From NCBI RefSeq assembly GCF_035538455.1, contig NZ_DATLKJ010000155.1:12766-76765 (forward strand): a stretch of DNA of 64,000 nt, in the 5' to 3' direction. The DNA is from Chitinophaga sp. (GTDB lineage: Bacteria > Bacteroidota > Bacteroidia > Chitinophagales > Chitinophagaceae). The position numbers and the translations under genes are program-made. Positions 1 through 64,000 of the stretch are shown piece by piece; within the stretch, counting starts at the first letter, position 1; each line of letters starts with the position of its first letter. The notes below the pieces were generated by a model. It was not told the DNA's origin. It did not search any database and saw only the letters and a program-made list of their open reading frames with translations.

Positions 1-121
1 ATCCTGGAGATGCTGGTTTCAGGGTCATGTTTACACTTGCGCCTGTATGCAAACCCACGCCAGAAATGCTGATATCGCCTTTAAGGGTGTGCTGGTTTGG
101 CAACTGTTGATTTTCCATCAT
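1..121 (-). CDS. lpxC: UDP-3-O-acyl-N-acetylglucosamine deacetylase LpxC, N-terminal fragment; the gene runs off the window and is probably the LpxC/FabZ fusion common in Bacteroidota
   Basis: My own minus-strand translation from the ATG at 121 gives MMENQQLPNQHTLKGDISISGVGLHTGASVNMTLKPASPG. This fits the LpxC N-terminal TLK..sGvGLHTG...l.L.PA signature. It lies immediately downstream of lpxD. Confidence 0.7.
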   Translation of the reverse strand, partial: MMENQQLPNQHTLKGDISISGVGLHTGASVNMTLKPASPG

Positions 122-155
122 ATTTGCTGTATAACTGTTTGATCTTCAATGTTCG

Positions 156-1205
156 TTAAACGCCCGCCCGCTCCTGAAGCAGTTGCTTAACCATTTCTTC
201 CAATTCCTTCACACGTTTTTCAAGGTCCGGCAAATTTCTAAAAATTGCCTGACTTTTCAGTGAACTTTTATAATCGTAGGCAGGAGAACCGGTAAGAGAG
301 GTGTTGGGTACTGTAATAGATTTTGACAAGCCGCTCTGTGCGTTAATCTTGGTACCATCAGCAATCTGGATATGACCAACTATACCTACCTGGCCGCCTA
401 TCACGCAGTTCTGGCCGATTTTGGTGCTTCCGGAAACGCCTGTTTGTGCTGCGATTACAGTGTTAGAGCCTATGTCCACGTTGTGTGCTATCTGGATCAG
501 GTTGTCCAGTTTCACACCCTGGCGGATCACGGTAGAGCCCATAGTGGCCCTGTCAATGGTAGTATTGGCACCTATTTCCACATCGTCATGAATGACAACA
601 TTACCGATCTGCGGTACTTTTTTATAAGAGCCATCCGGCTGAGGAGCAAAGCCAAAACCGTCGCCGCCTATTACGCAGCCGGCATGCAGCATTACCCTGC
701 GGCCTACAATACAGTTATCGTATACTTTTACGCCGGGATACAACACGGCATCATCGTTTACGATAACATTGTCACCCAGGTACACACCCGGATATATCTT
801 CACATTGTTGCCCAGCACAACATTCTCGCCGAGATAGGCAAATGCACCAATAAATACATTTTCACCCAGCTTCACGGATTTCGGAATAAAAGATGGCTGC
901 TGGATACCCGACTTGTTACCGGTGAGGTAGCGGTATTTCTCCAGCAACAGGGCAAAACTGCTGTATGCATCCTTTACCCTGATCAGGGTAGAATGTATAG
1001 GCCGCTCTATCACCAGGCTCTCATTCACAATCAGGATTGATGCCCTGGTAGTATATATGAACTCTTCGTATTTAGGATTGGCAATAAAACTGAGCATGCC
1101 TTCGCCTGCTTCTTCGATTTTGGCGATGTTGCTCACTTTCACCTCCGGATTCCCTTCCAGCTTACCATCTAACATGGTAGCTAACTGTAATGCGCTAAAC
1201 TGCAT
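156..1205 (-). CDS. lpxD: UDP-3-O-(3-hydroxyacyl)glucosamine N-acyltransferase LpxD
   Basis: 349-aa ORF with an LpxD-type N-terminal domain, long hexapeptide (left-handed beta-helix) repeats and a C-terminal helix. It is adjacent to lpxC. Confidence 0.85.
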   Translation of the reverse strand: MQFSALQLATMLDGKLEGNPEVKVSNIAKIEEAGEGMLSFIANPKYEEFIYTTRASILIVNESLVIERPIHSTLIRVKDAYSSFALLLEKYRYLTGNKSGIQQPSFIPKSVKLGENVFIGAFAYLGENVVLGNNVKIYPGVYLGDNVIVNDDAVLYPGVKVYDNCIVGRRVMLHAGCVIGGDGFGFAPQPDGSYKKVPQIGNVVIHDDVEIGANTTIDRATMGSTVIRQGVKLDNLIQIAHNVDIGSNTVIAAQTGVSGSTKIGQNCVIGGQVGIVGHIQIADGTKINAQSGLSKSITVPNTSLTGSPAYDYKSSLKSQAIFRNLPDLEKRVKELEEMVKQLLQERAGV

Positions 1206-1294
1206 AGTCTAATAATTGTAATGTTTTCCAGGCTACTTCCGGATCGCATGAATAAATTCTTTAACATTTTAATGCTTAATAAAACGTTGTTAGC

Positions 1295-2521
1295 CTAGAT
1301 TTTTGGATGACAAATGTAGAATTTTTTTACCGGTATAGCCAGGGTGTGACTAATCAAGGCGTTGTCAATAGAGGAAATGTCTTTTACAGTTCCGTCTTTA
1401 AACAGGATATTGATGTTTTCATCATTTACGTTGTAGGCCCTTAATGTGGCTACATCGGAAAAAACAAAATAATCGACATCCTTTTCCGGTATGTCCCATT
1501 TTTGTGCCACCTGTTGCCGCAGGCGTATGGTAGTATCCTGATCAAAGGGCTCGTTTCTAAGGACAACCTTGAACAATTCCCTGTTTACCAGCCATTTACA
1601 TAATAAAGACAAAACTTTATCAGAATGGTTGCCCCATACTTTTATGGCGCCCATAATGTCGTAATCGTCCAGCATACAGAAAAGCCGGAGACAATCGGGT
1701 TCATGTTCGAAATTATCTCTGGTAACCGTGTTATACAGGAAATAGGACAAGGCAGGAGAACAAAACAGCTCTTGTCCGTTCTGTGCCAGTTCTTTGGCTC
1801 TCACCAGGATCTTTACCAGCATGTTTTCCGCACTCAATACTGTTTTATGCAGATATACCTGCCAGTACATCAGCCGGCGGGCCACAATGAATTTTTCTAT
1901 GGAATAGATCCCTTTCTCCTCCACCATCAGCTCTCCGTCATGTACTATCAGCATTTTGATAATACGGTCATATCCAATCGTCCCCTCTGCCACGCCAGTA
2001 AAAAAACTGTCACGGTTCAGGTAATCCATTCTGTCCACATCCAGCTGGCTGGATACCAGCTGATGGAGAAATTTTTTATGATACCTGTTGTTGAAAATGT
2101 CCAGGGTCAGCTGCAGCGCTCCATCCATCTGCCTGTTCAGGTCCTGCATCAGCCACTGCGAGATTTCTTCATGGGAAACCCCTTCGATAATGCCGTTTTC
2201 CAGTGCATGGGAGTAGGGTCCGTGCCCGACATCATGTAACAGGATGGCCATTTTGGCGGCTACCTCTTCTTCCTCTGTGATCTCAGTTCCTTTACTGCGT
2301 AGCTCCTGTAAGGCCATGCATATCAGGTGATAAGCGCCTAAACTGTGATGAAAGCGCGTATGCATTGCCCCGGGGTACACCAGTTGCGCAAGCGCCATCT
2401 GGTGGATACGGCGAAGCCGCTGATAGCATGGATGTGAAATGAGGTTAAAAATCAACGGGTGATCTATGGTAATAAAGCCATACACCGGATCATTAACAAT
2501 TTTTCGCTTGCGTTCGGTCAT
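1295..2521 (-). CDS. HD-domain phosphohydrolase (dGTPase-like HD superfamily)
   Basis: Contains the LLHDVGHGPYSH metal-binding motif. I trimmed the start to the ATG at 2521 (MTERKRKIVNDPVYGFITI...), because the longer ORF-track start lacks support. Confidence 0.75.
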   Translation of the reverse strand: MTERKRKIVNDPVYGFITIDHPLIFNLISHPCYQRLRRIHQMALAQLVYPGAMHTRFHHSLGAYHLICMALQELRSKGTEITEEEEVAAKMAILLHDVGHGPYSHALENGIIEGVSHEEISQWLMQDLNRQMDGALQLTLDIFNNRYHKKFLHQLVSSQLDVDRMDYLNRDSFFTGVAEGTIGYDRIIKMLIVHDGELMVEEKGIYSIEKFIVARRLMYWQVYLHKTVLSAENMLVKILVRAKELAQNGQELFCSPALSYFLYNTVTRDNFEHEPDCLRLFCMLDDYDIMGAIKVWGNHSDKVLSLLCKWLVNRELFKVVLRNEPFDQDTTIRLRQQVAQKWDIPEKDVDYFVFSDVATLRAYNVNDENINILFKDGTVKDISSIDNALISHTLAIPVKKFYICHPKI

Positions 2522-2868
2522 TGCATCAACGTTAAAAACCTCTTTTATGTGGGAAACACATCCCAAATTCTGGTGTAAGGTGTGCAAAACTACACCAGGA
2601 ATTTATTATATGTAATTATTTTACTTATAATGACGTCTTCCCTTCGTAAAACCCCTATTACAGTAAAGTCAGTTGGTAGGTTACAGGTATGGAATTCTTG
2701 TGCTTGCGAAGGTAAATAACTTTCACCACCGCCCCGCTTTTTGGGTCCCTCATTTTTACCGGCCCCTGGTTTTTTTAACATATTATTACGGCTAAATGTA
2801 AGGCGGGGAATGGTTTTTGCCGAAAAAATGGGGTAATTTTCTGTTTTATTGGAACCTTAAAATAAATT

Positions 2869-4422
2869 ATGAGCCAGATAAATATACTTTGGGTAGATGA
2901 TGAAATTGATTCATTGAAATCACAGATAATTTTTTTGGAAAGTAAAGGCTACAAGGTATCGGCACTCACCAACGGGTATGATGCCCTGGAATTCCTGAAA
3001 GAGCAGGTGGTGGATGTGGTGTTGTTGGACGAATCCATGCCTGGGATTACTGGCCTTGAGACGCTGAGCAAGATCAAGGAAATAGATCAGCAGATCCCGG
3101 TGGTGATGATTACCAAGAATGAGGCGGAAAATGTGATGGATGACGCTATTGGATCGCAGATCACCGATTATCTCATCAAGCCCGTCAACCCCAATCAGGT
3201 TTTATTATCTCTCAAAAAGATAATCGATAACAAGAGGCTGGTGGCCGAAAAAACCACTATCGCCTACCAGCAGGAATTCAGAACCCTCTTCATGGCCCTC
3301 AGTTCCAATCCTGACTACAGCGAATGGATGGAAATCTACAAGAAACTTGTTTACTGGGAGATGGAAATGACGAAGACCAACAGCCCGGAGATGCTGGAGG
3401 TTTTCAATACCCAGAAAGCGGAAGCGAATACCGAGTTTTCAAAATTCATCAGCCGTAACTATGGAGACTGGCTGCATCCGAAGGCGAAAGATGCGCCTGT
3501 TATGTCGCACACGCTTTTCCGTGATAAGATCGTTCCCGCAATGGACCCCGAGCAGCCCAACGTGTTCCTGCTGATAGACAACCTGCGGCTGGACCAGTAC
3601 AAGGCTATTGTGCCCATTTTACAGGAATCATACCGGTTAGTTGAAGAAGATACATTTTACAGCATACTGCCCACCAGCACGCAATATAGCCGCAATGCCA
3701 TATTTGCCGGCATGCTGCCTGTGGATATAGAGCATAAGTTCCCGGAAGAATGGAAGAATGATGATGAGGAAGGAGGGAAGAACCTGCATGAGGAGAGATT
3801 CTTTGCGGCCCAGCTGCAGCGCCTGAAAATGGATTTGCGGTTTTCCTACACCAAAGTTACTAACCATGCGGACGCACAGCACATGCTCAACAATATTCAC
3901 AACCTGCTCGACTATCAGCTGAGCGTGATCGTGTATAACTTTGTGGATATGCTGAGCCATGCCCGTACAGAAATGGAAGTACTGAAAGAGCTGGCTGGTG
4001 ATGAAACATCCTACCGCTCTATTACTGCAAGCTGGTTTGAACACAGTCCGCTGCACCAGGCACTGAAGCGTATCAGCGATAAAAAAGTAAATCTTATCAT
4101 TGCTACGGATCATGGCAGTGTACGTGTAAAAACACCGGTGAAAGTGATCGGTGATAAACAGACCACCACCAACCTGCGCTATAAGCACGGGCGTAACCTG
4201 AACTACGATCCTAAAGAAGTACTTGCTTTCAGAGACCCGAGGGAAGCCGGTTTGCCCAAGCCCAATGTTAATTCATCGTATATTTTTGCAAGGGGAGATG
4301 GCTATCTCTGCTATCCGAACAACTATAACTACTTTGTGAACTATTACCGCAACACCTTTCAGCATGGCGGCATTTCGCTGGAAGAAATGATTGTACCCGT
4401 TGCGAGAATGGTATCAAAATAG
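2869..4422 (+). CDS. porX: PorX-type response regulator (CheY-like receiver fused to a PglZ/alkaline-phosphatase-superfamily domain)
   Basis: 517 aa. The N-terminus ILWVDDEIDSLK...LDESMPGITGLETL...YLIKPVNPNQVLLSLKK closely resembles PorX as I remember it, and the C-terminal ~390 aa are PglZ-like. Confidence 0.75.
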   Translation: MSQINILWVDDEIDSLKSQIIFLESKGYKVSALTNGYDALEFLKEQVVDVVLLDESMPGITGLETLSKIKEIDQQIPVVMITKNEAENVMDDAIGSQITDYLIKPVNPNQVLLSLKKIIDNKRLVAEKTTIAYQQEFRTLFMALSSNPDYSEWMEIYKKLVYWEMEMTKTNSPEMLEVFNTQKAEANTEFSKFISRNYGDWLHPKAKDAPVMSHTLFRDKIVPAMDPEQPNVFLLIDNLRLDQYKAIVPILQESYRLVEEDTFYSILPTSTQYSRNAIFAGMLPVDIEHKFPEEWKNDDEEGGKNLHEERFFAAQLQRLKMDLRFSYTKVTNHADAQHMLNNIHNLLDYQLSVIVYNFVDMLSHARTEMEVLKELAGDETSYRSITASWFEHSPLHQALKRISDKKVNLIIATDHGSVRVKTPVKVIGDKQTTTNLRYKHGRNLNYDPKEVLAFRDPREAGLPKPNVNSSYIFARGDGYLCYPNNYNYFVNYYRNTFQHGGISLEEMIVPVARMVSK

Positions 4423-4427
4423 TTGGC

Positions 4428-4478
4428 AGGCTTTAGTTGTCAGTTACTGGCTAACAGCTAAAGCCTAACCGCTTTTTT
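4428..4478 (+). terminator. Rho-independent terminator after porX
   Basis: A 13-bp stem (aggctttagttgt / acagctaaagcct) is followed by aaccgctttttt. Confidence 0.5.
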
Positions 4479-4481
4479 AAC

Positions 4482-4489
4482 TACTTTTG
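4482..4489 (+). promoter_or_regulatory. Bacteroidota -7 promoter box TAnnTTTG (TACTTTTG)
   Basis: Exact match to the motif. It ends only 5 nt before the ATG at 4494, which implies a leaderless or near-leaderless mRNA. Confidence 0.35.
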
Positions 4490-4493
4490 CCCC

Positions 4494-4811
4494 ATGAATA
4501 TTAAAATCACTCCTGCAAACCTAACCAAGCTGGAAAAGGTTTTTGAAGATGCCAAATATGTACTGCGCTTCGAAAAAGGCTCTTTCGCTTCCGGCTATTG
4601 TATCCTGGAACACAAGAAGGTGGTGGTGATCAATAAATTCCTGAATCTGGAAGGACGTATCAATGCTTTGTTGGATATCCTGGGTACCTTGCCACTGGAA
4701 GAAGACCTGCTTACTGTGGAATCCCATAAACTTTATAAGCAAATCATTGCCAGCAGGCCTCTGCCTGACGCCCCGGCAGAGGCAGATAATGCGGAAGAGA
4801 AAGCAGAATAG
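4494..4811 (+). CDS. hypothetical protein (105 aa)
   Basis: Clean ORF with genome-typical composition, sitting between porX and the MBL hydrolase gene. I recognise no family motif. Confidence 0.5.
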   Translation: MNIKITPANLTKLEKVFEDAKYVLRFEKGSFASGYCILEHKKVVVINKFLNLEGRINALLDILGTLPLEEDLLTVESHKLYKQIIASRPLPDAPAEADNAEEKAE

Positions 4812-4835
4812 GTTAAAAGATAAACGATATTCGGG

Positions 4836-5597
4836 ATGAAAGTTACATTTCTAGGAACAGGCACGTCGCAGGGAGTACCGGTAATAGCTTGTGGTTGCGA
4901 GATTTGCACCTCTTCCAATAAAAAAGATAAACGTTTAAGAAGTAGTATTTTTATTCAGTCGCCTGCCGGTAATATAGTGGTGGATACCACACCCGACTTC
5001 CGTTACCAGATGTTGCGGGAAAATGTGAAGCACCTGGAAGCTGTACTCATTACGCATTCGCATAAGGATCATATTGCAGGTATGGACGATATCCGTGCGT
5101 TCAACTACTTTCAGCAGGGAGCCATCGATATTTACGCCACTGAGTTTTCACAGAATATTATCATGCGGGAGTTTGCTTATGCATTCGCTGATTTCAAATA
5201 TCCCGGCATTCCTGAGATCAATCTGAAAACCATCGACGATCAGCCTTTCCGTATTAATGGGCTAGCTATCACGCCTATACAGGTCATGCATTTTAAGATG
5301 CCGGTGATGGGTTTCCGTATCGGAGATTTCACCTACATCACTGATGCCAATTACATAGCGCCGGAGGAAAAGGATAAGATCCGGGGATCGAAGATCCTGG
5401 TGGTAAACGCCCTCCGCCGTGAGAAACATATCTCCCATTTCACACTTGATGAAGCCATTGCGTTGGGTAAAGAGCTGGAAGTACCGCAGGTGTACTTTAC
5501 GCATATCAGCCACCAGCTGGGCTTACATGACGAAGTGTCGAAAGAGTTGCCCGATGGTATGGCGCTTGCATACGACGGGCTTTCCATAGAAATTTAA
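4836..5597 (+). CDS. MBL-fold metallo-hydrolase (PhnP-like)
   Basis: Has the HxHxDH motif (ITHSHKDHIAG) and a Cys-rich N-terminal CGCEIC motif typical of this subgroup. Confidence 0.8.
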   Translation: MKVTFLGTGTSQGVPVIACGCEICTSSNKKDKRLRSSIFIQSPAGNIVVDTTPDFRYQMLRENVKHLEAVLITHSHKDHIAGMDDIRAFNYFQQGAIDIYATEFSQNIIMREFAYAFADFKYPGIPEINLKTIDDQPFRINGLAITPIQVMHFKMPVMGFRIGDFTYITDANYIAPEEKDKIRGSKILVVNALRREKHISHFTLDEAIALGKELEVPQVYFTHISHQLGLHDEVSKELPDGMALAYDGLSIEI

Positions 5598-5664
5598 GTG
5601 TGTTTGCACCTGATTAACGGCTGCCATTTTCCCCGGTATTAAATTCGGACAAAATTGTTAACCC

Positions 5665-6612
5665 ATGTGGAAAGCTGTTATGAAAGCATACCTGTGCTTC
5701 TCAAAGCGGGAACGCGCCGGCATCTTCATTCTGATCATCCTGATGCTCACAGTATCCCAGACGTCAGTCATTATTTCCTGCTTCTATCGTACGCCTGTTA
5801 CTGATACTGCTGCTTTTCGTGTAGCCGTTCAGGTATTTGAGGGGCAGTTTCATGCACCTGAAGCGCCCGTAGCTGCACCGTTATTTTACTTTGATCCCAA
5901 CAGCCTTCCGGCAGAAGACTGGGAGCAGCTGGGAGTGAGCGCCCGTACCGCAGCTACAATACAGAAGTACCTGCAGAAAGGCGGACATTTCAGGCGACCG
6001 GAAGATCTGGAGCGTATTTATGGATTGTCAGCCATTACGTGTGCGCGGTTGATACCTTTTGTAAGGATAAAGGAAGAGGGGCACCGGAGGCAGGATAAGT
6101 GGGAGAAGTATGACAATGGCGGATATCGCAGACGGGATACGGTGTACAGGAGGGGAGAGGTATTCAGGCGCGATTCATTTGCATACCGGTACCACCGCAA
6201 GGGGCCTGCTCAGGTTATTGACATCAATCTTGCCGATACGTTGCAGTGGCGGTCGCTACCGGGGATTGGCGCCGGTTTTGCGAGACGTATTGTGGCTTTC
6301 CGGGATAAGCTGGGAGGCTACCATTCTATAGCGCAGGTGGCAGAATGTTATGGATTACCGGATTCCACATTTCAAAAAATTCAACCTTTTCTGAAGATCG
6401 GTGACGGTTCTCTAAAAAAAATAGACCTCAACCTCACAGATGAAAAATCTTTGGCGGCTCACCCATATATACGTGCTAAACTGGCACACCTGATAGTGCA
6501 GTATCGTAATGCCCATGCGGGTTTCAGGGAGGTAGGCGAGCTACTTATGCTGCCGTTGGTGGATGAAATTATTTATCGTAAAATTGAACCTTACATTGAA
6601 GTTACCTTTTAA
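5665..6612 (+). CDS. helix-hairpin-helix (ComEA-like) DNA-binding domain protein
   Basis: N-terminal TM segment and two HhH-type segments (LPGIGAGFARRIVAFRDKLGGY and a second C-terminal copy). An Arg/Tyr-rich linker separates the N-terminal region from the HhH segments. Confidence 0.6.
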   Translation: MWKAVMKAYLCFSKRERAGIFILIILMLTVSQTSVIISCFYRTPVTDTAAFRVAVQVFEGQFHAPEAPVAAPLFYFDPNSLPAEDWEQLGVSARTAATIQKYLQKGGHFRRPEDLERIYGLSAITCARLIPFVRIKEEGHRRQDKWEKYDNGGYRRRDTVYRRGEVFRRDSFAYRYHRKGPAQVIDINLADTLQWRSLPGIGAGFARRIVAFRDKLGGYHSIAQVAECYGLPDSTFQKIQPFLKIGDGSLKKIDLNLTDEKSLAAHPYIRAKLAHLIVQYRNAHAGFREVGELLMLPLVDEIIYRKIEPYIEVTF

Positions 6613-6640
6613 CCAAACTCTTAATTAAATCCACACGTTT

Positions 6641-7780
6641 ATGAACTTTGAGCCTACGGAGATGCAACAGCAGATTACTCAGATGATCCGGGATTTCGGA
6701 AAGACCAACATTCAACCGCACGTGTTGGAATGGGATGAGCAACAGGAGTTTCCTTTACACTTGTTCAAAAAGCTTGGAGAGTTAGGATTGATGGGGGTTT
6801 TAGTACCCCAGGAATACGGTGGCAGCGGTCTTGGATACCTGGAGTATGTAACGGTAGTGAGTGAAATCGCACGTTTCTGTGGTGCAATCGGACTGAGTGT
6901 TGCTGCACATAACTCTCTCTGCACTGGTCATATCCTGCAATTCGGCAATGAAGAGCAAAAGCAGCGCTACCTGCCCAAACTGGCCACAGCAGAGTGGATT
7001 GGGGCATGGGGTCTCACTGAGCCCAACACCGGTTCAGATGCTATGAATATGAAGTGTGTTGCCAAAAAAGATGGCGACGACTGGATCATTAACGGTACCA
7101 AATGCTGGATTACTCATGGTAAAAGCTGCGATGTGGCAGTGGTGATAGCACGTACAGGCGATGTGCGTGACAGTCATGGTATGACCGCCTTTGTTGTGGA
7201 AAAAGGTACAGCGGGCTTCAGTGGCGGTAAGAAAGAGAATAAACTGGGCATGCGCGCCTCCGAAACTGCTGAGATGATCTTCGATAATTGCCGCGTGCCT
7301 GCTTCTAATGTATTGGGTGTGGTGGGCGATGGTTTCATCCAGTCCATGAAAGTACTGGATGGTGGCCGTATTTCCATTGCTGCGTTATCCCTGGGCATTG
7401 CAAAGGGCGCCCGTGATGCAGCTGTCAAATATGCTCAGGAAAGGTATCAGTTTGATCAGCCTATCGCCAATTTCCAGGGTATCTCCTTTAAGCTGGCTGA
7501 TATGGCCACAGAAATAGAAGCTGCCGAACTGCTTACCATGCAGGCTGCTGATATGAAGAACCGTAAGGTGAAGATGACACAGCAGGCTGCTATGGCCAAG
7601 TATTACGCATCGGAAGTGGCGGTGAGAACGGCTAACGATGCCGTACAAATTTTCGGCGGTTATGGCTATACAAAGGATTTTCCTGTGGAAAAGTTTTATC
7701 GTGATGCAAAATTATGCACCATTGGGGAGGGGACATCCGAGATTCAGAAAATCGTTATAGCAAGAGAAGCCTTGAGATAA
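6641..7780 (+). CDS. acyl-CoA dehydrogenase
   Basis: 379 aa with typical ACAD motifs ([18 protein letters not shown], catalytic-base region GEGTSEIQ). Confidence 0.9.
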
Positions 7781-8017
7781 TTAAAACGATTTTGCAGTTG
7801 AAAATGATATAGTTGTAAGGGTGTTATTTTTTTAATGTAAAAAAGGAAAAGAGACAAGCCGTTTATCTTTTTTGACAAAAAAATGAAATATTACCCCTTT
7901 AGTGTTATGTTATTTTACAAAAGGAACGTTAAATTTGGGTTAAATCATCACTCTTTACCGTTTATCAACCTAACTCAAAATCAAGAAAGATTTGAAAAAT
8001 TTCTACTCCAAAAGAAA

Positions 8018-8043
8018 AGCACCCCGGTTCCCAGGGTGCTTTT
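8018..8043. terminator. orphan stem-loop with an A-tract and a T-tract (bidirectional terminator-like)
   Basis: agcaccc-N9-gggtgct is flanked by aaaagaaaa upstream and tttct downstream. It sits inside a ~400-bp AT-rich intergenic region. Confidence 0.35.
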
Positions 8044-8180
8044 CTATACAGAAGACATTCTAACCTCCAACTGACTAGACCTGTAATTCACGTTATGACC
8101 CCCTATTTTTATAACTCAGTACTAATACTGATGTCTGTGAAATAACTCGCCACTAATTTTGCCGGGAAATTATTGACTGT

Positions 8181-9056
8181 ATGTTCCCCAGAATCCTTAA
8201 ATGGGCCGCTATCGTATTGCTAGGCCTGCTCGTTGTTTTATTGCTGGCATTTGGTATTTGCGCCTGGCGATTTATGCATGAAAACACAAAACGTTATTCT
8301 GTACAGGTAAGAGAAATTCCGATACCTGCAGATTCGGCTACAATTGCGGCTGGTGCTCATTTGTATGCAATTAAGGGATGTACGGAATGCCATGGGAAAG
8401 ATCTCAGCGGCCATGTATTTCTGAATGATCCGGCGATTGGACTTGTAGCCGGCGCTAACCTTACTACCGGAAAAGGCGGTATTCCGGCTGATTACAGCAA
8501 CAAAGACTGGTTGTTGGCCCTTCGTCACGGAGTCAACAGGGAGGGCCGTAGTTTGAAGATAATGCCGTCTTATGAGTATTCGAAGCTATCTGATCACGAT
8601 ATGGCAGCTATCATTGCTTATTGTAAATCACAACCTCCTATGGACAGGCAACTGCCAGCCAACAGCGTGGCCCCGTTGGGGAAGATATTAACGGCAATAG
8701 GTAAGCTGCCTATGTTTCCGGCAGCCCTCACCGATCATGAATATCATCAGCCAGCTGAAATGCCTGCTACAGCGTCCACCAGTTATGGTGAATATCTTTC
8801 TGTATCATGCACAGGATGTCATAATCCCAGGCTTACAGGCGGTGCTAATCCGGTGCCGGGAGGAAAGCCTGTGGCTAATATCACTTCTTCCGGCCATATA
8901 GGGCACTGGACGGAAGATGACTTCATGACTACATTGCGCACGGGTAAAACACCCGAGGGGTATCAGTTGAAGAATGAAGATATGCCCTGGAAGATGACAG
9001 CGCAGTATACGGATGAGGAGTTAAAAGCATTGTTTATGTATCTGAAAAGCCTATAA
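8181..9056 (+). CDS. membrane-anchored di-haem c-type cytochrome
   Basis: N-terminal TM helix and two CxxCH motifs (CTECH, CTGCH). Confidence 0.75.
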   Translation: MFPRILKWAAIVLLGLLVVLLLAFGICAWRFMHENTKRYSVQVREIPIPADSATIAAGAHLYAIKGCTECHGKDLSGHVFLNDPAIGLVAGANLTTGKGGIPADYSNKDWLLALRHGVNREGRSLKIMPSYEYSKLSDHDMAAIIAYCKSQPPMDRQLPANSVAPLGKILTAIGKLPMFPAALTDHEYHQPAEMPATASTSYGEYLSVSCTGCHNPRLTGGANPVPGGKPVANITSSGHIGHWTEDDFMTTLRTGKTPEGYQLKNEDMPWKMTAQYTDEELKALFMYLKSL

Positions 9057-9059
9057 AAC

Positions 9060-9089
9060 AAAACACCCTTCCATACGGAAGGGTGTTTT
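9060..9089. terminator. bidirectional terminator between convergent genes
   Basis: Perfect 13-bp stem aaaacacccttcc / ggaagggtgtttt with an atac loop. The A and T tracts are part of the stem. Confidence 0.6.
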
Positions 9090-9109
9090 GCATAAAAAAA
9101 TATACGTGT

Positions 9110-9403
9110 TTAGGCGTCTTTTTTATCGTTTTTGAAAAAGTCTGATACTTTTTCTTTAGCGTCTTCTGCCCAATCTTCAGCTTTGTCTTTCATGTTATCC
9201 AGAAAGTCGCCGGCTTGTTCCATTATACCTTCTTTTTTAGCGCCTGCTTTATCAGACATGCTTGCAAACCAGTTGTCGACAGTACCTGCGATAAACGGAG
9301 GCAGCTTGCCTTTCACATATTCCTTAATTACATCAATAGACTGAGCGGCCTGTTCGGTGGTAAGACCTGCTTTAGCCTGCAATTGCTGAATAAGTTCCTG
9401 CAT
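9110..9403 (-). CDS. hypothetical small acidic/lysine-rich protein (97 aa)
   Basis: ORF downstream of clpX. I trimmed the start to the ATG at 9403 (MQELIQQLQAKAGLT...). No family recognised. Confidence 0.45.
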   Translation of the reverse strand: MQELIQQLQAKAGLTTEQAAQSIDVIKEYVKGKLPPFIAGTVDNWFASMSDKAGAKKEGIMEQAGDFLDNMKDKAEDWAEDAKEKVSDFFKNDKKDA

Positions 9404-9431
9404 AAATAGTGGTTTTACGGTGAGATAAAAG

Positions 9432-10676
9432 TTACGCAACTTTCAGTTTAACCAGTGTAGACTGCTCCAGTTTAGCCTGTGCATATTCTTTGGTAAGCGC
9501 GAAAGTTTTTTCGTTAGCAGAAGGCAGCTCATACATAGCGTCGCTCAGTACTACTTCACAGATGGAACGGAGGCCGCGTGCACCCAGTTTGTATTCCATT
9601 GCTTTGTCAACGATATATTCGAGTGCCTCTTCCTCCACGTGCAGCTCTATGTTTTCAATAGCAAACAGTTTCTTGTATTGTTTGATCAGTGCATTTTTAG
9701 GTTCGGTGAGGATGGCTTTCAGCGTATCTCTGTCGAGAGAGTTGAGATAGGTAACCACTGGCAGGCGGCCCAGTAATTCCGGGATAAGGCCGAATGATTT
9801 CAGGTCCTGTGAGTTTACATATCGGAGGATCTGTTTCCTGTTCTCTTCTTCTTTTTCTTTGTTTACGGTGAACCCGATGGAGTGTGTTTGTACCCTTCTG
9901 CTGATGATACGGTCTACGCCGTCAAACGCGCCGCCGCAGATAAACAGGATGTTGCTGGTGTTCAGCTTGATCAGTTTCTGTTCAGGGTGCTTACGTCCGC
10001 CCTGCGGGGGTACCAGTACTTCGGCGCCTTCGAGCAGCTTCAGGAGTCCTTGTTGAACGCCTTCGCCGCTAACGTCGCGGGTGATGGAAGGGTTATCGTT
10101 TTTACGGGCGATCTTGTCGATTTCATCGATATAAACGATACCGCGTTCAGCAGCTTCCACATCATAGTTGCACACCTGTAACAGGCGGCTGAGGATACTT
10201 TCCACGTCTTCACCTACGTAACCTGCTTCTGTAAATACAGTAGCGTCGACGATTGTGAACGGAACGTTCAGTTGTTTGGCGATGGATTTAGCCAGGAGGG
10301 TTTTACCGGTACCGGTTTCACCCACCATGATGATATTGGATTTTTCGATTTCCACTTCATCATCGCCTACCTGCTGGTTCAATCTTTTGTAGTGGTTATA
10401 AACAGCTACAGCCAATACTTTCTTGGCGTCGTCCTGACCGATTACATATTCGTCCAGGAATTTTTTCATGTCTACGGGTTTGGCAACCTTAGGCATCACG
10501 CTGGGAGCGGGAGTTGCAGCAGTTTTTTTGCCGGGGGCAAAAAGTTCCTGGTCAATGATCTCCTGGGCATTGGCAACGCAGTTTTCACAGATATGTCCTT
10601 CAGCGCCCGCAATCAGTATCTGCACATCATCTTTCGAGCGATTGCAAAAGGAGCAGCGAATTTTCGAATCTTTCAT
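9432..10676 (-). CDS. clpX: ATP-dependent Clp protease ATP-binding subunit ClpX
   Basis: N-terminal C4 zinc finger (CSFCNRS...CENC), Walker A motif GETGTGKT, and ClpX-typical length and C-terminus. Confidence 0.95.
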   Translation of the reverse strand: MKDSKIRCSFCNRSKDDVQILIAGAEGHICENCVANAQEIIDQELFAPGKKTAATPAPSVMPKVAKPVDMKKFLDEYVIGQDDAKKVLAVAVYNHYKRLNQQVGDDEVEIEKSNIIMVGETGTGKTLLAKSIAKQLNVPFTIVDATVFTEAGYVGEDVESILSRLLQVCNYDVEAAERGIVYIDEIDKIARKNDNPSITRDVSGEGVQQGLLKLLEGAEVLVPPQGGRKHPEQKLIKLNTSNILFICGGAFDGVDRIISRRVQTHSIGFTVNKEKEEENRKQILRYVNSQDLKSFGLIPELLGRLPVVTYLNSLDRDTLKAILTEPKNALIKQYKKLFAIENIELHVEEEALEYIVDKAMEYKLGARGLRSICEVVLSDAMYELPSANEKTFALTKEYAQAKLEQSTLVKLKVA

Positions 10677-10765
10677 TTCGGAATAAAATTATTTTTCGGC
10701 GAAACTATAACAGCCTGCTTTGGTAATACAGGCTTACAAATTTACACTAAAAATCCCGGTGGGCG

Positions 10766-10799
10766 TAAAATAAAACAGTCCCGCGGAAAGCGGGACTGT
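10766..10799 (-). terminator. stem-loop plus U-tract between clpP and clpX (terminator or attenuator)
   Basis: 10-bp stem acagtcccgc / gcgggactgt. On the minus strand it is followed by TTTTATTTT. Confidence 0.55.
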
Positions 10800-10895
10800 T
10801 AAAGTTTTCTTAACCAGGATGCCCCTGATCCGGATGATATTACGGTTATGTTTTTACTGTAATGTCAGTTAAGCACAGCCATAATGATCATTCAT

Positions 10896-11600
10896 TTATT
10901 GAGGAGAGTCCAGTTGTTTTTTTGGATTTTTCTGGAGCACATCATCAATGATGCCGTACTCTTTAGCTTCATCAGCCGTCATCCAGTAGTCGCGGTCAGA
11001 GTCTTTTTCCACTTTCTTAACTGGCTGGCCACAGTGACCGGCGATGATTTCGTTCAGTTCTTTTTTGAGCTTCACGAATTCGCGGGCGGTGATTTCGATG
11101 TCGGAAGTCTGACCTTCGGCGCCACCATGAGGCTGGTGAATCATTACGCGGGCATGCTTGAGCGCCGTGCGTTTTCCTTTGGTTCCAGCTACGAGCAGTA
11201 CGGCGCCGAAAGAAGCGGCCATACCGGTACAGATAGTAGCCACCTCAGGAGAGATGATCTGCATGGTATCATAGATGCCCAGACCAGCATAAACACTACC
11301 TCCAGGGCTATTGATATACATCTGGATATCGCGTGTCCGGTCTGAAGATTCCAGGAATAACAGCTGCGCGGTAATTACGTTGGCCACGTAGTCGTTAATC
11401 GGATCTCCGAGGAAGATAATGCGATCAGCCATTAACCTGGAGAAAACGTCCATCTGGGTCATGTTCATCTGGCGTTCTTCGAGGATGTATGGAGTCAGGC
11501 TGTTTAACTGGTGGCTTTTAGCGTAACTATCTACAACCAGGCTGCTGATTCCACGGTGCTTGATGGCATATTTCCTAAATTCGTCGTTATTAATGTTCAT
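10896..11600 (-). CDS. clpP: ATP-dependent Clp protease proteolytic subunit ClpP
   Basis: ClpP motifs (GMAASFGAVLL active-site Ser region, MIHQPHGG). Start set to the ATG at 11600 (MNINNDEF...), which overlaps the end of tig by 11 nt. Confidence 0.9.
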   Translation of the reverse strand: MNINNDEFRKYAIKHRGISSLVVDSYAKSHQLNSLTPYILEERQMNMTQMDVFSRLMADRIIFLGDPINDYVANVITAQLLFLESSDRTRDIQMYINSPGGSVYAGLGIYDTMQIISPEVATICTGMAASFGAVLLVAGTKGKRTALKHARVMIHQPHGGAEGQTSDIEITAREFVKLKKELNEIIAGHCGQPVKKVEKDSDRDYWMTADEAKEYGIIDDVLQKNPKKQLDSPQ

Positions 11601-12969
11601 GATGGTGATGTTTATGAGGTAAATTAACAAAATCTTCTGCTTTGATTTCCTCTTCTTTTACTTTCACCTTAGTTTCAGCCCAGTCAAATAACTTGGCAGT
11701 GATCATTTCGCGGTAAGTTTGGTCCACAAATTTTTCATCCTGTAACAGGCGGTCCAGGTAGCTGTCCAGCCACTCAGCACCATCGGAGGCGGCAGCGCCG
11801 TAGTAGCCCAGTACTTTCTGTTTGGCGCTCTCTCTCAGTTCTTCGAAAGGAACTTCCAGGTTATTTTCACGAACCAGTTTATCGCTGATCAGCGTCCAGC
11901 GCAATTGATGATCGAAACTTGGGAATTCTTTTTCCGCTTCTTCTGCAGTTTTAGGTTTTTCACCACCGATCTGCAGCCAGCGTTTCAGGAAATCTTTTGG
12001 TAAATCAATTGGTGTTTCGTGTACCAGCACTTCGAACAGGTCGTTGTGCAGGTGATTGCGGCTTTCCTGGTTCCAGTATTTACCGATTTCTTCTTTCAGT
12101 TTAGCACGGAAAGCTTCTTCGGTAGTGATTTCGTCCGCAGGATATACTTCTTTGAAAAATTCTTCGTTCAGTTCTCTTTTTTCAATCAGGGTCACTTTGG
12201 TGATCGCCAGGTTGAAGTATTTGTTGGCTGCTTCTTTATTGGTAGCATCCAGGCCCAGGTCTCTCATTACCCAGTTCAGGCGCTGTTCGTCAAAAGAAGT
12301 GGCGAGCTGTAATACAATGTTGTCGCCTATTTTCTTACCCTGCAGCTCAGACTGTACAGCAGGAGTGAAGTATTTTACAAGGAGTGCAGTTTCTTTTTTG
12401 ATACCGCCTTCTACTATATTGCCTTTAGCATCTGCTTCTTCAAAAGTAACGGTGATAACATTATCTTCAGAAGTAATAGTTTCCGGCTCGGAGGTTTTAC
12501 CACCTTTCAGCTGTAAACGCTGTATTTCGTCATTCACCATTTCTTCTGTAACAGTTACATTGTATTTGGTGAGGGTGGTTTTGTCATTTTCCAGTGGAGT
12601 AACGGCAAAAGTTGGTTTCAGACCGATCTCGAACTCGAAAGCGTATTCCTGAGGATCGTTGAAGTCGAGGTTTTTCGCAGTTTTTTCAAGGGAAATAGGC
12701 TGACCGAAGATATCCAGCTTTTCGTTCTGTACATAACCCATCAGTTCTTTTTCCACAGTTTTCAGCACTTCATCGCCGAAAATAGCAGGACCATGCATCT
12801 TTCTGATCATGCCTGCCGGAACCATTCCCTTACGGAAGCCTGGTATATTTGCGCTCTTGCTGAATTGCTTTACTGCTTTGTCAAAATTAGGGAGATAATC
12901 CTCCTGGCTCACTTTCACAGTGATCTTATCGTTCAATAAACCAATGTTTTCTCTGGTAACGGTTGCCAT
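11590..12969 (-). CDS. tig: trigger factor
   Basis: 459 aa. The N-terminal ribosome-binding region includes GFRKGMVP, and the gene sits in the classical tig-clpP-clpX order. It has a His-rich C-terminal tail (HKHHHHEH). Confidence 0.9.
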   Translation of the reverse strand: MATVTRENIGLLNDKITVKVSQEDYLPNFDKAVKQFSKSANIPGFRKGMVPAGMIRKMHGPAIFGDEVLKTVEKELMGYVQNEKLDIFGQPISLEKTAKNLDFNDPQEYAFEFEIGLKPTFAVTPLENDKTTLTKYNVTVTEEMVNDEIQRLQLKGGKTSEPETITSEDNVITVTFEEADAKGNIVEGGIKKETALLVKYFTPAVQSELQGKKIGDNIVLQLATSFDEQRLNWVMRDLGLDATNKEAANKYFNLAITKVTLIEKRELNEEFFKEVYPADEITTEEAFRAKLKEEIGKYWNQESRNHLHNDLFEVLVHETPIDLPKDFLKRWLQIGGEKPKTAEEAEKEFPSFDHQLRWTLISDKLVRENNLEVPFEELRESAKQKVLGYYGAAASDGAEWLDSYLDRLLQDEKFVDQTYREMITAKLFDWAETKVKVKEEEIKAEDFVNLPHKHHHHEH

Positions 12970-13183
12970 AATTGAATTGTATAAAATGTTCTTTAAGAAG
13001 CAATAATGATTCCTTGTTTATTTTTCTGCCATGAAGTCACAACGGCAAGCAGGAATGTCAGTAAAAAGGTTATTAAAAAATATAGTGAGAGTGTGTCAGG
13101 TACGAGGATGTGACAATGAAAGTGAGGAAGAGCATAGCATTATCACATTGCCATATTGACACATTGCCACAATAATCTATATG

Positions 13184-13265
13184 TCCGGGTGGAGGGACTC
13201 GAACCCCCATGCCTTGCGGCACCAGATCCTAAGTCTGGCATGTCTACCAATTTCACCACACCCGG
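13184..13265 (-). tRNA. tRNA-Leu (anticodon UAG), type II with a long variable arm
   Basis: Hand-folded cloverleaf: acceptor CCGGGTG/CACCCGG, anticodon stem CCAGA/TCTGG with loop CTTAGGA, variable arm GCC-GCAA-GGC, T-loop TTCGAGT. Confidence 0.85.
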
Positions 13266-13514
13266 TAAAAATTAAATAAAAGAACTTTTTGTATATCAAA
13301 AAGGACTGCAAAGGTATTATTTTCCGGGAATAAACAAAAATGACAATGATTTTTTTGCTTTATATGGTTAATGATGGCTGTGGGCGGGGAGTTGCGTTGA
13401 TTGGCAGGTCACAGGGACGGTACAATTAAGTAATAAATTTTATTTTATTGAGGTTTAATAGGGAAGTATTTTTTGAAATAGTAATGTTTGACGAAATTTT
13501 CGATTTTTGTTTGA

Positions 13515-14750
13515 ATGAACACACATATGGCCAGCACTTTTTTCGACGACCTGAATAAGGAAAACCTCACCGGGGTGGCGTACAAGAATATCAGCCTGAA
13601 AAAGGCTGTACTGGCTTATTTTGCCAGCAGTGGCAACACCACCATCGGGGATATGTGTAAGGAATTTAACCTCAGCGCGCCCAAAGTCACCACTCTGCTC
13701 AATGACCTTATCCGCGACGGCCTTGTAAAAGAATATGGTAAAGTGGAATCCACGGGCGGCCGCAAACCCAGTCTGTATGGGCTTGTGCCGGATTCGGCTT
13801 TCTTTATCGGGGTGGATATAAAACAGCATCATCTCAACCTGGGCTTGTCTGACCTGCATAAAAACCTGGCGCACGTGAAAGAAGGGGTGGCCTATAAACT
13901 GGACAACAGCAGAGAGTCGCTGGACGAACTTTGTCTTCATATAAAACAGTTTATCCGTGAGCTGCCGGTGACGAAGGAAAAGATACTGGGCATCGGCATC
14001 AACCTCTCTGGCCGCATTAACTATGCTACCGGTTACAGTTACAGTTTTTTTCATTTTGATGATGAGCCGCTGTCCAAAGTACTGGAAGGACGGTTGGGGA
14101 TAAAGGTTTTCCTGGAAAATGATTCGCGGGCAATGGCTTATGGCGAGTTCAATTCCGACGCTGTACATGGTGAGCGTAATGTGCTCTTCCTCAACCTGGA
14201 CTATGGTATTGGCATGGGCGTATTGATAGACGGTCAGCTCTATTACGGTAAATCGGGCTACAGTGGCGAAGTAGGACATATTCCCCTGTTCAATAACGAG
14301 ATCATTTGTCATTGCGGAAAAAAAGGTTGCCTGGAAACGGAAGCCTCCGGCTGGGCGCTCACCCGGATGTTCCGTGAGAAGCTGGCTGCCGGAGCGGCCT
14401 CTATGCTTACACGGAGATTCCGTAATCCGGATGATATCAACTTTGAAGACATCATTGACGCGGCAGTGCATGACGATACCCTTGCCATTGAACTGATTGC
14501 AGAGATAGGAGACAACCTGGGGCGCGGAATCGCTTTACTGATCAACATTTTCAACCCGGAGCTGGTGATCCTGGGCGGAAGCCTGGCGACCACCGGAGAT
14601 TATATCAGGCTTCCCATCAAAAGCGCGGTGAATAAGTATTCATTGAGCCTTGTGAGCAATGACACCCGCTTCGTGATGTCAGACCTCGGTGAGAAAGCCG
14701 GTATTATCGGGGCCTGCCTGCTGGTAAGAAACAAGGTGTTGATAACTTAG
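13515..14750 (+). CDS. ROK-family transcriptional regulator (NagC/XylR-like)
   Basis: N-terminal winged-HTH region, ROK sugar-kinase fold and the zinc motif CHCGKKGCLE. Confidence 0.8.
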   Translation: MNTHMASTFFDDLNKENLTGVAYKNISLKKAVLAYFASSGNTTIGDMCKEFNLSAPKVTTLLNDLIRDGLVKEYGKVESTGGRKPSLYGLVPDSAFFIGVDIKQHHLNLGLSDLHKNLAHVKEGVAYKLDNSRESLDELCLHIKQFIRELPVTKEKILGIGINLSGRINYATGYSYSFFHFDDEPLSKVLEGRLGIKVFLENDSRAMAYGEFNSDAVHGERNVLFLNLDYGIGMGVLIDGQLYYGKSGYSGEVGHIPLFNNEIICHCGKKGCLETEASGWALTRMFREKLAAGAASMLTRRFRNPDDINFEDIIDAAVHDDTLAIELIAEIGDNLGRGIALLINIFNPELVILGGSLATTGDYIRLPIKSAVNKYSLSLVSNDTRFVMSDLGEKAGIIGACLLVRNKVLIT

Positions 14751-14809
14751 TATTTCAGTAATTTTAACTCGCTCACTGTAATTCATATACTTCATACAAA
14801 ATTTACGTT

Positions 14810-15223
14810 ATGCCGAACCTCAATGTCTACCTGATCTTTAACGGTAATGCCCGCGAGGCAATGAATTTCTACAAAGATGCTATTGGCGGAGAGCTCCAGG
14901 TTATGTCTGTCGGAGATTCGCCCATGAAAGAAAAGATGCCACCTGAAATGCACAGCCAGGTAATGCACGCGCGGCTACAAAACGATGCCCTGGTATTACT
15001 GGCTTCTGATAACATGGGAGGGCCTGATGTGACGCCCAGTACCAGCGTTTCGCTGGCGCTGAATGTAAATAATGTGGAGGAAGCTGAGAAAGCCTTTGCT
15101 AAATTATCTGAAGGTGGCCAGGTAACAATGCCGCTATCTGAAACCTTCTGGGCAACAAGGTATGGTCAGGTGACCGACAAGTATGGGTTCCAGTGGTTGG
15201 TGAATCTTGAGAAAAAGATGTAA
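14810..15223 (+). CDS. VOC/glyoxalase-fold protein (PhnB-like)
   Basis: 137 aa. N-terminus LIFNGNAREAMNFYKDA and C-terminus DKYGFQWLVN are typical of the PhnB-like VOC family. Confidence 0.7.
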   Translation: MPNLNVYLIFNGNAREAMNFYKDAIGGELQVMSVGDSPMKEKMPPEMHSQVMHARLQNDALVLLASDNMGGPDVTPSTSVSLALNVNNVEEAEKAFAKLSEGGQVTMPLSETFWATRYGQVTDKYGFQWLVNLEKKM

Positions 15224-15339
15224 ATATTTAGGGATTTGGGGATTTAGGAATTTGAAATGCAGCGGACATAAACACCGAAACAACCATTGTTATCTCCGCT
15301 GCATTTCAAATTCCTAAATCCCTAAATTCCTAAATATTT
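15222..15339. terminator. long imperfect inverted repeat (~45-bp arms, 28-nt loop) between convergent genes
   Basis: Left arm is 15222-15266 and right arm is 15295-15339, with two mismatches by eye. The arms contain ggattt(a/g)gg sub-repeats and include both genes' stop codons. Confidence 0.6.
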
Positions 15340-17638
15340 ACGGTTGCTTTTTCTTTTTGAAGAAAGAGAAGAAACCTCCGCCATTTCCTTTCAACACGGC
15401 TTTCTTATCAACCGCCGGCTGAAAAACCGCATCATGCTCCAGTATCCGGTCTATCAGTTTCCTGCATGCGGCCGTATCACCGTGGGCTTCGTAAGCAAGT
15501 GCCGTAGTATAATAGAAAGAAGATGCTTCCTTGTCCCAGCTCCAGTTCATGCCTTTGTATATCTGCATGCATTGCTGGCCGTAATCAATGCTCGTTTTAT
15601 AGTCATGTTCGCCCAGGTAGGCTTCCGACAGGAATGCATAGACACCAACACGGTTATTGGGCGAGTTATCTGAATCATCTCCCTGCCTCATAATGTTCAG
15701 CGTCAGCAGCATATCGGCAATGCAGGCTTTGTATCTGTGTAGCTTCAGGGCTGCTTTTCCCCTGAAGTAATAGATCTTCATCTGGGATACCACAGGAAGC
15801 TGCGTTATACCACCAATGGATATGCGATTATTGATAGCGCCGATACAGTGTTCATACTGGCCATTGTCAAAGTAGAGATACATCAGGTTGAAATAAGCAT
15901 CGCTGTCGTCAGGTTTTTCTTCCAGATGCATTTCAAGTGCCCGGATACGCTCAGCCAGGTCATTGGCGCTGCCGGATCTGATGAAGGCACGTCCTGTTTT
16001 GATCCGGTCTATATTGTAGGTGATAGTATCACGCTCATAATTATCCAGCTCCTCCATTTCCCGCGCGATCCATGTATCATATTCTCCAAGAATTTTATTG
16101 TAAAGCTCCAGCGCCTCTTCATGCCGCTCCAGGGAGGTAAGGTCTTCAATGATACGCTCATGGATAGACACGTAATACATAAGTGGTAGCGTATTGGTAA
16201 AAGAAGACAGAATGGCTTTCCGGTCGTTGACGGCCGCCTCTGCGTTGCCAAGGCTATGATAGGCGTCTGCTCTGGATTCCAGTTGTTCCCAGAACGGCGA
16301 CATATTATAGCCAATGGTATGCACACGCACTGCTTCTTCATAGTCGCTCAGCTCATACAACGTAATGCCGTAGTTGTTACAGCACATAGCATAGTGATGC
16401 GGATGGCCTGCATAAGAAGAACCACTGTTTTCATACCAGTAGGAATAATAGAGCTGGAAGGATCTGCGGTAAAGGAATTTCTTTACCTGCAACAGGGCGT
16501 TCCGGGCAGCTGCATCCTGTTCCTGCTGGATGATCTCACTGCTGATTACACCGGCCGTGTACCAATCGTACGGAACAATGTGGTCTGTATCTGGCCAGGA
16601 GTCGGGCAACGCGCCGGTAGTACGGAAATTGGCGTAATACCAGCGTATGATCGTGGAAGGATACGGCCGGATGTTGATTGCTTTTTCATAATAGGGCAGC
16701 GATTCGTGATAACTGCCGATATTAAAGAAGGCGGTAGCTGTATAATGGTAAAAGTAGGATTCCTGAGGATATGCTGCAATGAATCGTTTGCCGAGAGAAA
16801 TCTGTTCAAGCGTTCCTTCATATTCATCGTCTCCGAAAAAGCGCTGCCAGTAGGTAACAGAGCCCCAGCAAAAAGCCCTGGCCAATCCTGCATGTTGCAA
16901 ACCGTCATCCAGCAACTGTTTGATACTTTGCAATAAACGGAACAGCTCTTCGCTGCCGTTCTCTTCTCCGGTGAGTATGACCGGGAGCATATGTGCTACG
17001 AAATCATGGTCATTCATCAGTATCGCAAAGTTGGCAGTGGCAAGAGAACGGTTGTTGTGTACGGCGTATTTGAAAGCCTCTTTGTAATAGTCCAGTGAGA
17101 TATGATTTTCGCTTGAATAGTAGTAGAGATCGCCGATGTCGGTATAGCACTGAAACCTGGCTACATTCAGCCTGGGAAGGTTGTTGCGGTAGAGCGATTC
17201 GTACAGTTCAAGACAGTGCTCCATTTCAGCCTTCCCTTTTTCAATATCCTGGAGCGTCATATACACCTGGTACCGGTACTGCCGTGCTTTGATAGCCACT
17301 TCTGTATCTCCGTGACTGATCAGGTACTCACAGTCGCTCAGAGTGGTGTCTGTGTATTGATACAGGAAGCCTGCATCTGTATGGGCGCGGTATAGCCGCG
17401 CCTGTATATGCGTAGGATCAATGATGAGTGCCTGGGTAAAGGCTTCATAGGCAGCAGTGTGTGTTTCAAGAGCCTCCTGGTTGTTTTCCACATTTTTGGC
17501 CATTTCCAGTTTGCATAGTCCCAGTAAATGCCAGGCAGGGGCTTCATTGGAATGTGTCTGCAGATATATTTCCAATTGGGTGGCAGCAAGCGTATACGCC
17601 TGTTCGTTATACAGCCGTTCCAGTTCGTCGAAATGCAT
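15338..17638 (-). CDS. large TPR-repeat protein, function unknown
   Basis: 766-aa cytoplasmic-looking ORF with many TPR-like A/Y/L-patterned helical pairs. It lies directly downstream of the receiver gene at 17669..18088. Confidence 0.6.
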   Translation of the reverse strand: MHFDELERLYNEQAYTLAATQLEIYLQTHSNEAPAWHLLGLCKLEMAKNVENNQEALETHTAAYEAFTQALIIDPTHIQARLYRAHTDAGFLYQYTDTTLSDCEYLISHGDTEVAIKARQYRYQVYMTLQDIEKGKAEMEHCLELYESLYRNNLPRLNVARFQCYTDIGDLYYYSSENHISLDYYKEAFKYAVHNNRSLATANFAILMNDHDFVAHMLPVILTGEENGSEELFRLLQSIKQLLDDGLQHAGLARAFCWGSVTYWQRFFGDDEYEGTLEQISLGKRFIAAYPQESYFYHYTATAFFNIGSYHESLPYYEKAINIRPYPSTIIRWYYANFRTTGALPDSWPDTDHIVPYDWYTAGVISSEIIQQEQDAAARNALLQVKKFLYRRSFQLYYSYWYENSGSSYAGHPHHYAMCCNNYGITLYELSDYEEAVRVHTIGYNMSPFWEQLESRADAYHSLGNAEAAVNDRKAILSSFTNTLPLMYYVSIHERIIEDLTSLERHEEALELYNKILGEYDTWIAREMEELDNYERDTITYNIDRIKTGRAFIRSGSANDLAERIRALEMHLEEKPDDSDAYFNLMYLYFDNGQYEHCIGAINNRISIGGITQLPVVSQMKIYYFRGKAALKLHRYKACIADMLLTLNIMRQGDDSDNSPNNRVGVYAFLSEAYLGEHDYKTSIDYGQQCMQIYKGMNWSWDKEASSFYYTTALAYEAHGDTAACRKLIDRILEHDAVFQPAVDKKAVLKGNGGGFFSFFKKKKQP

Positions 17639-17668
17639 AACCGATCTTTATATGGCTATTTTAAATTG

Positions 17669-18088
17669 CTATTGTCTATCAGGGGAATAACTGATGCTAC
17701 GTTCCAGAATACCTGTGAGCAGGCTGCTCAACTCATGTAAACTGTTGGGTTTAGTGATAAAATAAGCGGCTCCGAGCTCCCGGGTTTTCTTCTTATCTGT
17801 TTCATGAGAGGAGGTAGAGTAAATGATAACCGGTATATGCCTGAGATCTTCCATCTTTCGCATCTCTGCCAGGAATTGTTTTCCATCCACGCGAGGCATA
17901 TTCAGATCGAGGAAAATTATATCCGGTGTCAGGGTACTTTCTAATTTGGCTAATGCTTCCTCTCCGTTGGTGGCTTCGTTGTAAATAATATCAGGCACCA
18001 GCTCTTTAAGGACCTCGCCAAATATCATCCTGTCGTCCACATCATCATCAATCAAAAGCACAGACCTGTACTTACAGCTTTTAAGCAT
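17669..18088 (-). CDS. single-domain response regulator (CheY-like receiver)
   Basis: LLIDDDVDD acidic pocket, phospho-acceptor context FLDLNMP, and conserved S/T and K (IIYSTS, ITKP). Confidence 0.85.
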   Translation of the reverse strand: MLKSCKYRSVLLIDDDVDDRMIFGEVLKELVPDIIYNEATNGEEALAKLESTLTPDIIFLDLNMPRVDGKQFLAEMRKMEDLRHIPVIIYSTSSHETDKKKTRELGAAYFITKPNSLHELSSLLTGILERSISYSPDRQ

Positions 18089-18245
18089 AATAAATTTTGA
18101 ATAAAGACAAATTTATGATTTTGTTACTATTTTCATACTACAATCTTGTCTGTCGGGAATCTGGGTTTAGATAATCTATTTTTGTTCGGCCCCCGATATT
18201 AGATACTTTTCCGGGAAATTTAAAACTTTTAACAAGCTCTGGCGG

Positions 18246-21200
18246 ATGAAGAAATATTTTACGCAGCTGCCATTATCGAGAAAGCTGCTGTTGATAGCTG
18301 TTGTGCCACTTATTTGCCTTATTTATTTCTGCATCCTTGTTTTTGACAAGCAGAATGAGAATATCCGAAGTATCGATTACCTGCAACAGCAGGTGAAGTA
18401 TTCCGACAATGTAATGGCGGTGGCAGATGCCATACACCTGGAACGGCGCTACAGTATGAATTTTATACTGGGATCGGGTTCTAAGGAGGATATGTTGGTA
18501 CACCGGGCTAAAACCGATATGGCCATTGAAGGGGTGAAGAATAATCTCCTGACGCCGGGCAGCCGTTTCCTGCAATACTCCATGCTCAACACCCTGCCCG
18601 TCAAGCGGAAACGTATTGATCTGCATGAAATAAAAGAACAGGATGTGCTGACGTATTACTCTGATATTATCTTCCGGCTGAATAATATGGCCAGGGTGGA
18701 TACACCGGATGTCACCACACCTGAAACACTACAGCAGGATCTTTCGTCCGAATATCTGCTGGCTGGAATGTCCACATATCTGGGTATTGTGCGCATGGAG
18801 TTGTATTACTTTATGCTGAGAGGAGATAAGACAGATGTAGGTTATGAGGACATGGAGAATCACTACAACATGTATCAGGCACTGCTCAGCGAGTATGAGG
18901 ACGTATCTACCACATTTCTCAGAAAAAGGTTCAGCAAAATTGAGCACAATACAACATATAGTGCTACCATTAAACTGATCAGCGACGTGTTAAGGGAAAA
19001 GCGCATCAATACAACGCTTAAAGCAGATGAATGGTGGAATACTTCGTCGCATGCTGTGGATTTGCTGAAGGAGCTGCAACATCAGACTTCAGCGTCCATC
19101 AGCAAAGATGCTAATACTGTGGCCAGGAGAGAGCGTTTGCGAAGGGATGAATATGTAGTGATTTTGATACTGATCATATTGGTGGTAATTGCTATTGTGT
19201 GGTTGACTATCAGGTCTATTACGGGCAGTCTCAATATACTCAGGGATGCTGCGGGAAAGATCTCCAAAGGGATGACAGGTATCGATCCGGGAATACAGAG
19301 CAAAGATGCCATTGGCAGTCTGGCGGCGTCTTTCGTGGAAGTGGACAGAACCAGCCAGCAGCTGGCTCTTGCGGCAGACAATATTGGCAAGGGGAATTTT
19401 CATATCAGTGTAAAACCGCGCAGTGAAGAAGATGTATTGGGGAATGCTATTGTACATATGGCGGCAGACCTGGAAGTGTTTCGTAAGAATGATGAAAGAA
19501 AGATATGGGTGCAGACAGGATTGAACCGGGTCAGCGAAATATTGCTGGGAGAGAAGCACCTGTCTTCACTTACCAACGATGCACTCACCACGGTGATGCA
19601 ATATACCGGTGCCCAGACCGGAGTATTGTATCTCAATGAGACCGATGGATTACATTTTTCTGCGGGGTATGCATTGCCGATAGAGCATCCGGCGCCAGAG
19701 AAGATCCCGGCTGGCAAAACGCTCCTTGGACAGGCTGCACAGCAGCAGGAGATCATCCGCCTGGAAGGCACGCCGGATGGATTCCTGCACGTTGGGGGAG
19801 GCATTACGTCCGGTAAACCGGGGTACGTGCTCGTGATCCCGCTGATACACGCTGGTATTACTGAAGGTGTGATAGAAATGGGCGCGCTGTTTCCATTGGG
19901 AGATAACGTTATCGAATACACGAAGCAGGCGGCGGTGCATATTGCCATCGCTATACAAAGTACGCGCAGCAGGAGCCGGTTGCAGGAACTGCTGGAAGAA
20001 ACCCAGGCACAGGCAGAAGAACTACAGGTACAGCACAGCGAACTGGAAAGCCTCAATGTGGAACTGGAAGCGCAGACGCAGAAGTTGCAGGTATCTGAAG
20101 AAGAGCTGAAAGTGCAGCAGGAAGAGCTGATGCAGTCGAACACTGAACTGGAAGAAAGGGCAAGATTACTGGAAGACAAGAATCAGGTGATACTGGACCG
20201 TAATCTTGAAATACGACGCAAGGCAGATGAGCTGGCAGCCAGCACCCGTTATAAATCAGAGTTTCTGGCGAATATGTCGCATGAGCTGCGGACACCACTC
20301 AACTCCATCTTGCTGCTGTCCCGCCTGCTGGCAGAGAATGCAGAACAAAATCTCAGTAACGATCAGCAGGAATATGCAAAGGTGATTAATAACTCAGGAA
20401 AGGGTTTACTGACACTGATAGACGAAATACTGGATCTCTCGAAAGTGGAATCCGGGAAGATGGAACTGGAATATGAGAAGGTGAGTATTCCTAATATAGT
20501 GTCCAATATGCAGGAGTTGTTTGAGCCGGTGGCGAAAGATAAAGGACTATCGCTGTTGCAAGAGATAGAACCTGGCACCCCTGCGGTAATAGAAACTGAC
20601 CAGAACAGGTTGGAGCAGGTATTGAAGAACATGCTGTCGAATGCCCTGAAATTCACTTCCCGCGGCGCTGTGACGTTGAAAGTACAGCATGGAAATACAC
20701 CGGGCACTATCCGTTTTGTGGTGAAAGATACGGGGATTGGTATCCCGGAAGACAAGCAGCAGGTGATATTTGAGGCGTTTCAGCAGGCCGATGGCTCCAC
20801 ACGCCGGAAGTATGGAGGCACCGGCCTGGGGCTTTCCATCAGCCGTGAACTTGCCCGATTGCTGGGTGGTAGCATACAGCTGACCAGCCGTGTGAATGAA
20901 GGCAGTGAATTCTCTATAACCATACCAGCAACGCGAGGTGAAATAGTACGGGACCCTGCAACAACGCAACCAGAACGTGTACCTGTTGCAACACCGGACG
21001 TAAGTTATCTTTCGACTATTATCCCGGCAGAGCTCAATGACGACAGGAATGAGATCCGGAGAGGGGATGAAGCGATTCTCATTGTGGAAGACGATACATA
21101 TTTTGCTGCCACCCTGCTTAACTTCACACGCCAGCGAGGATACAAGGGGATCGTCAGTGTACGCGGCGACCTTGCAGGCGACCTCGCCCGCAAATACAGG

Positions 21201-22247
21201 CCGGTAGCGATACTCCTTGATATACAACTGCCGGTAAAAGATGGCTGGCAGGTTATGGAGGAGCTCAAGAGCGACCCCGCTACCAAATCCATACCAGTGC
21301 ATATTATGTCTTCTCTGGAAGTGAAGAAGGAAAGCCTTATTAAGGGCGCGGTGGACTTTATCAGCAAGCCGGCAACGATAGAGAATATCCAGCTGATTTT
21401 TGAGAAGCTGGAGTTTGTATTGCACCGCGCTACCAGGAAAGTGCTGATACTCGAAGAAAATACCCGTCATGCACGTGCACTGGCTTACTTCCTGGAGAGC
21501 TATCAGGTGAATGCGGAGATCAGTCATGCAGCAGGGGATACTATTTATCTGCTGCAACAACCGGATGTGGATTGTGTGATCCTGGATATGGATATGTCTG
21601 AACAGGAAGCGCCAGAAACCTTGGAAAAGGTGAAGTCCGTGAAAGGATTGGAGAACCTGCCTGTGATCATCTTCACCGGTAAAACACTCACCAGACCTGA
21701 AGAACAACGCCTGCGCCAATATGCGGACTCTATTGTGGTGAAAACCGCGCATTCCTATCAACGCATCCTGGATGAAGTGTCGTTGTTCCTGCACCTGGTG
21801 TCGGAGCAGGCGGTAGCTGCACAGAACGGCAATGGGAAAATGGCCATGCTCAACGAAGTGCTGAAAGATAAAACAGTGCTGTTGGCAGACGATGACGTGC
21901 GGAATATTTATTCGCTTACACGGGCACTGGAAAAACATCAGATGAAGGTGCTGCCCGCAACAGACGGAAACGAAGCGTTGCAACAGTTGAAAGAGAACCC
22001 GGTGGATATTGTATTGATGGATATGATGATGCCGGAAATGGATGGCTATGACGCCATCGCAGCTATACGCGCCCAGCCGCAACTGGCGCAGCTTCCTGTT
22101 ATTGCTGTAACGGCAAGGGCAATGACCGGCGACCGCGAGAAGTGTTTGCTGGCCGGCGCCTCTGATTATATTTCCAAGCCAGTGGACGTTGACCAGTTAC
22201 TCTCTTTATTACGGGTATGGTTATACGATAAATCAATGAAAATGTAA
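18246..22247 (+). CDS. hybrid sensor histidine kinase: TM-NIT-like periplasmic domain-TM-HAMP-GAF-coiled coil-HisKA-HATPase-REC-REC(atypical)-REC
   Basis: 1333 aa with H-box MSHELRTPLN (H679), N-box LSNALKFT and G-boxes DTGIGI / GGTGLGLSI. The three receiver modules are ILIVEDD..LLDIQLP..ISKP, LILEEN..ILDMDM..VVKT and VLLADDD..LMDMMMP..ISKP. Confidence 0.9.
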   Translation: MKKYFTQLPLSRKLLLIAVVPLICLIYFCILVFDKQNENIRSIDYLQQQVKYSDNVMAVADAIHLERRYSMNFILGSGSKEDMLVHRAKTDMAIEGVKNNLLTPGSRFLQYSMLNTLPVKRKRIDLHEIKEQDVLTYYSDIIFRLNNMARVDTPDVTTPETLQQDLSSEYLLAGMSTYLGIVRMELYYFMLRGDKTDVGYEDMENHYNMYQALLSEYEDVSTTFLRKRFSKIEHNTTYSATIKLISDVLREKRINTTLKADEWWNTSSHAVDLLKELQHQTSASISKDANTVARRERLRRDEYVVILILIILVVIAIVWLTIRSITGSLNILRDAAGKISKGMTGIDPGIQSKDAIGSLAASFVEVDRTSQQLALAADNIGKGNFHISVKPRSEEDVLGNAIVHMAADLEVFRKNDERKIWVQTGLNRVSEILLGEKHLSSLTNDALTTVMQYTGAQTGVLYLNETDGLHFSAGYALPIEHPAPEKIPAGKTLLGQAAQQQEIIRLEGTPDGFLHVGGGITSGKPGYVLVIPLIHAGITEGVIEMGALFPLGDNVIEYTKQAAVHIAIAIQSTRSRSRLQELLEETQAQAEELQVQHSELESLNVELEAQTQKLQVSEEELKVQQEELMQSNTELEERARLLEDKNQVILDRNLEIRRKADELAASTRYKSEFLANMSHELRTPLNSILLLSRLLAENAEQNLSNDQQEYAKVINNSGKGLLTLIDEILDLSKVESGKMELEYEKVSIPNIVSNMQELFEPVAKDKGLSLLQEIEPGTPAVIETDQNRLEQVLKNMLSNALKFTSRGAVTLKVQHGNTPGTIRFVVKDTGIGIPEDKQQVIFEAFQQADGSTRRKYGGTGLGLSISRELARLLGGSIQLTSRVNEGSEFSITIPATRGEIVRDPATTQPERVPVATPDVSYLSTIIPAELNDDRNEIRRGDEAILIVEDDTYFAATLLNFTRQRGYKGIVSVRGDLAGDLARKYRPVAILLDIQLPVKDGWQVMEELKSDPATKSIPVHIMSSLEVKKESLIKGAVDFISKPATIENIQLIFEKLEFVLHRATRKVLILEENTRHARALAYFLESYQVNAEISHAAGDTIYLLQQPDVDCVILDMDMSEQEAPETLEKVKSVKGLENLPVIIFTGKTLTRPEEQRLRQYADSIVVKTAHSYQRILDEVSLFLHLVSEQAVAAQNGNGKMAMLNEVLKDKTVLLADDDVRNIYSLTRALEKHQMKVLPATDGNEALQQLKENPVDIVLMDMMMPEMDGYDAIAAIRAQPQLAQLPVIAVTARAMTGDREKCLLAGASDYISKPVDVDQLLSLLRVWLYDKSMKM

Positions 22248-23071
22248 TGAAGCATCACATTGATGAAAAAGAAGTAAATCTGTTGTTGAACGACGTAGCT
22301 GGGAAGTATGGCTACGACTTCACGGAATATGCACCTGCATCCATTAGCAGGCGGGTGAATCATCTTTTCCAGGCGGACCGGTTTCCGAGTTTTGCGGAGT
22401 TTCGCTATCGTATCGTCTCAGATCCTGAGTATGCTATGCGTTTTGTGGAAGAGATCACGGTGAATGTGACGGAAATGTTCAGAGATCCGCATTTCTACAG
22501 TGCGTTGCGTCAGGAAGTGTTGCCGGTACTGGCAACGTATCCACACATACGCATCTGGCATGCAGGCTGCTCTACGGGAGAAGAAGTATATTCATTTGCC
22601 ATATTGCTGAAGGAGGCTAACCTGCTGCATAAATCAGTGATATACGCAACAGATATTAACACCAGCGTATTGGAGAAGGGGCGGAAGGGCATCTTCCCCA
22701 TTTCACAGATGCAGCAATATTCACGCAATTATATGGAGGCAGGTGGATTACAGGACTTTTCGTCTTACTATACGGCCAATTATGATTACGTCAAATTCAG
22801 GGAAGAACTGGCGGAAAAGATCGTGTTTTCTCCCCATAATCTTGTTACTGACGGCTCTTTTAACGAATTTCAGCTGATCATCTGCCGGAATGTATTGATT
22901 TACTTCAACAGATCCCTGCAGGACAAAGTACTGCATCTTTTCTACGATAGTCTGGAACCCCTTGGGTTCCTTGCGCTTGGAAGCAAGGAATCCCTTAACT
23001 TCACAAGCGTAGCACAGAAGTTCAGGCAGTTGGGAAACCGGGAAAAAATATGGCGGAAAAATCACCTCTGA
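22247..23071 (+). CDS. cheR: CheR-type protein-glutamate O-methyltransferase
   Basis: 274 aa with the SAM-binding region IWHAGCSTGEEVYSFAILL and CheR-typical ends. Its start overlaps the kinase stop (TAATG). Confidence 0.85.
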   Translation: MKHHIDEKEVNLLLNDVAGKYGYDFTEYAPASISRRVNHLFQADRFPSFAEFRYRIVSDPEYAMRFVEEITVNVTEMFRDPHFYSALRQEVLPVLATYPHIRIWHAGCSTGEEVYSFAILLKEANLLHKSVIYATDINTSVLEKGRKGIFPISQMQQYSRNYMEAGGLQDFSSYYTANYDYVKFREELAEKIVFSPHNLVTDGSFNEFQLIICRNVLIYFNRSLQDKVLHLFYDSLEPLGFLALGSKESLNFTSVAQKFRQLGNREKIWRKNHL

Positions 23072-23090
23072 CTAAATTGAAATAGTAATA

Positions 23091-23669
23091 ATGACAGCTT
23101 CCCGTCTGATAGTGATAGGCGGTTCTGCAGGAGGGCTGCAGACTATATTGACCATGCTGCCTGCGCTGGATCCACAGCTCAGGGCCGCTATTATTATTGT
23201 ATTGCACCGGTATAACCAGCCTCAGTCAATGTTGGAAGATGTTCTTGCTGCGAAAACGAATCTGTCGGTAAAAGAAGCTGAAGAAAAAGAGCCACTGATG
23301 CCGGGAGTAATCTATGTTGCCCCGGCAGATTATCATTTACTGATCGAAAGAGATCATACACTGTCACTTGACTATTCGGAGAAGGTGCACTTTTGCCGTC
23401 CCAGTATAGACGTCACCTTTTCTTCCGCTGCTGCGGCCTATGGCCCGGATCTTACAGCCCTGCTGCTGTCCGGAGCCAATGATGACGGTGTGGAAGGATT
23501 GGTGGACGTGCATGATGCCGGCGGCATTACTATTGTGCAGACTCCGGATACCGCCCTGGTTGATTTTATGCCACGGCAGGCCATTGGTTCGGCGCCCGTA
23601 GATCACATACTGGACGCGCGTGAAATGGCTGTTTTTGTAAATACATTCAGTAACGGACCCGGAATATAA
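23091..23669 (+). CDS. cheB: CheB-type protein-glutamate methylesterase, catalytic domain only (no receiver)
   Basis: 192 aa with VIGGSAGGLQ (nucleophile Ser region), VLHR and LLSGANDDGVEG motifs typical of the CheB methylesterase domain. Confidence 0.8.
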   Translation: MTASRLIVIGGSAGGLQTILTMLPALDPQLRAAIIIVLHRYNQPQSMLEDVLAAKTNLSVKEAEEKEPLMPGVIYVAPADYHLLIERDHTLSLDYSEKVHFCRPSIDVTFSSAAAAYGPDLTALLLSGANDDGVEGLVDVHDAGGITIVQTPDTALVDFMPRQAIGSAPVDHILDAREMAVFVNTFSNGPGI

Positions 23670-23749
23670 ACCAACTTTTGGAGGCCGTCCTTTGGAGATG
23701 ACAGCCTGTATTGATTTGTAGCTGACTATGTTTACCCTGGAAAATTTTA

Positions 23750-25324
23750 TTGTGTATGATTTTAGTTGTAGATGATAAGCAGGAGAATATTCTTTCGATA
23801 AGAAAAACACTCGAGCAATATAACTTTGATGTAGATACGGCTACATCTGGTGAAGAAGCACTGAAGAAAATACTGAAGCACAGCTATACCCTGATCATCC
23901 TGGACGTACAGATGCCCAGTATGGATGGGTTTGAAGTAGCAGAGGCTATTTCCGGTTACAGCAAGGCAAGCGATATTCCTATCATTTTCCTGTCGGCAGT
24001 AAACAAAGACAAGCGTTTTATTGTGAAAGGATACGACTCCGGCGGTATGGACTACCTTACCAAACCGATAGATCCCGATGTGCTGTTGATGAAAGTGAAA
24101 ACCTTCTCCCGTTTGTATGAGCAATCCAAGCAGCTACAACAGATGCATCACTCGCTGAGTGAGGAGGTGGAAGTCCGTAAGCAGGCCGAAGCCGCTCTCA
24201 GCGAAAAGGTGAACGAACTGCGCACCACACTCGAAGCCTTACCACAGATAGCCTTCACACTCACAGTGGATGGCCGTATTGAATATGCCAACCGCTACTG
24301 GTTTAAGTATGCGGACGATATTCATTCATTTCCCGAGACATTGCCCATGGATAAAAGCATGGATGCATATCTGCATGAAACGCTGCGGACGGGCCAACCG
24401 CTGGAGAAAGAAGTATACCTCAAAGACAACGTAGAGAATAATTACCGCTGTCACCTGTTGCGCGTAATACCTGTAAAGGATAATAACGGTATTGTAAAAT
24501 GGATTGGTACGTTCACCGACATCGCCTATCAGAAGCAGGCCAACGAAATACTGGAGCAAAAAGTAAAAGAGAGAACAGAAGAGCTGGTAGAGATCAACAA
24601 ATCTTTGGAAGCGAGTAATCATGATCTGCAACAGTTCGCATCTGTAGCATCACATGATCTGAAAGAGCCATTACGTAAGATTCAGTTATTTGGCGCCATC
24701 ATCCGGGATAAGTTTCTGAAGGCAGATCCGCAGGCCCTGTCATACATGGAGCGGATTGTCAGCTCATCTGAGCGCATGGCGCGGCTTATCAACGATCTGC
24801 TTAACTACTCACGTCTTTCTGTAGGCGGCAGCTTCGCATTGACAGATCTGAATGAAGTAGTCCATGAAATACTCAGTGACCTGGAACTGACGATTTCAGA
24901 AAAGGAAGCACAGATTTACGTAGGACCGCTGCTCAGTGTGGACGTAATACCAGGTCAGATCAGGCAGGTATTTCAGAATATTATCAGCAATGCGTTGAAG
25001 TTTATCCGAAGGAATGTACCACCGGAAATCAGTATTACGGCAGAGCGGATAGCAGAGAAGTTTGCAGAGAGCGAAGCCCACCCAGATGGTGAATACTGCC
25101 GGATCATAGTCCGCGACAATGGCATAGGGTTCAATGAAAAGTATCTCTATAAAATATTCACCATCTTCCAAAGACTGCATGCAGCAGAGCTATATGAGGG
25201 AACGGGGATTGGATTAGCCATAGCCAAGAAGGTGATAGACAAACACCAGGGAATCATTACGGCGCGTAGTGTGGAAGGAGAGGGGGCTTCGTTTATAATT
25301 ATCTTGCCGATGGTACAGCAATAA
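23750..25324 (+). CDS. response regulator-PAS-histidine kinase (REC-coiled coil-PAS-HisKA-HATPase)
   Basis: Receiver ILVVDDKQEN..ILDVQMP..LTKP, H-box ASHDLKEPLRKI and G2 box GTGIGLAIAKK. The true start could be the ATG at 23756. Confidence 0.85.
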   Translation: MCMILVVDDKQENILSIRKTLEQYNFDVDTATSGEEALKKILKHSYTLIILDVQMPSMDGFEVAEAISGYSKASDIPIIFLSAVNKDKRFIVKGYDSGGMDYLTKPIDPDVLLMKVKTFSRLYEQSKQLQQMHHSLSEEVEVRKQAEAALSEKVNELRTTLEALPQIAFTLTVDGRIEYANRYWFKYADDIHSFPETLPMDKSMDAYLHETLRTGQPLEKEVYLKDNVENNYRCHLLRVIPVKDNNGIVKWIGTFTDIAYQKQANEILEQKVKERTEELVEINKSLEASNHDLQQFASVASHDLKEPLRKIQLFGAIIRDKFLKADPQALSYMERIVSSSERMARLINDLLNYSRLSVGGSFALTDLNEVVHEILSDLELTISEKEAQIYVGPLLSVDVIPGQIRQVFQNIISNALKFIRRNVPPEISITAERIAEKFAESEAHPDGEYCRIIVRDNGIGFNEKYLYKIFTIFQRLHAAELYEGTGIGLAIAKKVIDKHQGIITARSVEGEGASFIIILPMVQQ

Positions 25325-25358
25325 ATACAGTTCATTTTATCAAAGTGCGCTTTTAACA

Positions 25359-25413
25359 GGGGGTTACCTGGGGGTTGACTGGGGGTTGACTGGGGGTTGA
25401 CTGGGCTTTGGTA
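25359..25413 (+). repeat. 11-bp tandem repeat (gggggttgact), about 4.5 copies
   Basis: Read directly from the sequence: gggggttacct gggggttgact gggggttgact gggggttgact gggctttggta. Confidence 0.9.
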
Positions 25414-25564
25414 TACCGTTGGTATGCCTTTGATGCCAATTGCGCGCTTTTAGTACCTATGAGAATCGAATGAGAAGCCTATGAAAGCATTGTGTTAAAT
25501 ACTTGGCGCCTTTAGACAATATTGGTAAATTTAGGTAAGACGTTGTTGTTTAAACCCTTATCCC

Positions 25565-26074
25565 ATGGCAAAGATAGATTTAGGTGAAGGTGTTAAGCCG
25601 CCGTTTATGGGTACTATTCAGCATCTTTGCATCTACGAGATGCATGGGAAATATTATATACGCCTGAAGAGTTCCCTTACGGGTAAAAGGGTAAAGAAAG
25701 ACCCTGCCTTCCGCAGAACGATGGAGAATGCCGGGTTTCTCGCTGCTGCGTCTAAGATCGCATCCTGTGTATACCGTCAGCTTCCTCCGCAATATAGAAA
25801 ACATGTTTTGTACCGCCAGCTTACCGGTAAAGCTTTGCTTTTGTTAAGGGAGGGTAAGCATAGTGATGTTATTACCACTGAGCTAAAGAAAATGTGTCCG
25901 CAGGAGGCAACTGTAAAAGCCGTACGTAAACCCGTTATTCGTCGCAATCAGGCGCCTGCACTGTGGCGATATGGTAATATAGTACCCCGTTTTTTACACT
26001 GTACAAGGCCGGTTGATGTATTGAATCTTCCAACTAAGAAAGGGGCTCACCTACACAAGGTTGATGATACATAG
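25565..26074 (+). CDS. hypothetical basic protein (169 aa)
   Basis: ORF with normal composition. No family motif recognised. Confidence 0.45.
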   Translation: MAKIDLGEGVKPPFMGTIQHLCIYEMHGKYYIRLKSSLTGKRVKKDPAFRRTMENAGFLAAASKIASCVYRQLPPQYRKHVLYRQLTGKALLLLREGKHSDVITTELKKMCPQEATVKAVRKPVIRRNQAPALWRYGNIVPRFLHCTRPVDVLNLPTKKGAHLHKVDDT

Positions 26075-26349
26075 CTTTCTCTTTTACATCAGTACCTATC
26101 ATATGCCTTTCCATCCATAGAATAGCGCTATGGGATTCTACGATGCAGAGACATCTTGACTTCCGGAGGAGCATAATCACAATGAAAATAAAACTGCGGA
26201 CGGGTGGTTTTCGTTAATAATTTTAGGTAATTTGGCTGCCGGGGCCTACTGTATAAGTTATATGTTGTTATAGTTTAATGCTTTGTGGCAAGAATGGCCC
26301 AGCTGAAGTGGTATACCTACAATGACTACAACCTCCAAACATAACCGTT

Positions 26350-28134
26350 ATGCATATAGCCAAGATTGTGATAGCCATTATAAAAGCAGGCACTGAACAA
26401 TGCGAGCGGGAAGAAGATAAGAAGAGAATAAGAATCATTAACGCCCTATGCCTGACTACGGCGTCCGCAGCTATATTAATAGGTAGCCTCATTTATGTAT
26501 TTACCCGCGATTTGAGAATTGAGATTCCCGCAATATGTGAGGGGATGCTTTTTCTATCTGTTATTTTCTTTAATAAGTACAATCGGCATAATACAGCAAG
26601 TCTGTTTTTTATTTTGACCCATACTATATCAGCATTATACTTCGGTATTATTTTAGGTCAGCTTATAAATATTACACTGGTTGCTGTTTTTATTTTTGGC
26701 CTCTCTTTTCTTATCATCAGGTCGAAGCAATTATTAATCATAGCGATCTGTGCTATTGGATTGACTTTATTGCTGCTTGAAGTTAATTTTTATTATCAGA
26801 TATTTCAGCCTTTGCAACTATCACGTCAGAATCAATTTATATTAAGGTGGCTGGCCTTATTTGTACTTCTTGGTTTTGATGTATTTGGCGTATTGTTGAC
26901 CATACATTATATGAGAGAGAACCGTTTTCTTTATACCTCTCTAAAGGATTATTCAGAAAAGCTGGAGAAGTCGGTGAAGGAATTGGAGTTTGCAAATCTT
27001 TCAAAACGTGTATATCTCAGAGAAACCAGCCACGAAATACGTACCCCGTTGAATGCGGTGTTTGGCATATCTCAGCTCCTTGAGATGATTATGAATAAGG
27101 TATCAGATAATGGAAGTATAAGTCCTGCTGAATTGAGAGAAACTATTTCCCTGGTTGGGAGTTTGAACGCAGCGAGCTATTACACTCGTAATATTGTAAA
27201 CAATGTGTTGGAACTATCGACAATAGAAGCAGGAAAGCTAAATGGCGTTCAGAAGGTAGTCTTTCATCTGAGACCCTGGATTGAGAGTATTGTACAGATG
27301 CATGGATATATCGGGCAGGCAAAGGGGGTAAGAATAGCCCTAAATATTGATGAATCGACGAAGGGAGCATTATTGATCACCGACAAAATAAAACTGACCC
27401 AGATTGTTACAAACCTGTTGTCCAATGCAATAAAATTTTCACCGGAAGTAGGCGTGGTAACTATTGAACTATTTACAGGAGGAACAAACCTTTATCTGAA
27501 GGTTATTGATAACGGAGAGGGAATCAGTAAAGAAAAGCAACAGTCAATATTTCAGCCATTTGAAAGCGGGAAAAATGGATTTGTAGAAGGAACAGGGTTA
27601 GGGTTGTATATCGCGAAGTGCCTTGTAGAGCTGCTTAAAGGAACTATTACAGTGCGATCAGTCCTGGAAAGAGAAACTACCTTTGAAGTTTGTTTTCCGG
27701 AGGTTTTTGCAGATCCACTTGTTTATGTAGATGTACAGGGTGATGACAACACACCTCTATGCAGTTTACGAGAGAAGAAGATATTAATGATAGATGATGA
27801 TAAACTAGCCCGCACCTTGGTAAGTATGTACCTTACGGATGCGGGCAGTTATTTTATTCATGCGGAGAATGGTATTGAGGGAATAGAGAAGGCCCGTGTT
27901 GAGAAACCAGATCTGATTATTCTCGACTCACATATGCCCGGTATGTCGGGTAAGGAAACACTGATAAACATTCGTCATGACCAATTACTACATGATATTC
28001 CGGTAATTTTAGCATCCGGGGATGCCTATAAGGAAACACGGGACGAGATGTTAAATGCCGGAGCTGATGAGTTTCTAACCAAGCCGCTTAAATTCTCTGA
28101 ACTTCATAGGGCAATCAGTCAGTTTATGCGTTGA
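26350..28134 (+). CDS. membrane hybrid sensor histidine kinase/response regulator
   Basis: About 5-6 N-terminal TM helices, H-box TSHEIRTPLNAV, G2 box GTGLGLYIAK, and a C-terminal receiver ILMIDDD..ILDSHMPGMSG..LTKP. The exact start is uncertain. Confidence 0.85.
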   Translation: MHIAKIVIAIIKAGTEQCEREEDKKRIRIINALCLTTASAAILIGSLIYVFTRDLRIEIPAICEGMLFLSVIFFNKYNRHNTASLFFILTHTISALYFGIILGQLINITLVAVFIFGLSFLIIRSKQLLIIAICAIGLTLLLLEVNFYYQIFQPLQLSRQNQFILRWLALFVLLGFDVFGVLLTIHYMRENRFLYTSLKDYSEKLEKSVKELEFANLSKRVYLRETSHEIRTPLNAVFGISQLLEMIMNKVSDNGSISPAELRETISLVGSLNAASYYTRNIVNNVLELSTIEAGKLNGVQKVVFHLRPWIESIVQMHGYIGQAKGVRIALNIDESTKGALLITDKIKLTQIVTNLLSNAIKFSPEVGVVTIELFTGGTNLYLKVIDNGEGISKEKQQSIFQPFESGKNGFVEGTGLGLYIAKCLVELLKGTITVRSVLERETTFEVCFPEVFADPLVYVDVQGDDNTPLCSLREKKILMIDDDKLARTLVSMYLTDAGSYFIHAENGIEGIEKARVEKPDLIILDSHMPGMSGKETLINIRHDQLLHDIPVILASGDAYKETRDEMLNAGADEFLTKPLKFSELHRAISQFMR

Positions 28135-29104
28135 TAGAAAGGTTGCCGTCTTTTAACTCGTCTGATGGATGGCCGGCTATCATTGAATCGTATCTTTTCG
28201 TGAGTGTTTGTCCCCAATGAAAGTGACCGTGAATCATAAAGGATAGATTTTCGATAAATGCCTTTACTCCGTGCGTATAGTCAGTAAAGTTTGGGAGTGT
28301 ATCTACCAGACTGCAAAATTGACGAAGGTCTTCATTGTGGAAGTTGATAGCATGTTGATATGCTTCTTCCGTGCTACATTGTTGTTCGTGTTCCATCATA
28401 AGTACCAGATTTAAGACGTCGTTTCCTTTCTCCATATGTGCAGAGAAAAAATCATTTTCCCATGAGAGTATTCTGCAAGTGAGCCTTGTAAGTTCTTGTA
28501 TTACCGGATGAAAAATGACCTGATCCGGTAAGATGCAGCCTGTTATCAGCTCTGCAAGATTCACCAATGTATGAACGTTGACCGCCTTCTCCCTGATAGC
28601 AATAAACTGTTCCCATGTCGGGAAGGTCATATTTTTCCTAAAAGGTATCTCTTGTTGTATCCCATCGAAGTAAGTTTCCAGACTTGTATTAAATCGATTC
28701 AACCACCTTTCCGAACCAAGTTGTAACAGCTCATTTCTAAGTATGGGGAGATGCAAGTAGAGAGGCTCTTTTGAGTGTGATATAATGCCACGGAGGTATT
28801 TCATTGCTTTTCCACGAATTGTTTCCAATTGGCCAACAGATGAAAACTCGAAAGAATCATCAATGGTAAATGCCCATAGAAAGAAGCGACAGATAGCTGT
28901 GAGCTGTGCTTCATTGGCGCGAGGGAATAAGCACCCACCGGCATGGCCTACACCGGTTGTGATGTACTTTTTCCTGACTTTTTCCGGAAGAAAGGAGTAG
29001 TCGGTTAGCAGCCACTCACCTATTTTTTTTTCCATTGTCTGGGCGTGACGGTTTGTTGCATAAGGAAACGGGTAACGCAGGGCGTTAGGATCAAATGTGT
29101 TCAT
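28124..29104 (-). CDS. class I terpene synthase (bacterial sesquiterpene-cyclase-like)
   Basis: 326 aa from the ATG at 29104. It has an Asp-rich motif DDSFE (aa 82-86), the NSE triad NDFFSAHME (aa 217-225), Arg171 exactly 46 residues upstream of the NSE Asn (the pyrophosphate-sensor position), and a C-terminal RY pair (TKRYD). Confidence 0.8.
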   Translation of the reverse strand: MNTFDPNALRYPFPYATNRHAQTMEKKIGEWLLTDYSFLPEKVRKKYITTGVGHAGGCLFPRANEAQLTAICRFFLWAFTIDDSFEFSSVGQLETIRGKAMKYLRGIISHSKEPLYLHLPILRNELLQLGSERWLNRFNTSLETYFDGIQQEIPFRKNMTFPTWEQFIAIREKAVNVHTLVNLAELITGCILPDQVIFHPVIQELTRLTCRILSWENDFFSAHMEKGNDVLNLVLMMEHEQQCSTEEAYQHAINFHNEDLRQFCSLVDTLPNFTDYTHGVKAFIENLSFMIHGHFHWGQTLTKRYDSMIAGHPSDELKDGNLSINA

Positions 29105-29363
29105 GGTAAATTGGTTTACGTGAAAGAAAAATATTGCGTTGTGAATAGTAATGGCACCTGGTCTATAGGGAATAGCTAAAATGGACAACCTTGAAGGAAA
29201 AGAATGACAATTTACGGTATTAAAATTTTTCTGACAGCCTTATGTGAGTATGGTGATATTAAAATGTGAGGTTGATTCTTTAACTGAGCATTACTAATAT
29301 TAAGGATTTGGAGTGAACTATACCTGCATTGGGAACGCGGAATTGAGGTCTCAATAATAAGAA

Positions 29364-29389
29364 AACGGGCCACTTATCAGCGACCCGTT
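29364..29389 (-). terminator. stem-loop terminator downstream of the small minus-strand ORF
   Basis: 10-bp stem including two G.U pairs (aacgggtcgc / gtggcccgtt on the minus strand), followed by TTCTTATT. Confidence 0.4.
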
Positions 29390-29392
29390 TAT

Positions 29393-29572
29393 TTATTGAA
29401 GCTTACTGCATTCAGGATGCGTGACCATTGAGGTATTCACACCTTTAAGCTGCTCAATTTGCCGGGCAATTTTCTCCAACTTTATTTTCAATCTCTGACT
29501 TTTCTGTTTTAAAACGTGATTCTGGAATTCTAAGGTGCGGCAGGCGCGCATAAGCATTTGTTTTTCGTCCAT
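29393..29572 (-). CDS. possible small coiled-coil protein (59 aa); below the ORF-track threshold
   Basis: My own translation: MDEKQMLMRACRTLEFQNHVLKQKSQRLKIKLEKIARQIEQLKGVNTSMVTHPECSKLQ. It has an ATG start and a terminator immediately downstream. No homology is claimed. Confidence 0.3.
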   Translation of the reverse strand: MDEKQMLMRACRTLEFQNHVLKQKSQRLKIKLEKIARQIEQLKGVNTSMVTHPECSKLQ

Positions 29573-29922
29573 GACAAAAGTTATTTTTTGGAGTTAAAAA
29601 AATGTGGAAGGAAGGGGAGTAACAAACAGACAAGCATAAAAAAGGTGCGGGTTGTTCCTATAGTACCAGAAGGGCTACGACACCCCGACTGCGAAATAAG
29701 AACGCCCACACCAATATGGTACAGGCGATTTACCCTATTCTCTCGTAGTCTTGAAAGGTCGTAGTTTTCTGATTAGAGAGTAAAGCAAACACGCTTACAG
29801 TTTTTTATGTGCCTATAAAAGTGACCGTCTATGAACTATCTGACAACATAAGAATATTCTGTTTTTATTAAAGTTAATCTATTTGGTTTATAAATTAACA
29901 TAATTGGAGTATTTATTTTCTA

Positions 29923-29955
29923 AAATTGTTCATTTGTAATCAAAACGAACAATTT
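29923..29955. promoter_or_regulatory. 9-bp inverted repeat (aaattgttc-N15-gaacaattt), candidate operator of the XRE gene
   Basis: Seen directly, just upstream of the -7 box and the ATG at 29990. Confidence 0.35.
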
Positions 29956-29964
29956 ATGTATCTA

Positions 29965-29972
29965 TATATTTG
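29965..29972 (+). promoter_or_regulatory. Bacteroidota -7 promoter box (TATATTTG)
   Basis: Exact TAnnTTTG match ending 17 nt upstream of the ATG at 29990. Confidence 0.35.
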
Positions 29973-29989
29973 GCTCACTTATACTCCAA

Positions 29990-30202
29990 ATGAAAGTCAT
30001 ACAATACAATAGAATAAAGGCCGTATTGGCCGAAAAAGGAAAATCCAGTAAAGAGCTGGCAGAAACAATGGGGCTGGCAGAGCAAACAATTTCCAGGTGG
30101 TGTACCAATAAGCGTCAACCGCCTGTGGAGAAGTTATATGAAATATCTAAAATTCTGAAGATTGATATTAGGGACCTACTTGTTTCGACTCATTGGAAGT
30201 GA
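29990..30202 (+). CDS. XRE-family helix-turn-helix transcriptional regulator (70 aa)
   Basis: Cro/C1-type HTH: KSSKELAETMGLAEQTISRWCTNKRQP ... LYEISKILKIDIRDLL. Confidence 0.8.
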   Translation: MKVIQYNRIKAVLAEKGKSSKELAETMGLAEQTISRWCTNKRQPPVEKLYEISKILKIDIRDLLVSTHWK

Positions 30203-30357
30203 AGAATGACTTTATTGGCACTTATTTTAATTTTGTGTCATGACCATTTCAATTATGAATAGCTGAGACACTGGAAATTACCCCCTGAGACTTCTTTGAT
30301 TGTTAGAATATTGCCTACAACAATCAGTTTATGTAACATTTTGTTTTTGGATTGAAT

Positions 30358-30415
30358 TATACCCTTTAGGGTATAACAATACCTTATTTGTTATCTTTAT
30401 ACCCTAAAGGGTATA
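30358..30415. promoter_or_regulatory. pair of 18-bp palindromic operators (TATACCCTttAGGGTATA and TATACCCTaaAGGGTATA)
   Basis: Copies lie at 30358-30375 and 30398-30415, 40 bp centre to centre. The second ends 2 nt before the ATG at 30418. Confidence 0.6.
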
Positions 30416-30417
30416 AA

Positions 30418-30621
30418 ATGAGCAGTCTATCTGAATTAGTTAAACTTAAACGTAAGCAACATAGCCTGACACAACATGATCTTGCACTTAAATCAGGTTT
30501 GGGATTAAGGTTGATCAGAGAAATAGAACAGGGAAAAACAACCATGAGGATGGATAAAGTAAATCAGCTGCTCGCGCTATTTGGGATGGAATTAGTTGCT
30601 GGACCTAAAAATATGCCGTAA
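30418..30621 (+). CDS. XRE-family HTH protein, HipB/y4mF-like antitoxin type (67 aa)
   Basis: MSSLSELVKLKRKQHSLTQHDLALKSGLGLRLIREIEQGKTTMRMDKVNQLLALFGMEL matches the y4mF/HipB-like pattern as I remember it. Start set to the ATG at 30418 rather than the TTG at 30388. Confidence 0.75.
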   Translation: MSSLSELVKLKRKQHSLTQHDLALKSGLGLRLIREIEQGKTTMRMDKVNQLLALFGMELVAGPKNMP

Positions 30622-30764
30622 TGAGCAAGAAAGGAAAGTTTTTATCCCAGAATACTGATGTAGAGGCGAAATTAAATGCCACCTATAATTTGTTCTTTAA
30701 ATGTTACAGATACCTGTGTTTCGCAGAAGCTTGAACAGATACTCTATAGCGTTTTCATATAACG

Positions 30765-30809
30765 ACAAAACCCGCGACTAGCGCGGGTTTTAAAATTGGG
30801 TGGAGGATA
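30765..30809. repeat. 45-bp direct repeat, distal copy (partial tRNA-Ala 3' end plus terminator hairpin); att-like
   Basis: acaaaacccgcgactagcgcgggttttaaaattgggtggaggata is identical to 32077-32121. Confidence 0.9.
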
Positions 30810-30985
30810 GAGTTACCTACCCCCGTATTGACTTTCAATAAGTTGTAAGTCATAGAGCAACATCGCCTTCAATAATAATAAGTTCGTATTGCTACTGTCT
30901 TTTGAAATTAGCACTGCATATGCAATAATAGTGTGTACCATAAGAATGTGTGTGGCAATGGCGATATGCCAAACCAGCAAGAGAA

Positions 30986-31288
30986 CTATGAACCTTTTCG
31001 TTGGTTTGGATCAGATGGATGTACATATGTAGTTGTACTGATCTTGGAAATAGTTATATTCTTAAGGTATTCGTTGAATGAAGCATATAAGAGTGAAATT
31101 ATTTCTTTCGGAGCGTTATCGTTTACAAAAAAGTCTTGGAATTGTTTCTCTGAAATATTCAATTTCCTAGCGAAGTCGTTATCAGAATAGCTGATGTTTT
31201 GGCTACCCATTTTTTCTTTCAGGAAAATTATTGTTCCCTTAAAAGATATTTTTTCATTAGTATCCATATGATATTCTGCATTTGCCAT
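30986..31288 (-). CDS. hypothetical protein (100 aa), possibly HTH-like
   Basis: AT-rich ORF inside the repeat-flanked cassette. The segment DNDFARKLNISEKQFQDFF looks HTH-like, but no family is claimed. Confidence 0.4.
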   Translation of the reverse strand: MANAEYHMDTNEKISFKGTIIFLKEKMGSQNISYSDNDFARKLNISEKQFQDFFVNDNAPKEIISLLYASFNEYLKNITISKISTTTYVHPSDPNQRKGS

Positions 31289-31326
31289 AAGTTAACAATT
31301 ATAACAATTTTAATCAATTTTGGTTT

Positions 31327-31971
31327 TTAACTATCAGTTCCTCCATAGTAAAAGATTTGCGAGCTTGAGCCCTCTTCTTGTTCTGTAAATGTACCTGTCG
31401 CTGTAATAAAAGTATAATTTATGGTATAATACCAAGTCACATAAACTTGAACACCCGGAAGAGGAGCTGCTTTCCCACGAACACCAAACACACTTGCTTT
31501 CTGGATGATTTTTCGACCGTAAACGTCTTTATATTCTGTATAGGCTGGCTCTACATTGGCATAGTATCCAAATACATTTACAATAAATCTGGCTTGTTGA
31601 TCCTCCTCTTTATACGCCCCACAGTCTACTCTAACCGGGACGGCCCAACTGGCTTCAGGTTTAGCACTTCTTCCAGTGAACTGATTGGGAAAGTCCAATG
31701 GAGAAGGGATTCTATCCGTAAGTTGTATTTTAGATATTGTTTTTGAAAGCCGTACTGTTTTAGTAGTACTCGTATCTGCTGCGAGCGTTATTACTTGTTT
31801 TCGGCCATCTTTGTATTCAATTGTCCTTACCCCTTTAGAGTAGTCAGTAGTAATTGATTTTGGAGCATTAGCCAATTCTTGTGATTCCGGGTTAGCATCA
31901 AAAGTTTCCCTTTTACAGGCGGCTAACAGAACTAATACACTGACGAGAAGTAGTAGAGATGTTTTTTTCAT
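31327..31971 (-). CDS. hypothetical lipoprotein (214 aa)
   Basis: Signal peptide with lipobox (LVLLAAC). No recognisable family. Confidence 0.6.
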   Translation of the reverse strand: MKKTSLLLLVSVLVLLAACKRETFDANPESQELANAPKSITTDYSKGVRTIEYKDGRKQVITLAADTSTTKTVRLSKTISKIQLTDRIPSPLDFPNQFTGRSAKPEASWAVPVRVDCGAYKEEDQQARFIVNVFGYYANVEPAYTEYKDVYGRKIIQKASVFGVRGKAAPLPGVQVYVTWYYTINYTFITATGTFTEQEEGSSSQIFYYGGTDS

Positions 31972-32076
31972 TGTCCTTTGGGAGGTTACAAAACTATATT
32001 GAAGGTAACATTTTCTCTAAAGTTATCAAACGTCGAATATCGCTAGTTAACATTACTCTATAGAGGAAATAAAAAA

Positions 32077-32121
32077 ACAAAACCCGCGACTAGCGCGGGT
32101 TTTAAAATTGGGTGGAGGATA
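32077..32121. repeat. 45-bp direct repeat, tRNA-proximal copy (overlaps the last 9 nt of tRNA-Ala and its terminator hairpin)
   Basis: Identical to 30765-30809. It contains the hairpin aaaacccgcg-acta-gcgcgggtttt. Confidence 0.9.
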
Positions 32122-32185
32122 ACGGGCTCGAACCGTTCACCTCAAACATGCCATGCTTGCGCTCTACCAGATGAGCTAATCCCCC
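32113..32185 (-). tRNA. tRNA-Ala (anticodon GGC)
   Basis: Hand fold: acceptor GGGGGAT/ATCCTCC with a G3:U70 pair, D-stem GCTC/GAGC, anticodon loop ATGGCAT, T-loop TTCGAGC. Length 73 nt. Confidence 0.85.
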
Positions 32186-32235
32186 ATGTGTTTCAGGAGT
32201 GCAAAAATATATTTTTTCCCGGAAATCCAAACATT

Positions 32236-32655
32236 TTATACAAAATCTTTAAAAATTCCTTCTACAGTCTCCTTTAAATCCTTTAGCAGTAAGGGTTTTC
32301 GAAGTAATTTTACGACCAGTGGGTTGGCATTTGTGCGGGTTATATCGCCATAATCGAGCGACGAAGACACCATTACAATATGGCATTGTGATTTGATCTT
32401 GGCCGGGTAACTGTCGAATGCCTGTAGAAATTCGAAGCCATCCATCTCGGGCATTTGTATATCCAGGAGGATGATGGTGGGAGGAATTTTTGGCAGGGAG
32501 ATGTTGGAAGACAGAAACTCCAGCGCTTTGTTGGCATTTGCAAATGAAAGTACCGTTCTGCTGATTTGTTGAAAGGTGATCAACTTCTCATGCAGTAATA
32601 GATCAATCTCATTGTCGTCTATCAATATGACACGAAGATCAGGTATCGAATTCAT
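32236..32655 (-). CDS. single-domain response regulator
   Basis: Start set to the ATG at 32655 (MNSIPDLRVILIDDNEID..). It has the phospho-acceptor context LLDIQMPEMDG and LRKP. It overlaps the upstream kinase gene by 17 nt. Confidence 0.8.
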   Translation of the reverse strand: MNSIPDLRVILIDDNEIDLLLHEKLITFQQISRTVLSFANANKALEFLSSNISLPKIPPTIILLDIQMPEMDGFEFLQAFDSYPAKIKSQCHIVMVSSSLDYGDITRTNANPLVVKLLRKPLLLKDLKETVEGIFKDFV

Positions 32656-33736
32656 TTTTGTTAGGGATGGTAATTTCAAATTGAGTGCCTTCACCGTATT
32701 TGGACTCAACATTAATGGTTCCGCCTATTTTACTTAAAGCTTCTTTTACGATGTATAGTCCTATACCGCTACCGGGCTTGTTATTGTTTTTGGAACGGAA
32801 AAACATCTTGAAAATGTTGTTCAGATGTTCGCTGAGAATACCGATCCCGTTGTCGCGGATCCAGATAGTAGCCTTGTGGGGCTCTACTTTGACAGTCAGG
32901 TTTACCATCGGTTCGGCTTCCTCCGGTTTTTGGTACTTAACAGCGTTGGAAATGAGATTGTTTAAAATCACGCTGATTCTGAATGTATCGCCTCTGAAGT
33001 CTACGGGTTGTTCCACATGGGTATTGAAGCGGATCTGGGTGTTCTGCGGCTGAAATACAGTGATACTGTCTTCCAGCAGGTTATTGAAGTCGATCTTCTC
33101 ATATTCCACTTCCAGCCTGGAGTTCCGGTAATATTCAATGATCTTCTGAATAAACCCATCCAGCTTGAGTACACAGGATTCCACCATGGGGATGTATCCG
33201 TTCGGGTCTGTTACAGAATTGTCGAGTCGCGACAGGTTAATGATGCCCAGTACAGACATTAATGGAGAACGGAGATCGTGAGAGGTGGAATAAATGAAGC
33301 GGTTTAACTCATCGTTGGTTTTCTCCAGCTCGTCAATTTTGTCACGCAGCTGCCGGCGGGTGCGGTAGATTTCGTAAGCGTTGTTGATAGTACGGTGCAG
33401 TTCTGTTTCATCCCAGGGCTTTTTGATGTAGGAATAAATATGACCCTTGTTGATAGCGTCTATAATATCTTCTACATCCGTATAACCCGTCAGCAGGATA
33501 CGTATCGGATCAGGAAGGACGTCCTTTATCTCATGGAAGAACTCAACTCCGGTAGATACGGGCATTTTCTGATCCGCAATGATGATGTGCACCATCACTT
33601 CCTTCAGTAATTGCTTGCCTTCCTGCGCAGAATTAGCGGTGTAGATCTCGTAGCTTCTGCGGAAGCTGGCTTTGAATGCATTCAGGTTGTGAATTTCATC
33701 ATCGATATATAATATTCTAATGCGGTTTTCTTTCAT
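32639..33736 (-). CDS. response regulator-histidine kinase (REC-HisKA-HATPase)
   Basis: Receiver ILYIDDEIHN..IIADQKMP..IKKP, H-box STSHDLRSPLMSV and G2 box GSGIGLYIVKE. Confidence 0.85.
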   Translation of the reverse strand: MKENRIRILYIDDEIHNLNAFKASFRRSYEIYTANSAQEGKQLLKEVMVHIIIADQKMPVSTGVEFFHEIKDVLPDPIRILLTGYTDVEDIIDAINKGHIYSYIKKPWDETELHRTINNAYEIYRTRRQLRDKIDELEKTNDELNRFIYSTSHDLRSPLMSVLGIINLSRLDNSVTDPNGYIPMVESCVLKLDGFIQKIIEYYRNSRLEVEYEKIDFNNLLEDSITVFQPQNTQIRFNTHVEQPVDFRGDTFRISVILNNLISNAVKYQKPEEAEPMVNLTVKVEPHKATIWIRDNGIGILSEHLNNIFKMFFRSKNNNKPGSGIGLYIVKEALSKIGGTINVESKYGEGTQFEITIPNKNEFDT

Positions 33737-33751
33737 TAGAGGGACTTATGG

Positions 33752-35926
33752 TTAAGACAGGTGGTTTGTTAAGTTTAAGGGTAAATATATAATAAATTCT
33801 GCTCCTTTGTCGGGGGCTGAGTTTACAACGATTTTACCGTTGTGTTTCTCTATGATGCTGAATACGATCGAAAGCCCCAGCCCTGTACCTTCTCCCACAT
33901 CCTTGGTAGTGAAGAACGGGTCGAAGATTTTCTCTTTCACTTCTTCAGACATCCCTACACCCGTATCTTTTATAGAGATAATTGCAAATTCATTTTCCTG
34001 TTTCGTGGTAATGGTAATGGATTCATCTTCCTGTTCTTTCTTTGTTCTGATGGCGTTGAGCGCATTAGAAAGAACGTTCATGAACACCTGGTTTACCTTA
34101 CCGGCATAGCATTCGATTTTGGGCAATTCAGCATAATGTTTTACAATACGTACATTCGGCGGTATGGCATTGCGAAGCAGTACCAGGGTAGAATCCAGTC
34201 CTTCGTGAATGTCGATTGATTTGACATCGCTTTCATCCAGGCGGCTGAAAGTTCTTAATCCCTTTACTATTTCCGCAGTGCGTGCGGCACCATCTTCAAT
34301 TCCTTTGATCAGCGATGATATTTCTTCATGTATGTAATCGATGTCTATTTCCTGTTTAAAGGATTCGATGTTTGACAGCTCCTTTTGAATATCAGTATGA
34401 TCTCCTAGTTTTTCATAGCGGTTGAGCAGACTTCTCAGATCTGCTATGTCCATTTTCAGCGGTTTGATATTGGACGTTACAAAGTTAATGGGATTATTGA
34501 TTTCATGGGCAATCCCTGCCGTTAACTGACCAAGAGACGCCATTTTTTCTTTTTCCACCAGCCGGGTCTGCGCCTCCTTCAGGTTGACGAGTGCGATATT
34601 CAGATCACGGTTACTGTTTTGCAGTTCTTCTGTTCTTTCCTGTACCTTGGCTTCGAGTATAACGTTTTGTTCTCTTACCAGTTGCTCATTCTCTTTGGAT
34701 ATAGAGAGGGCAAGCGCCTGGGATGCCTCTTTCTCCGCCTTGAAGGTGTTGATTTTATCAGCCAGGGCAAAAGACAGCAGGATGACTTCAATACCAGACC
34801 CTATTACCAGGATGTGACTGGTAAAGATGTTGTAAGGGATAATACCCACATCTTTCAGTACAAAGGTGATAACGGCGACAATAAATATCGTCCACGCCAG
34901 TACGAATATTCTGGCTGGCTTGGAATGCTTGAAAGCCTGGATAATGGCAAATAAGAGTATGAAGCTCACACCGGTGATGGCCAGGAAGTCGATCAGGGCA
35001 TATGCTACCGAGAAGTGACCCATGAGCGACAATACTATCGTGCTCGAATATACGATTATGAAGAGGTTGAATATCCGATTGGCCCACGGCGCCCTTTCCT
35101 TTACATGCAGGAAGCTCTGTACAAACAGCAGTACTGCAATACCCGATAATGCCCCTACCCATAATACGCTTTGCTCTGTGATATAAGTGTTCCCGTGCCA
35201 GAAGAAGCGGTACCCGAAACCATGCAGGCATATCTGGGTAAGTCCGACGGTGGCGATGTAAATGATATAGTAGAAATAGCTCCAGTCTTTTACGGAGAAG
35301 AAGATGAAGGTATTGTACAGGATCATTACCAGGATGATGCCTATGTAGATGGACAGCAGCAGGTCATCATTATACAATTTGTTATAGATCTCCCGTGGCG
35401 TACCGATGTAGATAGGGACCAGTATGGCCTCGCGGCTCTGGATACGGAAGAGAAAGGTTTGTGCGGTACCGTTGGGGATGCTGATATTGTAAACAAAGTT
35501 CTGGTGATTGACCGGCCTTGATTTCATTGGGCGTAGTTCTCCGCCTGGTATGATATGATATTGACCTGTTGCATCCGGGTAGTACAGGTCTATAAGATCC
35601 AGAATGGGGTAGGTGACGTCGAACATCAGGTAATTGGCTCCGGTATTGTTCTTCACGGTGAATCTCAGCCAGATGGCATCGGTTGTAAGACCGAAGTTGG
35701 GTATCTGTTTGGGGAGTGGCCGGAAGAGGTGAGAATTTCTGGCGTCGGCGAACTGCATATTGCCGCTGGAGTCAAGGAAGTATTCTACCTGGCTGTATTC
35801 TGCCAGCTGTACCGGATGGCTGTGGGAAATGGTGATGGTGTCTGCCCAAACAGGTATCCAGGCGCCGGCTACTAACAGTAACAGGCATACGAATTTAAAG
35901 AATGCCGGTTTGATCAGCTGTTGCAT
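33752..35926 (-). CDS. 7TMR-DISM sensor histidine kinase (extracellular DISMED2-type domain, 7 TM helices, HisKA, HATPase)
   Basis: Signal peptide, a ~170-aa extracellular beta-rich domain, seven hydrophobic helices, a coiled coil, H-box GIAHEINNPINFV and G2 box GTGLGLSIV. Confidence 0.85.
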   Translation of the reverse strand: MQQLIKPAFFKFVCLLLLVAGAWIPVWADTITISHSHPVQLAEYSQVEYFLDSSGNMQFADARNSHLFRPLPKQIPNFGLTTDAIWLRFTVKNNTGANYLMFDVTYPILDLIDLYYPDATGQYHIIPGGELRPMKSRPVNHQNFVYNISIPNGTAQTFLFRIQSREAILVPIYIGTPREIYNKLYNDDLLLSIYIGIILVMILYNTFIFFSVKDWSYFYYIIYIATVGLTQICLHGFGYRFFWHGNTYITEQSVLWVGALSGIAVLLFVQSFLHVKERAPWANRIFNLFIIVYSSTIVLSLMGHFSVAYALIDFLAITGVSFILLFAIIQAFKHSKPARIFVLAWTIFIVAVITFVLKDVGIIPYNIFTSHILVIGSGIEVILLSFALADKINTFKAEKEASQALALSISKENEQLVREQNVILEAKVQERTEELQNSNRDLNIALVNLKEAQTRLVEKEKMASLGQLTAGIAHEINNPINFVTSNIKPLKMDIADLRSLLNRYEKLGDHTDIQKELSNIESFKQEIDIDYIHEEISSLIKGIEDGAARTAEIVKGLRTFSRLDESDVKSIDIHEGLDSTLVLLRNAIPPNVRIVKHYAELPKIECYAGKVNQVFMNVLSNALNAIRTKKEQEDESITITTKQENEFAIISIKDTGVGMSEEVKEKIFDPFFTTKDVGEGTGLGLSIVFSIIEKHNGKIVVNSAPDKGAEFIIYLPLNLTNHLS

Positions 35927-35942
35927 ACACTAAAACGGATAG

Positions 35943-37061
35943 TCATTGATGATAGTTAAAAATCTGTTCGATATCTACATAATATCTTCCGGAGTCCATA
36001 GGGTGGTCAAGTCCTATTTCCCGGCACACATGGGCTATAGCGGCGCCTCCGAGCATTACAGCGGAGGAGAGCTGTGGCCAGGTGCTGATGGTTTTACCAA
36101 TTTCCTGGAGTGATGCCTGCATTTTGGAGGACAGTGACTTAATATCCACAATCCGGTCTACCATCTGCATTCTTTCAGGGCCCTGCATGTTCCGTATCAC
36201 TTCGGGCGTAACTTCATCAGGAATGCGGCCGTGCAGGATAGGTCTGTCCGGGTTCAGGTCAAATCGTTCTACATCTATCATGCCGCGGTCGCTGGTGTCC
36301 ATTACTACAGGAATGCGTAGCTCCCGGGCTTTGAGCCTGCTCAGTATTTTGATGTCGAGGCTGTCGCATTCTTCTACTAATATATCCAGTTTTCCGCCGT
36401 TTATAAGAAAATCATTTATATTATTTTCCGTGATACCACTATCATAACAGATGACGGGGAGAAAAGGATCAATTTCGGCGATTTCCCTGGCCACCATCAC
36501 TGTTTTTAGTATACCGATTGTATGTACGCTGGTCCGGACGCGGTTCATGTTGCTGAGTTCCAGCCTATCGAAGTCGGCTATACGAAGTTCGCCGCAAAGC
36601 CGTTCTATAGCCAGGGCGATGGCTACTGACTGTCCTACGGACAGGCCAATAACGCCTATTTTACGGGTTTGGAGTTGTTCTCTCTCCGCAGTGGTTATTT
36701 TTTGTTTATTCCGGCTGGTGCGTAATTCAATGAATTCGGTTTCATCGAGGAGGTGTACCATACGGGAAGACCAGGGGTAGTATACCCAGACGCCGTAGGC
36801 TTCGGCCGGCGTATCGCCAAGATGGGCGGCCACCATTTGTTCCAGGGCGTCATCGGTCAGTCTTTCAGTGGGATGTCTTGATTTAATGAGTTCTAACAGC
36901 TGGCATGTTAATTCATCGGATATTTTTATCCCGGGATGTTGCTGTAACAACAAAGTGAAGGCGGATAATTGTTCAGGGTCCTGTAATCTGTAGAAGCTTA
37001 CTGTACGTTCGTCTTTAGATTGGTTGCTGTTCTTTAGCGCATTTGTAATCGTTTGATTCAT
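35943..37061 (-). CDS. ThiF/E1-like adenylyltransferase-family protein (Rv1355c/MoeY N-terminal-like)
   Basis: KIGVIGLSVGQSVAIAL nucleotide-binding loop, DFDRLELSNMNRV motif and WVYYPW segment. These resemble Rv1355c-family E1-like proteins as I remember them. Confidence 0.7.
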   Translation of the reverse strand: MNQTITNALKNSNQSKDERTVSFYRLQDPEQLSAFTLLLQQHPGIKISDELTCQLLELIKSRHPTERLTDDALEQMVAAHLGDTPAEAYGVWVYYPWSSRMVHLLDETEFIELRTSRNKQKITTAEREQLQTRKIGVIGLSVGQSVAIALAIERLCGELRIADFDRLELSNMNRVRTSVHTIGILKTVMVAREIAEIDPFLPVICYDSGITENNINDFLINGGKLDILVEECDSLDIKILSRLKARELRIPVVMDTSDRGMIDVERFDLNPDRPILHGRIPDEVTPEVIRNMQGPERMQMVDRIVDIKSLSSKMQASLQEIGKTISTWPQLSSAVMLGGAAIAHVCREIGLDHPMDSGRYYVDIEQIFNYHQ

Positions 37062-37072
37062 CTTTCTTCTGT

Positions 37073-37801
37073 TTAAAGCTTTCGTAAAAGCGGCAGATCG
37101 CTGGTGGCTGCTGACATGATCCGCAGGTCGTAGTCGACCTGCATTTCGCCTTTAGGACCTTTTTCTATCATCGTCTGTACAGGGTTATGTCGGAGGCTCA
37201 TCATCCTTTCCCTGTCTTCGGGATGGGCACTTTTGAGCTCATGTGGATCTTTCAACACAAGAGCGGTGGCAATCAGGTCTTCCTTTGGGTAATAAAAGGT
37301 GCCCTGGTTGCCTATATTGGTCATGATCTGGTATCCGGTTCTGATACTGTTTCTGAATGTGGTCTGGGCGCAAAAGCCCAGGAATGTGGTAATGGGAAGC
37401 TGGTTTAATACTGCATTTACCACTCTGAAGAGCACAATGCTTCCGATGCCCCAGCCTGCTACTTCGCGGGAATTCCACAATCCGCAGAATTCGCCGGTAC
37501 CTCCCGCTGCTGCGAGGTCTTTCACAATATCAAAGATCCGCGGGTCCATTGTATTAATGGCTGACTCGATCGGCAAAGGCACACTACCCCCTGCCAATTG
37601 AATCCTGCAGCCTCCGTACATTTTAGTATAATCATCATTGCTAACGGTAATAATATACGTATAAGGCTCATACATCCAATCCACATTAGCGGACGTAACT
37701 TTGGTTACGCCATAAGCCTCCAGCACTTTACGGTGACCTGCAATGTATTGCAAACACTCCTCTGGATACTCTATCGCCTTAAATACTCTTACCTTAAGCA
37801 T
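37073..37801 (-). CDS. hypothetical protein (242 aa), first gene of the E1-like/kinase operon; GNAT-like fold is only a guess
   Basis: Well-formed ORF 11 nt upstream of the E1-like gene. The only suggestive motif is EVAGWGIGS. No family is recognised with confidence. Confidence 0.6.
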   Translation of the reverse strand: MLKVRVFKAIEYPEECLQYIAGHRKVLEAYGVTKVTSANVDWMYEPYTYIITVSNDDYTKMYGGCRIQLAGGSVPLPIESAINTMDPRIFDIVKDLAAAGGTGEFCGLWNSREVAGWGIGSIVLFRVVNAVLNQLPITTFLGFCAQTTFRNSIRTGYQIMTNIGNQGTFYYPKEDLIATALVLKDPHELKSAHPEDRERMMSLRHNPVQTMIEKGPKGEMQVDYDLRIMSAATSDLPLLRKL

Positions 37802-38290
37802 GTATGGGGATGCTTTAAAAATAAACTTTGAATCACAACAGGGTAGAGAATTATCCCTTCCTGTTTATATAGCACTGATTATGTTAACAATGTTTAAAAG
37901 AGAAATAATTTAACCCCATAATCATAACATAATCATCAAACTCTGCATAGTTAAAGTGTTGGCAAAAGTTACAGGGATCACAGCTATATCTCCGCAGTTT
38001 GCATCTCCAGGGATAATTCCATTGTTGACAAAAATTAAAGCTAAACATCTTCACATGAAGGTAATGGTAAAATAGTATTATTTCTATAATTATCCATAAA
38101 CCCGGCTCCCTTTTTTGAATAATTGTATGCAGTGATCCTTCTGTCTTATTGGTTGTCAATAAAATAGACATCTGCAAATAACATACGGATGTAATATCCG
38201 TTTAGTACTGGTGTAAAATTTGCTACTTTTTTATCCGTTTACATTTAGATTTGTATCCGTCTCGATTTAAACCATTTCAATCCTTGCAAT

Positions 38291-39016
38291 ATGAACAAGA
38301 GAGAATTTATTAAGCTTACCGGCCTTGCCGGAGTAGCTGCGTTAAGCGGCCCGATCGGAAACCTGGCCGCAGCCGCTTCGCCCGTGAAAACCAGCCTGGG
38401 AGATCCTAAAGCACCATTCGTAGTACCAGCCCTTGCATATGCATATGAAGCCCTCGAGCCTCATATTGATAAGCTGACAATGGAAATCCATCATGACAAA
38501 CATCATGGTGCATATGTAAAGAACCTGAATGAAGCGGTAAACGGAACGCCGTTCGCCACTCTTTCACTGGAAGAAATTTTACACAAAGTAACAGAAAAAG
38601 ACAAGGCTATACGAAATAATGGTGGCGGACATTATAACCACTCCCTTTTCTGGACTTTAATGACTCCCAACAAAACTACGCCATCTGAGAAAATAAAAGC
38701 AGCAATAAGTAATAATTTCGGTACCTGGGAACAATTTCAGCAGAAATTCAACGATGCTGCCAAGACCCAGTTCGGCTCTGGTTGGGCCTGGCTCATCGTT
38801 ACTCCCGACAAGAAACTGAGCGTTATCAATACCCCTAACCAGGACAATCCCCTGATGCATAATATTGTAAAGGAAAAGGGCTCGCCTATTCTGGGTATAG
38901 ATGTGTGGGAACATGCCTACTACCTGAAGTACCAGAATAAACGTCCGGATTATATCAATGCTTTCTGGAATGTTGTTAACTGGGCTGAAGTGGAGAAGCG
39001 TTTTAATAATGCATAA
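38291..39016 (+). CDS. Fe/Mn-family superoxide dismutase with an N-terminal Tat-like export signal
   Basis: Motifs EIHHDKHHGAY and DVWEHAYYLKYQN. The N-terminus MNKREFIKLTGLAGVAAL resembles a KR-variant twin-arginine signal. Confidence 0.9.
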   Translation: MNKREFIKLTGLAGVAALSGPIGNLAAAASPVKTSLGDPKAPFVVPALAYAYEALEPHIDKLTMEIHHDKHHGAYVKNLNEAVNGTPFATLSLEEILHKVTEKDKAIRNNGGGHYNHSLFWTLMTPNKTTPSEKIKAAISNNFGTWEQFQQKFNDAAKTQFGSGWAWLIVTPDKKLSVINTPNQDNPLMHNIVKEKGSPILGIDVWEHAYYLKYQNKRPDYINAFWNVVNWAEVEKRFNNA

Positions 39017-39018
39017 TT

Positions 39019-39174
39019 GGTTTCTCGCCAAGGAGCAAAGAGCGCAAAGAATTTTTTAAGTTAGCCAAGAGCTGTTTGACAGCTTGTAAATATTGTTGGG
39101 GACTGCTAAAAAGTCTTATTAAGCTTAAAAAAATTTTTGCGCTCTTTGCTCCTTATGCTCCTTGGCGAGAAACC
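39019..39174. terminator. long inverted repeat (42/51-nt arms, 63-nt spacer) between convergent sod and glycosyltransferase genes
   Basis: ggtttctcgccaaggagcaaagagcgcaaa... pairs with ...tttgcgctctttgctcc(ttatgctcc)ttggcgagaaacc. The right arm carries a 9-nt internal duplication. Confidence 0.55.
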
Positions 39175-39190
39175 TTTGGGTCAGCCCCGG

Positions 39191-40813
39191 TTATTTCCGT
39201 TTAAAAAATACATATCCATTTTTTTCTCCGATCACTTCCAGGTCCGGATTCTGCCGGTATATCCCGCTATCGGTATTACGGCTGACGAAATAGACAGGTT
39301 TGTCCACAGCCCCCTTCAGGAGCCAGCCGGTATTGTAGTAATGCTTATTTCCCGGCGGCTGCATCCTCGAATAATAATACTGGCCGTAACTGTGATACCC
39401 CAACGTTTTCACATATACATCCCTGCCTTGCAGAGAAATAAAAAAGTCTATGACTGCGCCCTGGGAATAGCGTTCTATCTTGGGAGTGAAGTGTACAATG
39501 GTGAGCTGTATGGTGATGATGGTACCTGTGAACAGGCCAATGAGGCCATTGGTGATCTTTTGCCTGTATAGCATCACGGTGCAGATGATGATCAATAGCG
39601 TATAACCAATACCGTAGCATATTTCCGTTGCCGACCAGCTCACCTGTGCCTGCAGGTTGGCGGCGGCAAATTTATCACCAATAAGGGGGATCAGCTTATG
39701 GACATAAATACCCGCAACCGGCAGTAGTGTGATGGCAGTTCCCAGTAGGAGTCCTGTGATCAGCAACAGTGTAATGGTCCAGCCTTGCAGGCGCAGCCTT
39801 CCTTCTGAGATGCGGTATACCTGGTAGGCTGCAAGGAACGATAACGGGAGGTAACAGCCTGAAGAGTAATGAACAATTTTGGTTTTTACGATGGAGAAAA
39901 GAATCAGTATTACCCAGCATAACATCCACATCCATACCCTGAAATCTCTTACTTCTGCTGCCTGGTGTCTATGATAGATGGATTTTCTTTTTCCCTGGAA
40001 ATAAGTAAACAGGAAGATGCTGGCAGGGAAGCAGCCCAGTAGCAACACTACCCAGTGATAGTAAAAAGGTCCGTCATGTCCAGCATCAGCCGTAGTAAGC
40101 AGTCTTACCTGGTAAACTACAAATTCGTTCACGAACCGCCAGCCATGCGCGGTTATTTCATAACCAAACCAAAGAGAGGTGGTAATAATAGCACATAGTG
40201 CAATAAGACCGATATGAAGAAAACGGATAGTGATCCTGCCTTTATTCCACAGCCAGTATACCAGTAATGTAAGCAATGCTACCAGTATAGCTACAGGTCC
40301 TTTGGTGAGCACAGCAAGGCCAAGGAAGATGCCACTGAAAACGGCCATACGGGATGGCTTCCTGTGCCAGGCAATACGATAGGCAAAATAGACAGAGAGG
40401 AAAATAAAGTAATTGAAAGCCGGGTCAATAATACCTGATTTGAAGTAGAAGTGGGGTAGCCAGGAGCCGGCATATATCAGCACCCACCAGAGTCCGAGGC
40501 GGTCGTCTGCCAGTTTTTTACCTATGGCAAACAGGCTTACTAATGTGGCGATGCCTATGAGAGCATTGGGAAAGCGGGCTGCAAAATCACTCACACCAAA
40601 CAACAGCATACTGCCTGCCTGCATCCAGATAAATAACGGGGGCTTTTCCCAGAAGGGCTGGAAACCAATCTGAACCTGGCTGTAGTTATGGCTGACGATC
40701 ATCTCGCGGGCCGCTTCCGCAAAGTTTATTTCATCCCATTCAAACAGGTGCACGCTGCCCAGAAAAGGGATGAACAACAATGCAGCTGCTATGGCTATCA
40801 ACAGGTATTTCAT
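39191..40813 (-). CDS. ArnT-like / family 39 glycosyltransferase (polyprenyl-phosphate-sugar dependent, multi-TM)
   Basis: 540 aa with about 12 TM helices. The N-terminal EWDEINFAEAAREM...FWEKPPL region matches the ArnT/PMT-type DE-loop pattern. Confidence 0.75.
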   Translation of the reverse strand: MKYLLIAIAAALLFIPFLGSVHLFEWDEINFAEAAREMIVSHNYSQVQIGFQPFWEKPPLFIWMQAGSMLLFGVSDFAARFPNALIGIATLVSLFAIGKKLADDRLGLWWVLIYAGSWLPHFYFKSGIIDPAFNYFIFLSVYFAYRIAWHRKPSRMAVFSGIFLGLAVLTKGPVAILVALLTLLVYWLWNKGRITIRFLHIGLIALCAIITTSLWFGYEITAHGWRFVNEFVVYQVRLLTTADAGHDGPFYYHWVVLLLGCFPASIFLFTYFQGKRKSIYHRHQAAEVRDFRVWMWMLCWVILILFSIVKTKIVHYSSGCYLPLSFLAAYQVYRISEGRLRLQGWTITLLLITGLLLGTAITLLPVAGIYVHKLIPLIGDKFAAANLQAQVSWSATEICYGIGYTLLIIICTVMLYRQKITNGLIGLFTGTIITIQLTIVHFTPKIERYSQGAVIDFFISLQGRDVYVKTLGYHSYGQYYYSRMQPPGNKHYYNTGWLLKGAVDKPVYFVSRNTDSGIYRQNPDLEVIGEKNGYVFFKRK

Positions 40814-40912
40814 GCCTTGGTCCGTTTAAAAAAGAAAAGACTATGATCTGTGCGGTGTCTTTTATGAGAACCCCACAGACCATAGTCCGTGATCCAATTT
40901 AAATTTATTTTA

Positions 40913-41584
40913 CTAAAGGCTCGCGTTGGCCTTCAGGATAGCTTCTGTGCATAATTCCGGTGATTCTGTGGAGTCACGGAATTTGAAAAAACCACAAACG
41001 ATAACAGTACACAAGGTACCTAAGATACTACCTACGTATACATCAGCAAAAAAGTGCTGTGCCAGGTAGATGCGGGAATATGCTGCCAGCAGTGCTAATC
41101 CTATAAACAATAAACCAAGCTTTTTATTGCGTATGATAATTGCCAGGAAGCTGAACATGCCGAATGCTACGGTAGAGTGACCGGACGGGAAACTGCAGCT
41201 GCTGTGCACGGTTACCCATTTCACGGTATGCACCAATGCGGTTTCATCGCCAAAATAGGCGATGGGCCTGGGTGCATTGAAATAATGTTTTGCTATCTGT
41301 ACTATAATAGCAGCCAATAAAAATGTTGCCAGTCCGATAAAGAAAAGCCTGAACTTCTGCATAATCAGCATCAATATCAGGATGATCCCGAACATGATGC
41401 CATCTCCGAGATAAGTAATCCCAGTGATCAGCACATCTCCGATTGCGGAGTGTTCTCCGTTGATGCCTAAAAACAGTTCTCTTTGACTGTACGTTGCCAA
41501 TAATACTCCTCCTACTATGATCCATAGCAGAAAGGGCAGAAAGAATAATGAGTTCTTTCTGAACAGTGTAAACAGCGTTTTCAA
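40913..41584 (-). CDS. PAP2-family phosphatase (candidate lipid A / undecaprenyl-PP phosphatase)
   Basis: All three PAP2 motifs are present: KHYFNAPRP (Kx6RP), PSGHS, and SRIYLAQHFFAD (SRx5Hx3D). Multi-TM protein. Confidence 0.8.
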   Translation of the reverse strand: MKTLFTLFRKNSLFFLPFLLWIIVGGVLLATYSQRELFLGINGEHSAIGDVLITGITYLGDGIMFGIILILMLIMQKFRLFFIGLATFLLAAIIVQIAKHYFNAPRPIAYFGDETALVHTVKWVTVHSSCSFPSGHSTVAFGMFSFLAIIIRNKKLGLLFIGLALLAAYSRIYLAQHFFADVYVGSILGTLCTVIVCGFFKFRDSTESPELCTEAILKANASL

Positions 41585-41596
41585 AGTCTGTACGTT

Positions 41597-43033
41597 TTAA
41601 ATTGTAGGTTGTTTTTTAAATCTTCTTAAGAACTTTCTAACGTTCTGAATAATGCGAAAATAAAATTCTTTGTTGAATAACTGAGAATCATTCATCGCTT
41701 TGTAGATTAAAAATGCAGCAATCGGCAGCAAGACAATATTGGAGAGCCACATGCCCGACCAGGTGTACATAACGCCGCTTCTTGCCATTTTTTCACCTAT
41801 CATGAAAAATATATTAAAGATCACAAAGAAGATCACTGCAAATACGAGGGGTGTACCGAGTCCGCCCTTGCGGATGATGGATCCAAGTGGCGCGCCTATC
41901 AGGAACATTACTACGCAGGCTGCAGCCAGGGTGAATTTACGCTGCCATTCTACTTTGTGCAGCAGCATAACGGCGTGTTTGTCTTCAAACTCTTTGGTAG
42001 GGGTTTCCAATGCGCTTTGTGTTTCGCGCACGTTTTGTTCAGCCCGCTCCAACACGCTACGACGGCTCTTATCCGGGATGATGGCGGCAAAGTTCTTTTC
42101 TTTCAGTGGTGGTGCGCTTGTTACCCAGCCGGTATCTTTCCAGCGTGTAAAGGGAAAGCGAACGCTTACATAGGCATTAATTGTTTTGCTGAACTGTTTT
42201 TCCACTTTCTTTAGTGAGTCGATCGCAACATCCAGCTGACGGATGTTCAGCATCTGCTGATTGGACGCAAAGAGGTCCATGTTCAGCCTGTTGAAGGCAA
42301 AGGAGCTGAGATCAAATGCTTTGCTGTATTTTTTGAAACCCAGCCGTATCATGTCACCGGGCACGGTGTAGCCGCGGTTACCTCTTTCTTCATAGCGCCA
42401 TCCGTTGTCCAGGATAAAGTACAGGAAACGCTTATTGGCGGTGAGTACCATTTGTCCTTTTTCAGCGAGGATGATTTTTTCTCCGCCACCTGACTGGTAG
42501 TCGAAGATCATTACCTGGTGGATGGTCTGGTTGTCTTTATCTTTCTGTGCTACCTTAATCGTATAGCCGGGGATATCGCGGTAGAATACGCCTGCCTTGA
42601 TATTGAACGCTGGTTTGGAATTGGTAATATCGTAGAGGAGGGACTTGGCCTGCAGGTTGGCTACAGGAATCACGTAGTTGGCAAACAGGAAGGCCAGTAC
42701 CCCGATAATGGAACATACGAACAGTAGTGGACGGATGAAGCGCAGCAGGGATATGCCGGATGATTTCAGGGCTACCAGCTCAAAGCTCTCGCCCAGGTTG
42801 CCGAAGGTCATGATGGAGGAAAGGAGTACTGCGAGGGGCAGCGCGAGGGTTACCAGAGTGGCACTGGTATAGGCGATCAGCTGAATAATTACGCCTGTGT
42901 CCAGGCCCTTTCCCACCAGATCGTCGACGTACTTCCAGAGGAACTGCATCACCAGTACGAACAGGGTTACAAAGAAGGTGGCCACAAACGGACCCAGGAA
43001 CGTTTTTATAATGAGTTTGTCGAGTTTTTTCAC
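41597..43033 (-). CDS. LptF/LptG-family LPS export permease
   Basis: 478 aa. The N-terminus LDKLIIKTFLGPFVATFFVTLFVL is typical of the YjgP/YjgQ family, and a large periplasmic loop sits between the TM bundles. Confidence 0.75.
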   Translation of the reverse strand: MKKLDKLIIKTFLGPFVATFFVTLFVLVMQFLWKYVDDLVGKGLDTGVIIQLIAYTSATLVTLALPLAVLLSSIMTFGNLGESFELVALKSSGISLLRFIRPLLFVCSIIGVLAFLFANYVIPVANLQAKSLLYDITNSKPAFNIKAGVFYRDIPGYTIKVAQKDKDNQTIHQVMIFDYQSGGGEKIILAEKGQMVLTANKRFLYFILDNGWRYEERGNRGYTVPGDMIRLGFKKYSKAFDLSSFAFNRLNMDLFASNQQMLNIRQLDVAIDSLKKVEKQFSKTINAYVSVRFPFTRWKDTGWVTSAPPLKEKNFAAIIPDKSRRSVLERAEQNVRETQSALETPTKEFEDKHAVMLLHKVEWQRKFTLAAACVVMFLIGAPLGSIIRKGGLGTPLVFAVIFFVIFNIFFMIGEKMARSGVMYTWSGMWLSNIVLLPIAAFLIYKAMNDSQLFNKEFYFRIIQNVRKFLRRFKKQPTI

Positions 43034-43171
43034 TGATAATGCCTGATTATGAATATTTTTCGGTCATGGATGTCCGGTATTCCGGATGTGCTGAAATTTC
43101 CAAATATTTGTAAAGTTAGTATGATTTCACAAAGGAGCGGTCAGCAGCGCCTGAAAATACCGTTAAATTAT

Positions 43172-43789
43172 ATGGAAAATTTTTATCTGACGGAGGAAGA
43201 AGCGGCTATTGTGTACAGCCCGGAATTTATAAGATTGAAGAACAGTGCTATTGAGAAAGTGATGGTGTTGATGGGGCGGTTACAGGAAGCGCTTGCTGCA
43301 TATGACCGCAGTTTGGATTTCCCGTTTGAACCGGAGTGGTTGCAGCAGGGGCCTAAGATTTCGAAGGGAGAGCAGTATAAACAGCTACCCTGGGTAATGC
43401 TGGATTATCCCCGGTATTTCAGCAAAGATGCTGTGTTTGCGTTCAGGAGTATGTTCTGGTGGGGGCATTACTTTAGCTGTACCCTGCACCTGGCGGGAAG
43501 TATAAAGGAGCGTTTCGGCGCCATTCTCGCAAATGGCTATACGAAACTTGCCGATGCCGGCTTCCAGGTGTATTTGCCTGAAGACCCGTGGGAGCACGAC
43601 TTTGAAGAGGGAAATTACCAGCCCATAGCCAGTATGAGTGACGAAGACTGGAAGTTACAAGTAGGACGGCATAGCTTTGTAAAGCTGGCAAAACCTTTTA
43701 CACTGGAGCATTGGGGAGAAGTGATCAATGAAATAGTGACGGCTTATGCTGCCTTGCTTAACCTGTTGAACAATGAAGGCCGGTTTTAG
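43172..43789 (+). CDS. hypothetical protein (205 aa)
   Basis: ORF trimmed to the ATG at 43172 (MENFYLTEEEAAIV...). No family recognised. Confidence 0.5.
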   Translation: MENFYLTEEEAAIVYSPEFIRLKNSAIEKVMVLMGRLQEALAAYDRSLDFPFEPEWLQQGPKISKGEQYKQLPWVMLDYPRYFSKDAVFAFRSMFWWGHYFSCTLHLAGSIKERFGAILANGYTKLADAGFQVYLPEDPWEHDFEEGNYQPIASMSDEDWKLQVGRHSFVKLAKPFTLEHWGEVINEIVTAYAALLNLLNNEGRF

Positions 43790-44166
43790 TTACCGATGCG
43801 ATGGAAGAGATCTTTCACCTGTGAGTCCCATAATTGGCTCTGATCAGTGATTTCTTTCTTTTCAGCAAAATCTTTAACTACCAGAATGGTCATGTTTGTT
43901 ACTTCGGAGATCTGTATACGGAACTCGAAGTATTCTTCTTTTGGAGAGTTTACCCAGTGTAACCTGATAAATTCATCCTCTTCCTGTTCCAGGATCTCTG
44001 CTTCTTCAGAAGTGCCGTTCCATGAGAAAGAAAAAACATTATCCCTGAAATCTACTTTGTCGGCAAACCATTCCTGCAGCCCGGCCGGTGTAGATAAGAA
44101 CTCATACAGGATACCGGGCGAGCATCTAACCGGAAACTCCAGCTCATAAAGCACTTTCTTAGACAT
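43786..44166 (-). CDS. START-like/SRPBCC-fold small protein
   Basis: 126 aa. YELEFPVRCSPGILYEFLSTPAGLQEWFADKV resembles the START-like domain family as I remember it. Confidence 0.55.
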   Translation of the reverse strand: MSKKVLYELEFPVRCSPGILYEFLSTPAGLQEWFADKVDFRDNVFSFSWNGTSEEAEILEQEEDEFIRLHWVNSPKEEYFEFRIQISEVTNMTILVVKDFAEKKEITDQSQLWDSQVKDLFHRIGN

Positions 44167-44461
44167 CTCTCAAATAATTAGTAAATCAATATCATCCAGT
44201 TGCAATTATAGAAAATATTTTATTCTATCAAAATAATTTACGGTTTTTTTTTAATTAATCTTACAAATGACCAACAGATTATTTTATAAGTATATATTAT
44301 CAATATAAATAATGTTAAAAAAATACATATGGTAAACTACCCATTTAACGGTGACAGTGGCCATTTTCCTAAAAAAATTACAAGCTCGTAACTCTCAATC
44401 GATTTTGTTTGGAAATGATTTAAAAACGACAGATTTTTTTTGGTTAGCGTCTAAAAAAAGT

Positions 44462-44469
44462 TATTTTTG
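44462..44469 (+). promoter_or_regulatory. Bacteroidota -7 promoter box (TATTTTTG) upstream of rpoD
   Basis: Exact TAnnTTTG match 55 nt upstream of the ATG, within a ~350-bp AT-rich leader region. Confidence 0.4.
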
Positions 44470-44523
44470 TCAGGCATTCATCAAATCTTAACTTTTTCTT
44501 AACCTGTAACTGTTCCGACTCTT

Positions 44524-45396
44524 ATGTCAATGCGCCAACTCAAAATCACTAAATCCATTACCAACAGGGAATCTCAGTCCCTCGAAAAGTATTTGCAGGA
44601 GATTGGGAAAGTGGATTTAATTACGCCGGAAGAGGAAGTAAACCTCGCCATCCGGATTAAGCAGGGCGATCAGAGAGCATTGGAAAAGCTCACTAAGGCT
44701 AACCTTCGCTTTGTGGTATCCGTTGCCAAACAGTATCAGAACCAGGGTCTGTCGCTCAGTGACCTGATCAACGAGGGCAACCTGGGGTTAATTAAAGCTG
44801 CTCAACGTTTTGATGAAACGCGCGGTTTTAAATTTATCTCCTACGCGGTGTGGTGGATCCGCCAGTCTATTTTGCAGGCTTTGGCTGAACAGTCCAGGAT
44901 TGTTCGCCTTCCTCTTAACAAAGTGGGGTTGAGCAATAAGATCAGCAAGGCGTATTCACAGCTGGAACAGGAGTTTGAAAGAGAGCCATCTCCCGATGAA
45001 CTGGCCACTATTCTGGAAATCAATACAGATGAGGTGGAGGCTACACTGGGTGTTGCGGCCCGTCACGTTTCGATGGATGCGCCTTTTATCGATGGAGAAG
45101 ATAACTCTCTGCTGGATGTGCTTGAGAATCCGAACGCAGTCAGTGCTGATGAGGAGTTGGATCATCATGATTCTCTCCGCCGCGAAATTGAGCGCTCCCT
45201 CTCTACGCTGACAGACCGCCAGAAAGATGTGATCATGCTGTATTTCGGTATTGCCGTGGAACATCCTATGTCGCTGGAGGATATCGGGGAGAAATTTGGT
45301 CTCACCCGTGAACGTGTGCGCCAGATCAAAGATAAGGCGATCACCAAGCTGAGAACTACTTCCCGCAGCAAGCTGCTGAGAAACTACCTCGGTTAG
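44524..45396 (+). CDS. rpoD: primary RNA polymerase sigma factor (short Bacteroidota-type RpoD/SigA)
   Basis: 290 aa with region 2 ([12 protein letters not shown]), region 3, and region 4.2 ([22 protein letters not shown]). Confidence 0.9.
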
Positions 45397-45482
45397 GCTG
45401 TTGATGGGATTGATTTGTGTGATTGTCCTGATGGGGAGAATAAAAGATTGTATTGATTAAACTTAGTTGTAATAAAGTCGAA

Positions 45483-45525
45483 AGACCCACCCGGTTGCAT
45501 TACTGGGTGGGTCTTTAATTTTTAT
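45483..45525 (+). terminator. rho-independent terminator of rpoD
   Basis: 10-bp GC-rich stem agacccaccc / gggtgggtct followed by ttaattttta. Confidence 0.65.
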
Positions 45526-45602
45526 TTCCTTCCTGGTTACCTAGCCGGTATTCTCCTGCAAGATCCCGATCACATAAATCGCAAAAATCAAATAAATCAT
45601 AG

Positions 45603-45610
45603 TACTTTTG
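45603..45610 (+). promoter_or_regulatory. Bacteroidota -7 promoter box (TACTTTTG) upstream of ffh
   Basis: Exact TAnnTTTG match ending 23 nt before the ATG at 45634. Confidence 0.45.
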
Positions 45611-45633
45611 CAGTCCGTTTTAAATTACCGACA

Positions 45634-46959
45634 ATGTTTGAATCATTATCAGAGAGGCTTGATTCCGCGTTTAAGCAGCTTAAAGGTGAAGGCCGTATCT
45701 CCGAAATAAATATTGCGACCACAGTAAAGGAGATCCGCCGGGCGCTGGTGGATGCCGATGTGAACTATAAAATAGCAAAGGAATTTACTGATAAGGTAAA
45801 GGACAAAGCTCTGGGAGAAAAGGTATTAACTTCCATTTCTCCTGGTCAGTTGATGGTGAAGATCGTGAAAGACGAGCTGGCTGAGCTGATGGGAGGTACT
45901 GAATCAGAGATCGATATTAAAACCAATCCATCTGTAATCCTGATTGCGGGGTTACAGGGTTCTGGTAAAACGACGTTTTCCGGTAAGCTGGCTAATTTCC
46001 TCAAGTCTAAGAGAAGTAAGAAGCCCTTGCTGGTAGCGGCTGATATTTACCGTCCTGCGGCTATTGATCAGCTGAAGGTGTTGGGTGAGCAGATAGGCGT
46101 GGAGGTGTACAGCGAGCCTGAAAATAAAAATGCCGTGCAAATCGCAGAAAATGCGATCAAACATGCTAAATCAAACGGCAACAACGTTATCATCATAGAT
46201 ACTGCGGGCCGTCTGGCTGTGGATGAGGTGATGATGACTGAGGTGGCCAATGTGAAAGCGGCTGTAAAGCCACAGGAGATTTTGTTTGTGGTGGATTCCA
46301 TGACAGGTCAGGATGCGGTGAACACTGCCAAGGCCTTTAACGAGCGTCTCGATTTCAGTGGTGTGGTGTTAACCAAGCTGGATGGTGATACCCGTGGTGG
46401 TGCTGCTCTGACTATCAGGTACACGGTGGAAAAGCCCATCAAGTTTGTGAGTATGGGCGAGAAGATGGATACACTTGATGTATTCTATCCTGAGCGTATG
46501 GCACAGCGTATTCTGGGTATGGGTGATATCACTACCCTGGTAGAGCGTGCGCAGGCGCAGTTCAATGAGGAGCAGGCGAAAAAGCTGGAAAAGAAGATCC
46601 GTCAGAACCAGTTTGATTTTGATGACTTCAAGGAGCAGCTGCAGCAGATCAAGAAAATGGGTAACCTGAAAGATCTGATGGGTATGATTCCTGGAGTGGG
46701 TAAGGCGGTGAAGGATCTGGATATCAGCGACGATGCTTTCAAGGGCATTGAAGCTATGATTAATTCCATGACACCTGAAGAGCGGGGTAACCCTGATCTG
46801 ATTGATGGCAGCCGCCGTAAACGCATTGCGAAGGGTTGTGGAAAGGAGATCCAGGATGTGAATCAGTTCATGAAGCAGTTTGAGCAGATGAGACAGATGA
46901 TGAAAATGATGAATAAGTTTGGTGGTGGCGGTAAGGGGTTGAAAGGATTAGTACGATAA
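45634..46959 (+). CDS. ffh: signal recognition particle protein Ffh
   Basis: NG domain with GLQGSGKTT, DTAGR and TKLDGD motifs, plus a Met-rich M domain. Confidence 0.95.
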   Translation: MFESLSERLDSAFKQLKGEGRISEINIATTVKEIRRALVDADVNYKIAKEFTDKVKDKALGEKVLTSISPGQLMVKIVKDELAELMGGTESEIDIKTNPSVILIAGLQGSGKTTFSGKLANFLKSKRSKKPLLVAADIYRPAAIDQLKVLGEQIGVEVYSEPENKNAVQIAENAIKHAKSNGNNVIIIDTAGRLAVDEVMMTEVANVKAAVKPQEILFVVDSMTGQDAVNTAKAFNERLDFSGVVLTKLDGDTRGGAALTIRYTVEKPIKFVSMGEKMDTLDVFYPERMAQRILGMGDITTLVERAQAQFNEEQAKKLEKKIRQNQFDFDDFKEQLQQIKKMGNLKDLMGMIPGVGKAVKDLDISDDAFKGIEAMINSMTPEERGNPDLIDGSRRKRIAKGCGKEIQDVNQFMKQFEQMRQMMKMMNKFGGGGKGLKGLVR

Positions 46960-46999
46960 ATATCCGATAAATTTATTTTGCAAATATCAATTTAGGGAT

Positions 47000-47007
47000 T
47001 ACATTTG
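47000..47007 (+). promoter_or_regulatory. Bacteroidota -7 promoter box (TACATTTG) upstream of rpsP, embedded in a small inverted repeat ttagggat/atccctaa
   Basis: Exact TAnnTTTG match 58 nt upstream of the ATG at 47065. Confidence 0.45.
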
Positions 47008-47064
47008 CATCCCTAATTAACTAAACAATATTTCCTAACTCGCAAAAAATAACTCGACTTATTT

Positions 47065-47520
47065 ATGCCAGTAAAAATCAGACTGCAGAGACATGGCGCA
47101 AAGAAGAGGCCTTTCTATTTTATCGTAGTAGCCGACGCTCGCGCTCCAAGGGATGGTAAATTCATCCAGAAAATCGGTACTTACAATCCATTAACAGTTC
47201 CGGCTTCCATCAACATCGATACTGAAAAAGCATTGCGTTGGTTGCAGAAAGGTGCACAGCCTACCGATACTGTTAGAAGGATCTTGTCTTTCAAAGGTGT
47301 ATTGTATCTGAAACACCTGTTAAGAGGTGTTACATTGAATCTGTTCGACGAGCCTACAGCTTATCAGAAGTTTGCACAATGGCAGGCTGAACATGAGCAA
47401 AAGGTATCTGCTCGCCGTGACGGTCACAGGAAAGCTAAAATAGCTGCTCCTATCGTTAGAAAGGTAGAAGATACTCCTGCTGCTCCTGCTAACGAAGCCG
47501 GAGAAGGTACAGAAGCATAA
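47065..47520 (+). CDS. rpsP: 30S ribosomal protein S16 with a C-terminal extension
   Basis: [42 protein letters not shown] is the canonical S16 N-terminus. Confidence 0.9.
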
Positions 47521-47546
47521 AACGGCAACGTTTTAACAATACCTGA

Positions 47547-47588
47547 AAAAGGAAATATTTGCGGTTGCGAATATTTCCTTTTTTAATT
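47547..47588 (+). terminator. stem-loop plus T-tract between rpsP and rimM (terminator or attenuator)
   Basis: aaaaggaaatatt-N10-aatatttcctttt followed by ttttaatt. Confidence 0.5.
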
Positions 47589-47609
47589 ATCAGCTATTCA
47601 CATTCAAAA

Positions 47610-48134
47610 ATGGCCAATTATTTCAGTATAGGAAAGCTAGCCTCCTCGCATGGTTTGCAGGGAGAGCTGCTGGTGAAGCACAGTTTGGGAAAGCGGTCGG
47701 CGCTGAAGGGCGTTACTGCCATCTTCCTGGAGGAGCGGAAAAACAGTTTTATTCCCTATTTCCTGCAGCAGGTGACCGTTAAAGATGCGGAACATGTGTA
47801 TATCCGCCTGGAGGGCATTGAGTCGAAGGAAGCTGCTCAGCGTTTACTTCCTGCGCAGGTATACCTGACAGAAGAAGATTTCAAGGAGCAGACGGCATCA
47901 TCGGCTCCGCTGGCGCTACTGGGTTATACCGTGGAAGATGAGCATCATGGTGTACTGGGTGTTGTGGAGGAGGTGATTGAGATGCCAATGCAGGTGTTGG
48001 TGAAGGTGCAGATCAAGGGAAAAGAGGCGTTGTTACCGATTAATGAGCAATCGCTCGTGAAGATGGACAAGAAAAAACAGGTGGTACACCTGAATCTGCC
48101 GGAAGGACTGGTAGAGTTGTACACAGAAGGGTAG
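47610..48134 (+). CDS. rimM: 16S rRNA processing protein RimM
   Basis: Start set to the ATG at 47610 ([20 protein letters not shown]...), the typical RimM N-terminus. Gene order is rpsP-rimM-trmD-rplS. Confidence 0.85.
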
Positions 48135-48172
48135 CAGAGGCTGCTCCTGAACTACTAAATACTTTTTTGATC

Positions 48173-48844
48173 ATGCGTATAGATATCATTACCGTATTGC
48201 CGGAATTGCTGGAAAGTCCGCTTTCACATTCCATTATGAAGCGGGCGCAGGCTAAAGGCTTGTTGGAGGTGCATGTGCATCCTTTGCGGCAATACTCTAA
48301 CCTGAAGCATAGCCAGGTAGACGATTACCAGTTTGGCGGTGGAGCAGGTATGGTGATGATGCTGGAGCCTGTTGTGAATGCTATTGAATCGTTGCAGGCC
48401 CAGGTGAAGTATGATGAGATCATATACCTGACGCCTGATGGTGAAACGCTGAACCAGCGGATGGCCAATCAATTGTCAATGAAGGGCAACCTGCTGATGC
48501 TTTGTGGTCATTACAAGGGAATTGACCAGCGGATCAGGGATCATTTCATTACGAAGGAGATCTCTATTGGTGATTATGTACTGTCTGGCGGGGAACTGGG
48601 AGCGGCTGTGCTCGTGGATGCGATCGGGCGGTTGTTGCCTGGGGTGCTGAATGACGAGACCAGCGCATTATTTGATTCTTTCCAGGACAATTTGCTGGCG
48701 CCGCCGGTATATACCCGGCCGGTTGAATTCAGGGGCTGGAAGGTGCCAGATGTGCTGCTTAGCGGTGATCACAAAAAGATCGAGGACTGGCGTCATCAGC
48801 AGGCTTTGGACAGGACTAAAGAGAGAAGGCCTGACTTATTGTAA
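48173..48844 (+). CDS. trmD: tRNA (guanine37-N1)-methyltransferase TrmD
   Basis: [13 protein letters not shown]..., [11 protein letters not shown] and [11 protein letters not shown] motifs. Confidence 0.9.
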
Positions 48845-48932
48845 ATTAGTTATTTAGAAATTAAAGAAATGGCAATACCAGATATTTTCGAGATTTAATG
48901 CTATTTAATTTGGTAAATGCCGTTTCTTGTTT

Positions 48933-48940
48933 TACTTTTG
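48933..48940 (+). promoter_or_regulatory. Bacteroidota -7 promoter box (TACTTTTG) upstream of rplS
   Basis: Exact TAnnTTTG match ending 22 nt before the ATG at 48963. Confidence 0.45.
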
Positions 48941-48962
48941 CACTCCCATAAATATTTGAAAG

Positions 48963-49310
48963 ATGAACGCAATTTCGTTTGTTCACGAACAACTGACAGC
49001 TAAAAAACAGTACCCGAAGTTTAAAGCAGGCGACAACGTCACTGTCAACTATAAAATCGTGGAAGGTAATAAAGAAAGGATTCAGTCCTTTAAAGGTGAT
49101 GTGGTGAAAATCCAGGGTACAGGGTTTACTGCATCTTTCACAGTTAGAAAAATTTCTGACGGTATTGGTGTGGAAAGGTTATTCCCACTTTATTCTCCTA
49201 ACATCGATGGTATCGTGTTGAACAAGGTAGGTAAAGTGAGAAGAGCAAGACTGTACTACCTGCGTGAGCGTGCTGGTAAAGCAGCCCGTATTAAGGAAAA
49301 AAGGGTTTAG
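48963..49310 (+). CDS. rplS: 50S ribosomal protein L19
   Basis: 115 aa. [29 protein letters not shown] and [11 protein letters not shown] are typical L19 segments. Confidence 0.9.
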
Positions 49311-49334
49311 TATAAATACAGGGAAATTAGTAAT

Positions 49335-49364
49335 AAGCGGGGCCTTACCGGTTCCGCTTTTTTC
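49335..49364 (+). terminator. rho-independent terminator of rplS
   Basis: Stem aagcggggcc / ggttccgctt (includes G.U pairs) followed by tttttcg. Confidence 0.6.
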
Positions 49365-49434
49365 GTGTCGTTAAAATGGCATTAAAACTACAACCTGGGA
49401 GGGAGGATGCGGTGAAAAAGCGGATTTTATAAGT

Positions 49435-49442
49435 TATCTTTG
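49435..49442 (+). promoter_or_regulatory. Bacteroidota -7 promoter box (TATCTTTG) upstream of tatA
   Basis: Exact TAnnTTTG match, but about 90 nt upstream of the preferred ATG at 49533. Confidence 0.35.
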
Positions 49443-49532
49443 TCCACTTATTGTTGATAACGTTTAACAAATATTGTGAAGATGACCGCTTTTTTTGCAA
49501 AATCATCATTATTAATTCTCCAGGATATTGGC

Positions 49533-49754
49533 ATGTCTGAATTACTGTTAATTGCCGTAGTGGTATTATTGCTGTTTGGAGGTAAGAAGATCCCTGAGTT
49601 GATGCGTGGACTGGGTAAAGGTATTCGTGAGTTCAATGACGCAAAGAATAACGTGCGTCAGGAGATTGAAGAAGGACTTCGCGACAAACCTGTACAGCCA
49701 TCTACAACAGACACGCAGGCATCTGGTACTACCGATGCACACCATAACGCATAA
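49533..49754 (+). CDS. tatA: twin-arginine translocase subunit TatA/E
   Basis: Start set to the ATG at 49533: [34 protein letters not shown] is the canonical TatA TM and amphipathic helix. Confidence 0.8.
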
Positions 49755-49791
49755 CCTGGTGAAGCTTCTGTGATGGAAGCATTACCTATTT

Positions 49792-51267
49792 TTGTCTGAT
49801 AAATTTTTAACTGGTTTGGCTTTGACTGAATTCAGCAGTATAATTACTTTTCAAAAAGCATTATACGCGGGCAGTACAAGCTGTACGGAGCGAGTAAGTT
49901 ATTACCTGAACCGTATAGCTGAGCTGAAACATTTGAATGCCTACCTGGAAGTATTTGAAGAAGAAGCGCTGGAAAAGGCGCGGGAGCTTGATGAGCGTAT
50001 CAGGAGCGGACAGCATGTAGGTGCTCTCGCCGGTGTGGTAGTAGGTATTAAAGATGTAATCTGCTATAAGGGACATAAAGTGAATGCCGCTTCCCGTATG
50101 CTGGAAGGGTTCACATCTTTGTTTTCTGCCACTGCAGTTGAAAGACTGCTGGCGGAGGATGCTATTATCATTGGTAATCTCAATTGTGATGAATTTGCGA
50201 TGGGGTCAACCAATGAGAATTCTGCATTTGGGCCTACCCTGAATGCCCTGGATACTACCCGTGTTCCCGGCGGTTCATCAGGTGGGTCGGCTGTAGCTGT
50301 ACAGGCGGATTTATGCCAGGTCAGCCTGGGTAGTGATACGGGAGGTTCTGTGCGTCAGCCGGCGGATTTCTGTGGTATTATAGGCCTTAAACCTACTTAT
50401 GGTCGTATTTCGCGGTATGGGCTTATTGCCTATGCTTCTTCATTCGATCAGATAGGTATTTTTGGCAGGGATATTGCGGATGTGGCTGCTGTTTTGCAGG
50501 TGATTGCAGGGCCAGATGAATTTGATAGCACTGCTTCCCAAAAGGAGGTAGCAGACTATCAAAGTGATCTTAAGCACAATAAATCCTTTAAATTTGCGTA
50601 TTTAAGGGATGCTTTGTACCATGACGGGCTGGATACTGAGATGAAGGAGGGGTACATTGATTTCTTTGAAAATTTGTTGTCAGCCGGCCATTCGGTTACA
50701 GGCCGTAGTTTTGAGTATCTGGATTACATTGTACCGGCTTATTATGTGCTGACAACGGCTGAAGCATCTTCCAATCTTTCCCGCTATGATGGGGTAAAAT
50801 TTGGTCACAGAACGGGGGCGAAAGACCTTGATCTGACAGATTTTTACAAAAAAAGCAGGTCAGAAGGATTTGGTAAAGAAGTAAAACGTCGTATCTTACT
50901 GGGGACATTTGTGCTCAGTTCCGGGTACTATGACGCATATTATACTAAGGCACAACAGGTTAGAAGACTAGTCACAGACAAACTTAACGAGATACTAGAC
51001 GAATACGACGCCATCCTTATGCCAACGGTGCCGTCTACAGCATTTAAAATCGGGGAGAAAACAGATGACCCCATAGCCATGTACCTGGCTGATATTTATA
51101 CGGTACTGGCGAATCTGGCAGGGGTTCCGGCTATTTCCGTGCCCTTGAATAAGCATTCGAATGGGATGCCTTATGGAATACAGATCATAGCAAAGAAGTT
51201 TGACGAAGCGGCCTTGTTGAATATTGCCCATCAGGTGATGGCAATGGAACGGGCCACGATTGTTTAA
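49792..51267 (+). CDS. gatA: Asp-tRNA(Asn)/Glu-tRNA(Gln) amidotransferase subunit A
   Basis: Amidase signature GGSSGGSAVAV and GSDTGGSVRQPA. There is no ATG in the 5' region, so the start must be TTG (49792, or more likely 49822, giving MTEFSSIITFQKAL). Confidence 0.85.
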   Translation: MSDKFLTGLALTEFSSIITFQKALYAGSTSCTERVSYYLNRIAELKHLNAYLEVFEEEALEKARELDERIRSGQHVGALAGVVVGIKDVICYKGHKVNAASRMLEGFTSLFSATAVERLLAEDAIIIGNLNCDEFAMGSTNENSAFGPTLNALDTTRVPGGSSGGSAVAVQADLCQVSLGSDTGGSVRQPADFCGIIGLKPTYGRISRYGLIAYASSFDQIGIFGRDIADVAAVLQVIAGPDEFDSTASQKEVADYQSDLKHNKSFKFAYLRDALYHDGLDTEMKEGYIDFFENLLSAGHSVTGRSFEYLDYIVPAYYVLTTAEASSNLSRYDGVKFGHRTGAKDLDLTDFYKKSRSEGFGKEVKRRILLGTFVLSSGYYDAYYTKAQQVRRLVTDKLNEILDEYDAILMPTVPSTAFKIGEKTDDPIAMYLADIYTVLANLAGVPAISVPLNKHSNGMPYGIQIIAKKFDEAALLNIAHQVMAMERATIV

Positions 51268-51277
51268 AATAAATTGT

Positions 51278-52585
51278 ATGAGAAAAGTCTTTTTACTATT
51301 GCTGTTGCCGGCATTAAGTTTAGGGAGTGTGAATGTGATGGGTAGCAACGGCGTACCTAAAGAGATGGTGTTTCCCGCAGGAGCGCCTGACACAACTGTA
51401 CTAAAGCTGAATCATAAGGTGCGCCTGCCTAAAGATTCTGTACAGCCTACACCTACGACTGTAGCCGTGAAGAAAGCAGCGCAAAGCCTGCCTAACACTA
51501 TCCGCAACGCCAAAGTGTACGAGCAGATTAACAATAACCTCGTTGCAGGTTATGTAAGCAATTATGCGACCCGTTACAGTCAGCATCTCCAGATCATGAT
51601 CGAAAGAGGTCAGCCTTATTTCGCCATGGTAGAAAAGGTATTCCGTGAGCACGGTATCCCTGAGGAAATGAAATACCTGGCCGTGATCGAATCCAGCTTT
51701 AATACCAATGCCCGCTCGAGAGTGGGCGCTGTAGGTGCGTGGCAGTTTATGGCCGGTACCGCACGTATTTTCGGTCTCAGCGTTGGCCGCAAAGTGGACG
51801 AAAGGAAAGACTTCTATAAATCTACACTTGCAGCAGCACAATACCTGAATCAGCTCTACGATCAGTTCGGTGACTGGCTTCTGGTGGTAGCTGCATACAA
51901 CTGTGGTCCGGGCGGCGTGCAACGCGCTATGAAAGCCAGTGGCCGCGAAGATTTCTGGGGCATGCAGTATTTCCTGCCTGCTGAATCCAGGAACCATGTA
52001 TATAAATTCATCGCTACTGGTTATATCCTCGACAGGTTCAATAACTTCTTCGGTGTAAGCAACGACGAGGTAGTGGCTACTTCCGGCAATGAAAACACCG
52101 GCGCGGGCAACTTCAGTACCAACGCCACTTTCAGCGCTGCACCTGTTGCGAGAGGCCCGCTCACAGAAGATGAGATCTACAATTCTGTGGAGATCAACGT
52201 TACCGGCAAATACAGACTGGAAGCTATTGCGAAAGTGCTGGATATGCAAGTAATGCAGCTGGACCGCTATAATCCTGGTTTTGCGAAGGCAATGAGCAGT
52301 CCTGAGAATAATTATGATCTGCGTGTTCCCAAGGATAAGATGAAGCAGTTCCTGGCGCAGAAGGATGAAATTCTGAAAGAGTCTGTGCAAATGACCCTGG
52401 ATGATAAAGTAACCGGTGTGGATAAATCCAAATTCCCACCTCCGGCGAAAGTACCTGCTGAGAAAGCTACTACCGCAAAAAAAGCTCACAGTTCTGCAAA
52501 AAAACATCATGCTTCAAGAAAGCACAGCACAGGAAAGAAACATACTGCTGCTAAGACCAAGAAGAAATCATCAAAAAGAAAATAA
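51278..52585 (+). CDS. lytic murein transglycosylase (MltD-like: SLT domain plus LysM) with a Lys/His-rich tail
   Basis: Signal peptide from the ATG at 51278, SLT catalytic region AVIESSFNTNARSRVGAVGAWQFM, and a LysM-like segment YRLEAIAKVLDMQVMQLDRYNP. Confidence 0.75.
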   Translation: MRKVFLLLLLPALSLGSVNVMGSNGVPKEMVFPAGAPDTTVLKLNHKVRLPKDSVQPTPTTVAVKKAAQSLPNTIRNAKVYEQINNNLVAGYVSNYATRYSQHLQIMIERGQPYFAMVEKVFREHGIPEEMKYLAVIESSFNTNARSRVGAVGAWQFMAGTARIFGLSVGRKVDERKDFYKSTLAAAQYLNQLYDQFGDWLLVVAAYNCGPGGVQRAMKASGREDFWGMQYFLPAESRNHVYKFIATGYILDRFNNFFGVSNDEVVATSGNENTGAGNFSTNATFSAAPVARGPLTEDEIYNSVEINVTGKYRLEAIAKVLDMQVMQLDRYNPGFAKAMSSPENNYDLRVPKDKMKQFLAQKDEILKESVQMTLDDKVTGVDKSKFPPPAKVPAEKATTAKKAHSSAKKHHASRKHSTGKKHTAAKTKKKSSKRK

Positions 52586-52602
52586 CTTCTTCGATATAAA
52601 GT

Positions 52603-52639
52603 AAAAAACCGGATCTGCATTATACAGATCCGGTTTTTT
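52603..52639. terminator. bidirectional terminator between convergent genes
   Basis: Perfect 15-bp stem aaaaaaccggatctg / cagatccggtttttt with loop cattata. Confidence 0.7.
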
Positions 52640-52662
52640 ATTTTATACTGATTGTAATTCAT

Positions 52663-54081
52663 TTATGCTGTCAGCATACCTTTTTTATGTTCGCTCCAGG
52701 CAAGTATATCGAGCAACGGTCCTGTCATAAAGGTGGTGGTAAGTGCCATGAGCACCAGCATCGCGAATATTTCGGGAGACAATACACCCAGGTCATAACC
52801 GATATTCAATACTACCAGCTCCATTAATCCGCGGGTATTCATCAGTGCACCGATAGATAATGATTGTCGCCATGTTTGTCCCATTAAGCGGGCAGTAACT
52901 GCACTGCCACCAAATTTCCCGGACACAGCTACCAACATGATCATACCGAATACAATCCATAAATGGCCCTGGTTCAGGAGGCCGATATGTGTTCTCAGAC
53001 CGGTAAAGGCAAAGAAGATCGGCAATAATAACAGCACGCTTACATCTTCGAGTTTGTCAGTGAGCAGTTGTTTAATATCTGCTTTGGCAGGCATTATCAC
53101 ACCAACGAGGAAGGCCCCGAATAAGGCGTGGATTCCTATTACTTCGGCTACCCATGCAGCCATGAGTAAGAGGAGGAACACCAATGAAATGGCTGCTTTC
53201 TGTTTGTTTCTGGCGAGATAGCGATTGATCATTCTGTTCAGCCAGGGACGTACAGCCAGCAGCATTATCGCTACGAAAACAATAGCAAGGATAATGGTGA
53301 TCAGTGCACTTAGTACACCGCCTGCATTTACAATGGCCACTACAACGGCGAGTATGCACCAGGCTGTAATATCATCTGCAGCTGCGCAGGTAATGGCCAT
53401 TGTACCCAGTGGCGTTCCTGTCAGTTTTCTTTCCTGTACAATGCGCGCCAATACCGGAAAGGCGGTAACACTCATTGCGATGCCCATAAAGAGGGCGAAA
53501 GACAAGAAGCTGATACCAGCGGGGGCGAAGCTGGTGAAGAGAAAGTAAGCCAGCCATACGCCCAGGAAGAAAGGAATAATGATACTGGCATGACTGATCA
53601 TTACCGCATCGTGCGCTTTGTTCCGGATTTTGCTAAGATCCAGTTCCATACCCACAATGAACATAAAGAAGGCAAGACCTATCTGGCTGAGGAATTGCAG
53701 GTTCTTCAGTGAGTCTGCGGGAAAGAGAAAGGCGGAGAATGAGGGCGCTACCCATCCTAACAGGGAAGGCCCCAGCAATACGCCGGCAATGATCTCTCCC
53801 ACAACAGCTGGCTGCCTTACTTTATTGGCCAGTATTCCTGCTCCTCTGGCAGCAAGCGTGATTACAACAATCTGCAGCAACAAAAGGCTCAGCGGATGCC
53901 GCAGGTTCTCAAGGTATTGCCACCATGATTCTGCGGAAAGCTGGGAGATAGAGTGTTTTTGGGGAGAGGAGGGAATTACTCCCGTGTTGAGGGGTAAGGA
54001 TTGTCCTTTGTGGAGGATCAACCATATCAGCGCTGCAAATACACCGATGATAGCGGGATACCACAGAAAGCGTTTGGCCAT
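52663..54081 (-). CDS. cation:proton antiporter (CPA2/Kef-type Na+/H+ exchanger family)
   Basis: 472 aa with about 12-13 TM helices. PAVVGEIIAGVLLGPS and FFMFIVGMELD segments are typical of the family. Confidence 0.8.
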   Translation of the reverse strand: MAKRFLWYPAIIGVFAALIWLILHKGQSLPLNTGVIPSSPQKHSISQLSAESWWQYLENLRHPLSLLLLQIVVITLAARGAGILANKVRQPAVVGEIIAGVLLGPSLLGWVAPSFSAFLFPADSLKNLQFLSQIGLAFFMFIVGMELDLSKIRNKAHDAVMISHASIIIPFFLGVWLAYFLFTSFAPAGISFLSFALFMGIAMSVTAFPVLARIVQERKLTGTPLGTMAITCAAADDITAWCILAVVVAIVNAGGVLSALITIILAIVFVAIMLLAVRPWLNRMINRYLARNKQKAAISLVFLLLLMAAWVAEVIGIHALFGAFLVGVIMPAKADIKQLLTDKLEDVSVLLLLPIFFAFTGLRTHIGLLNQGHLWIVFGMIMLVAVSGKFGGSAVTARLMGQTWRQSLSIGALMNTRGLMELVVLNIGYDLGVLSPEIFAMLVLMALTTTFMTGPLLDILAWSEHKKGMLTA

Positions 54082-54178
54082 GATAGTGGGTTTTATAGTG
54101 ATTGTGATGATGGTGGCGAAGGAGATCGGAATGATTGATTCTATCCTTTACCATCATCATCACAATGTTCTCATGGAA

Positions 54179-55375
54179 TTACTGGTTTATTGCTGCGATA
54201 CCTGGCAGTTCTTTTCCTTCAAAGAATTCCAGCATAGCTCCGCCACCGGTGGAAACGTAGCTAACTTTGCCGGCCAGTCCGAACTGGTTAACAGCCGCAA
54301 CGGAGTCACCGCCGCCAACGAGGGAGAAAGCGCCTTTTTCGGTTGCAATAACGATCGCATCAGCTACGCCTTTGGTGCCTGTCTGGAATGGTTTCATTTC
54401 AAACACGCCCATTGGTCCGTTCCAGAGGATAGTTCTGGAATTGAGGATTGTCTGGCTGAAAAGTTTTACGGATTCAGGTCCTATATCGAGGCCCATCCAG
54501 CCGGCAGGGATGTTATCGTTTGAAACGATCTGTGTAGCAGCATCTTCAGCGAATTTATCGGCGGCATTGGAATCAACCGGCAGTATCAGCTGCACGCCTT
54601 TGTCTTTAGCTTTTATGAGCAGCTCGTTAGCCAGATCCAGCTTATCATTTTCGCAGAGAGAGTTACCGATTTCTTTGCCCTGCGCTTTCAGGAAAGTGTA
54701 GGCCATACCACCACCAATGATGATGTTGTTGGCGCGGTCCATCAGTGTTTCAATGATGAGGATCTTGTCGCTCACTTTGGCGCCACCAAGGATAGCGGTG
54801 AAGGGCGCTTCTGCGTTGTTCAGTACTTTCCCGGCATTGTTTACTTCCGCTTCCATCAGGAGGCCAAACATACGGTTCTCCAGAGCGAAGAACTGTGCGA
54901 TTACAGCAGTAGAAGCATGCGCGCGGTGAGCGGTACCAAATGCATCGTTCACGTATACGTTACCCAGTTTGGCGAGTTGTTCTGCAAATGCGGCATCGCC
55001 TTTTTCTTCCTGTTTGTGGAAGCGGAGGTTCTCGAGGAGCAGTACTTCACCCATCTGCAGATCTGCGGCGGCTTTTTCAGCAACGGGGCCAATGCAGTCT
55101 GTTGCAAACTTAACGGTGGTACCATCCAGCAGGGAGATCAGGTGATACACGAGGTGCTTTAAAGAGTATTTATCGGTAGGTCCGTCTTTCGGGCGGCCAA
55201 GGTGCGACATCAGGATTACTGCGCCACCATCTTTCAGAATTTTTTTAATGGTGGGCACGGCAGCGCGCATGCGTGTATCGTCTGTGATTTCGAACTTATC
55301 GTTCAGGGGAACGTTGAAATCCACGCGGATCAATACTTTGCGGCCGTTGAAGTTATAGTCAGAAAATTTACTCAT
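54179..55375 (-). CDS. pgk: phosphoglycerate kinase
   Basis: [19 protein letters not shown]-like (SHLGRPKDG) and GGGDS motifs. Confidence 0.95.
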
Positions 55376-55533
55376 GTCGGGAAATTTAGAAGAGGAAAGG
55401 TTTTAACAATAAAAAAACCGCGGAGCAACAGCACAAAGCAAAATCTTAACCAAAGTTCGTCTGGCATATTGCTGCTATGGTGTAGTTCCGCGGAGAGTAT
55501 AAACTCCCGGACGGAGCCGGGAGTTTAGTATAA

Positions 55534-56550
55534 TTATTTGCTGATCAGTTCTGCGAAGTACTTAACTGTACGAACCAGCTGAGATACGTAGCTCATTTCG
55601 TTATCGTACCAGGAAACGGTTTTCACCATTTGCAGATCACCGGCAGAAACTACTTTTGTCTGTGTAGCGTCGAACAGTGAGCCGAAGTGCATACCGATAA
55701 CATCGGAGCTTACAATTTCATCTTCAGTGTAGCCGAAAGACTCGTTGGAAGCGGCTTTCATTGCTGCATTGATTTCCTCAACGGTTACTTTTTTATTGAG
55801 TACGGTGTTCAGTTCAGTCAGTGAACCAGTGATGGTTGGTACACGCTGAGCGCCACCGTCCAGTTTACCTTTCAGTTCAGGGAGTACCAGGCCGATTGCT
55901 TTAGCGGCGCCGGTGCTGTTAGGAACGATGTTGGCAGCAGCAGCACGAGCGCGACGCAGATCACCTTTTGCATGAGGTGCATCCAGTGTGTTCTGGTCGT
56001 TAGTGTAAGCGTGTACAGTTGTCATCAGACCTGCAGCGATGCCGAATTTATCGTTGAGCACCTGAGCCATTGGAGCCAGGCAGTTGGTCGTGCAGGAAGC
56101 GCAGGAGATGATCGTTTCGCTGCCATCCAATATTTCATGGTTAACGTTGAAAACGATAGTTTTGAGATCGCCTGTAGCGGGAGCGGAGATTACTACTCTT
56201 TTGGCGCCTGCTTTAATGTGAGCTTCAGCTTTATCTTTGTCAGCAAAGAAGCCGGTGCTCTCGATTACCACATCAATACCGTGTTCTTTCCAGGGAATCT
56301 GAGACGGATCTTTCTGTGCATATATCTTCACATCTTCACCGTTCACGTTGATTGCGTTTTCAGAATGTTTAACATCTGCATCAAACCTACCCTGCGCTGA
56401 ATCATATTTCAGCAAATGCGCCAGCACTTTCGGACTGGTGAGGTCATTGATAGCTACCACATCAATGCCGGGCATTTTGTAAATCTGGCGGTATACCAAA
56501 CGGCCAATACGACCGAAACCATTAATACCAATTTTGAGAGTAGTTCCCAT
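55534..56550 (-). CDS. gap: type I glyceraldehyde-3-phosphate dehydrogenase
   Basis: Start set to the ATG at 56550 ([17 protein letters not shown]). Active site [10 protein letters not shown]. Confidence 0.95.
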
Positions 56551-56665
56551 TTTACATCGTGATTTGAGTATGAAAAAATCGAAGGCGAATTTACAATCAA
56601 TACCTAGTAAAGTCAATATAAATTTAGGTTATCGAAATTTTTTTTGGAAATATCGAAAAAGAACA

Positions 56666-56673
56666 TACTTTTG
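56666..56673 (+). promoter_or_regulatory. Bacteroidota -7 promoter box (TACTTTTG) upstream of tRNA-Glu copy 1
   Basis: Exact TAnnTTTG match ending 19 nt before the tRNA 5' end. The context tttgcaatccca is shared with copy 2. Confidence 0.5.
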
Positions 56674-56692
56674 CAATCCCAAAACGATATAT

Positions 56693-56764
56693 GCCGCGTT
56701 GGTCAAGGGGTTAAGACGCCTCCCTTTCACGGAGGAATCACGGGTTCGATTCCCGTACGTGGTA
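56693..56764 (+). tRNA. tRNA-Glu (anticodon UUC), copy 1
   Basis: Hand fold: anticodon stem CCTCC/GGAGG with loop CTTTCAC, T-arm ACGGG-TTCGATT-CCCGT, acceptor GCCGCGT/ACGTGGT (two G.U pairs). 72 nt, identical to 63545-63616. Confidence 0.9.
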
Positions 56765-56770
56765 CGAAGA

Positions 56771-56803
56771 AAAGCCTGATAATCACTATCAGGCTTTTTT
56801 ATT
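56771..56803 (+). terminator. rho-independent terminator after tRNA-Glu copy 1
   Basis: aaagcctgata-atcac-tatcaggcttt followed by a T-tract. Confidence 0.65.
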
Positions 56804-56843
56804 TGGTACCCCGGCTGGAGGCCCTTATTTGCTCCGTTTTCCA

Positions 56844-57098
56844 CTAATGTGGAAGTTTATCCCTAAACCTGCCATATACCCAAGTGCCTGCGAGAGCACT
56901 GAGCAACACAACCATCACCACCGTAGCGCCCATCCCTACCTGGGCGAACAACGGACCCGGGCATGCTCCGGTAAGGCCCCAGCCCAGGCCGAATATCAAT
57001 CCGCCGTAGATCTGCCCCTTGTTGAATTTTTTGGGTCTGAAAGTAATTGGTTCACCATATATGGTTTTTATGTTAAACTTCCTGATCAGCCTAAACAT
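56844..57098 (-). pseudogene. 5'-truncated YeeE/YedE-related (DUF6691-like) sulfur-transporter-family gene remnant
   Basis: The 84-aa ORF matches only the C-terminal half of the ~140-aa family as I remember it (IYGGLIFGLGWGLTGACPGPLF...GTWVYG..DKLPH). The two N-terminal TM helices are missing. Confidence 0.5.
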
Positions 57099-57871
57099 AT
57101 CAACTTAATATAAACTTTTAAGTATAAAAACGATGCAGAAATCACCTAGTACTGGAATGTAAATATGCATTTAGCTATCTTTTTCTTGGAGAAGTAAAAG
57201 AAAAAAATTAATATTTCGGGCTTTCTAGGTATTGACGTTTAATTCCAATTTCAAATACTAGTTTTGAGTTTAGTAAAATTTCATCACCGTCTTTGAAATG
57301 GTTTAATGCCTTATAAAACTCAATAATATAAAATGAACCATTGTCTGTGGGGAAAACATACGTTTCACTATATTCAGTCCTGAACCCTGGAGCATAAGGA
57401 TAAGGCATATACTCGAGTGTATTAGAATTATTTGGTAGGGGCGTTAGAGTTTGTAGAATTGGCTCTAACTTTTTTTAATTGGTCAATGACACCAGAATGA
57501 ATAATGCGACCTTCAATGTCTTTCATTCGTCTTTCTCTATCATCAAAGGCTGTTCTTACCTTTGTATTAAAGGACTTATCAACAACTGAAACTTTTTTAT
57601 TTATAATCTTTTTCATACCCTTTAAAGGTGGCGATTTTTAGTTAATTGACAATAGGCCTGATTGACAGATTTAAGGTCCTTAAAATAATGAATTGCGATT
57701 AGCTCCGGTATATATTTTAGTTAATTTCATGTTTATAAATGAGTAGATGAGTGATTTTTACCTTTTTTGACAAGGTATATAGCTTGATAGTAGTAATTAT
57801 CTACTCCTTTTTTTGCTAATGAAGAAGTTAATCCCCTAAAAGTTTGCCAAATATCCAAGGTGAAAGCAATG

Positions 57872-57932
57872 ACACTGAATAACACAACAATCACCACCGT
57901 AACCCCATCCCTATTGAGGGTGAACAATGGAC
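57872..57932 (-). pseudogene. degenerate second copy of the same YeeE/DUF6691 C-terminal segment
   Basis: 61 nt align with 56896-56956, roughly four-fifths identical by eye with two 1-nt indels. The encoded FTLNRDGVTVVIVVLFSVIA parallels FAQVGMGATVVMVVLLSALA. Confidence 0.35.
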
Positions 57933-58286
57933 TTCCCCTTCAAATACATCAGATTTAGTTCGAATGTCAAGTTTAAGAACTTTTCCCCGCGAGCGTCACT
58001 GCAACATCATAGACTTCCTTAGGAACGACCATTATTCACAGATAAGAAACATTTTTTTTCATAGTACCTATTCCCTATATGGCGATCATTAGACCCTTCA
58101 TGGTGCCGGAATTATGGTGATAAATGGTGTTGCGTACTATGATTTTCATGTAATTGATTTTTTCAGTGATTTTCGAGAAAACGCAGATTAGTCATTTTAT
58201 TAAAACATAGAAACTATTAATAGATTATTTTTTATAAGTATTTATATTCTTATTCAGAATAATTGCTTATTACAAGTATCCGATTC

Positions 58287-58332
58287 TGTTCATTTTATTC
58301 ATTAGCTCCCCCTTGTTCATTTTATTCATTAG
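58287..58332 (+). repeat. two copies of a 19-bp direct repeat (tgttcattttattcattag), 27-bp period, upstream of the surface-protein operon
   Basis: Copies lie at 58287-58305 and 58314-58332. The second ends about 78 nt before the ATG at 58410. Confidence 0.6.
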
Positions 58333-58409
58333 TGAGCCGGTAAAGCAGTTCAGCCGGTTATTATCCTACATTTAAGTTGATGTGACCAAGCAACGACCGA
58401 AATATCCTT

Positions 58410-59846
58410 ATGCGATTCCTACTGTGTAACCCAACATATCCCTTCATAAAAAAGCGCCGCTTACCAAGCGGGCCTCACGGGAGTTGCACACAGATATTGT
58501 TCTTCTTTTTTGTATTGTTTTTTCCTTTTTATATCCAGGCGCAGACAGGATGCCCTCAGCCACAAATCCGTGTGTATGCTACACAACAACGGTGGGATGG
58601 GTTTCTGGGCAGTGTTGCAGATGAAAAGAACGCTGCTGACGCCAACCCCGCAACTGCTTCGACGTTTAATTTACTGGGGTTGCTTGGCCTGGGAAGTGTC
58701 AGGCAGTACCTCAGCTTCAGTGCTCCAGTGCCTGCCGGCACCACCATGTTTGTAAAGCTGACTTACCCTTCCAGCCTGTTTGGTGTTGGCAACACGGTGA
58801 AGGTGCAGCCTTTTGTGCGTAAGAATGGTACGGAAACCGCAACAGGGCCTGCCATTACAGTGGGTAACCTGATATCGCTGCTGAACGGGGCCGGAGATCT
58901 GGAAGTCAGCGTGGTTGCCAGAGATGCTTCTAATAATCCGGTAGCCTGTGATGGCGTATGGATAGATTTCAACAGCACGCTTGGTCTTGCGTTGAAAATG
59001 CAGGTCTATGACGCTTATTATTTAAAGGACGCTACTCCTCCCACCGGATGTAATGTGCCCGTTGATGTATTTTCAGGTGTGAGGGCTGGCGCTTTGGCAC
59101 TGGCTAACGCGTTGGGTTGGGTAACAGATCCGTGGAAAGCTATAGACAATGACTCTGATACCAGTACTTATGCACAACTTAACACAGGTGCCCAGATATT
59201 GAGTGAAGTGTTTGAGACCATTCTTTTCAATACAGCATCGCGGCCCGGCGATTCACTGTACATCGTGATGCAGAACTCTGTGGGTGGATTGCTGAATCTC
59301 GGGTTGCTCTCCGGATTCCAGGTGCAGCCATATCTGGGGACAGTAGCGGCTGGTCCTCCTATTACCACTCAGTCGTCAGTGCTCAACCTGCGTTTACTCA
59401 GCGGGCCTGGTAACAAATACGTGTTGGTTGTACGCATTCCTGCTTCATTTGACCGCGTTGATTTCCAGATGGGCGGACTTGTGGATGCCCTTTCATCACT
59501 ACGCATTTATGATGTAAGTGTGAAAGGCCCGCGTCCCAAGCCGGTACTCACGATCAACGGGCTTACCGGCACCGGCCCCATCTGCATCAATGACGCCGGG
59601 AAATTAAAACTCTCGCTGACACCTGATCCTTGTACTGTATACAAGTGGTACGATGCAGATAAGACAACACTGCTGGCTACCGGATCTTCTTTCAGTCCTG
59701 TGATCACAAAAGAAGGGACATATACCTGGTATGTAGAAGCTGTGCGCAACAGCTGCAACGGGGATGTCAGGAATCGTGTGCCCGTTACCGTTATTGTGCT
59801 GCCCAAACCCGGAATACCCCTACTCACTATTCAACTAAACCCTTGA
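58410..59846 (+). CDS. secreted surface-protein candidate: two related ~150-aa beta-rich modules plus a C-terminal Ig-like domain
   Basis: Signal peptide (FYIQAQ). Internal duplication, each copy ending ..V(K/Q)VQP(F/Y). Ig-like domain with a YKWY motif. C-terminus is LPKPGIPLLTIQLNP. Confidence 0.65.
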   Translation: MRFLLCNPTYPFIKKRRLPSGPHGSCTQILFFFFVLFFPFYIQAQTGCPQPQIRVYATQQRWDGFLGSVADEKNAADANPATASTFNLLGLLGLGSVRQYLSFSAPVPAGTTMFVKLTYPSSLFGVGNTVKVQPFVRKNGTETATGPAITVGNLISLLNGAGDLEVSVVARDASNNPVACDGVWIDFNSTLGLALKMQVYDAYYLKDATPPTGCNVPVDVFSGVRAGALALANALGWVTDPWKAIDNDSDTSTYAQLNTGAQILSEVFETILFNTASRPGDSLYIVMQNSVGGLLNLGLLSGFQVQPYLGTVAAGPPITTQSSVLNLRLLSGPGNKYVLVVRIPASFDRVDFQMGGLVDALSSLRIYDVSVKGPRPKPVLTINGLTGTGPICINDAGKLKLSLTPDPCTVYKWYDADKTTLLATGSSFSPVITKEGTYTWYVEAVRNSCNGDVRNRVPVTVIVLPKPGIPLLTIQLNP

Positions 59847-59849
59847 TAT

Positions 59850-60770
59850 ATGAAAATAACCACTTCTGCTATGTACCAAAATGCTGTAAATGCGCCTGAA
59901 AGAAAGGTGCTCCTGCCTATTATTATTAAATGGATACTGGCGTTGCTATGTATATGCTTCACCATGTATGTAAACGCCCAGACCACGCCGGTGAAGACAC
60001 CCGCAGATCTTTCCAATGCAAATGACCCAACGAAAGGAACGTCTACCAATGATGGCTCTGCACTGTTCTGTGCAAAAGCTGCCAGCTTCACGCTTTCAGC
60101 CAGCAAAACCGATCCCGCCAATGCTGCTATTGCCTATAAAAAATGGGAATGGAAGGAAGTGGATCCGAGTGGTAGTCCTGCGGCCCTTGATGCAACAGCC
60201 GCCGCCGCCGCTGAAAAGCTGACTGTGACCAATGCCGTGCCCGGGTGGCACACCTACGTGGTGACAGCTTCTGCAGGAGATGCGGCGTGTCCGGCTGACC
60301 CTGTATACTTCACTGTATTTGTATTGCCTGACTTAAAGGCGAAGGCCAGCATTGACGCTACTGTGCCAAGTCTTACCTATTGCGCTGCCAATGGTGCGCC
60401 TACAGATCCGGCGAAGGCCATCATTATGAAAGGCGCTGTGGAATTTGACGGGACACTGAGAAGCATAGCAGGTCTGCCCACACTTGCTGTATCGGACTTT
60501 GAGTTTAAATATACCTGGTACAGAATAGATCAGAGCAACAACCGCAGTAGTGTATACACTGGCACCACCGCGAATTATACTGATACTGATCCTGCGAACA
60601 CCAGTGCTACTACAGAACAGAAATATTCATATGAACTGGAAGTAGTGTATTCCGTAGTGCCCAAGAAAGGCGCCTGTGATGCTGTGAAGGCCGGCGTTAC
60701 TTACAACAGCAGCCCGGCTGTTATCACTGTTACACCTAAACCTGGAAAACCAACTATTACCATTCAGTAA
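59850..60770 (+). CDS. secreted Ig-like repeat protein
   Basis: Hydrophobic signal-like N-terminus ([16 protein letters not shown]). Ig-like domains with WEWK / YTWY motifs. C-terminus is [13 protein letters not shown]. Confidence 0.65.
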
Positions 60771-60789
60771 AACAGTTGCATCAGGTAAT

Positions 60790-61713
60790 ATGCTGAAGAG
60801 AATATTCATATTCATGATATGCCTGTGCTTGCGGAAGGCGGTTGTCGTTGCGCAGGTCAGGTATATCATGCAGGGGCAGCAGGTGAAACTTGTTGCCAGC
60901 CCGGCCAATGCCCCGCGGTATCAGTGGTACCGCGACGGACAGCCATTGCCAGGTGCTGCTGTATATGAATATCTCACCGGTGTGCCGGGAATATACAAGG
61001 TGGAGGTATATAACCAGGAAGGGTGTGTATCTGAATTGTCTGATCCTGTGACCCTGGCTTTAATAGCTGGTGATGCGGAAGCGGATATGCAGATCCGCAA
61101 AACGGCTGACAATAAACCAATGCTGGTCAACAATACGCTGAACTATTACCTGACCGTTACTAACAATGGTCCTTCTATCGCCACCGGGGTTACCATTACG
61201 GATAAGCTGCCGTCTAAAATGAAGATGGAACAGCTGGGCATCCCTTCTTCCGGCAATACTTATTATAACGTTAACGATCATACGATTTTGTGGAAGATTG
61301 ACGAGTTGCAGGCGCGTATGACCGCGACGCTCACCATCAGCGTGAAAGCATCTGAAACAGGCCCGGTGATAAATACCGCGCAGGTATCTGCCAATGAGAA
61401 AGATAATAATCTTCAGAACAACCAGCGCTCACACCGGCTGGAAGTATTGTCGCTGCACATTCCCAACGCCTTCACACCAAATGGCGATGGAACGAATGAT
61501 GTATTTGTGATTACCGGTCTTGAGCGTTACGGGCAGAATGAGCTGACAATATTGAACCGCTGGGGCAATCATGTATTTGAGCAAAAGAGCTATTCGCAGA
61601 ACTGGGACGGCAAAGGACTTAATGACGGCACTTACTTTTACCTGCTGCGCGTAATGGATAGAAATGGCCAGTGGCTTGAATTTAAAGGATATATCACTTT
61701 ACTGCGTCCATAA
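60790..61713 (+). CDS. T9SS type-B cargo: Ig-like domain plus DUF11 repeat plus gliding-motility-associated C-terminal (type B sorting) domain
   Basis: Ig-like domain with YQWYRDG, DUF11-like [25 protein letters not shown], and C-terminal [18 protein letters not shown]...GTYFYLL...GYITLLR. Confidence 0.8.
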
Positions 61714-61722
61714 TGATGTGTC

Positions 61723-62718
61723 ATGAACAAGCAAATTTTTATACTACTGGGTTGCCTGTTTTGTCTGTTACAGAATGTACAGGCGCAACAGGATGCACAG
61801 TTTTCACAGTATATTTTCAACGGTATCTATATCAATCCCGCGTATGCCGGTTACCGGCAGGAGTGGAATGCGCATGCCTTTTACAGGAACCAATGGGTAG
61901 GTGTGCCTGGCGCACCCCAGACGATGTCGCTGGCCGTGGATGGCAGCCTGAATGATGACAGGGTAGGGGTTGCCCTGCAGGTTTCCCACGATAGAATAGG
62001 TGCTCAGAGCCAGTTTGCAGCATATGGTAATTATGCTTACCGGATTCCGCTGGGAGGAGAAACGGGGCGGCTTGCTTTTGGGATAGGCGTTGGCGTTATA
62101 CAGCTGGGGTTGAATACCGATCGTCTTGATTTCACCAATCCCAATGAGCCTAATCTCAGTGGGGCGCAGCAGCACGCGCTACTGTTTGATATGCGGGCGG
62201 GCGTTTATTATTCTACAGAAAATTATTTTATAGGCTTTTCTGTCGATAATATTACGGCCCAGTACCAGGCGAAGAATAAGCCATTGACCCACTTTATACC
62301 TGTACCGAGGCCACATTATTATCTTACCGGCGGCGCTATGTTGCGTTTGAGCGAAGATGTATATCTCAAGCCCACCTTTTTATTAAAGGATGATATGGGC
62401 GGGCCTACCAATATTGACCTGAATGCATTTGTGCTGTTGAAAGAGCTGTTGTGGATTGGAGCCGGTTACCGTACTGCCGTTTCTCTTTATAACAAACCTG
62501 ATCTTCAGCCGGGATTGCGTAAATCCAGTGCCTTGATTGGTATGGCTGAGTTTTTTGTATTGCCTGAGCTGCGGGTAGGGTATGCCTATGATTATGCACT
62601 CAATGGCTACCGTTCCTATAACAACGGTACGCATGAAATTTCTGTGGGCTATTACTTCGGGAGGCCGAACGATAAGAAGCGGGTATCCCTGAGGCAGGTG
62701 CGGTGTGCTTATTTTTAA
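61723..62718 (+). CDS. PorP/SprF-family type IX secretion system outer-membrane protein
   Basis: AQQDAQFSQYIFNGIYINPAYAG is the family N-terminus, and the length (331 aa) fits a beta-barrel. It lies immediately downstream of the type-B cargo gene. Confidence 0.8.
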   Translation: MNKQIFILLGCLFCLLQNVQAQQDAQFSQYIFNGIYINPAYAGYRQEWNAHAFYRNQWVGVPGAPQTMSLAVDGSLNDDRVGVALQVSHDRIGAQSQFAAYGNYAYRIPLGGETGRLAFGIGVGVIQLGLNTDRLDFTNPNEPNLSGAQQHALLFDMRAGVYYSTENYFIGFSVDNITAQYQAKNKPLTHFIPVPRPHYYLTGGAMLRLSEDVYLKPTFLLKDDMGGPTNIDLNAFVLLKELLWIGAGYRTAVSLYNKPDLQPGLRKSSALIGMAEFFVLPELRVGYAYDYALNGYRSYNNGTHEISVGYYFGRPNDKKRVSLRQVRCAYF

Positions 62719-62776
62719 CTGCCTGTTTTGTAGGGGGAAATCCTTACTTTTAGTATCAGCAGTTTTCGTGTATACA

Positions 62777-63454
62777 ATGAAACATAAAAAGGCCGTCGGC
62801 ATTATTCTTCATCTTCATCCTTTGCAGCGCGTGCTGGTGAGCCTGGGGCTTACTTTGGCCGTATTCCTTTGTTTGCTGGCCTCCGGTGTTACTTTCAGTC
62901 TGCTGGTATACTATATGTTGCTATGGGATGTATTTGCCCTTTCCTATATTGTTACGGGATGGATGGTGTTTTTTAAACGGACCGTGACAGAGATCAGGGA
63001 ATGGGCGAGAATAGATGATGGTAGCAGGATTTATGTATCAGCTATTGTTTTATTATCGTCTTTTGTCAGCCTGGTGATGGTGTTGCAATTGTTGTTATCT
63101 AATGAGCGTATCACCAACATGTATCTGACGGTAGCTATTGCGGGCATATTGTTATCCTGGGCGATGGTGCATACCACTTTCTGCTTTCACTACGCCAACC
63201 TGTATTATGATGATGATAAAATAGACAACACCCGTCATGCTGCCGGGCTGGAATTCCCGAAGGAAAAGTGGCCGGATTACCTGGATTTCGCTTATTTTTC
63301 ATTTGTGATAGGGATGACCTTTCAGGTGTCTGATGTGCAGATTGATTCGCGCCTGATCCGGCGTACCGCCCTTGTTCATGGGCTGATATCGTTCGTACTC
63401 AACACCTTTGTAGTGGCGTTAACTATTAATCTGATAGCGTCGTTGAGGAAATAA
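62777..63454 (+). CDS. DUF1345-family membrane protein
   Basis: Start set to the ATG at 62777. HTTFCFHYANLYY and DYLDFAYFSFVIGMTFQVSDV segments match DUF1345 as I remember it. Confidence 0.7.
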   Translation: MKHKKAVGIILHLHPLQRVLVSLGLTLAVFLCLLASGVTFSLLVYYMLLWDVFALSYIVTGWMVFFKRTVTEIREWARIDDGSRIYVSAIVLLSSFVSLVMVLQLLLSNERITNMYLTVAIAGILLSWAMVHTTFCFHYANLYYDDDKIDNTRHAAGLEFPKEKWPDYLDFAYFSFVIGMTFQVSDVQIDSRLIRRTALVHGLISFVLNTFVVALTINLIASLRK

Positions 63455-63519
63455 AGTTTTCAGGTTAAATATTTTTTTAAATACTTTCTGAAAAAATTTT
63501 GTGATGTAAATCATTTTGT

Positions 63520-63527
63520 TATCTTTG
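63520..63527 (+). promoter_or_regulatory. Bacteroidota -7 promoter box (TATCTTTG) upstream of tRNA-Glu copy 2
   Basis: Exact TAnnTTTG match ending 17 nt before the tRNA 5' end. Confidence 0.5.
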
Positions 63528-63544
63528 CAATCCCAATCGAAAAT

Positions 63545-63616
63545 GCCGCGTTGGTCAAGGGGTTAAGACGCCTCCCTTTCACGGAGGAATCACGGGTTCG
63601 ATTCCCGTACGTGGTA
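63545..63616 (+). tRNA. tRNA-Glu (anticodon UUC), copy 2
   Basis: 72 nt, identical to 56693-56764. Confidence 0.9.
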
Positions 63617-63632
63617 CAAGAAGAAACAAAAA

Positions 63633-63660
63633 AGCTCATGAATATTCATGGGCTTTTTTA
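63633..63660 (+). terminator. rho-independent terminator after tRNA-Glu copy 2
   Basis: agctcatgaat/attcatgggct hairpin followed by tttttta. Confidence 0.6.
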
Positions 63661-63772
63661 TTTTTGATATCCCTCACAATGCTGTTACAGGCAGGTACCG
63701 ATTATCCACATATATTAGCAGCACTAAGGCAGATTTAGTATTTTTATCCAGTATCGGAATTTATAGACCGCA

Positions 63773-64000
63773 ATGACCCAAAAATATGTCAGGGCAAATA
63801 GCGCAATGGGAGGTGTAGCCAGGTATATCGCCTGCCTTCTTTGTGTATTGCTGTGTATTACCACCACAGCGCAGCAACAGGGCAACGTTTCTCTGAACTT
63901 CCGGCACCTGGATATTAGCAACGGTCTGGCCAGCAATCACGTATCTGCTATTATGCAGGATCGCCACGGTTTTATCTGGATCGCCAGCACGGCCCTTCAG
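63773..64000 (+). CDS. N-terminal fragment of a sensor protein with a two-component-regulator propeller domain (runs off the window)
   Basis: My own translation gives MTQKYVRANSAMGGVARYIACLLCVLLCITTTAQQQGNVSLNFRHLDISNGLASNHVSAIMQDRHGFIWIASTALQ. This is a signal peptide followed by the L..GLS.N.V..I.QD..GF.WI propeller repeat. Confidence 0.6.
   Translation, partial: MTQKYVRANSAMGGVARYIACLLCVLLCITTTAQQQGNVSLNFRHLDISNGLASNHVSAIMQDRHGFIWIASTALQ

Follow-up and report, generated by a model that had tools for sequence, protein, structure and literature searches.

A kinase-CheR-CheB cassette in a Chitinophaga genome without detectable chemoreceptors, with a kinase glutamate ladder as the likely methyl-accepting segment

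CheR and CheB are the textbook enzymes of chemoreceptor adaptation. A gene layout in which the pair accompanies a hybrid sensor kinase is already known as the cfcABCDE/bmsA-type cassette, which has been described genetically in Pseudomonas (PMC4951495, PMC8175716). In the P. putida cfcABCDE cluster, CfcA is PP_3761, cfcB and cfcC encode the CheR/CheB pair, CfcD contains a REC domain, and the output of the cluster is CfcR (PMC4951495, PMC6849547). The passage of PMC4951495 that deals with CfcB and CfcC states that earlier work had excluded a chemotaxis role for them. Genes 3082-3079 of a Pseudomonas strain form the bmsA-type cluster (PMC8175716), and the part of the same paper that treats the BmsA cluster of P. 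alkylphenolica, citing Lee et al. 2016, ties it to biofilm formation and motility.

The locus described in the present work is a Bacteroidota copy of the widespread kinase-CheR-CheB-REC/kinase cassette, the comparison with CfcA and BmsA being based on their published descriptions. It lies in a window of 64,000 nt, one strand of Chitinophaga sp. GCF_035538455.1 NZ_DATLKJ010000155.1:12766-76765, and the assembly searched comprises 8.13 Mb in 278 contigs and is 97.9% complete.

Gene content of the locus

An earlier note on this DNA had reported six genes, a TAATG overlap between the first kinase and cheR, a CheB without a receiver and a receiver with the motif LILEEN, all of which were found again by ORF analysis, a Pfam scan and translation. 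The genes, and the domains of the hybrid kinase, are as follows.

15338-17638, minus strand: TPR protein, 766 aa (TPR families alone match in the Pfam scan)
17669-18088, minus strand: single-domain response regulator, 139 aa (PF00072, E 3.3e-22; canonical residues)
18246-22247, plus strand: hybrid sensor kinase, 1333 aa, CfcA/BmsA-like (Pfam scan, translation)
18420-19100, plus strand: NIT sensor domain, aa 59-285 (PF08376, E 5.8e-17)
19560-19958, plus strand: GAF domain, aa 439-571 (PF13185/PF01590)
19971-20249, plus strand: Glu-ladder coiled coil, aa 576-668, candidate methyl-accepting segment (conservation, heptads, AF2)
20253-20933, plus strand: kinase core, HisKA aa 670-737 and HATPase_c aa 784-896 (Pfam)
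21066-21410, plus strand: REC1, about aa 941-1055, canonical E-D-D / D992 / S1022 / K1041
21432-21785, plus strand: REC2, about aa 1063-1180, atypical, with D1114, T1144 and K1166 kept
21876-22211, plus strand: REC3, aa 1211-1322, canonical D-D-D / D1259 / T1289 / K1311 (Pfam)
22247-23071, plus strand: CheR, 274 aa, CheR_N and SAM-binding domain (PF01739, E 1.2e-42; PF03705)
23091-23669, plus strand: CheB, 192 aa, methylesterase domain alone (PF01339, E 6.1e-52)
23750-25324, plus strand: second kinase, REC-PAS-HisKA-HATPase_c, 524 aa counted from a TTG (Pfam)

The stop codon of the hybrid kinase and the ATG of cheR share 1 nt as TAATG, an arrangement by which cheR is, on the face of the sequence, translationally coupled to the kinase gene; cheB follows in the same direction after a gap of 19 nt. 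The small receiver gene is divergent from the hybrid kinase, and the TPR gene is co-oriented with it, 30 nt downstream. For the second kinase, the ATG at 23756, two codons past the TTG, is the more likely start.

The hybrid kinase is ordered TM1, NIT, TM2, HAMP, GAF, Glu-ladder coiled coil, HisKA, HATPase_c, REC1, REC2, REC3, although the HAMP match is weak (18.7 bits vs the Pfam cut-off of 25 bits). Since the NIT domain stands between two hydrophobic segments, at about aa 13-33 and 303-322, it is predicted to face outward; going by the name of the family, its signal would be nitrate or nitrite. In most relatives outside Chitinophaga NIT is replaced by CHASE3; a GAF domain is present here. From the ladder onward, the NIT and CHASE3 forms share 67-86% identity, and the difference is therefore a sensor swap inside one family. 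The phospho-accepting His679 is encoded at 20280-20282, and its H-box, [20 protein letters not shown], does not vary among orthologues. LILEEN corresponds to residues 1067-1072, where E1070-E1071-N1072 occupies the place of the E-D-D of REC1. The atypical pocket which the earlier note had pointed out is indeed there and is a conserved trait of the family, with E in 62/62, E in 57/62 and N in 61/62 orthologues, and with D, T and K invariant.

The two enzymes look active, as far as conserved residues can indicate. CheR scores above the cut-offs of both PF03705 and PF01739, and when aligned with the solved CheR structures 5ftw, 1af7 and 1bc5 it keeps the SAM-site motifs C/A-STGEE-Y and CRNV-IYF; it scores 113 bits against the 435-bit cut-off of the NCBIfam equivalog for chemotaxis CheR. 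CheB keeps the catalytic triad Ser12 (GGSAGG), His39 (VLHR) and Asp132 (NDDG), the counterparts of which in 3sft are, by alignment, GSSTGG, VQHM and GKDG. No N-terminal receiver is present in its 192 aa, which comprise the methylesterase domain only, and feedback, if there is any, would therefore have to come from the conformation of the substrate. A profile search of the assembly found exactly one CheR and one CheB. A second, weak CheR match on contig C184 was rejected, since it falls in an MMPL-acyltransferase fusion and represents a generic methyltransferase domain.

Chemotaxis components and the distribution of the cassette

The searches for partner proteins used the profiles MCPsignal (PF00015), CheW (PF01584), the CheA dimerisation domain (PF02895) and GGDEF (PF00990). 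The earlier note had seen no MCP, CheA or CheW in the 64-kb window, and the profile search bears this out; nothing in the assembly as a whole contradicts it, PF00015, PF01584 and PF02895 having given 0 matches there while control genomes were matched. GGDEF likewise had no match in the assembly, so that an output of the CfcR type, through c-di-GMP, seems unavailable here. Of 401 Bacteroidota genomes sampled, 208, or about half, encode CheR. In the class to which the window belongs, 46 sampled genomes besides the present one match CheR strongly, and 43 of these lack a strong match to MCPsignal. MCPsignal is likewise without a match in a Chitinophaga pinensis draft and in four Ilyomonas MAG assemblies at chromosome level, all of which carry the same CheR family. 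Given the 0 MCPsignal matches in the genome and the 43/46 pattern in the class, the view, implied by the earlier note, that this CheR/CheB pair is not directed at MCPs is almost certainly correct.

The family is large, with 411 CheR relatives and 2828 ladder-bearing kinases, and the CheR proteins are 62-86% identical across many genera. A kinase orthologue immediately precedes CheR in 62 of 80 related loci, which span Chitinophaga, Chryseolinea, Pedobacter, Sphingobacterium, Chryseobacterium and Larkinella. The order of the cassette also recurs on a Brucella anthropi plasmid and on Sphingobium plasmids, where the third gene is annotated merely as a histidine kinase; the Brucella and Sphingobium plasmid kinases have the same ladder and align at about 51-54% over ladder and DHp. 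In Niallia and Bacillus records the ladder kinase adjoins CheR, as judged by coordinates.

The REC-PAS kinase, which by its domain architecture is of the same class as CfcD, is in the cassette at most related loci, although its position varies: here it is downstream, and most other genera have it upstream. Its conservation is 0.83 in the REC domain and 0.52-0.60 in the linkers, which contain no Glu ladder. The gene for the single-domain response regulator is syntenic in close Chitinophaga only, and the regulator is a possible partner of the cassette whose membership is uncertain. The plasmid cassette of Brucella anthropi, too, has a small REC gene at its side. The TPR protein turned up in 1 of the family's 80 genera, and a paralogue in the same genome, 33% identical to it, adjoins ECF sigma, FecR and TonB-receptor genes and no kinase; the TPR protein is probably a genus-specific neighbour of the cassette.

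Among the Bacteroidota genomes sampled, 19 have a close ladder kinase, and all 19 also have a CheR; co-occurrence in related genomes does not count as independent evidence. MCPsignal has no match in 18 of these 19, and the other one (G270) has a weak match only (E 3.6e-6). In five genomes CheR-CheB stands apart from any kinase, and each of these has a ladder kinase elsewhere; the ratio of stand-alone CheR genes to ladder kinases is 1:1 in four of them and 2:2 in the fifth, and MCPsignal has no match in any of the five. A further arrangement is the one-chain CheB-CheR kinase L084 (CheB_methylest-CheR_N-CheR-ladder-PAS_10-HATPase_c), in which a NEELQ-type ladder lies between the CheR and PAS domains. 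A plasmid kinase of Streptomyces fungicidicus has a shorter ladder, the same H-box, and SpoIIE and STAS gene neighbours, with no CheR/CheB genes in its 7-kb flanks; a ladder-like helix is therefore possible without these enzymes nearby. Taken across genomes, the comparative evidence points to the kinase coiled coil as the partner element of CheR and CheB.

The glutamate ladder

AF2 predicts a single unbroken helix over aa 553-697, from GAF to His679, with pLDDT 90-95 over the ladder. The ladder consists of nine heptads of the form x-[E/S/V/T]-E-L-x-x-x, with Leu at 7-residue steps (593...642). The Glu just before the ladder Leu is at least 94% conserved and is invariant at 592, 599, 620 and 627, and Glu pairs occur at 591/592, 619/620 and 626/627. 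Glu and Gln make up 44% of the ladder and 13% of the whole hybrid kinase, and the motif occurs once in the genome. Across 62 orthologues, the columns of the ladder have a conservation of 0.835, those of the ATPase domain 0.748 and those of the linker 0.39; by this measure the conservation of the ladder is comparable to that of the catalytic domains. Upstream of the H-box the ladder is the best conserved part (67-86% identity, against 23-66% for GAF and a swapped sensor domain). The exposed Glu and Gln residues outside its core are invariant among orthologues, and differences in its length are always one whole heptad (7 residues).

None of the six proteins of the locus contains the strict MCP consensus [ASTG]2-x2-[EQ]2-x2-[ASTG]2, and a relaxed version of it matches once, at kinase residue 587 (QAQAEELQVQ). 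The alternation of Glu and Gln that MCP methylation sites do display, and at which CheB deamidates Gln, is almost absent among orthologues at the candidate ladder positions. The ladder is expected to form a parallel two-helix coil, and the known substrate fold of CheR and CheB is an antiparallel four-helix bundle. A literature search found no experiment showing methylation of any kinase of the ladder family.

Proposed working, alternatives and known systems

The ladder, we infer, is the likely substrate of CheR and CheB. In the proposed mechanism the outward-facing NIT domain would sense a signal, which would pass through HAMP and GAF to the long helix ending at His679. Midway along this helix, the nine heptads would present an exposed Glu or Glu-Glu before each core Leu, to be methylated by the dedicated CheR and demethylated by the receiver-less CheB. 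Methylation may alter how the helix is charged and packed and so reset kinase output, as a form of gain control or memory, and phosphate would pass to the kinase's own receivers and probably to the REC domain of the REC-PAS kinase. Besides the substrate, this scheme infers which way the effect runs, which proteins exchange phosphate and what is sensed. As a whole explanation, the identity of the cassette together with CheR/CheB methylation of the ladder as a means of tuning kinase output is considered fairly probable.

It is possible, if rather unlikely, that the substrate of CheR and CheB is another protein (the REC-PAS kinase, the small receiver or an unlinked one) and that the ladder is conserved only for transmission from GAF to the kinase core. 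Helices that carry signals from a sensor to a DHp domain are commonly conserved in any case, and the missing strict MCP motif and the Streptomyces kinase without CheR/CheB in its flanks fit such a role. A pure transmission role does not, however, require invariant exposed Glu and Gln outside the core. In the REC-PAS kinase the linkers show little conservation and no ladder, L084 has its ladder beside CheR and not leading into DHp, and stand-alone CheR genes and ladder kinases pair 1:1 even when they are unlinked.

That CheR and CheB are functionless, decaying leftovers of a chemotaxis system since lost is very improbable; a genome with no match to MCP, CheA or CheW would suit such a history, but both genes are intact with their catalytic residues kept, cheR appears coupled to the kinase gene, and CheR is well conserved across many genera, always with the ladder kinase, a retention across the whole class that is not expected of a relic. 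Still more improbable is that the real target is a conventional MCP/CheA/CheW set in the unassembled ~2% of the genome: the 278 contigs and the completeness of 97.9% leave space for one, yet a full che set comprises several genes, none of which was seen, 17 of the 18 other sampled genomes with a close ladder kinase have no MCPsignal match (the eighteenth has a weak one only), and the C. pinensis draft and the Ilyomonas MAGs, which share this CheR family, have none.

The Chitinophaga genome offers a very clean case, with one CheR, one CheB, one ladder kinase, and no detected MCP, CheW or GGDEF. Such gene content leaves little background and a single obvious candidate for methylation. Should the ladder prove to be the substrate, tuning by methylation would reach beyond chemotaxis arrays to classical two-component kinases. 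The broader idea, that reversible Glu-ladder methylation of an ordinary two-component kinase serves adaptation or gain control without receptors and independently of chemotaxis, and defines a second large methyl-accepting class, is one towards which the evidence leans slightly; if true, this class would span several phyla, bacteria without MCPs among them, and the CheB-CheR fusion kinases would be accounted for as well.

The locus resembles cfcABCDE in that a GAF hybrid kinase with a periplasmic sensor comes first and a CheR/CheB pair and a REC-containing protein are encoded in the same cluster. It differs in having NIT in place of CHASE3, a kinase with three receivers, a host without detectable MCPs (P. 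putida has chemotaxis systems) and seemingly no output of the type of the REC-GGDEF-EAL regulator CfcR, PF00990 having 0 matches in the genome. The BmsA cluster likewise encodes CheR, CheB and a second hybrid kinase alongside a CHASE3/GAF hybrid kinase, but in another phylum and with another sensor domain.

With the CheR/CheB adaptation system of Tar and Tsr in E. coli and Salmonella (structures 1af7, 1bc5, 1chd and 1a2o), the locus shares the two enzyme families and their conserved active sites; unlike that system, it has no MCP, CheA or CheW, its CheB lacks the receiver that gives feedback, and the strict site consensus is unmet. The ladder is like MCPs in placing candidate Glu or Glu-Glu on an exposed face of a heptad helix at 7-residue spacing, whereas its coil would lead into DHp rather than belong to a bundle in an array. 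In the CheB-CheR fusion kinases, finally, everything is in one chain, the ladder precedes PAS and not DHp, and the kinase is of another type; these proteins, which also occur in Bacteroidota genomes without MCPs, nevertheless have the same NEELQ/EEL heptad ladder, placed directly after the CheR domain.

Gene organization of the locus

The region at window positions 15338-25324 is made up of two divergent units with a gap of 157 nt between them, the plus strand then carrying four tightly packed genes, and every element that the earlier note had listed for it is found in position. These genes, and two that follow them, are:

17669-18088, minus strand: single-domain response regulator (small REC), 139 aa
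15338-17638, minus strand: TPR protein, 766 aa, with TPR repeats as the sole recognised feature, 30 nt downstream of the small REC gene
18246-22247, plus strand: hybrid kinase, 1333 aa
22247-23071, plus strand: cheR, with its start codon overlapping the stop codon of the kinase gene (TAATG)
23091-23669, plus strand: cheB, 192 aa, methylesterase domain alone
23750-25324, plus strand: REC-PAS-HisKA-HATPase_c protein (REC-PAS kinase)
25565-26074: basic ORF, 169 aa, with no family match, after the cassette
26350-28134: HisKA-HATPase-REC hybrid kinase, 594 aa, after the cassette

The longest reading frame of the REC-PAS kinase begins with the TTG at 23750, but the ATG at 23756, two codons downstream (MILVVDD...), is the more likely start because it gives a normal receiver N-terminus. 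The domain order of the hybrid kinase is TM, NIT, TM, HAMP, GAF, E/Q-rich coiled coil, HisKA, HATPase_c and three receivers, with an E-value of 5.8e-17 for NIT and a weak HAMP match that lies under Pfam's cut-off. CheB retains its Ser, His and Asp, and CheR its SAM-site motifs. No NCBIfam profile passes its cut-off against the locus proteins, the best partial resemblances (all under cut-off) being those of the kinase to HrmK, the REC-PAS kinase to EpsF and the small REC to EpsW. Promoter and terminator scans, made with a sigma-70 consensus that is not of the Bacteroidota type, give counts no higher than shuffled expectation.

The middle receiver of the hybrid kinase reads L-I-L-E-E-N at residues 1067-1072 and, when it is aligned to the E-D-D of the first receiver, has Glu and Asn at the two metal-binding acidic positions, which bears out the claim that its usual acidic pocket is replaced. 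The phospho-acceptor Asp1114, Thr1144 and Lys1166 are retained. Since E, E and N are kept in 62, 57 and 61 of 62 orthologues respectively, the substitution is a family trait, one that has been selected rather than a product of decay.

The flanking genes differ in their claim to membership. Of the 80 genera in the family, only one has the TPR protein, and a 768-aa paralogue with 33% identity, elsewhere in the genome (G000:C90:23350-25656), adjoins an ECF sigma factor, a FecR anti-sigma factor and a TonB-dependent receptor with an STN domain. A role for the TPR protein in the system, which CheR-TPR fusions would suggest by analogy, is thus unsupported, and the protein is treated as a neighbour. 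The small REC gene is syntenic solely in close Chitinophaga; it is still a possible partner of the cassette, because a small REC also flanks the cassette in Brucella. The downstream genes, namely the 169-aa ORF, the 594-aa hybrid kinase and a terpene synthase, are rejected as locus members, as they lack synteny in relatives, the first two specifically in related Chitinophaga loci.

Chemotaxis genes in the genome and the phylum

A search of the whole 8.13-Mb assembly (278 contigs, 97.9% complete) gives no match to MCPsignal, to the CheA dimerisation domain or to CheW, whose profile also takes in the CheA P5 domain and CheV, while all three are found in control genomes; the assembly thus offers nothing against the absence of MCP, CheA and CheW that had been noticed in the window. 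The genome has one CheR and one CheB. A weak second CheR match is rejected as the generic methyltransferase domain of a 1308-aa MMPL-acyltransferase-methyltransferase fusion (G000:C184:69447-76563), whose gene is followed by two others, one for an FAD amine-oxidase-like protein and one for a member of the acyl-CoA:6-APA acyltransferase family, in what appears to be an operon for modifying lipids or pigments.

In a sample of 401 Bacteroidota genomes, each at least 90% complete, CheR is above cut-off in 208 and MCPsignal in 110, and in the window's class a strong MCP match is present in only 3 of the 46 other genomes with a strong CheR match. In one Bacteroidota family of small genomes (f23, 2-3 Mb), 54 of the 86 members encode CheR, mostly within ORFs of about 1000 aa that are likely CheB-CheR fusion kinases, but only 1 of the 86 has an MCP.

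The glutamate ladder as a candidate substrate

Between the GAF domain and the H-box of the hybrid kinase, residues 576-668 (...LLEETQAQAEELQVQHSELESLNVELEAQTQKLQVSEEELKVQQEELMQSNTELEERARLLEDKN...) form a heptad coiled coil which, when written in sevens, has Leu at 593, 600 and onwards to 642. A Glu stands immediately ahead of the heptad Leu in 8 of 9 heptads, three of which have Glu-Glu, and the other core position is taken by Asn, Gln, His or Thr. Over 62 orthologues the mean column conservation of this ladder is 0.835, a value below that of the DHp (0.879) but above those of the receivers (0.77-0.82), the ATPase domain (0.748) and the linker (0.39); its exposed Glu and Gln residues are invariant, and all family indels within it are of exactly seven residues. 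In tblastn comparisons the ladder keeps 67-86% identity in relatives that have a swapped sensor and a GAF domain with 23-66% identity. An AlphaFold2 model built from 29 aligned sequences, with a mean pLDDT of 84.4 and values of 90-95 along the ladder, has a single unbroken helix at 553-697, which starts as the last GAF helix, continues along the ladder and past His679, and finishes where DHp helix 1 ends. The motif occurs nowhere else in the window genome. The ladder has no match to the strict MCP methylation-site consensus and almost no Glu/Gln alternation at the in-register Glu of the kind that would be a sign of deamidation, only position 612 alternating between Q and E.

Close ladder kinases (E at most 1e-22) are present in 19 of the 401 genomes, the window's included, and CheR is present in all 19, although related genomes in such counts are not independent samples; 18 of the 19 lack an MCPsignal match, and the exception, G270, matches only weakly (E 3.6e-6). 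In five genomes without any MCPsignal match, CheR-CheB are found either by themselves among housekeeping genes or next to the REC kinase only, and each genome has a ladder kinase elsewhere, at a distance of about 315 kb in the case of one complete chromosome. In four of these genomes the stand-alone CheR genes match ladder kinases 1:1, and in the fifth 2:2. A kinase that joins CheB and CheR in one chain has the same ladder (...SNEELQASNEELQSMNEELRS...) between its CheR and PAS domains, where it does not run into the DHp.

A ladder-like helix can also exist without CheR/CheB nearby. The case in point is a 1334-aa HAMP kinase, possibly a CheR-free relative, that is encoded on a plasmid of Streptomyces fungicidicus (NZ_CP023408.1, 445801-460259). 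It has a shorter EL/EEL ladder and an identical H-box; partner-switching genes follow it, for a SpoIIE phosphatase, an anti-sigma factor and three STAS proteins, and its 7-kb flanks hold no CheR/CheB. Service to MCPs is very unlikely for the window's CheR/CheB, given the lack of any MCPsignal match in the assembly, and the REC-PAS kinase is rejected as the methyl acceptor, its linkers being poorly conserved and without a conserved Glu segment. Most likely the pair acts on the hybrid kinase's own helix, the putative substrate: the co-occurrence with CheR, the 1:1 and 2:2 matching, the ladder of the fusion kinase, the want of such a segment in the REC-PAS kinase and the intact enzyme motifs together point to the ladder as the best candidate for the element that accepts methyl groups.

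Distribution of the cassette and comparison with known systems

The window's CheR has 411 relatives in a species-level genome collection. Of the best 80 loci, 62 have CheB immediately downstream of CheR and, immediately upstream, a kinase that shares its C-terminal half with the window's; in six more loci a contig end interrupts and the kinase is partly visible. The sensor part varies: Chitinophaga and some relatives carry NIT, the majority of other genera CHASE3. The REC-PAS kinase is a component of the cassette whose position shifts; in the window it is downstream, whereas most other genera have it ahead of the large kinase. Annotation also places this cassette on Sphingobium plasmids (its third gene labelled only histidine kinase) and on a 156-kb Brucella anthropi plasmid (NZ_CP008817.1, 128081-142518). 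In this proteobacterial copy all the gene ends overlap, and a single-domain response regulator of 123 aa adjoins, like the window's small REC; nearby IS6 transposases fit horizontal spread. In Niallia and Bacillus records a ladder kinase adjoins CheR by coordinates. One Bacteroidota locus (G146:C12:1000-14000) has two adjoining methylation modules, with CheR, CheB, a CHASE3-GAF-ladder kinase with three RECs, a PAS-HK-REC-REC protein and a CheB-CheR-PAS-HK-REC fusion in series; a 21-residue repeat (EKEKRAAELAIANKELAFQNE) occurs three times immediately N-terminal to its Glu ladder.

The earlier note's reading, that CheR/CheB act outside MCP arrays and on the kinase or its partner, is partly supported, but the arrangement is not new: the cassette is of the cfcABCDE/bmsA type, an architecture already known, named and very widespread. 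In the cfcABCDE cluster of Pseudomonas putida, cfcB and cfcC are the CheR/CheB pair, for which a chemotaxis role is reported to have been excluded, and the CHASE3/GAF hybrid kinase CfcA is required for activation of the diguanylate cyclase CfcR (PMC4951495); a bmsA-type cluster is described in other pseudomonads (PMC8175716). Neither paper offers an explanation of the role of CheR/CheB, and full-text searches of the literature, which yielded these descriptions, gave no report of a methylated kinase of the family. A paper on Caulobacter HmrABCX proved unrelated.

Whereas CfcA carries CHASE3, the window's kinase carries NIT, and whereas the Pseudomonas output is CfcR, no GGDEF domain was found in the window genome, so that this output route seems unavailable there. 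There is no Hpt domain near the cassette, the genome's three lying within large proteins elsewhere. Unlike the four-helix bundle of MCPs, the ladder is expected to be a parallel dimeric coil. The present cassette has a NIT sensor and lies in a genome without a detected MCP or GGDEF domain, and its value is that of a clean test case for what the CheR/CheB pair does in such clusters.

What the first reader, a model, noticed from the sequence alone, without database searches (positions are those of the whole stretch)
32236..38171. Five-gene operon wiring an E1/ThiF-like adenylyltransferase and an unassignable 242-aa protein to a 7TM-DISM kinase phosphorelay
On the minus strand (37801 down to 32236) five ORFs are packed with gaps of 11, 16 and 15 nt and one 17-nt overlap. 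In order they are an unknown 242-aa protein, a 372-aa E1/ThiF-like protein, a 7TMR-DISM sensor kinase, a REC-HisKA-HATPase kinase, and a single-domain receiver. The E1-like protein has an IGVIGLSVGQS nucleotide loop and a DFDRLELSNMNR motif. ThiF-family enzymes adenylate a protein or peptide C-terminus or a small carboxylate. Here no GG-terminated carrier, cyclodehydratase, nitroreductase domain or sulfurtransferase is adjacent. The 242-aa partner has no family signature I can name, only a weak GNAT-like AGWGIGS loop. About 80 nt upstream on the same strand, an AT-rich ORF (37884..38171; 54 aa from an internal Met) ends in a Cys/aromatic-rich segment (FCQQWNYPWRCKLRRYSCDPCNFCQHF). That ORF could be a substrate or precursor peptide, or it could be noise. 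My hypothesis is an adenylation-dependent signal molecule or modified peptide that is made by the operon and sensed by its own 7TM receptor kinase. I cannot map this architecture to a described system.
Basis: partly seen in the sequence, partly recalled or inferred. Interest (0 to 1): 0.7.

Follow-up and report, generated by a model that had tools for sequence, protein, structure and literature searches.

The report
Lipid-signal synthase wired to sensor kinase
A Chitinophaga operon joins two enzymes predicted to make a fatty-acyl amino acid and cyclise it into a reactive oxazolone ring to a membrane sensor kinase relay; this pairing recurs across soil and water Bacteroidota and gives a testable clue that these poorly understood lipids act as signals.

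Summary
The "unassignable" 242-aa protein can be assigned. Its confident AlphaFold model matches AHL synthases and the N-acyl amino acid synthase FeeM best, and its family profile aligns with actinobacterial TrzA-like acyltransferases (hhalign 90.8%, E 1e-6). The 372-aa E1 is the ThiF-cyclase half of the Rv1355c/TrzS/OxzB oxazolone synthetase family. It keeps all invariant residues but lacks the nitroreductase desaturase domain. The biosynthetic half is therefore a known cassette (OxzAB, TrzAS, TyzACB) that had not been reported in Bacteroidota.

The signalling link is new. In 79 of 80 species loci the acyltransferase lies next to a 7TMR-DISM kinase, a REC-kinase and a receiver. The tailoring enzyme varies: ThiF-nitroreductase, ThiF alone, FAD oxidase, SAM or ICMT-type methyltransferase. 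Starting from kinase homologues recovers the same module. The layout parallels Ralstonia phcBSRQ.

I read this as a self-made lipid signal and receptor circuit. That reading is inferred, not shown. The Cys-rich small ORF is not a gene. Novelty: new variant of a known kind.

The parts
37073..37801 (-). 242-aa GNAT-fold protein, a predicted N-acyl amino acid synthase (TrzA/OxzA/FeeM-like). It is the constant biosynthetic partner of the kinase across loci.
   Evidence: The AF2 model has pLDDT 89. Its top PDB fold matches are the AHL synthases BjaI/EsaI/RpaI/LasI/TofI and FeeM 2g0b (TM 0.61/0.79, rmsd 3.2-3.6 A). hhalign of family profile A1 against TrzA-like profile A3 gives 90.8% probability, E 1.2e-6, 181 columns. 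There is no Pfam or NCBIfam hit. Invariant residues are R66, E104, C106, W109, N110, S111, G116xGxGS121 and Y170-Y171-P172-K173.
35943..37061 (-). 372-aa stand-alone ThiF-like ATP-dependent cyclase of the Rv1355c/TrzS/OxzB clade, without the flavin desaturase (nitroreductase) domain.
   Evidence: NCBIfam NF005901 'Rv1355c family' scores 465 bits over profile positions 4-340 of 722, against a cut-off of 476. It is 43-51% identical to actinobacterial Rv1355c-family proteins. All invariant residues of the domain are kept and the protein ends at the domain boundary. No nitroreductase-domain homologue was found anywhere in the window.
33752..35926 (-). 7TMR-DISM sensor histidine kinase: signal peptide, DISMED2 periplasmic domain, 7TM domain, HisKA and HATPase_c. 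It is the candidate receptor.
   Evidence: Pfam hits PF07696 (E 4e-34), PF07695 (E 8e-47, full length), PF00512 and PF02518. It is adjacent to the acyltransferase module in 79 of 80 loci. The 7TM domain co-varies with the type of tailoring enzyme.
32639..33736 (-). Soluble REC-HisKA-HATPase_c hybrid with no DNA-binding domain, matching the PhcR architecture.
   Evidence: Pfam REC, HisKA and HATPase_c. It is conserved downstream of the kinase in the related loci.
32236..32712 (-). Single-domain receiver, matching the PhcQ architecture. The likely start is the internal Met at 32655 (139 aa), which gives the 17-nt overlap.
   Evidence: Pfam Response_reg E 6e-11. Orthologues of 129-137 aa begin at the position of the internal Met.
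38049..38099 (-). Conserved non-coding block (~50 nt, contains the inverted repeat CTTCA-TG-TGAAG) in the 489-nt region between the operon and the divergent superoxide dismutase gene. It may be an operator or promoter, but for which gene is unknown. It lies inside the 'small ORF'.
   Evidence: The block is nearly invariant across ten Chitinophaga loci while its flanks diverge and carry indels. It occurs once in the window. No Rfam match.
32078..32186 (-). 3' boundary of the operon: tRNA-Ala(GGC) at 32109-32186, then an intrinsic terminator at 32078-32104.
   Evidence: ARAGORN, Rfam tRNA at 54 bits, and an 11-bp stem followed by a T-run. A TAnnTTTG box at 32202-32209 suggests the tRNA has its own promoter.

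Best explanation
The operon encodes a small-lipid biosynthetic pair fused into one unit with a multi-kinase phosphorelay.

Step 1 (inferred from homology). The 242-aa GNAT-fold enzyme transfers a fatty acyl group from acyl-CoA or acyl-ACP to the amino group of an amino acid, giving an N-acyl amino acid.

Step 2 (inferred from homology to TrzS/OxzB, whose chemistry has been shown experimentally). The 372-aa ThiF-like enzyme adenylates the free alpha-carboxylate with ATP. The amide oxygen then attacks, closing a 2-alkyl-5(4H)-oxazolone. The flavin desaturase domain is missing here, so the product should be the saturated, neutral, hydrolytically labile oxazolone, unless an unlinked oxidase acts on it.

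Step 3 (inferred from conserved synteny, co-variation and architectural analogy; not shown). This lipid, or its N-acyl amino acid precursor, is perceived by the 7TMR-DISM kinase, most likely in its 7TM domain.

Step 4 (inferred). The kinase signals through the REC-kinase hybrid and the single-domain receiver to an output that is not encoded in the locus.

Taken together this is an autoinducer-type synthase/receptor circuit. Its layout parallels the Ralstonia phcBSRQ quorum-sensing operon: signal synthase, membrane kinase, REC-kinase, REC.
For: Enzyme identities.
- The fold search puts AHL synthases and FeeM at the top. These are the same two structures reported as closest to the characterised TyzA (PMC10404671).
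- The profile-profile match to TrzA-like proteins that sit directly upstream of TrzS-like genes is 90.8%, E 1.2e-6.
- The E1 scores 465 bits against the Rv1355c family model, is 43-51% identical to actinobacterial members, and keeps every invariant residue.
- A natural ThiF-GNAT fusion protein exists (P0347).

Known chemistry. OxzA/OxzB and TrzA/TrzS make an N-acyl amino acid and then an oxazolone. ATP is required. In TrzS cyclisation precedes desaturation, and the saturated cyclised intermediate accumulates when the oxidase is disabled.

Coupling to the relay.
- The genes are 11-16 nt apart with no strong internal terminator.
- The acyltransferase is adjacent to a 7TMR-DISM kinase in 79 of 80 species loci spanning Chitinophagales, Cytophagales and Sphingobacteriales, despite gene-order changes.
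- The reverse search, from the kinase sensor region, recovers the module in 3 of 3 look-ups, including Mucilaginibacter and a Crocinitomicaceae MAG.
- The tailoring gene is swapped between lineages: ThiF-nitroreductase 36 loci, ThiF only 28, FAD oxidase 11, ICMT-type carboxyl methyltransferase 3, SAM methyltransferase 2. The acyltransferase and kinase stay constant. This is the pattern expected for a diversifying signal.
- After matching on REC-kinase and kinase-domain identity, loci with the same tailoring type have more similar 7TM domains: +4.5 points, 34 of 38 focal loci. The effect is +1.9 points for the periplasmic domain.
- The phcBSRQ layout is the same (PMC8578825).
- The authors of the oxazolone papers themselves suspect a signalling role and call the physiological role unresolved.
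Against: - There is no experimental evidence for product, export or sensing.
- The link of the 242-aa family to characterised acyltransferases rests on fold plus one remote profile match. No Pfam, NCBIfam or PDB sequence hit was found, and profile comparisons with single relatives and with a three-sequence TrzA profile were not significant.
- The amino acid and acyl substrates are unknown.
- Characterised oxazolones are acid- and alcohol-labile and hydrolyse within hours at pH 8. The saturated form predicted here may be no more than a short-lived intermediate.
- Characterised 7TMR-DISM proteins are not known to bind lipids.
- No transporter and no DNA-binding regulator are in the locus.
- The co-variation test is not a proper phylogenetic method. 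The focal loci are not independent, and block-wise recombination could contribute.
- In Proteobacteria and Actinobacteria the homologous cassettes are not next to histidine kinases. Some actinobacterial ones lie next to c-di-GMP genes.
Confidence: 0.55

Rival explanations
1. The lipid is an output, not the input. The 7TMR-DISM kinase senses an unrelated external or envelope cue, such as a carbohydrate or ion through its DISMED2 domain. The co-transcribed enzymes make an N-acyl amino acid or oxazolone lipid that serves as a membrane constituent, antimicrobial, pigment or stress protectant. Co-location would then reflect co-regulation only.
For: Published suggestions for N-acyl amino acids and oxazolones include antimicrobial, membrane and stress-associated roles, and production is inducible by antibiotics. 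The DISMED2 domain is a periplasmic sensor domain in its own right. No exporter is in the locus. A superoxide dismutase gene lies divergently upstream in all Chitinophaga loci.
Against: The locus contains no DNA-binding response regulator that could make the enzymes a direct transcriptional output. The enzymes lie upstream in the same operon as the relay. The acyltransferase-kinase adjacency survives gene-order shuffling and tailoring-enzyme replacement over three orders. The 7TM domain, rather than the periplasmic domain, tracks the tailoring chemistry.
Confidence: 0.3
2. The GNAT protein acylates a protein rather than a free amino acid, for example a lysine of the receiver or kinase. The ThiF protein activates a protein or peptide C-terminus. 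The pair would then regulate the phosphorelay post-translationally.
For: Many GNATs are protein acetyltransferases, and GCN5/PCAF appear lower in the fold list. Most characterised ThiF/E1 enzymes act on macromolecules. Family members fused to TIR, LRR or Mrr domains exist.
Against: The top fold matches and the profile match are to small-molecule N-acyltransferases. The ThiF protein belongs to the one clade shown to act on small molecules. No GG-terminated beta-grasp protein or conserved small ORF lies nearby. The alternative partners (ICMT-type and SAM methyltransferases, FAD oxidase) fit small-lipid tailoring.
Confidence: 0.06
3. A RiPP-like pathway. The Cys-rich small ORF 37884-38177 is a precursor peptide whose C-terminus is adenylated by the E1.
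For: The ORF exists, has a Cys/aromatic-rich tail, and lies about 80 nt upstream on the same strand.
Against: In Chitinophaga species whose acyltransferase is 95% identical, the frame is interrupted and the Cys-rich part is read in other frames or lost through indels. Only a ~50-nt nucleotide block is conserved. The ORF has no match in any other genus. The E1 clade acts on N-acyl amino acids.
Confidence: 0.02
4. An anti-phage defence or conflict system built on an E1-like enzyme.
For: There are weak PADLOC hits of the E1 to CBASS E1-E2 models, at most 28 bits. Some family members are fused to TIR or Mrr domains.
Against: The PADLOC hits are generic Rossmann-domain similarity, against 465 bits to the Rv1355c family. 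The other four proteins have no defence-family hit apart from a generic ATPase match. The module sits at a stable chromosomal position with vertical-looking distribution.
Confidence: 0.02

Closest known systems
TrzAS (Rv1356c/Rv1355c) of Mycobacterium tuberculosis and relatives; OxzAB of Pseudoalteromonas rubra; TyzACB of M. tuberculosis. These are N-acyl amino acid to oxazolone pathways (PMC12856293, bioRxiv 10.1101/2020.06.11.147165, PMC10404671).
   Same: Both have an N-acyltransferase with an AHL-synthase/FeeM-like fold adjacent to a ThiF-like ATP-dependent cyclase of the same clade. The E1 here scores 465 bits to the Rv1355c model and is 43-51% identical to members. The acyltransferase family aligns with TrzA-like proteins at 90.8% hhalign probability. 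Orthologous Bacteroidota loci carry the full ThiF-nitroreductase fusion.
   Different: In this window the flavin desaturase domain is absent, so the predicted product is a saturated oxazolone. The acyltransferase is too diverged for any Pfam, NCBIfam or PDB sequence hit. The phylum is different: the N-acyl tyrosine paper lists Pseudomonadota, Actinomycetota and Planctomycetota as producer phyla (abstract), and nothing in the papers I searched places the cassette in Bacteroidota. Above all, the cassette is embedded in an operon with a 7TMR-DISM kinase, a REC-kinase and a receiver, which is not described for any of the known systems.
[quoted passage not shown]
   Same: Both are single operons encoding a lipid-signal synthase, a membrane sensor histidine kinase, a soluble REC + histidine-kinase protein without a DNA-binding domain, and a single-domain receiver. 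In Ralstonia the synthase and sensor group together by signal type, and a comparable co-variation is seen here. In both the signal chemistry neutralises a lipid carboxylate: a methyl ester there, an oxazolone or (in some loci) a methyl ester here.
   Different: No homology of the synthase was shown. PhcB is a methyltransferase acting on a hydroxy fatty acid. PhcS is not described as a 7TMR-DISM protein in the paper read. Homology between the relay proteins could not be tested because no phc sequences were available. Signalling here is entirely inferred.
Synthase genes adjacent to membrane kinase receptors: LuxM/LuxN, CqsA/CqsS, LqsA/LqsS (from my own knowledge; not tested here).
   Same: An autoinducer synthase gene lies next to a multi-pass membrane histidine kinase that detects the lipophilic product within its transmembrane region.
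   Different: The synthase families, sensor domains and phyla all differ. NCBIfam matches to LuxN/LuxQ here cover only the generic kinase and receiver domains.
LuxI-type AHL synthases and FeeM/NasY N-acyl amino acid synthases.
   Same: They give the best structural matches to the 242-aa model. Both share the GNAT core, with the beta4-alpha3 loop (AGWGIGS) in the position of the CoA/phosphopantetheine-binding loop.
   Different: No sequence-level match to the Pfam models was found for any of 28 family members. The protein has an extra C-terminal ~50 residues. The acceptor substrate is unknown.
Stand-alone ThiF + GNAT pairs on Streptomyces and Kitasatospora plasmids (L082, L088).
   Same: The ThiF-only protein (388-390 aa) is 43% identical to the window's E1 over more than 90% of its length and is followed by a GNAT gene.
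   Different: That GNAT (about 200-210 aa) shows no detectable similarity to the 242-aa family. No kinase is adjacent. The pairs are uncharacterised.

Membership tests
Oxazolone biosynthesis cassette (OxzAB / TrzAS / TyzACB) | ThiF-like ATP-dependent cyclase of the Rv1355c/TrzS/OxzB clade with an intact adenylation site | tested here: met
   NF005901 scores 465.3 bits over profile positions 4-340 of 722. This is just below the full-length cut-off of 476 because only half the model is present. The protein is 43-51% identical to Rv1355c-family proteins. All invariant residues are kept, including G136/G139/G143, D163, D165, R174, K186 and the E231-C232-D233 motif.
Oxazolone biosynthesis cassette (OxzAB / TrzAS / TyzACB) | Adjacent N-acyl amino acid synthase homologous to TrzA/TyzA/OxzA | tested here: met
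   The gene lies 11 nt upstream. The fold matches FeeM and BjaI, as reported for TyzA. hhalign against the TrzA-like family gives 90.8%, E 1.2e-6. The homology is remote: comparisons with single sequences and with a three-sequence profile were not significant.
Oxazolone biosynthesis cassette (OxzAB / TrzAS / TyzACB) | Flavin-dependent oxidase (nitroreductase-family) domain or gene that desaturates C-alpha/C-beta | tested here: not met
   The E1 ends at the domain boundary. tblastn with the orthologous nitroreductase domain finds nothing in the 64-kb window at E<=0.01. The domain is present as a fusion in 36 of 80 related loci. An unlinked oxidase elsewhere in the genome cannot be excluded.
Oxazolone biosynthesis cassette (OxzAB / TrzAS / TyzACB) | Product is an N-acyl oxazolone | not testable with these tools
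   This needs expression plus LC-MS with an acid-free quench, as described in PMC12856293.
LuxI-type AHL synthase (Pfam Autoind_synth) | Sequence match to the family model | tested here: not met
   No Pfam hit for the window protein or for any of 28 family members at E<=10, apart from weak Acetyltransf_1 hits in 3 members. There is no PDB sequence hit with the profile. The similarity is structural only.
Protein-activating E1 / MoeB / ThiF systems | Partner beta-grasp carrier with a C-terminal GG, or a sulfurtransferase/rhodanese or E2 partner | tested here: not met
   No such ORF is in or around the operon. NCBIfam scores to ThiF/MoeB/TcdA/UbaA models are 15-60 bits, against 465 for Rv1355c.
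RiPP pathway with an E1-like enzyme (MccB / PaaA type) | Conserved precursor peptide gene next to the E1 | tested here: not met
   The small ORF's frame is not conserved in the closest relatives and is absent elsewhere.
7TMR-DISM receptor histidine kinases | DISMED2 periplasmic domain + 7TMR-DISM_7TM + HisKA/HATPase_c | tested here: met
   PF07696 E 4e-34, PF07695 E 8e-47 (profile positions 2-205 of 205), PF00512 and PF02518.
phc-type quorum-sensing operon (phcBSRQ) | Operon layout: synthase, membrane kinase, REC + kinase protein without DNA-binding domain, single REC | tested here: met
   The phc layout comes from PMC8578825. This is a resemblance of architecture only.
phc-type quorum-sensing operon (phcBSRQ) | Homology to PhcB/PhcS/PhcR/PhcQ and a demonstrated signal-sensor relationship | not tested
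   No phc sequences were available in the collections searched. The synthase here belongs to a different enzyme family. Sensing cannot be tested computationally.
Anti-phage defence systems (PADLOC) | Significant match of the components to defence-system models | tested here: not met
   Only generic E1-domain hits of at most 28 bits and a generic ATPase hit were found. The acyltransferase, kinase and receiver have none.

The most novel reading that the evidence does not exclude
This module, present in at least 565 Bacteroidota species, is a phylum-wide cell-cell or self-signalling system. In it, N-acyl-amino-acid-derived lipids (oxazolones, methyl esters, oxidised forms) are the autoinducers and the 7TM domain of a 7TMR-DISM kinase is their receptor. 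That would give the first physiological role and first receptor for bacterial oxazolone/N-acyl amino acid lipids, the first lipid ligand class for 7TMR-DISM receptors, and a native quorum-sensing-type system for environmental Bacteroidota, for which I know of no LuxI/LuxR-type system (my own knowledge; not checked here).
Probability: 0.4. Interest if true: 0.85.

Novelty: new variant of a known kind. Interest (0 to 1): 0.66.

Why it matters
The papers that characterised bacterial oxazolone pathways state that the physiological role of these lipids is a major unresolved question, and they only speculate about signalling. Here the same enzyme cassette is built into an operon with a sensor kinase relay. 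The link is kept across three orders of Bacteroidota while the tailoring chemistry is swapped. This supplies a concrete candidate receptor and a simple set of experiments: make the compound, add it back, and read kinase activity.

It would also point to a native chemical communication system in abundant soil, rhizosphere and freshwater Bacteroidota, and to a ligand class for the poorly understood 7TMR-DISM receptors. Separately, it extends the oxazolone/N-acyl amino acid cassette to a fourth phylum, assigns a function to a large family annotated at best as 'hypothetical' or 'N-acetyltransferase domain-containing' (593 clusters at 50% identity), and identifies a natural ThiF-only version that should make saturated oxazolones.

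Tried and rejected
Sequence searches with the 242-aa protein that gave nothing:
- Pfam and NCBIfam.
- Pfam scan of 28 family members, which gave only three weak Acetyltransf_1 hits.
- PDB sequence search with the single protein and with the family profile.

Profile comparisons that were not significant:
- Against the GNAT next to a Streptomyces ThiF-only gene.
- Against a hypothetical protein downstream of a Mycolicibacterium Rv1355c gene.
- Against a single Rhodococcus TrzA-like protein, E 0.015.
- Against a three-sequence TrzA profile, E 0.022.
Only the 24-sequence profile gave a convincing match.

Other checks:
- Small ORF as a precursor peptide: rejected on frame conservation.
- Structured RNA in the leader or operon: no Rfam match apart from the tRNA.
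- Sigma-70 consensus scan: 18 sites against 13.8 expected, and not appropriate for Bacteroidota.
- The Bacteroidota -7 box TAnnTTTG is absent on the operon strand upstream of the first gene, so the promoter remains unidentified.
- Defence-system reading: rejected.
- Literature searches for any earlier link between these enzymes and 7TMR-DISM kinases or Bacteroidota found nothing in the held library. This is not proof that no such report exists.

Not attempted:
- A structure for the E1. The alignment I had contains sequences the prediction tool does not accept, and the sequence evidence was already strong.

Full report
OBSERVATION

- 37073-37801, 242 aa
- 35943-37061, 372 aa
- 33752-35926, 724 aa
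- 32639-33736, 365 aa
- 32236-32712, 158 aa, or 139 aa from the internal Met at 32655

The gaps are 11, 16 and 15 nt. The last gene overlaps the fourth by 17 nt if the internal Met is used. Orthologues of 129-137 aa begin at that position.

On the minus strand the scan lists only one weak terminator-like site inside the operon (35297-35280, within the kinase gene) and no strong one. Downstream come a tRNA-Ala(GGC) at 32109-32186, with its own TAnnTTTG box, and then a strong terminator at 32078-32104. The window comes from a Chitinophaga: the 242-aa protein is 95% identical to those of C. eiseniae, C. dinghuensis and C. qingshengii.

THE 372-aa E1

Its best family match by a wide margin is NCBIfam NF005901, 'Rv1355c family protein'. 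The score is 465 bits over profile positions 4-340 of 722, so only the N-terminal half of the model is present. ThiF, MoeB, TcdA and UbaA models score 15-60 bits. By tblastn it is 43-51% identical to actinobacterial Rv1355c-family proteins.

[quoted passage not shown] With the acyltransferase TrzA (Rv1356c) it converts tryptophan and acyl-CoA into N-acyl tryptazolones (PMC12856293). The same chemistry was first shown for OxzA/OxzB of Pseudoalteromonas (bioRxiv 10.1101/2020.06.11.147165) and for TyzACB (PMC10404671).

I aligned the window protein with TrzS-like proteins, full-length Bacteroidota orthologues and ThiF-only proteins. It keeps every invariant residue of the domain: the G136/G139/S141/G143 loop, D163-F-D165, N171, N173-R174, K186, E231-C232-D233, K238, R242 and others. 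It stops exactly where the linker to the oxidase domain begins in the fused proteins. No homologue of that oxidase domain is present anywhere in the 64-kb window.

THE 242-aa PROTEIN

No Pfam, NCBIfam or PDB sequence match was found. It is nevertheless a large, well-conserved family:
- 704 clusters at 90% identity
- 593 clusters at 50% identity with E<=1e-3
- relatives in at least 565 GTDB species

An AlphaFold2 model built from a 28-sequence alignment is confident (pLDDT 89, pTM 0.86). Its best PDB matches are the AHL synthases BjaI, EsaI, RpaI, MesI, TofI and LasI, and the N-acyl amino acid synthase FeeM (2g0b: TM 0.61/0.79, rmsd 3.2-3.6 A). FeeM and BjaI are exactly the structures reported as closest to the characterised TyzA.

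To test homology directly I recovered TrzA-like genes. One sits directly upstream of a TrzS-like gene and a GGDEF-EAL gene in Nocardia farcinica. Others lie divergently beside Rv1355c-family genes on Rhodococcus plasmids. I collected their family and compared profiles. With single sequences or a three-sequence profile the match was not significant. With a 24-sequence profile it reached 90.8% probability, E 1.2e-6, over 181 columns, and it aligned the invariant R66, E104, W109 and Y171-P172 with the invariant R, E, W and Y-P of the TrzA-like family.

A natural fusion protein, ThiF + this domain, also exists (P0347).

I conclude that the 242-aa protein is a remote member of the TrzA/TyzA/OxzA/FeeM-like N-acyl amino acid synthases. 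The conclusion is an inference from fold, one remote profile match and genomic context.

THE ENZYME PAIR

In TrzS, cyclisation precedes desaturation. The saturated cyclised intermediate accumulates when oxygen is limiting or when the oxidase domain is crippled. A ThiF-only enzyme should therefore produce a saturated 2-alkyl-5(4H)-oxazolone, unless an unlinked oxidase acts on it. Characterised oxazolones are labile to acid and alcohols and hydrolyse within hours at pH 8.

ThiF-only + GNAT pairs also occur on Streptomyces and Kitasatospora plasmids. The GNAT in those pairs is not detectably related to this family.

THE LINK TO THE KINASE RELAY

This is the part that is not described elsewhere.

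Among 80 species loci fetched with the 242-aa family, the acyltransferase gene is next to a 7TMR-DISM kinase in 79; in the remaining one the contig ends. The loci cover Chitinophaga, Flavipsychrobacter, Taibaiella, Niabella, Dyadobacter, Cytophaga, Pedobacter, Solitalea, Parapedobacter and others. The REC-kinase follows the kinase, or lies divergently upstream in two Cytophaga-like loci. A small receiver follows in most loci. Outside Chitinophaga a further 154-aa receiver gene is usually transcribed divergently upstream.

Gene order changes between lineages: the ThiF gene can lie before or after the acyltransferase. The tailoring enzyme is also replaced:

| Tailoring enzyme | Loci (of 80) |
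|---|---|
| ThiF-nitroreductase fusion | 36 |
| ThiF only (all Chitinophaga, Pedobacter, Niabella, Solitalea, Danxiaibacter) | 28 |
| FAD_binding_4 oxidase | 11 |
| Membrane ICMT-family carboxyl methyltransferase | 3 |
| Class-I SAM methyltransferase | 2 |

ThiF cyclisation acts on the lipid's free carboxylate, and ICMT-family enzymes are carboxyl methyltransferases, so the ICMT-type partner would plausibly act there too. The target of the class-I methyltransferase was not examined; methyltransferase tailoring is known for stieleriacines (PMC12479983).

The reverse test also holds. Homologues of the kinase's sensor half at 35-45% identity were looked up in three contexts: a Crocinitomicaceae MAG, Mucilaginibacter sp. 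PAMC 26640 and a metagenomic contig. All three show the same module, and the Mucilaginibacter locus has the window's exact order.

CO-VARIATION

I split the kinase into its periplasmic DISMED2, 7TM and kinase parts. I then asked whether loci with the same type of tailoring enzyme have more similar sensor parts than expected from their relatedness. REC-kinase identity and kinase-domain identity served as the proxies for relatedness.

In a regression on 2346 locus pairs, the same-type term was +0.028 for the 7TM domain (0 of 500 label permutations reached it). It was about zero for DISMED2 and +0.004 for the acyltransferase.

After dereplication to 40 loci and matching of triplets, same-type pairs were:
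- 4.5 points more identical in the 7TM domain (34 of 38 focal loci)
- 3.6 points in the acyltransferase
- 1.9 points in DISMED2

The focal loci are not independent and the method is not a proper phylogenetic comparison, so this is suggestive only. One point argues against simple linkage or recombination: the DISMED2 coding region lies closer to the enzyme genes than the 7TM region does, yet it shows the smaller effect.

MECHANISM

The best-supported reading is a self-produced lipid and its receptor.
1. The acyltransferase makes an N-acyl amino acid (inferred from homology).
2. The ThiF enzyme converts it with ATP into a neutral, labile oxazolone (inferred from homology to enzymes with demonstrated chemistry).
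3. The 7TMR-DISM kinase perceives the product, probably in the membrane-embedded 7TM domain (inferred from synteny, co-variation and analogy).
4. The kinase signals through the REC-kinase and the single-domain receiver to an output encoded elsewhere (inferred).

The layout matches the Ralstonia phcBSRQ quorum-sensing operon. There PhcB makes a fatty-acid methyl ester, PhcS is the sensor kinase, PhcR is a REC + kinase protein without a DNA-binding domain, and PhcQ is a lone receiver. PhcB and PhcS also group together by signal type (PMC8578825). This is a resemblance of architecture, not a demonstrated homology.

The main rival is that the kinase senses something else and the lipid is an output or a co-regulated product. 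It is weakened by the absence of a DNA-binding regulator in the locus and by the 7TM co-variation, but it is not excluded. I put the signal/receptor reading at about 0.4-0.55 and the enzyme assignments at about 0.8.

THE SMALL ORF

The 97-codon ORF at 37884-38177 is not a gene. In Chitinophaga species whose acyltransferase is 95% identical, the frame is broken. The Cys-rich part falls in a region with indels, and the one conserved stretch is read in different frames in different species.

What is conserved is a ~50-nt nucleotide block at 38049-38099 that contains the inverted repeat CTTCA-TG-TGAAG, followed by a shorter TTTATCCCGGG block. It occurs once in the window and has no Rfam match. It lies between the operon and the divergent superoxide dismutase gene, so I cannot say which gene it serves.

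NOVELTY

The enzyme cassette is known from Pseudomonadota, Actinomycetota and Planctomycetota (abstract of PMC12479983). I found no report of it in Bacteroidota, none of a natural ThiF-only version with this acyltransferase, and none of any link to a histidine kinase in the held library. The authors of the oxazolone papers call the physiological role unresolved and point only to neighbouring c-di-GMP genes as a hint of signalling.

I therefore rate this a new variant of a known kind. Its interest comes from making the signalling hypothesis directly testable and from its breadth, with relatives in at least 565 species.

Noticed in passing
window 38049-38099 (minus strand), plus a second short block near 38000-38010: A ~50-nt non-coding block containing the inverted repeat CTTCA-TG-TGAAG is nearly invariant across ten Chitinophaga loci, while the surrounding intergenic DNA diverges. 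It lies between the operon and the divergent superoxide dismutase gene. It has no Rfam match and occurs once in the window. Its function is unknown; it may be an operator or an unusual promoter.
   Followed up: partly
window 32109-32186 (minus) and 32078-32104 (minus): A tRNA-Ala(GGC) lies about 50 nt downstream of the last operon gene on the same strand. A TATTTTTG box sits at 32202-32209, and a strong terminator follows. The operon has no terminator of its own before the tRNA.
   Followed up: partly
window 28124-29188 (minus): A 354-aa protein with a terpene synthase family 2 metal-binding domain (Pfam E 6e-33) lies about 3 kb downstream of the operon. This is a second small-molecule gene in the neighbourhood.
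   Followed up: no
window about 20200-27700: Further histidine kinase and receiver genes give tblastn hits at 20208-20927, 21192-22133, 23759-24157, 24533-25312 and 26959-27699. A second region rich in two-component genes therefore lies nearby.
   Followed up: no
proteins P0256, P0258, P0366, P0296, P0347 (representatives search): Members of the 242-aa family occur fused to a TIR domain, to leucine-rich repeats, to an Mrr-type restriction endonuclease domain, to a ThiF domain, and (as a fragment) to an HATPase_c kinase domain. The TIR, LRR and Mrr fusions hint that some members work in other contexts, possibly conflict systems.
   Followed up: partly
L082 5911-7709 and L088 3896-5670 (Streptomyces plasmids): ThiF-only proteins 43% identical to the window's E1 are followed by a GNAT gene of about 200-210 aa. 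That GNAT shows no detectable similarity to the 242-aa family. This looks like an independent, uncharacterised ThiF-only/acyltransferase pairing in Actinomycetota.
   Followed up: partly
L083, L084, L087 (Rhodococcus plasmids and a Nocardia farcinica replicon): TrzA/TrzS-like genes are flanked by GGDEF or GGDEF-EAL genes, as reported for M. tuberculosis. This is a second, independent association of the cassette with signalling genes.
   Followed up: no
L054 8746-9384, L062 8744-9382, L077 8756-9394: In three loci the tailoring gene between the acyltransferase and the kinase is a 212-aa membrane protein of the isoprenylcysteine carboxyl methyltransferase family. Enzymes of this family methylate the carboxylate of a lipidated amino acid.
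   Followed up: partly
L018 7486-7932: An IS200-like transposase gene is inserted between the ThiF gene and the acyltransferase gene in one Chitinophagaceae MAG.
   Followed up: no
L089 8153-8872 (Crocinitomicaceae MAG): In this locus the gene after the kinase is a 239-aa REC-PAS protein instead of the REC-HisKA-HATPase hybrid, so the relay is variable downstream of the kinase.
   Followed up: no
L026 and L043: Two loci carrying this Bacteroidota module come from MAGs labelled Azovibrio restrictus and Bifidobacteriaceae. The most likely cause is binning contamination rather than real occurrence in those taxa.
   Followed up: no
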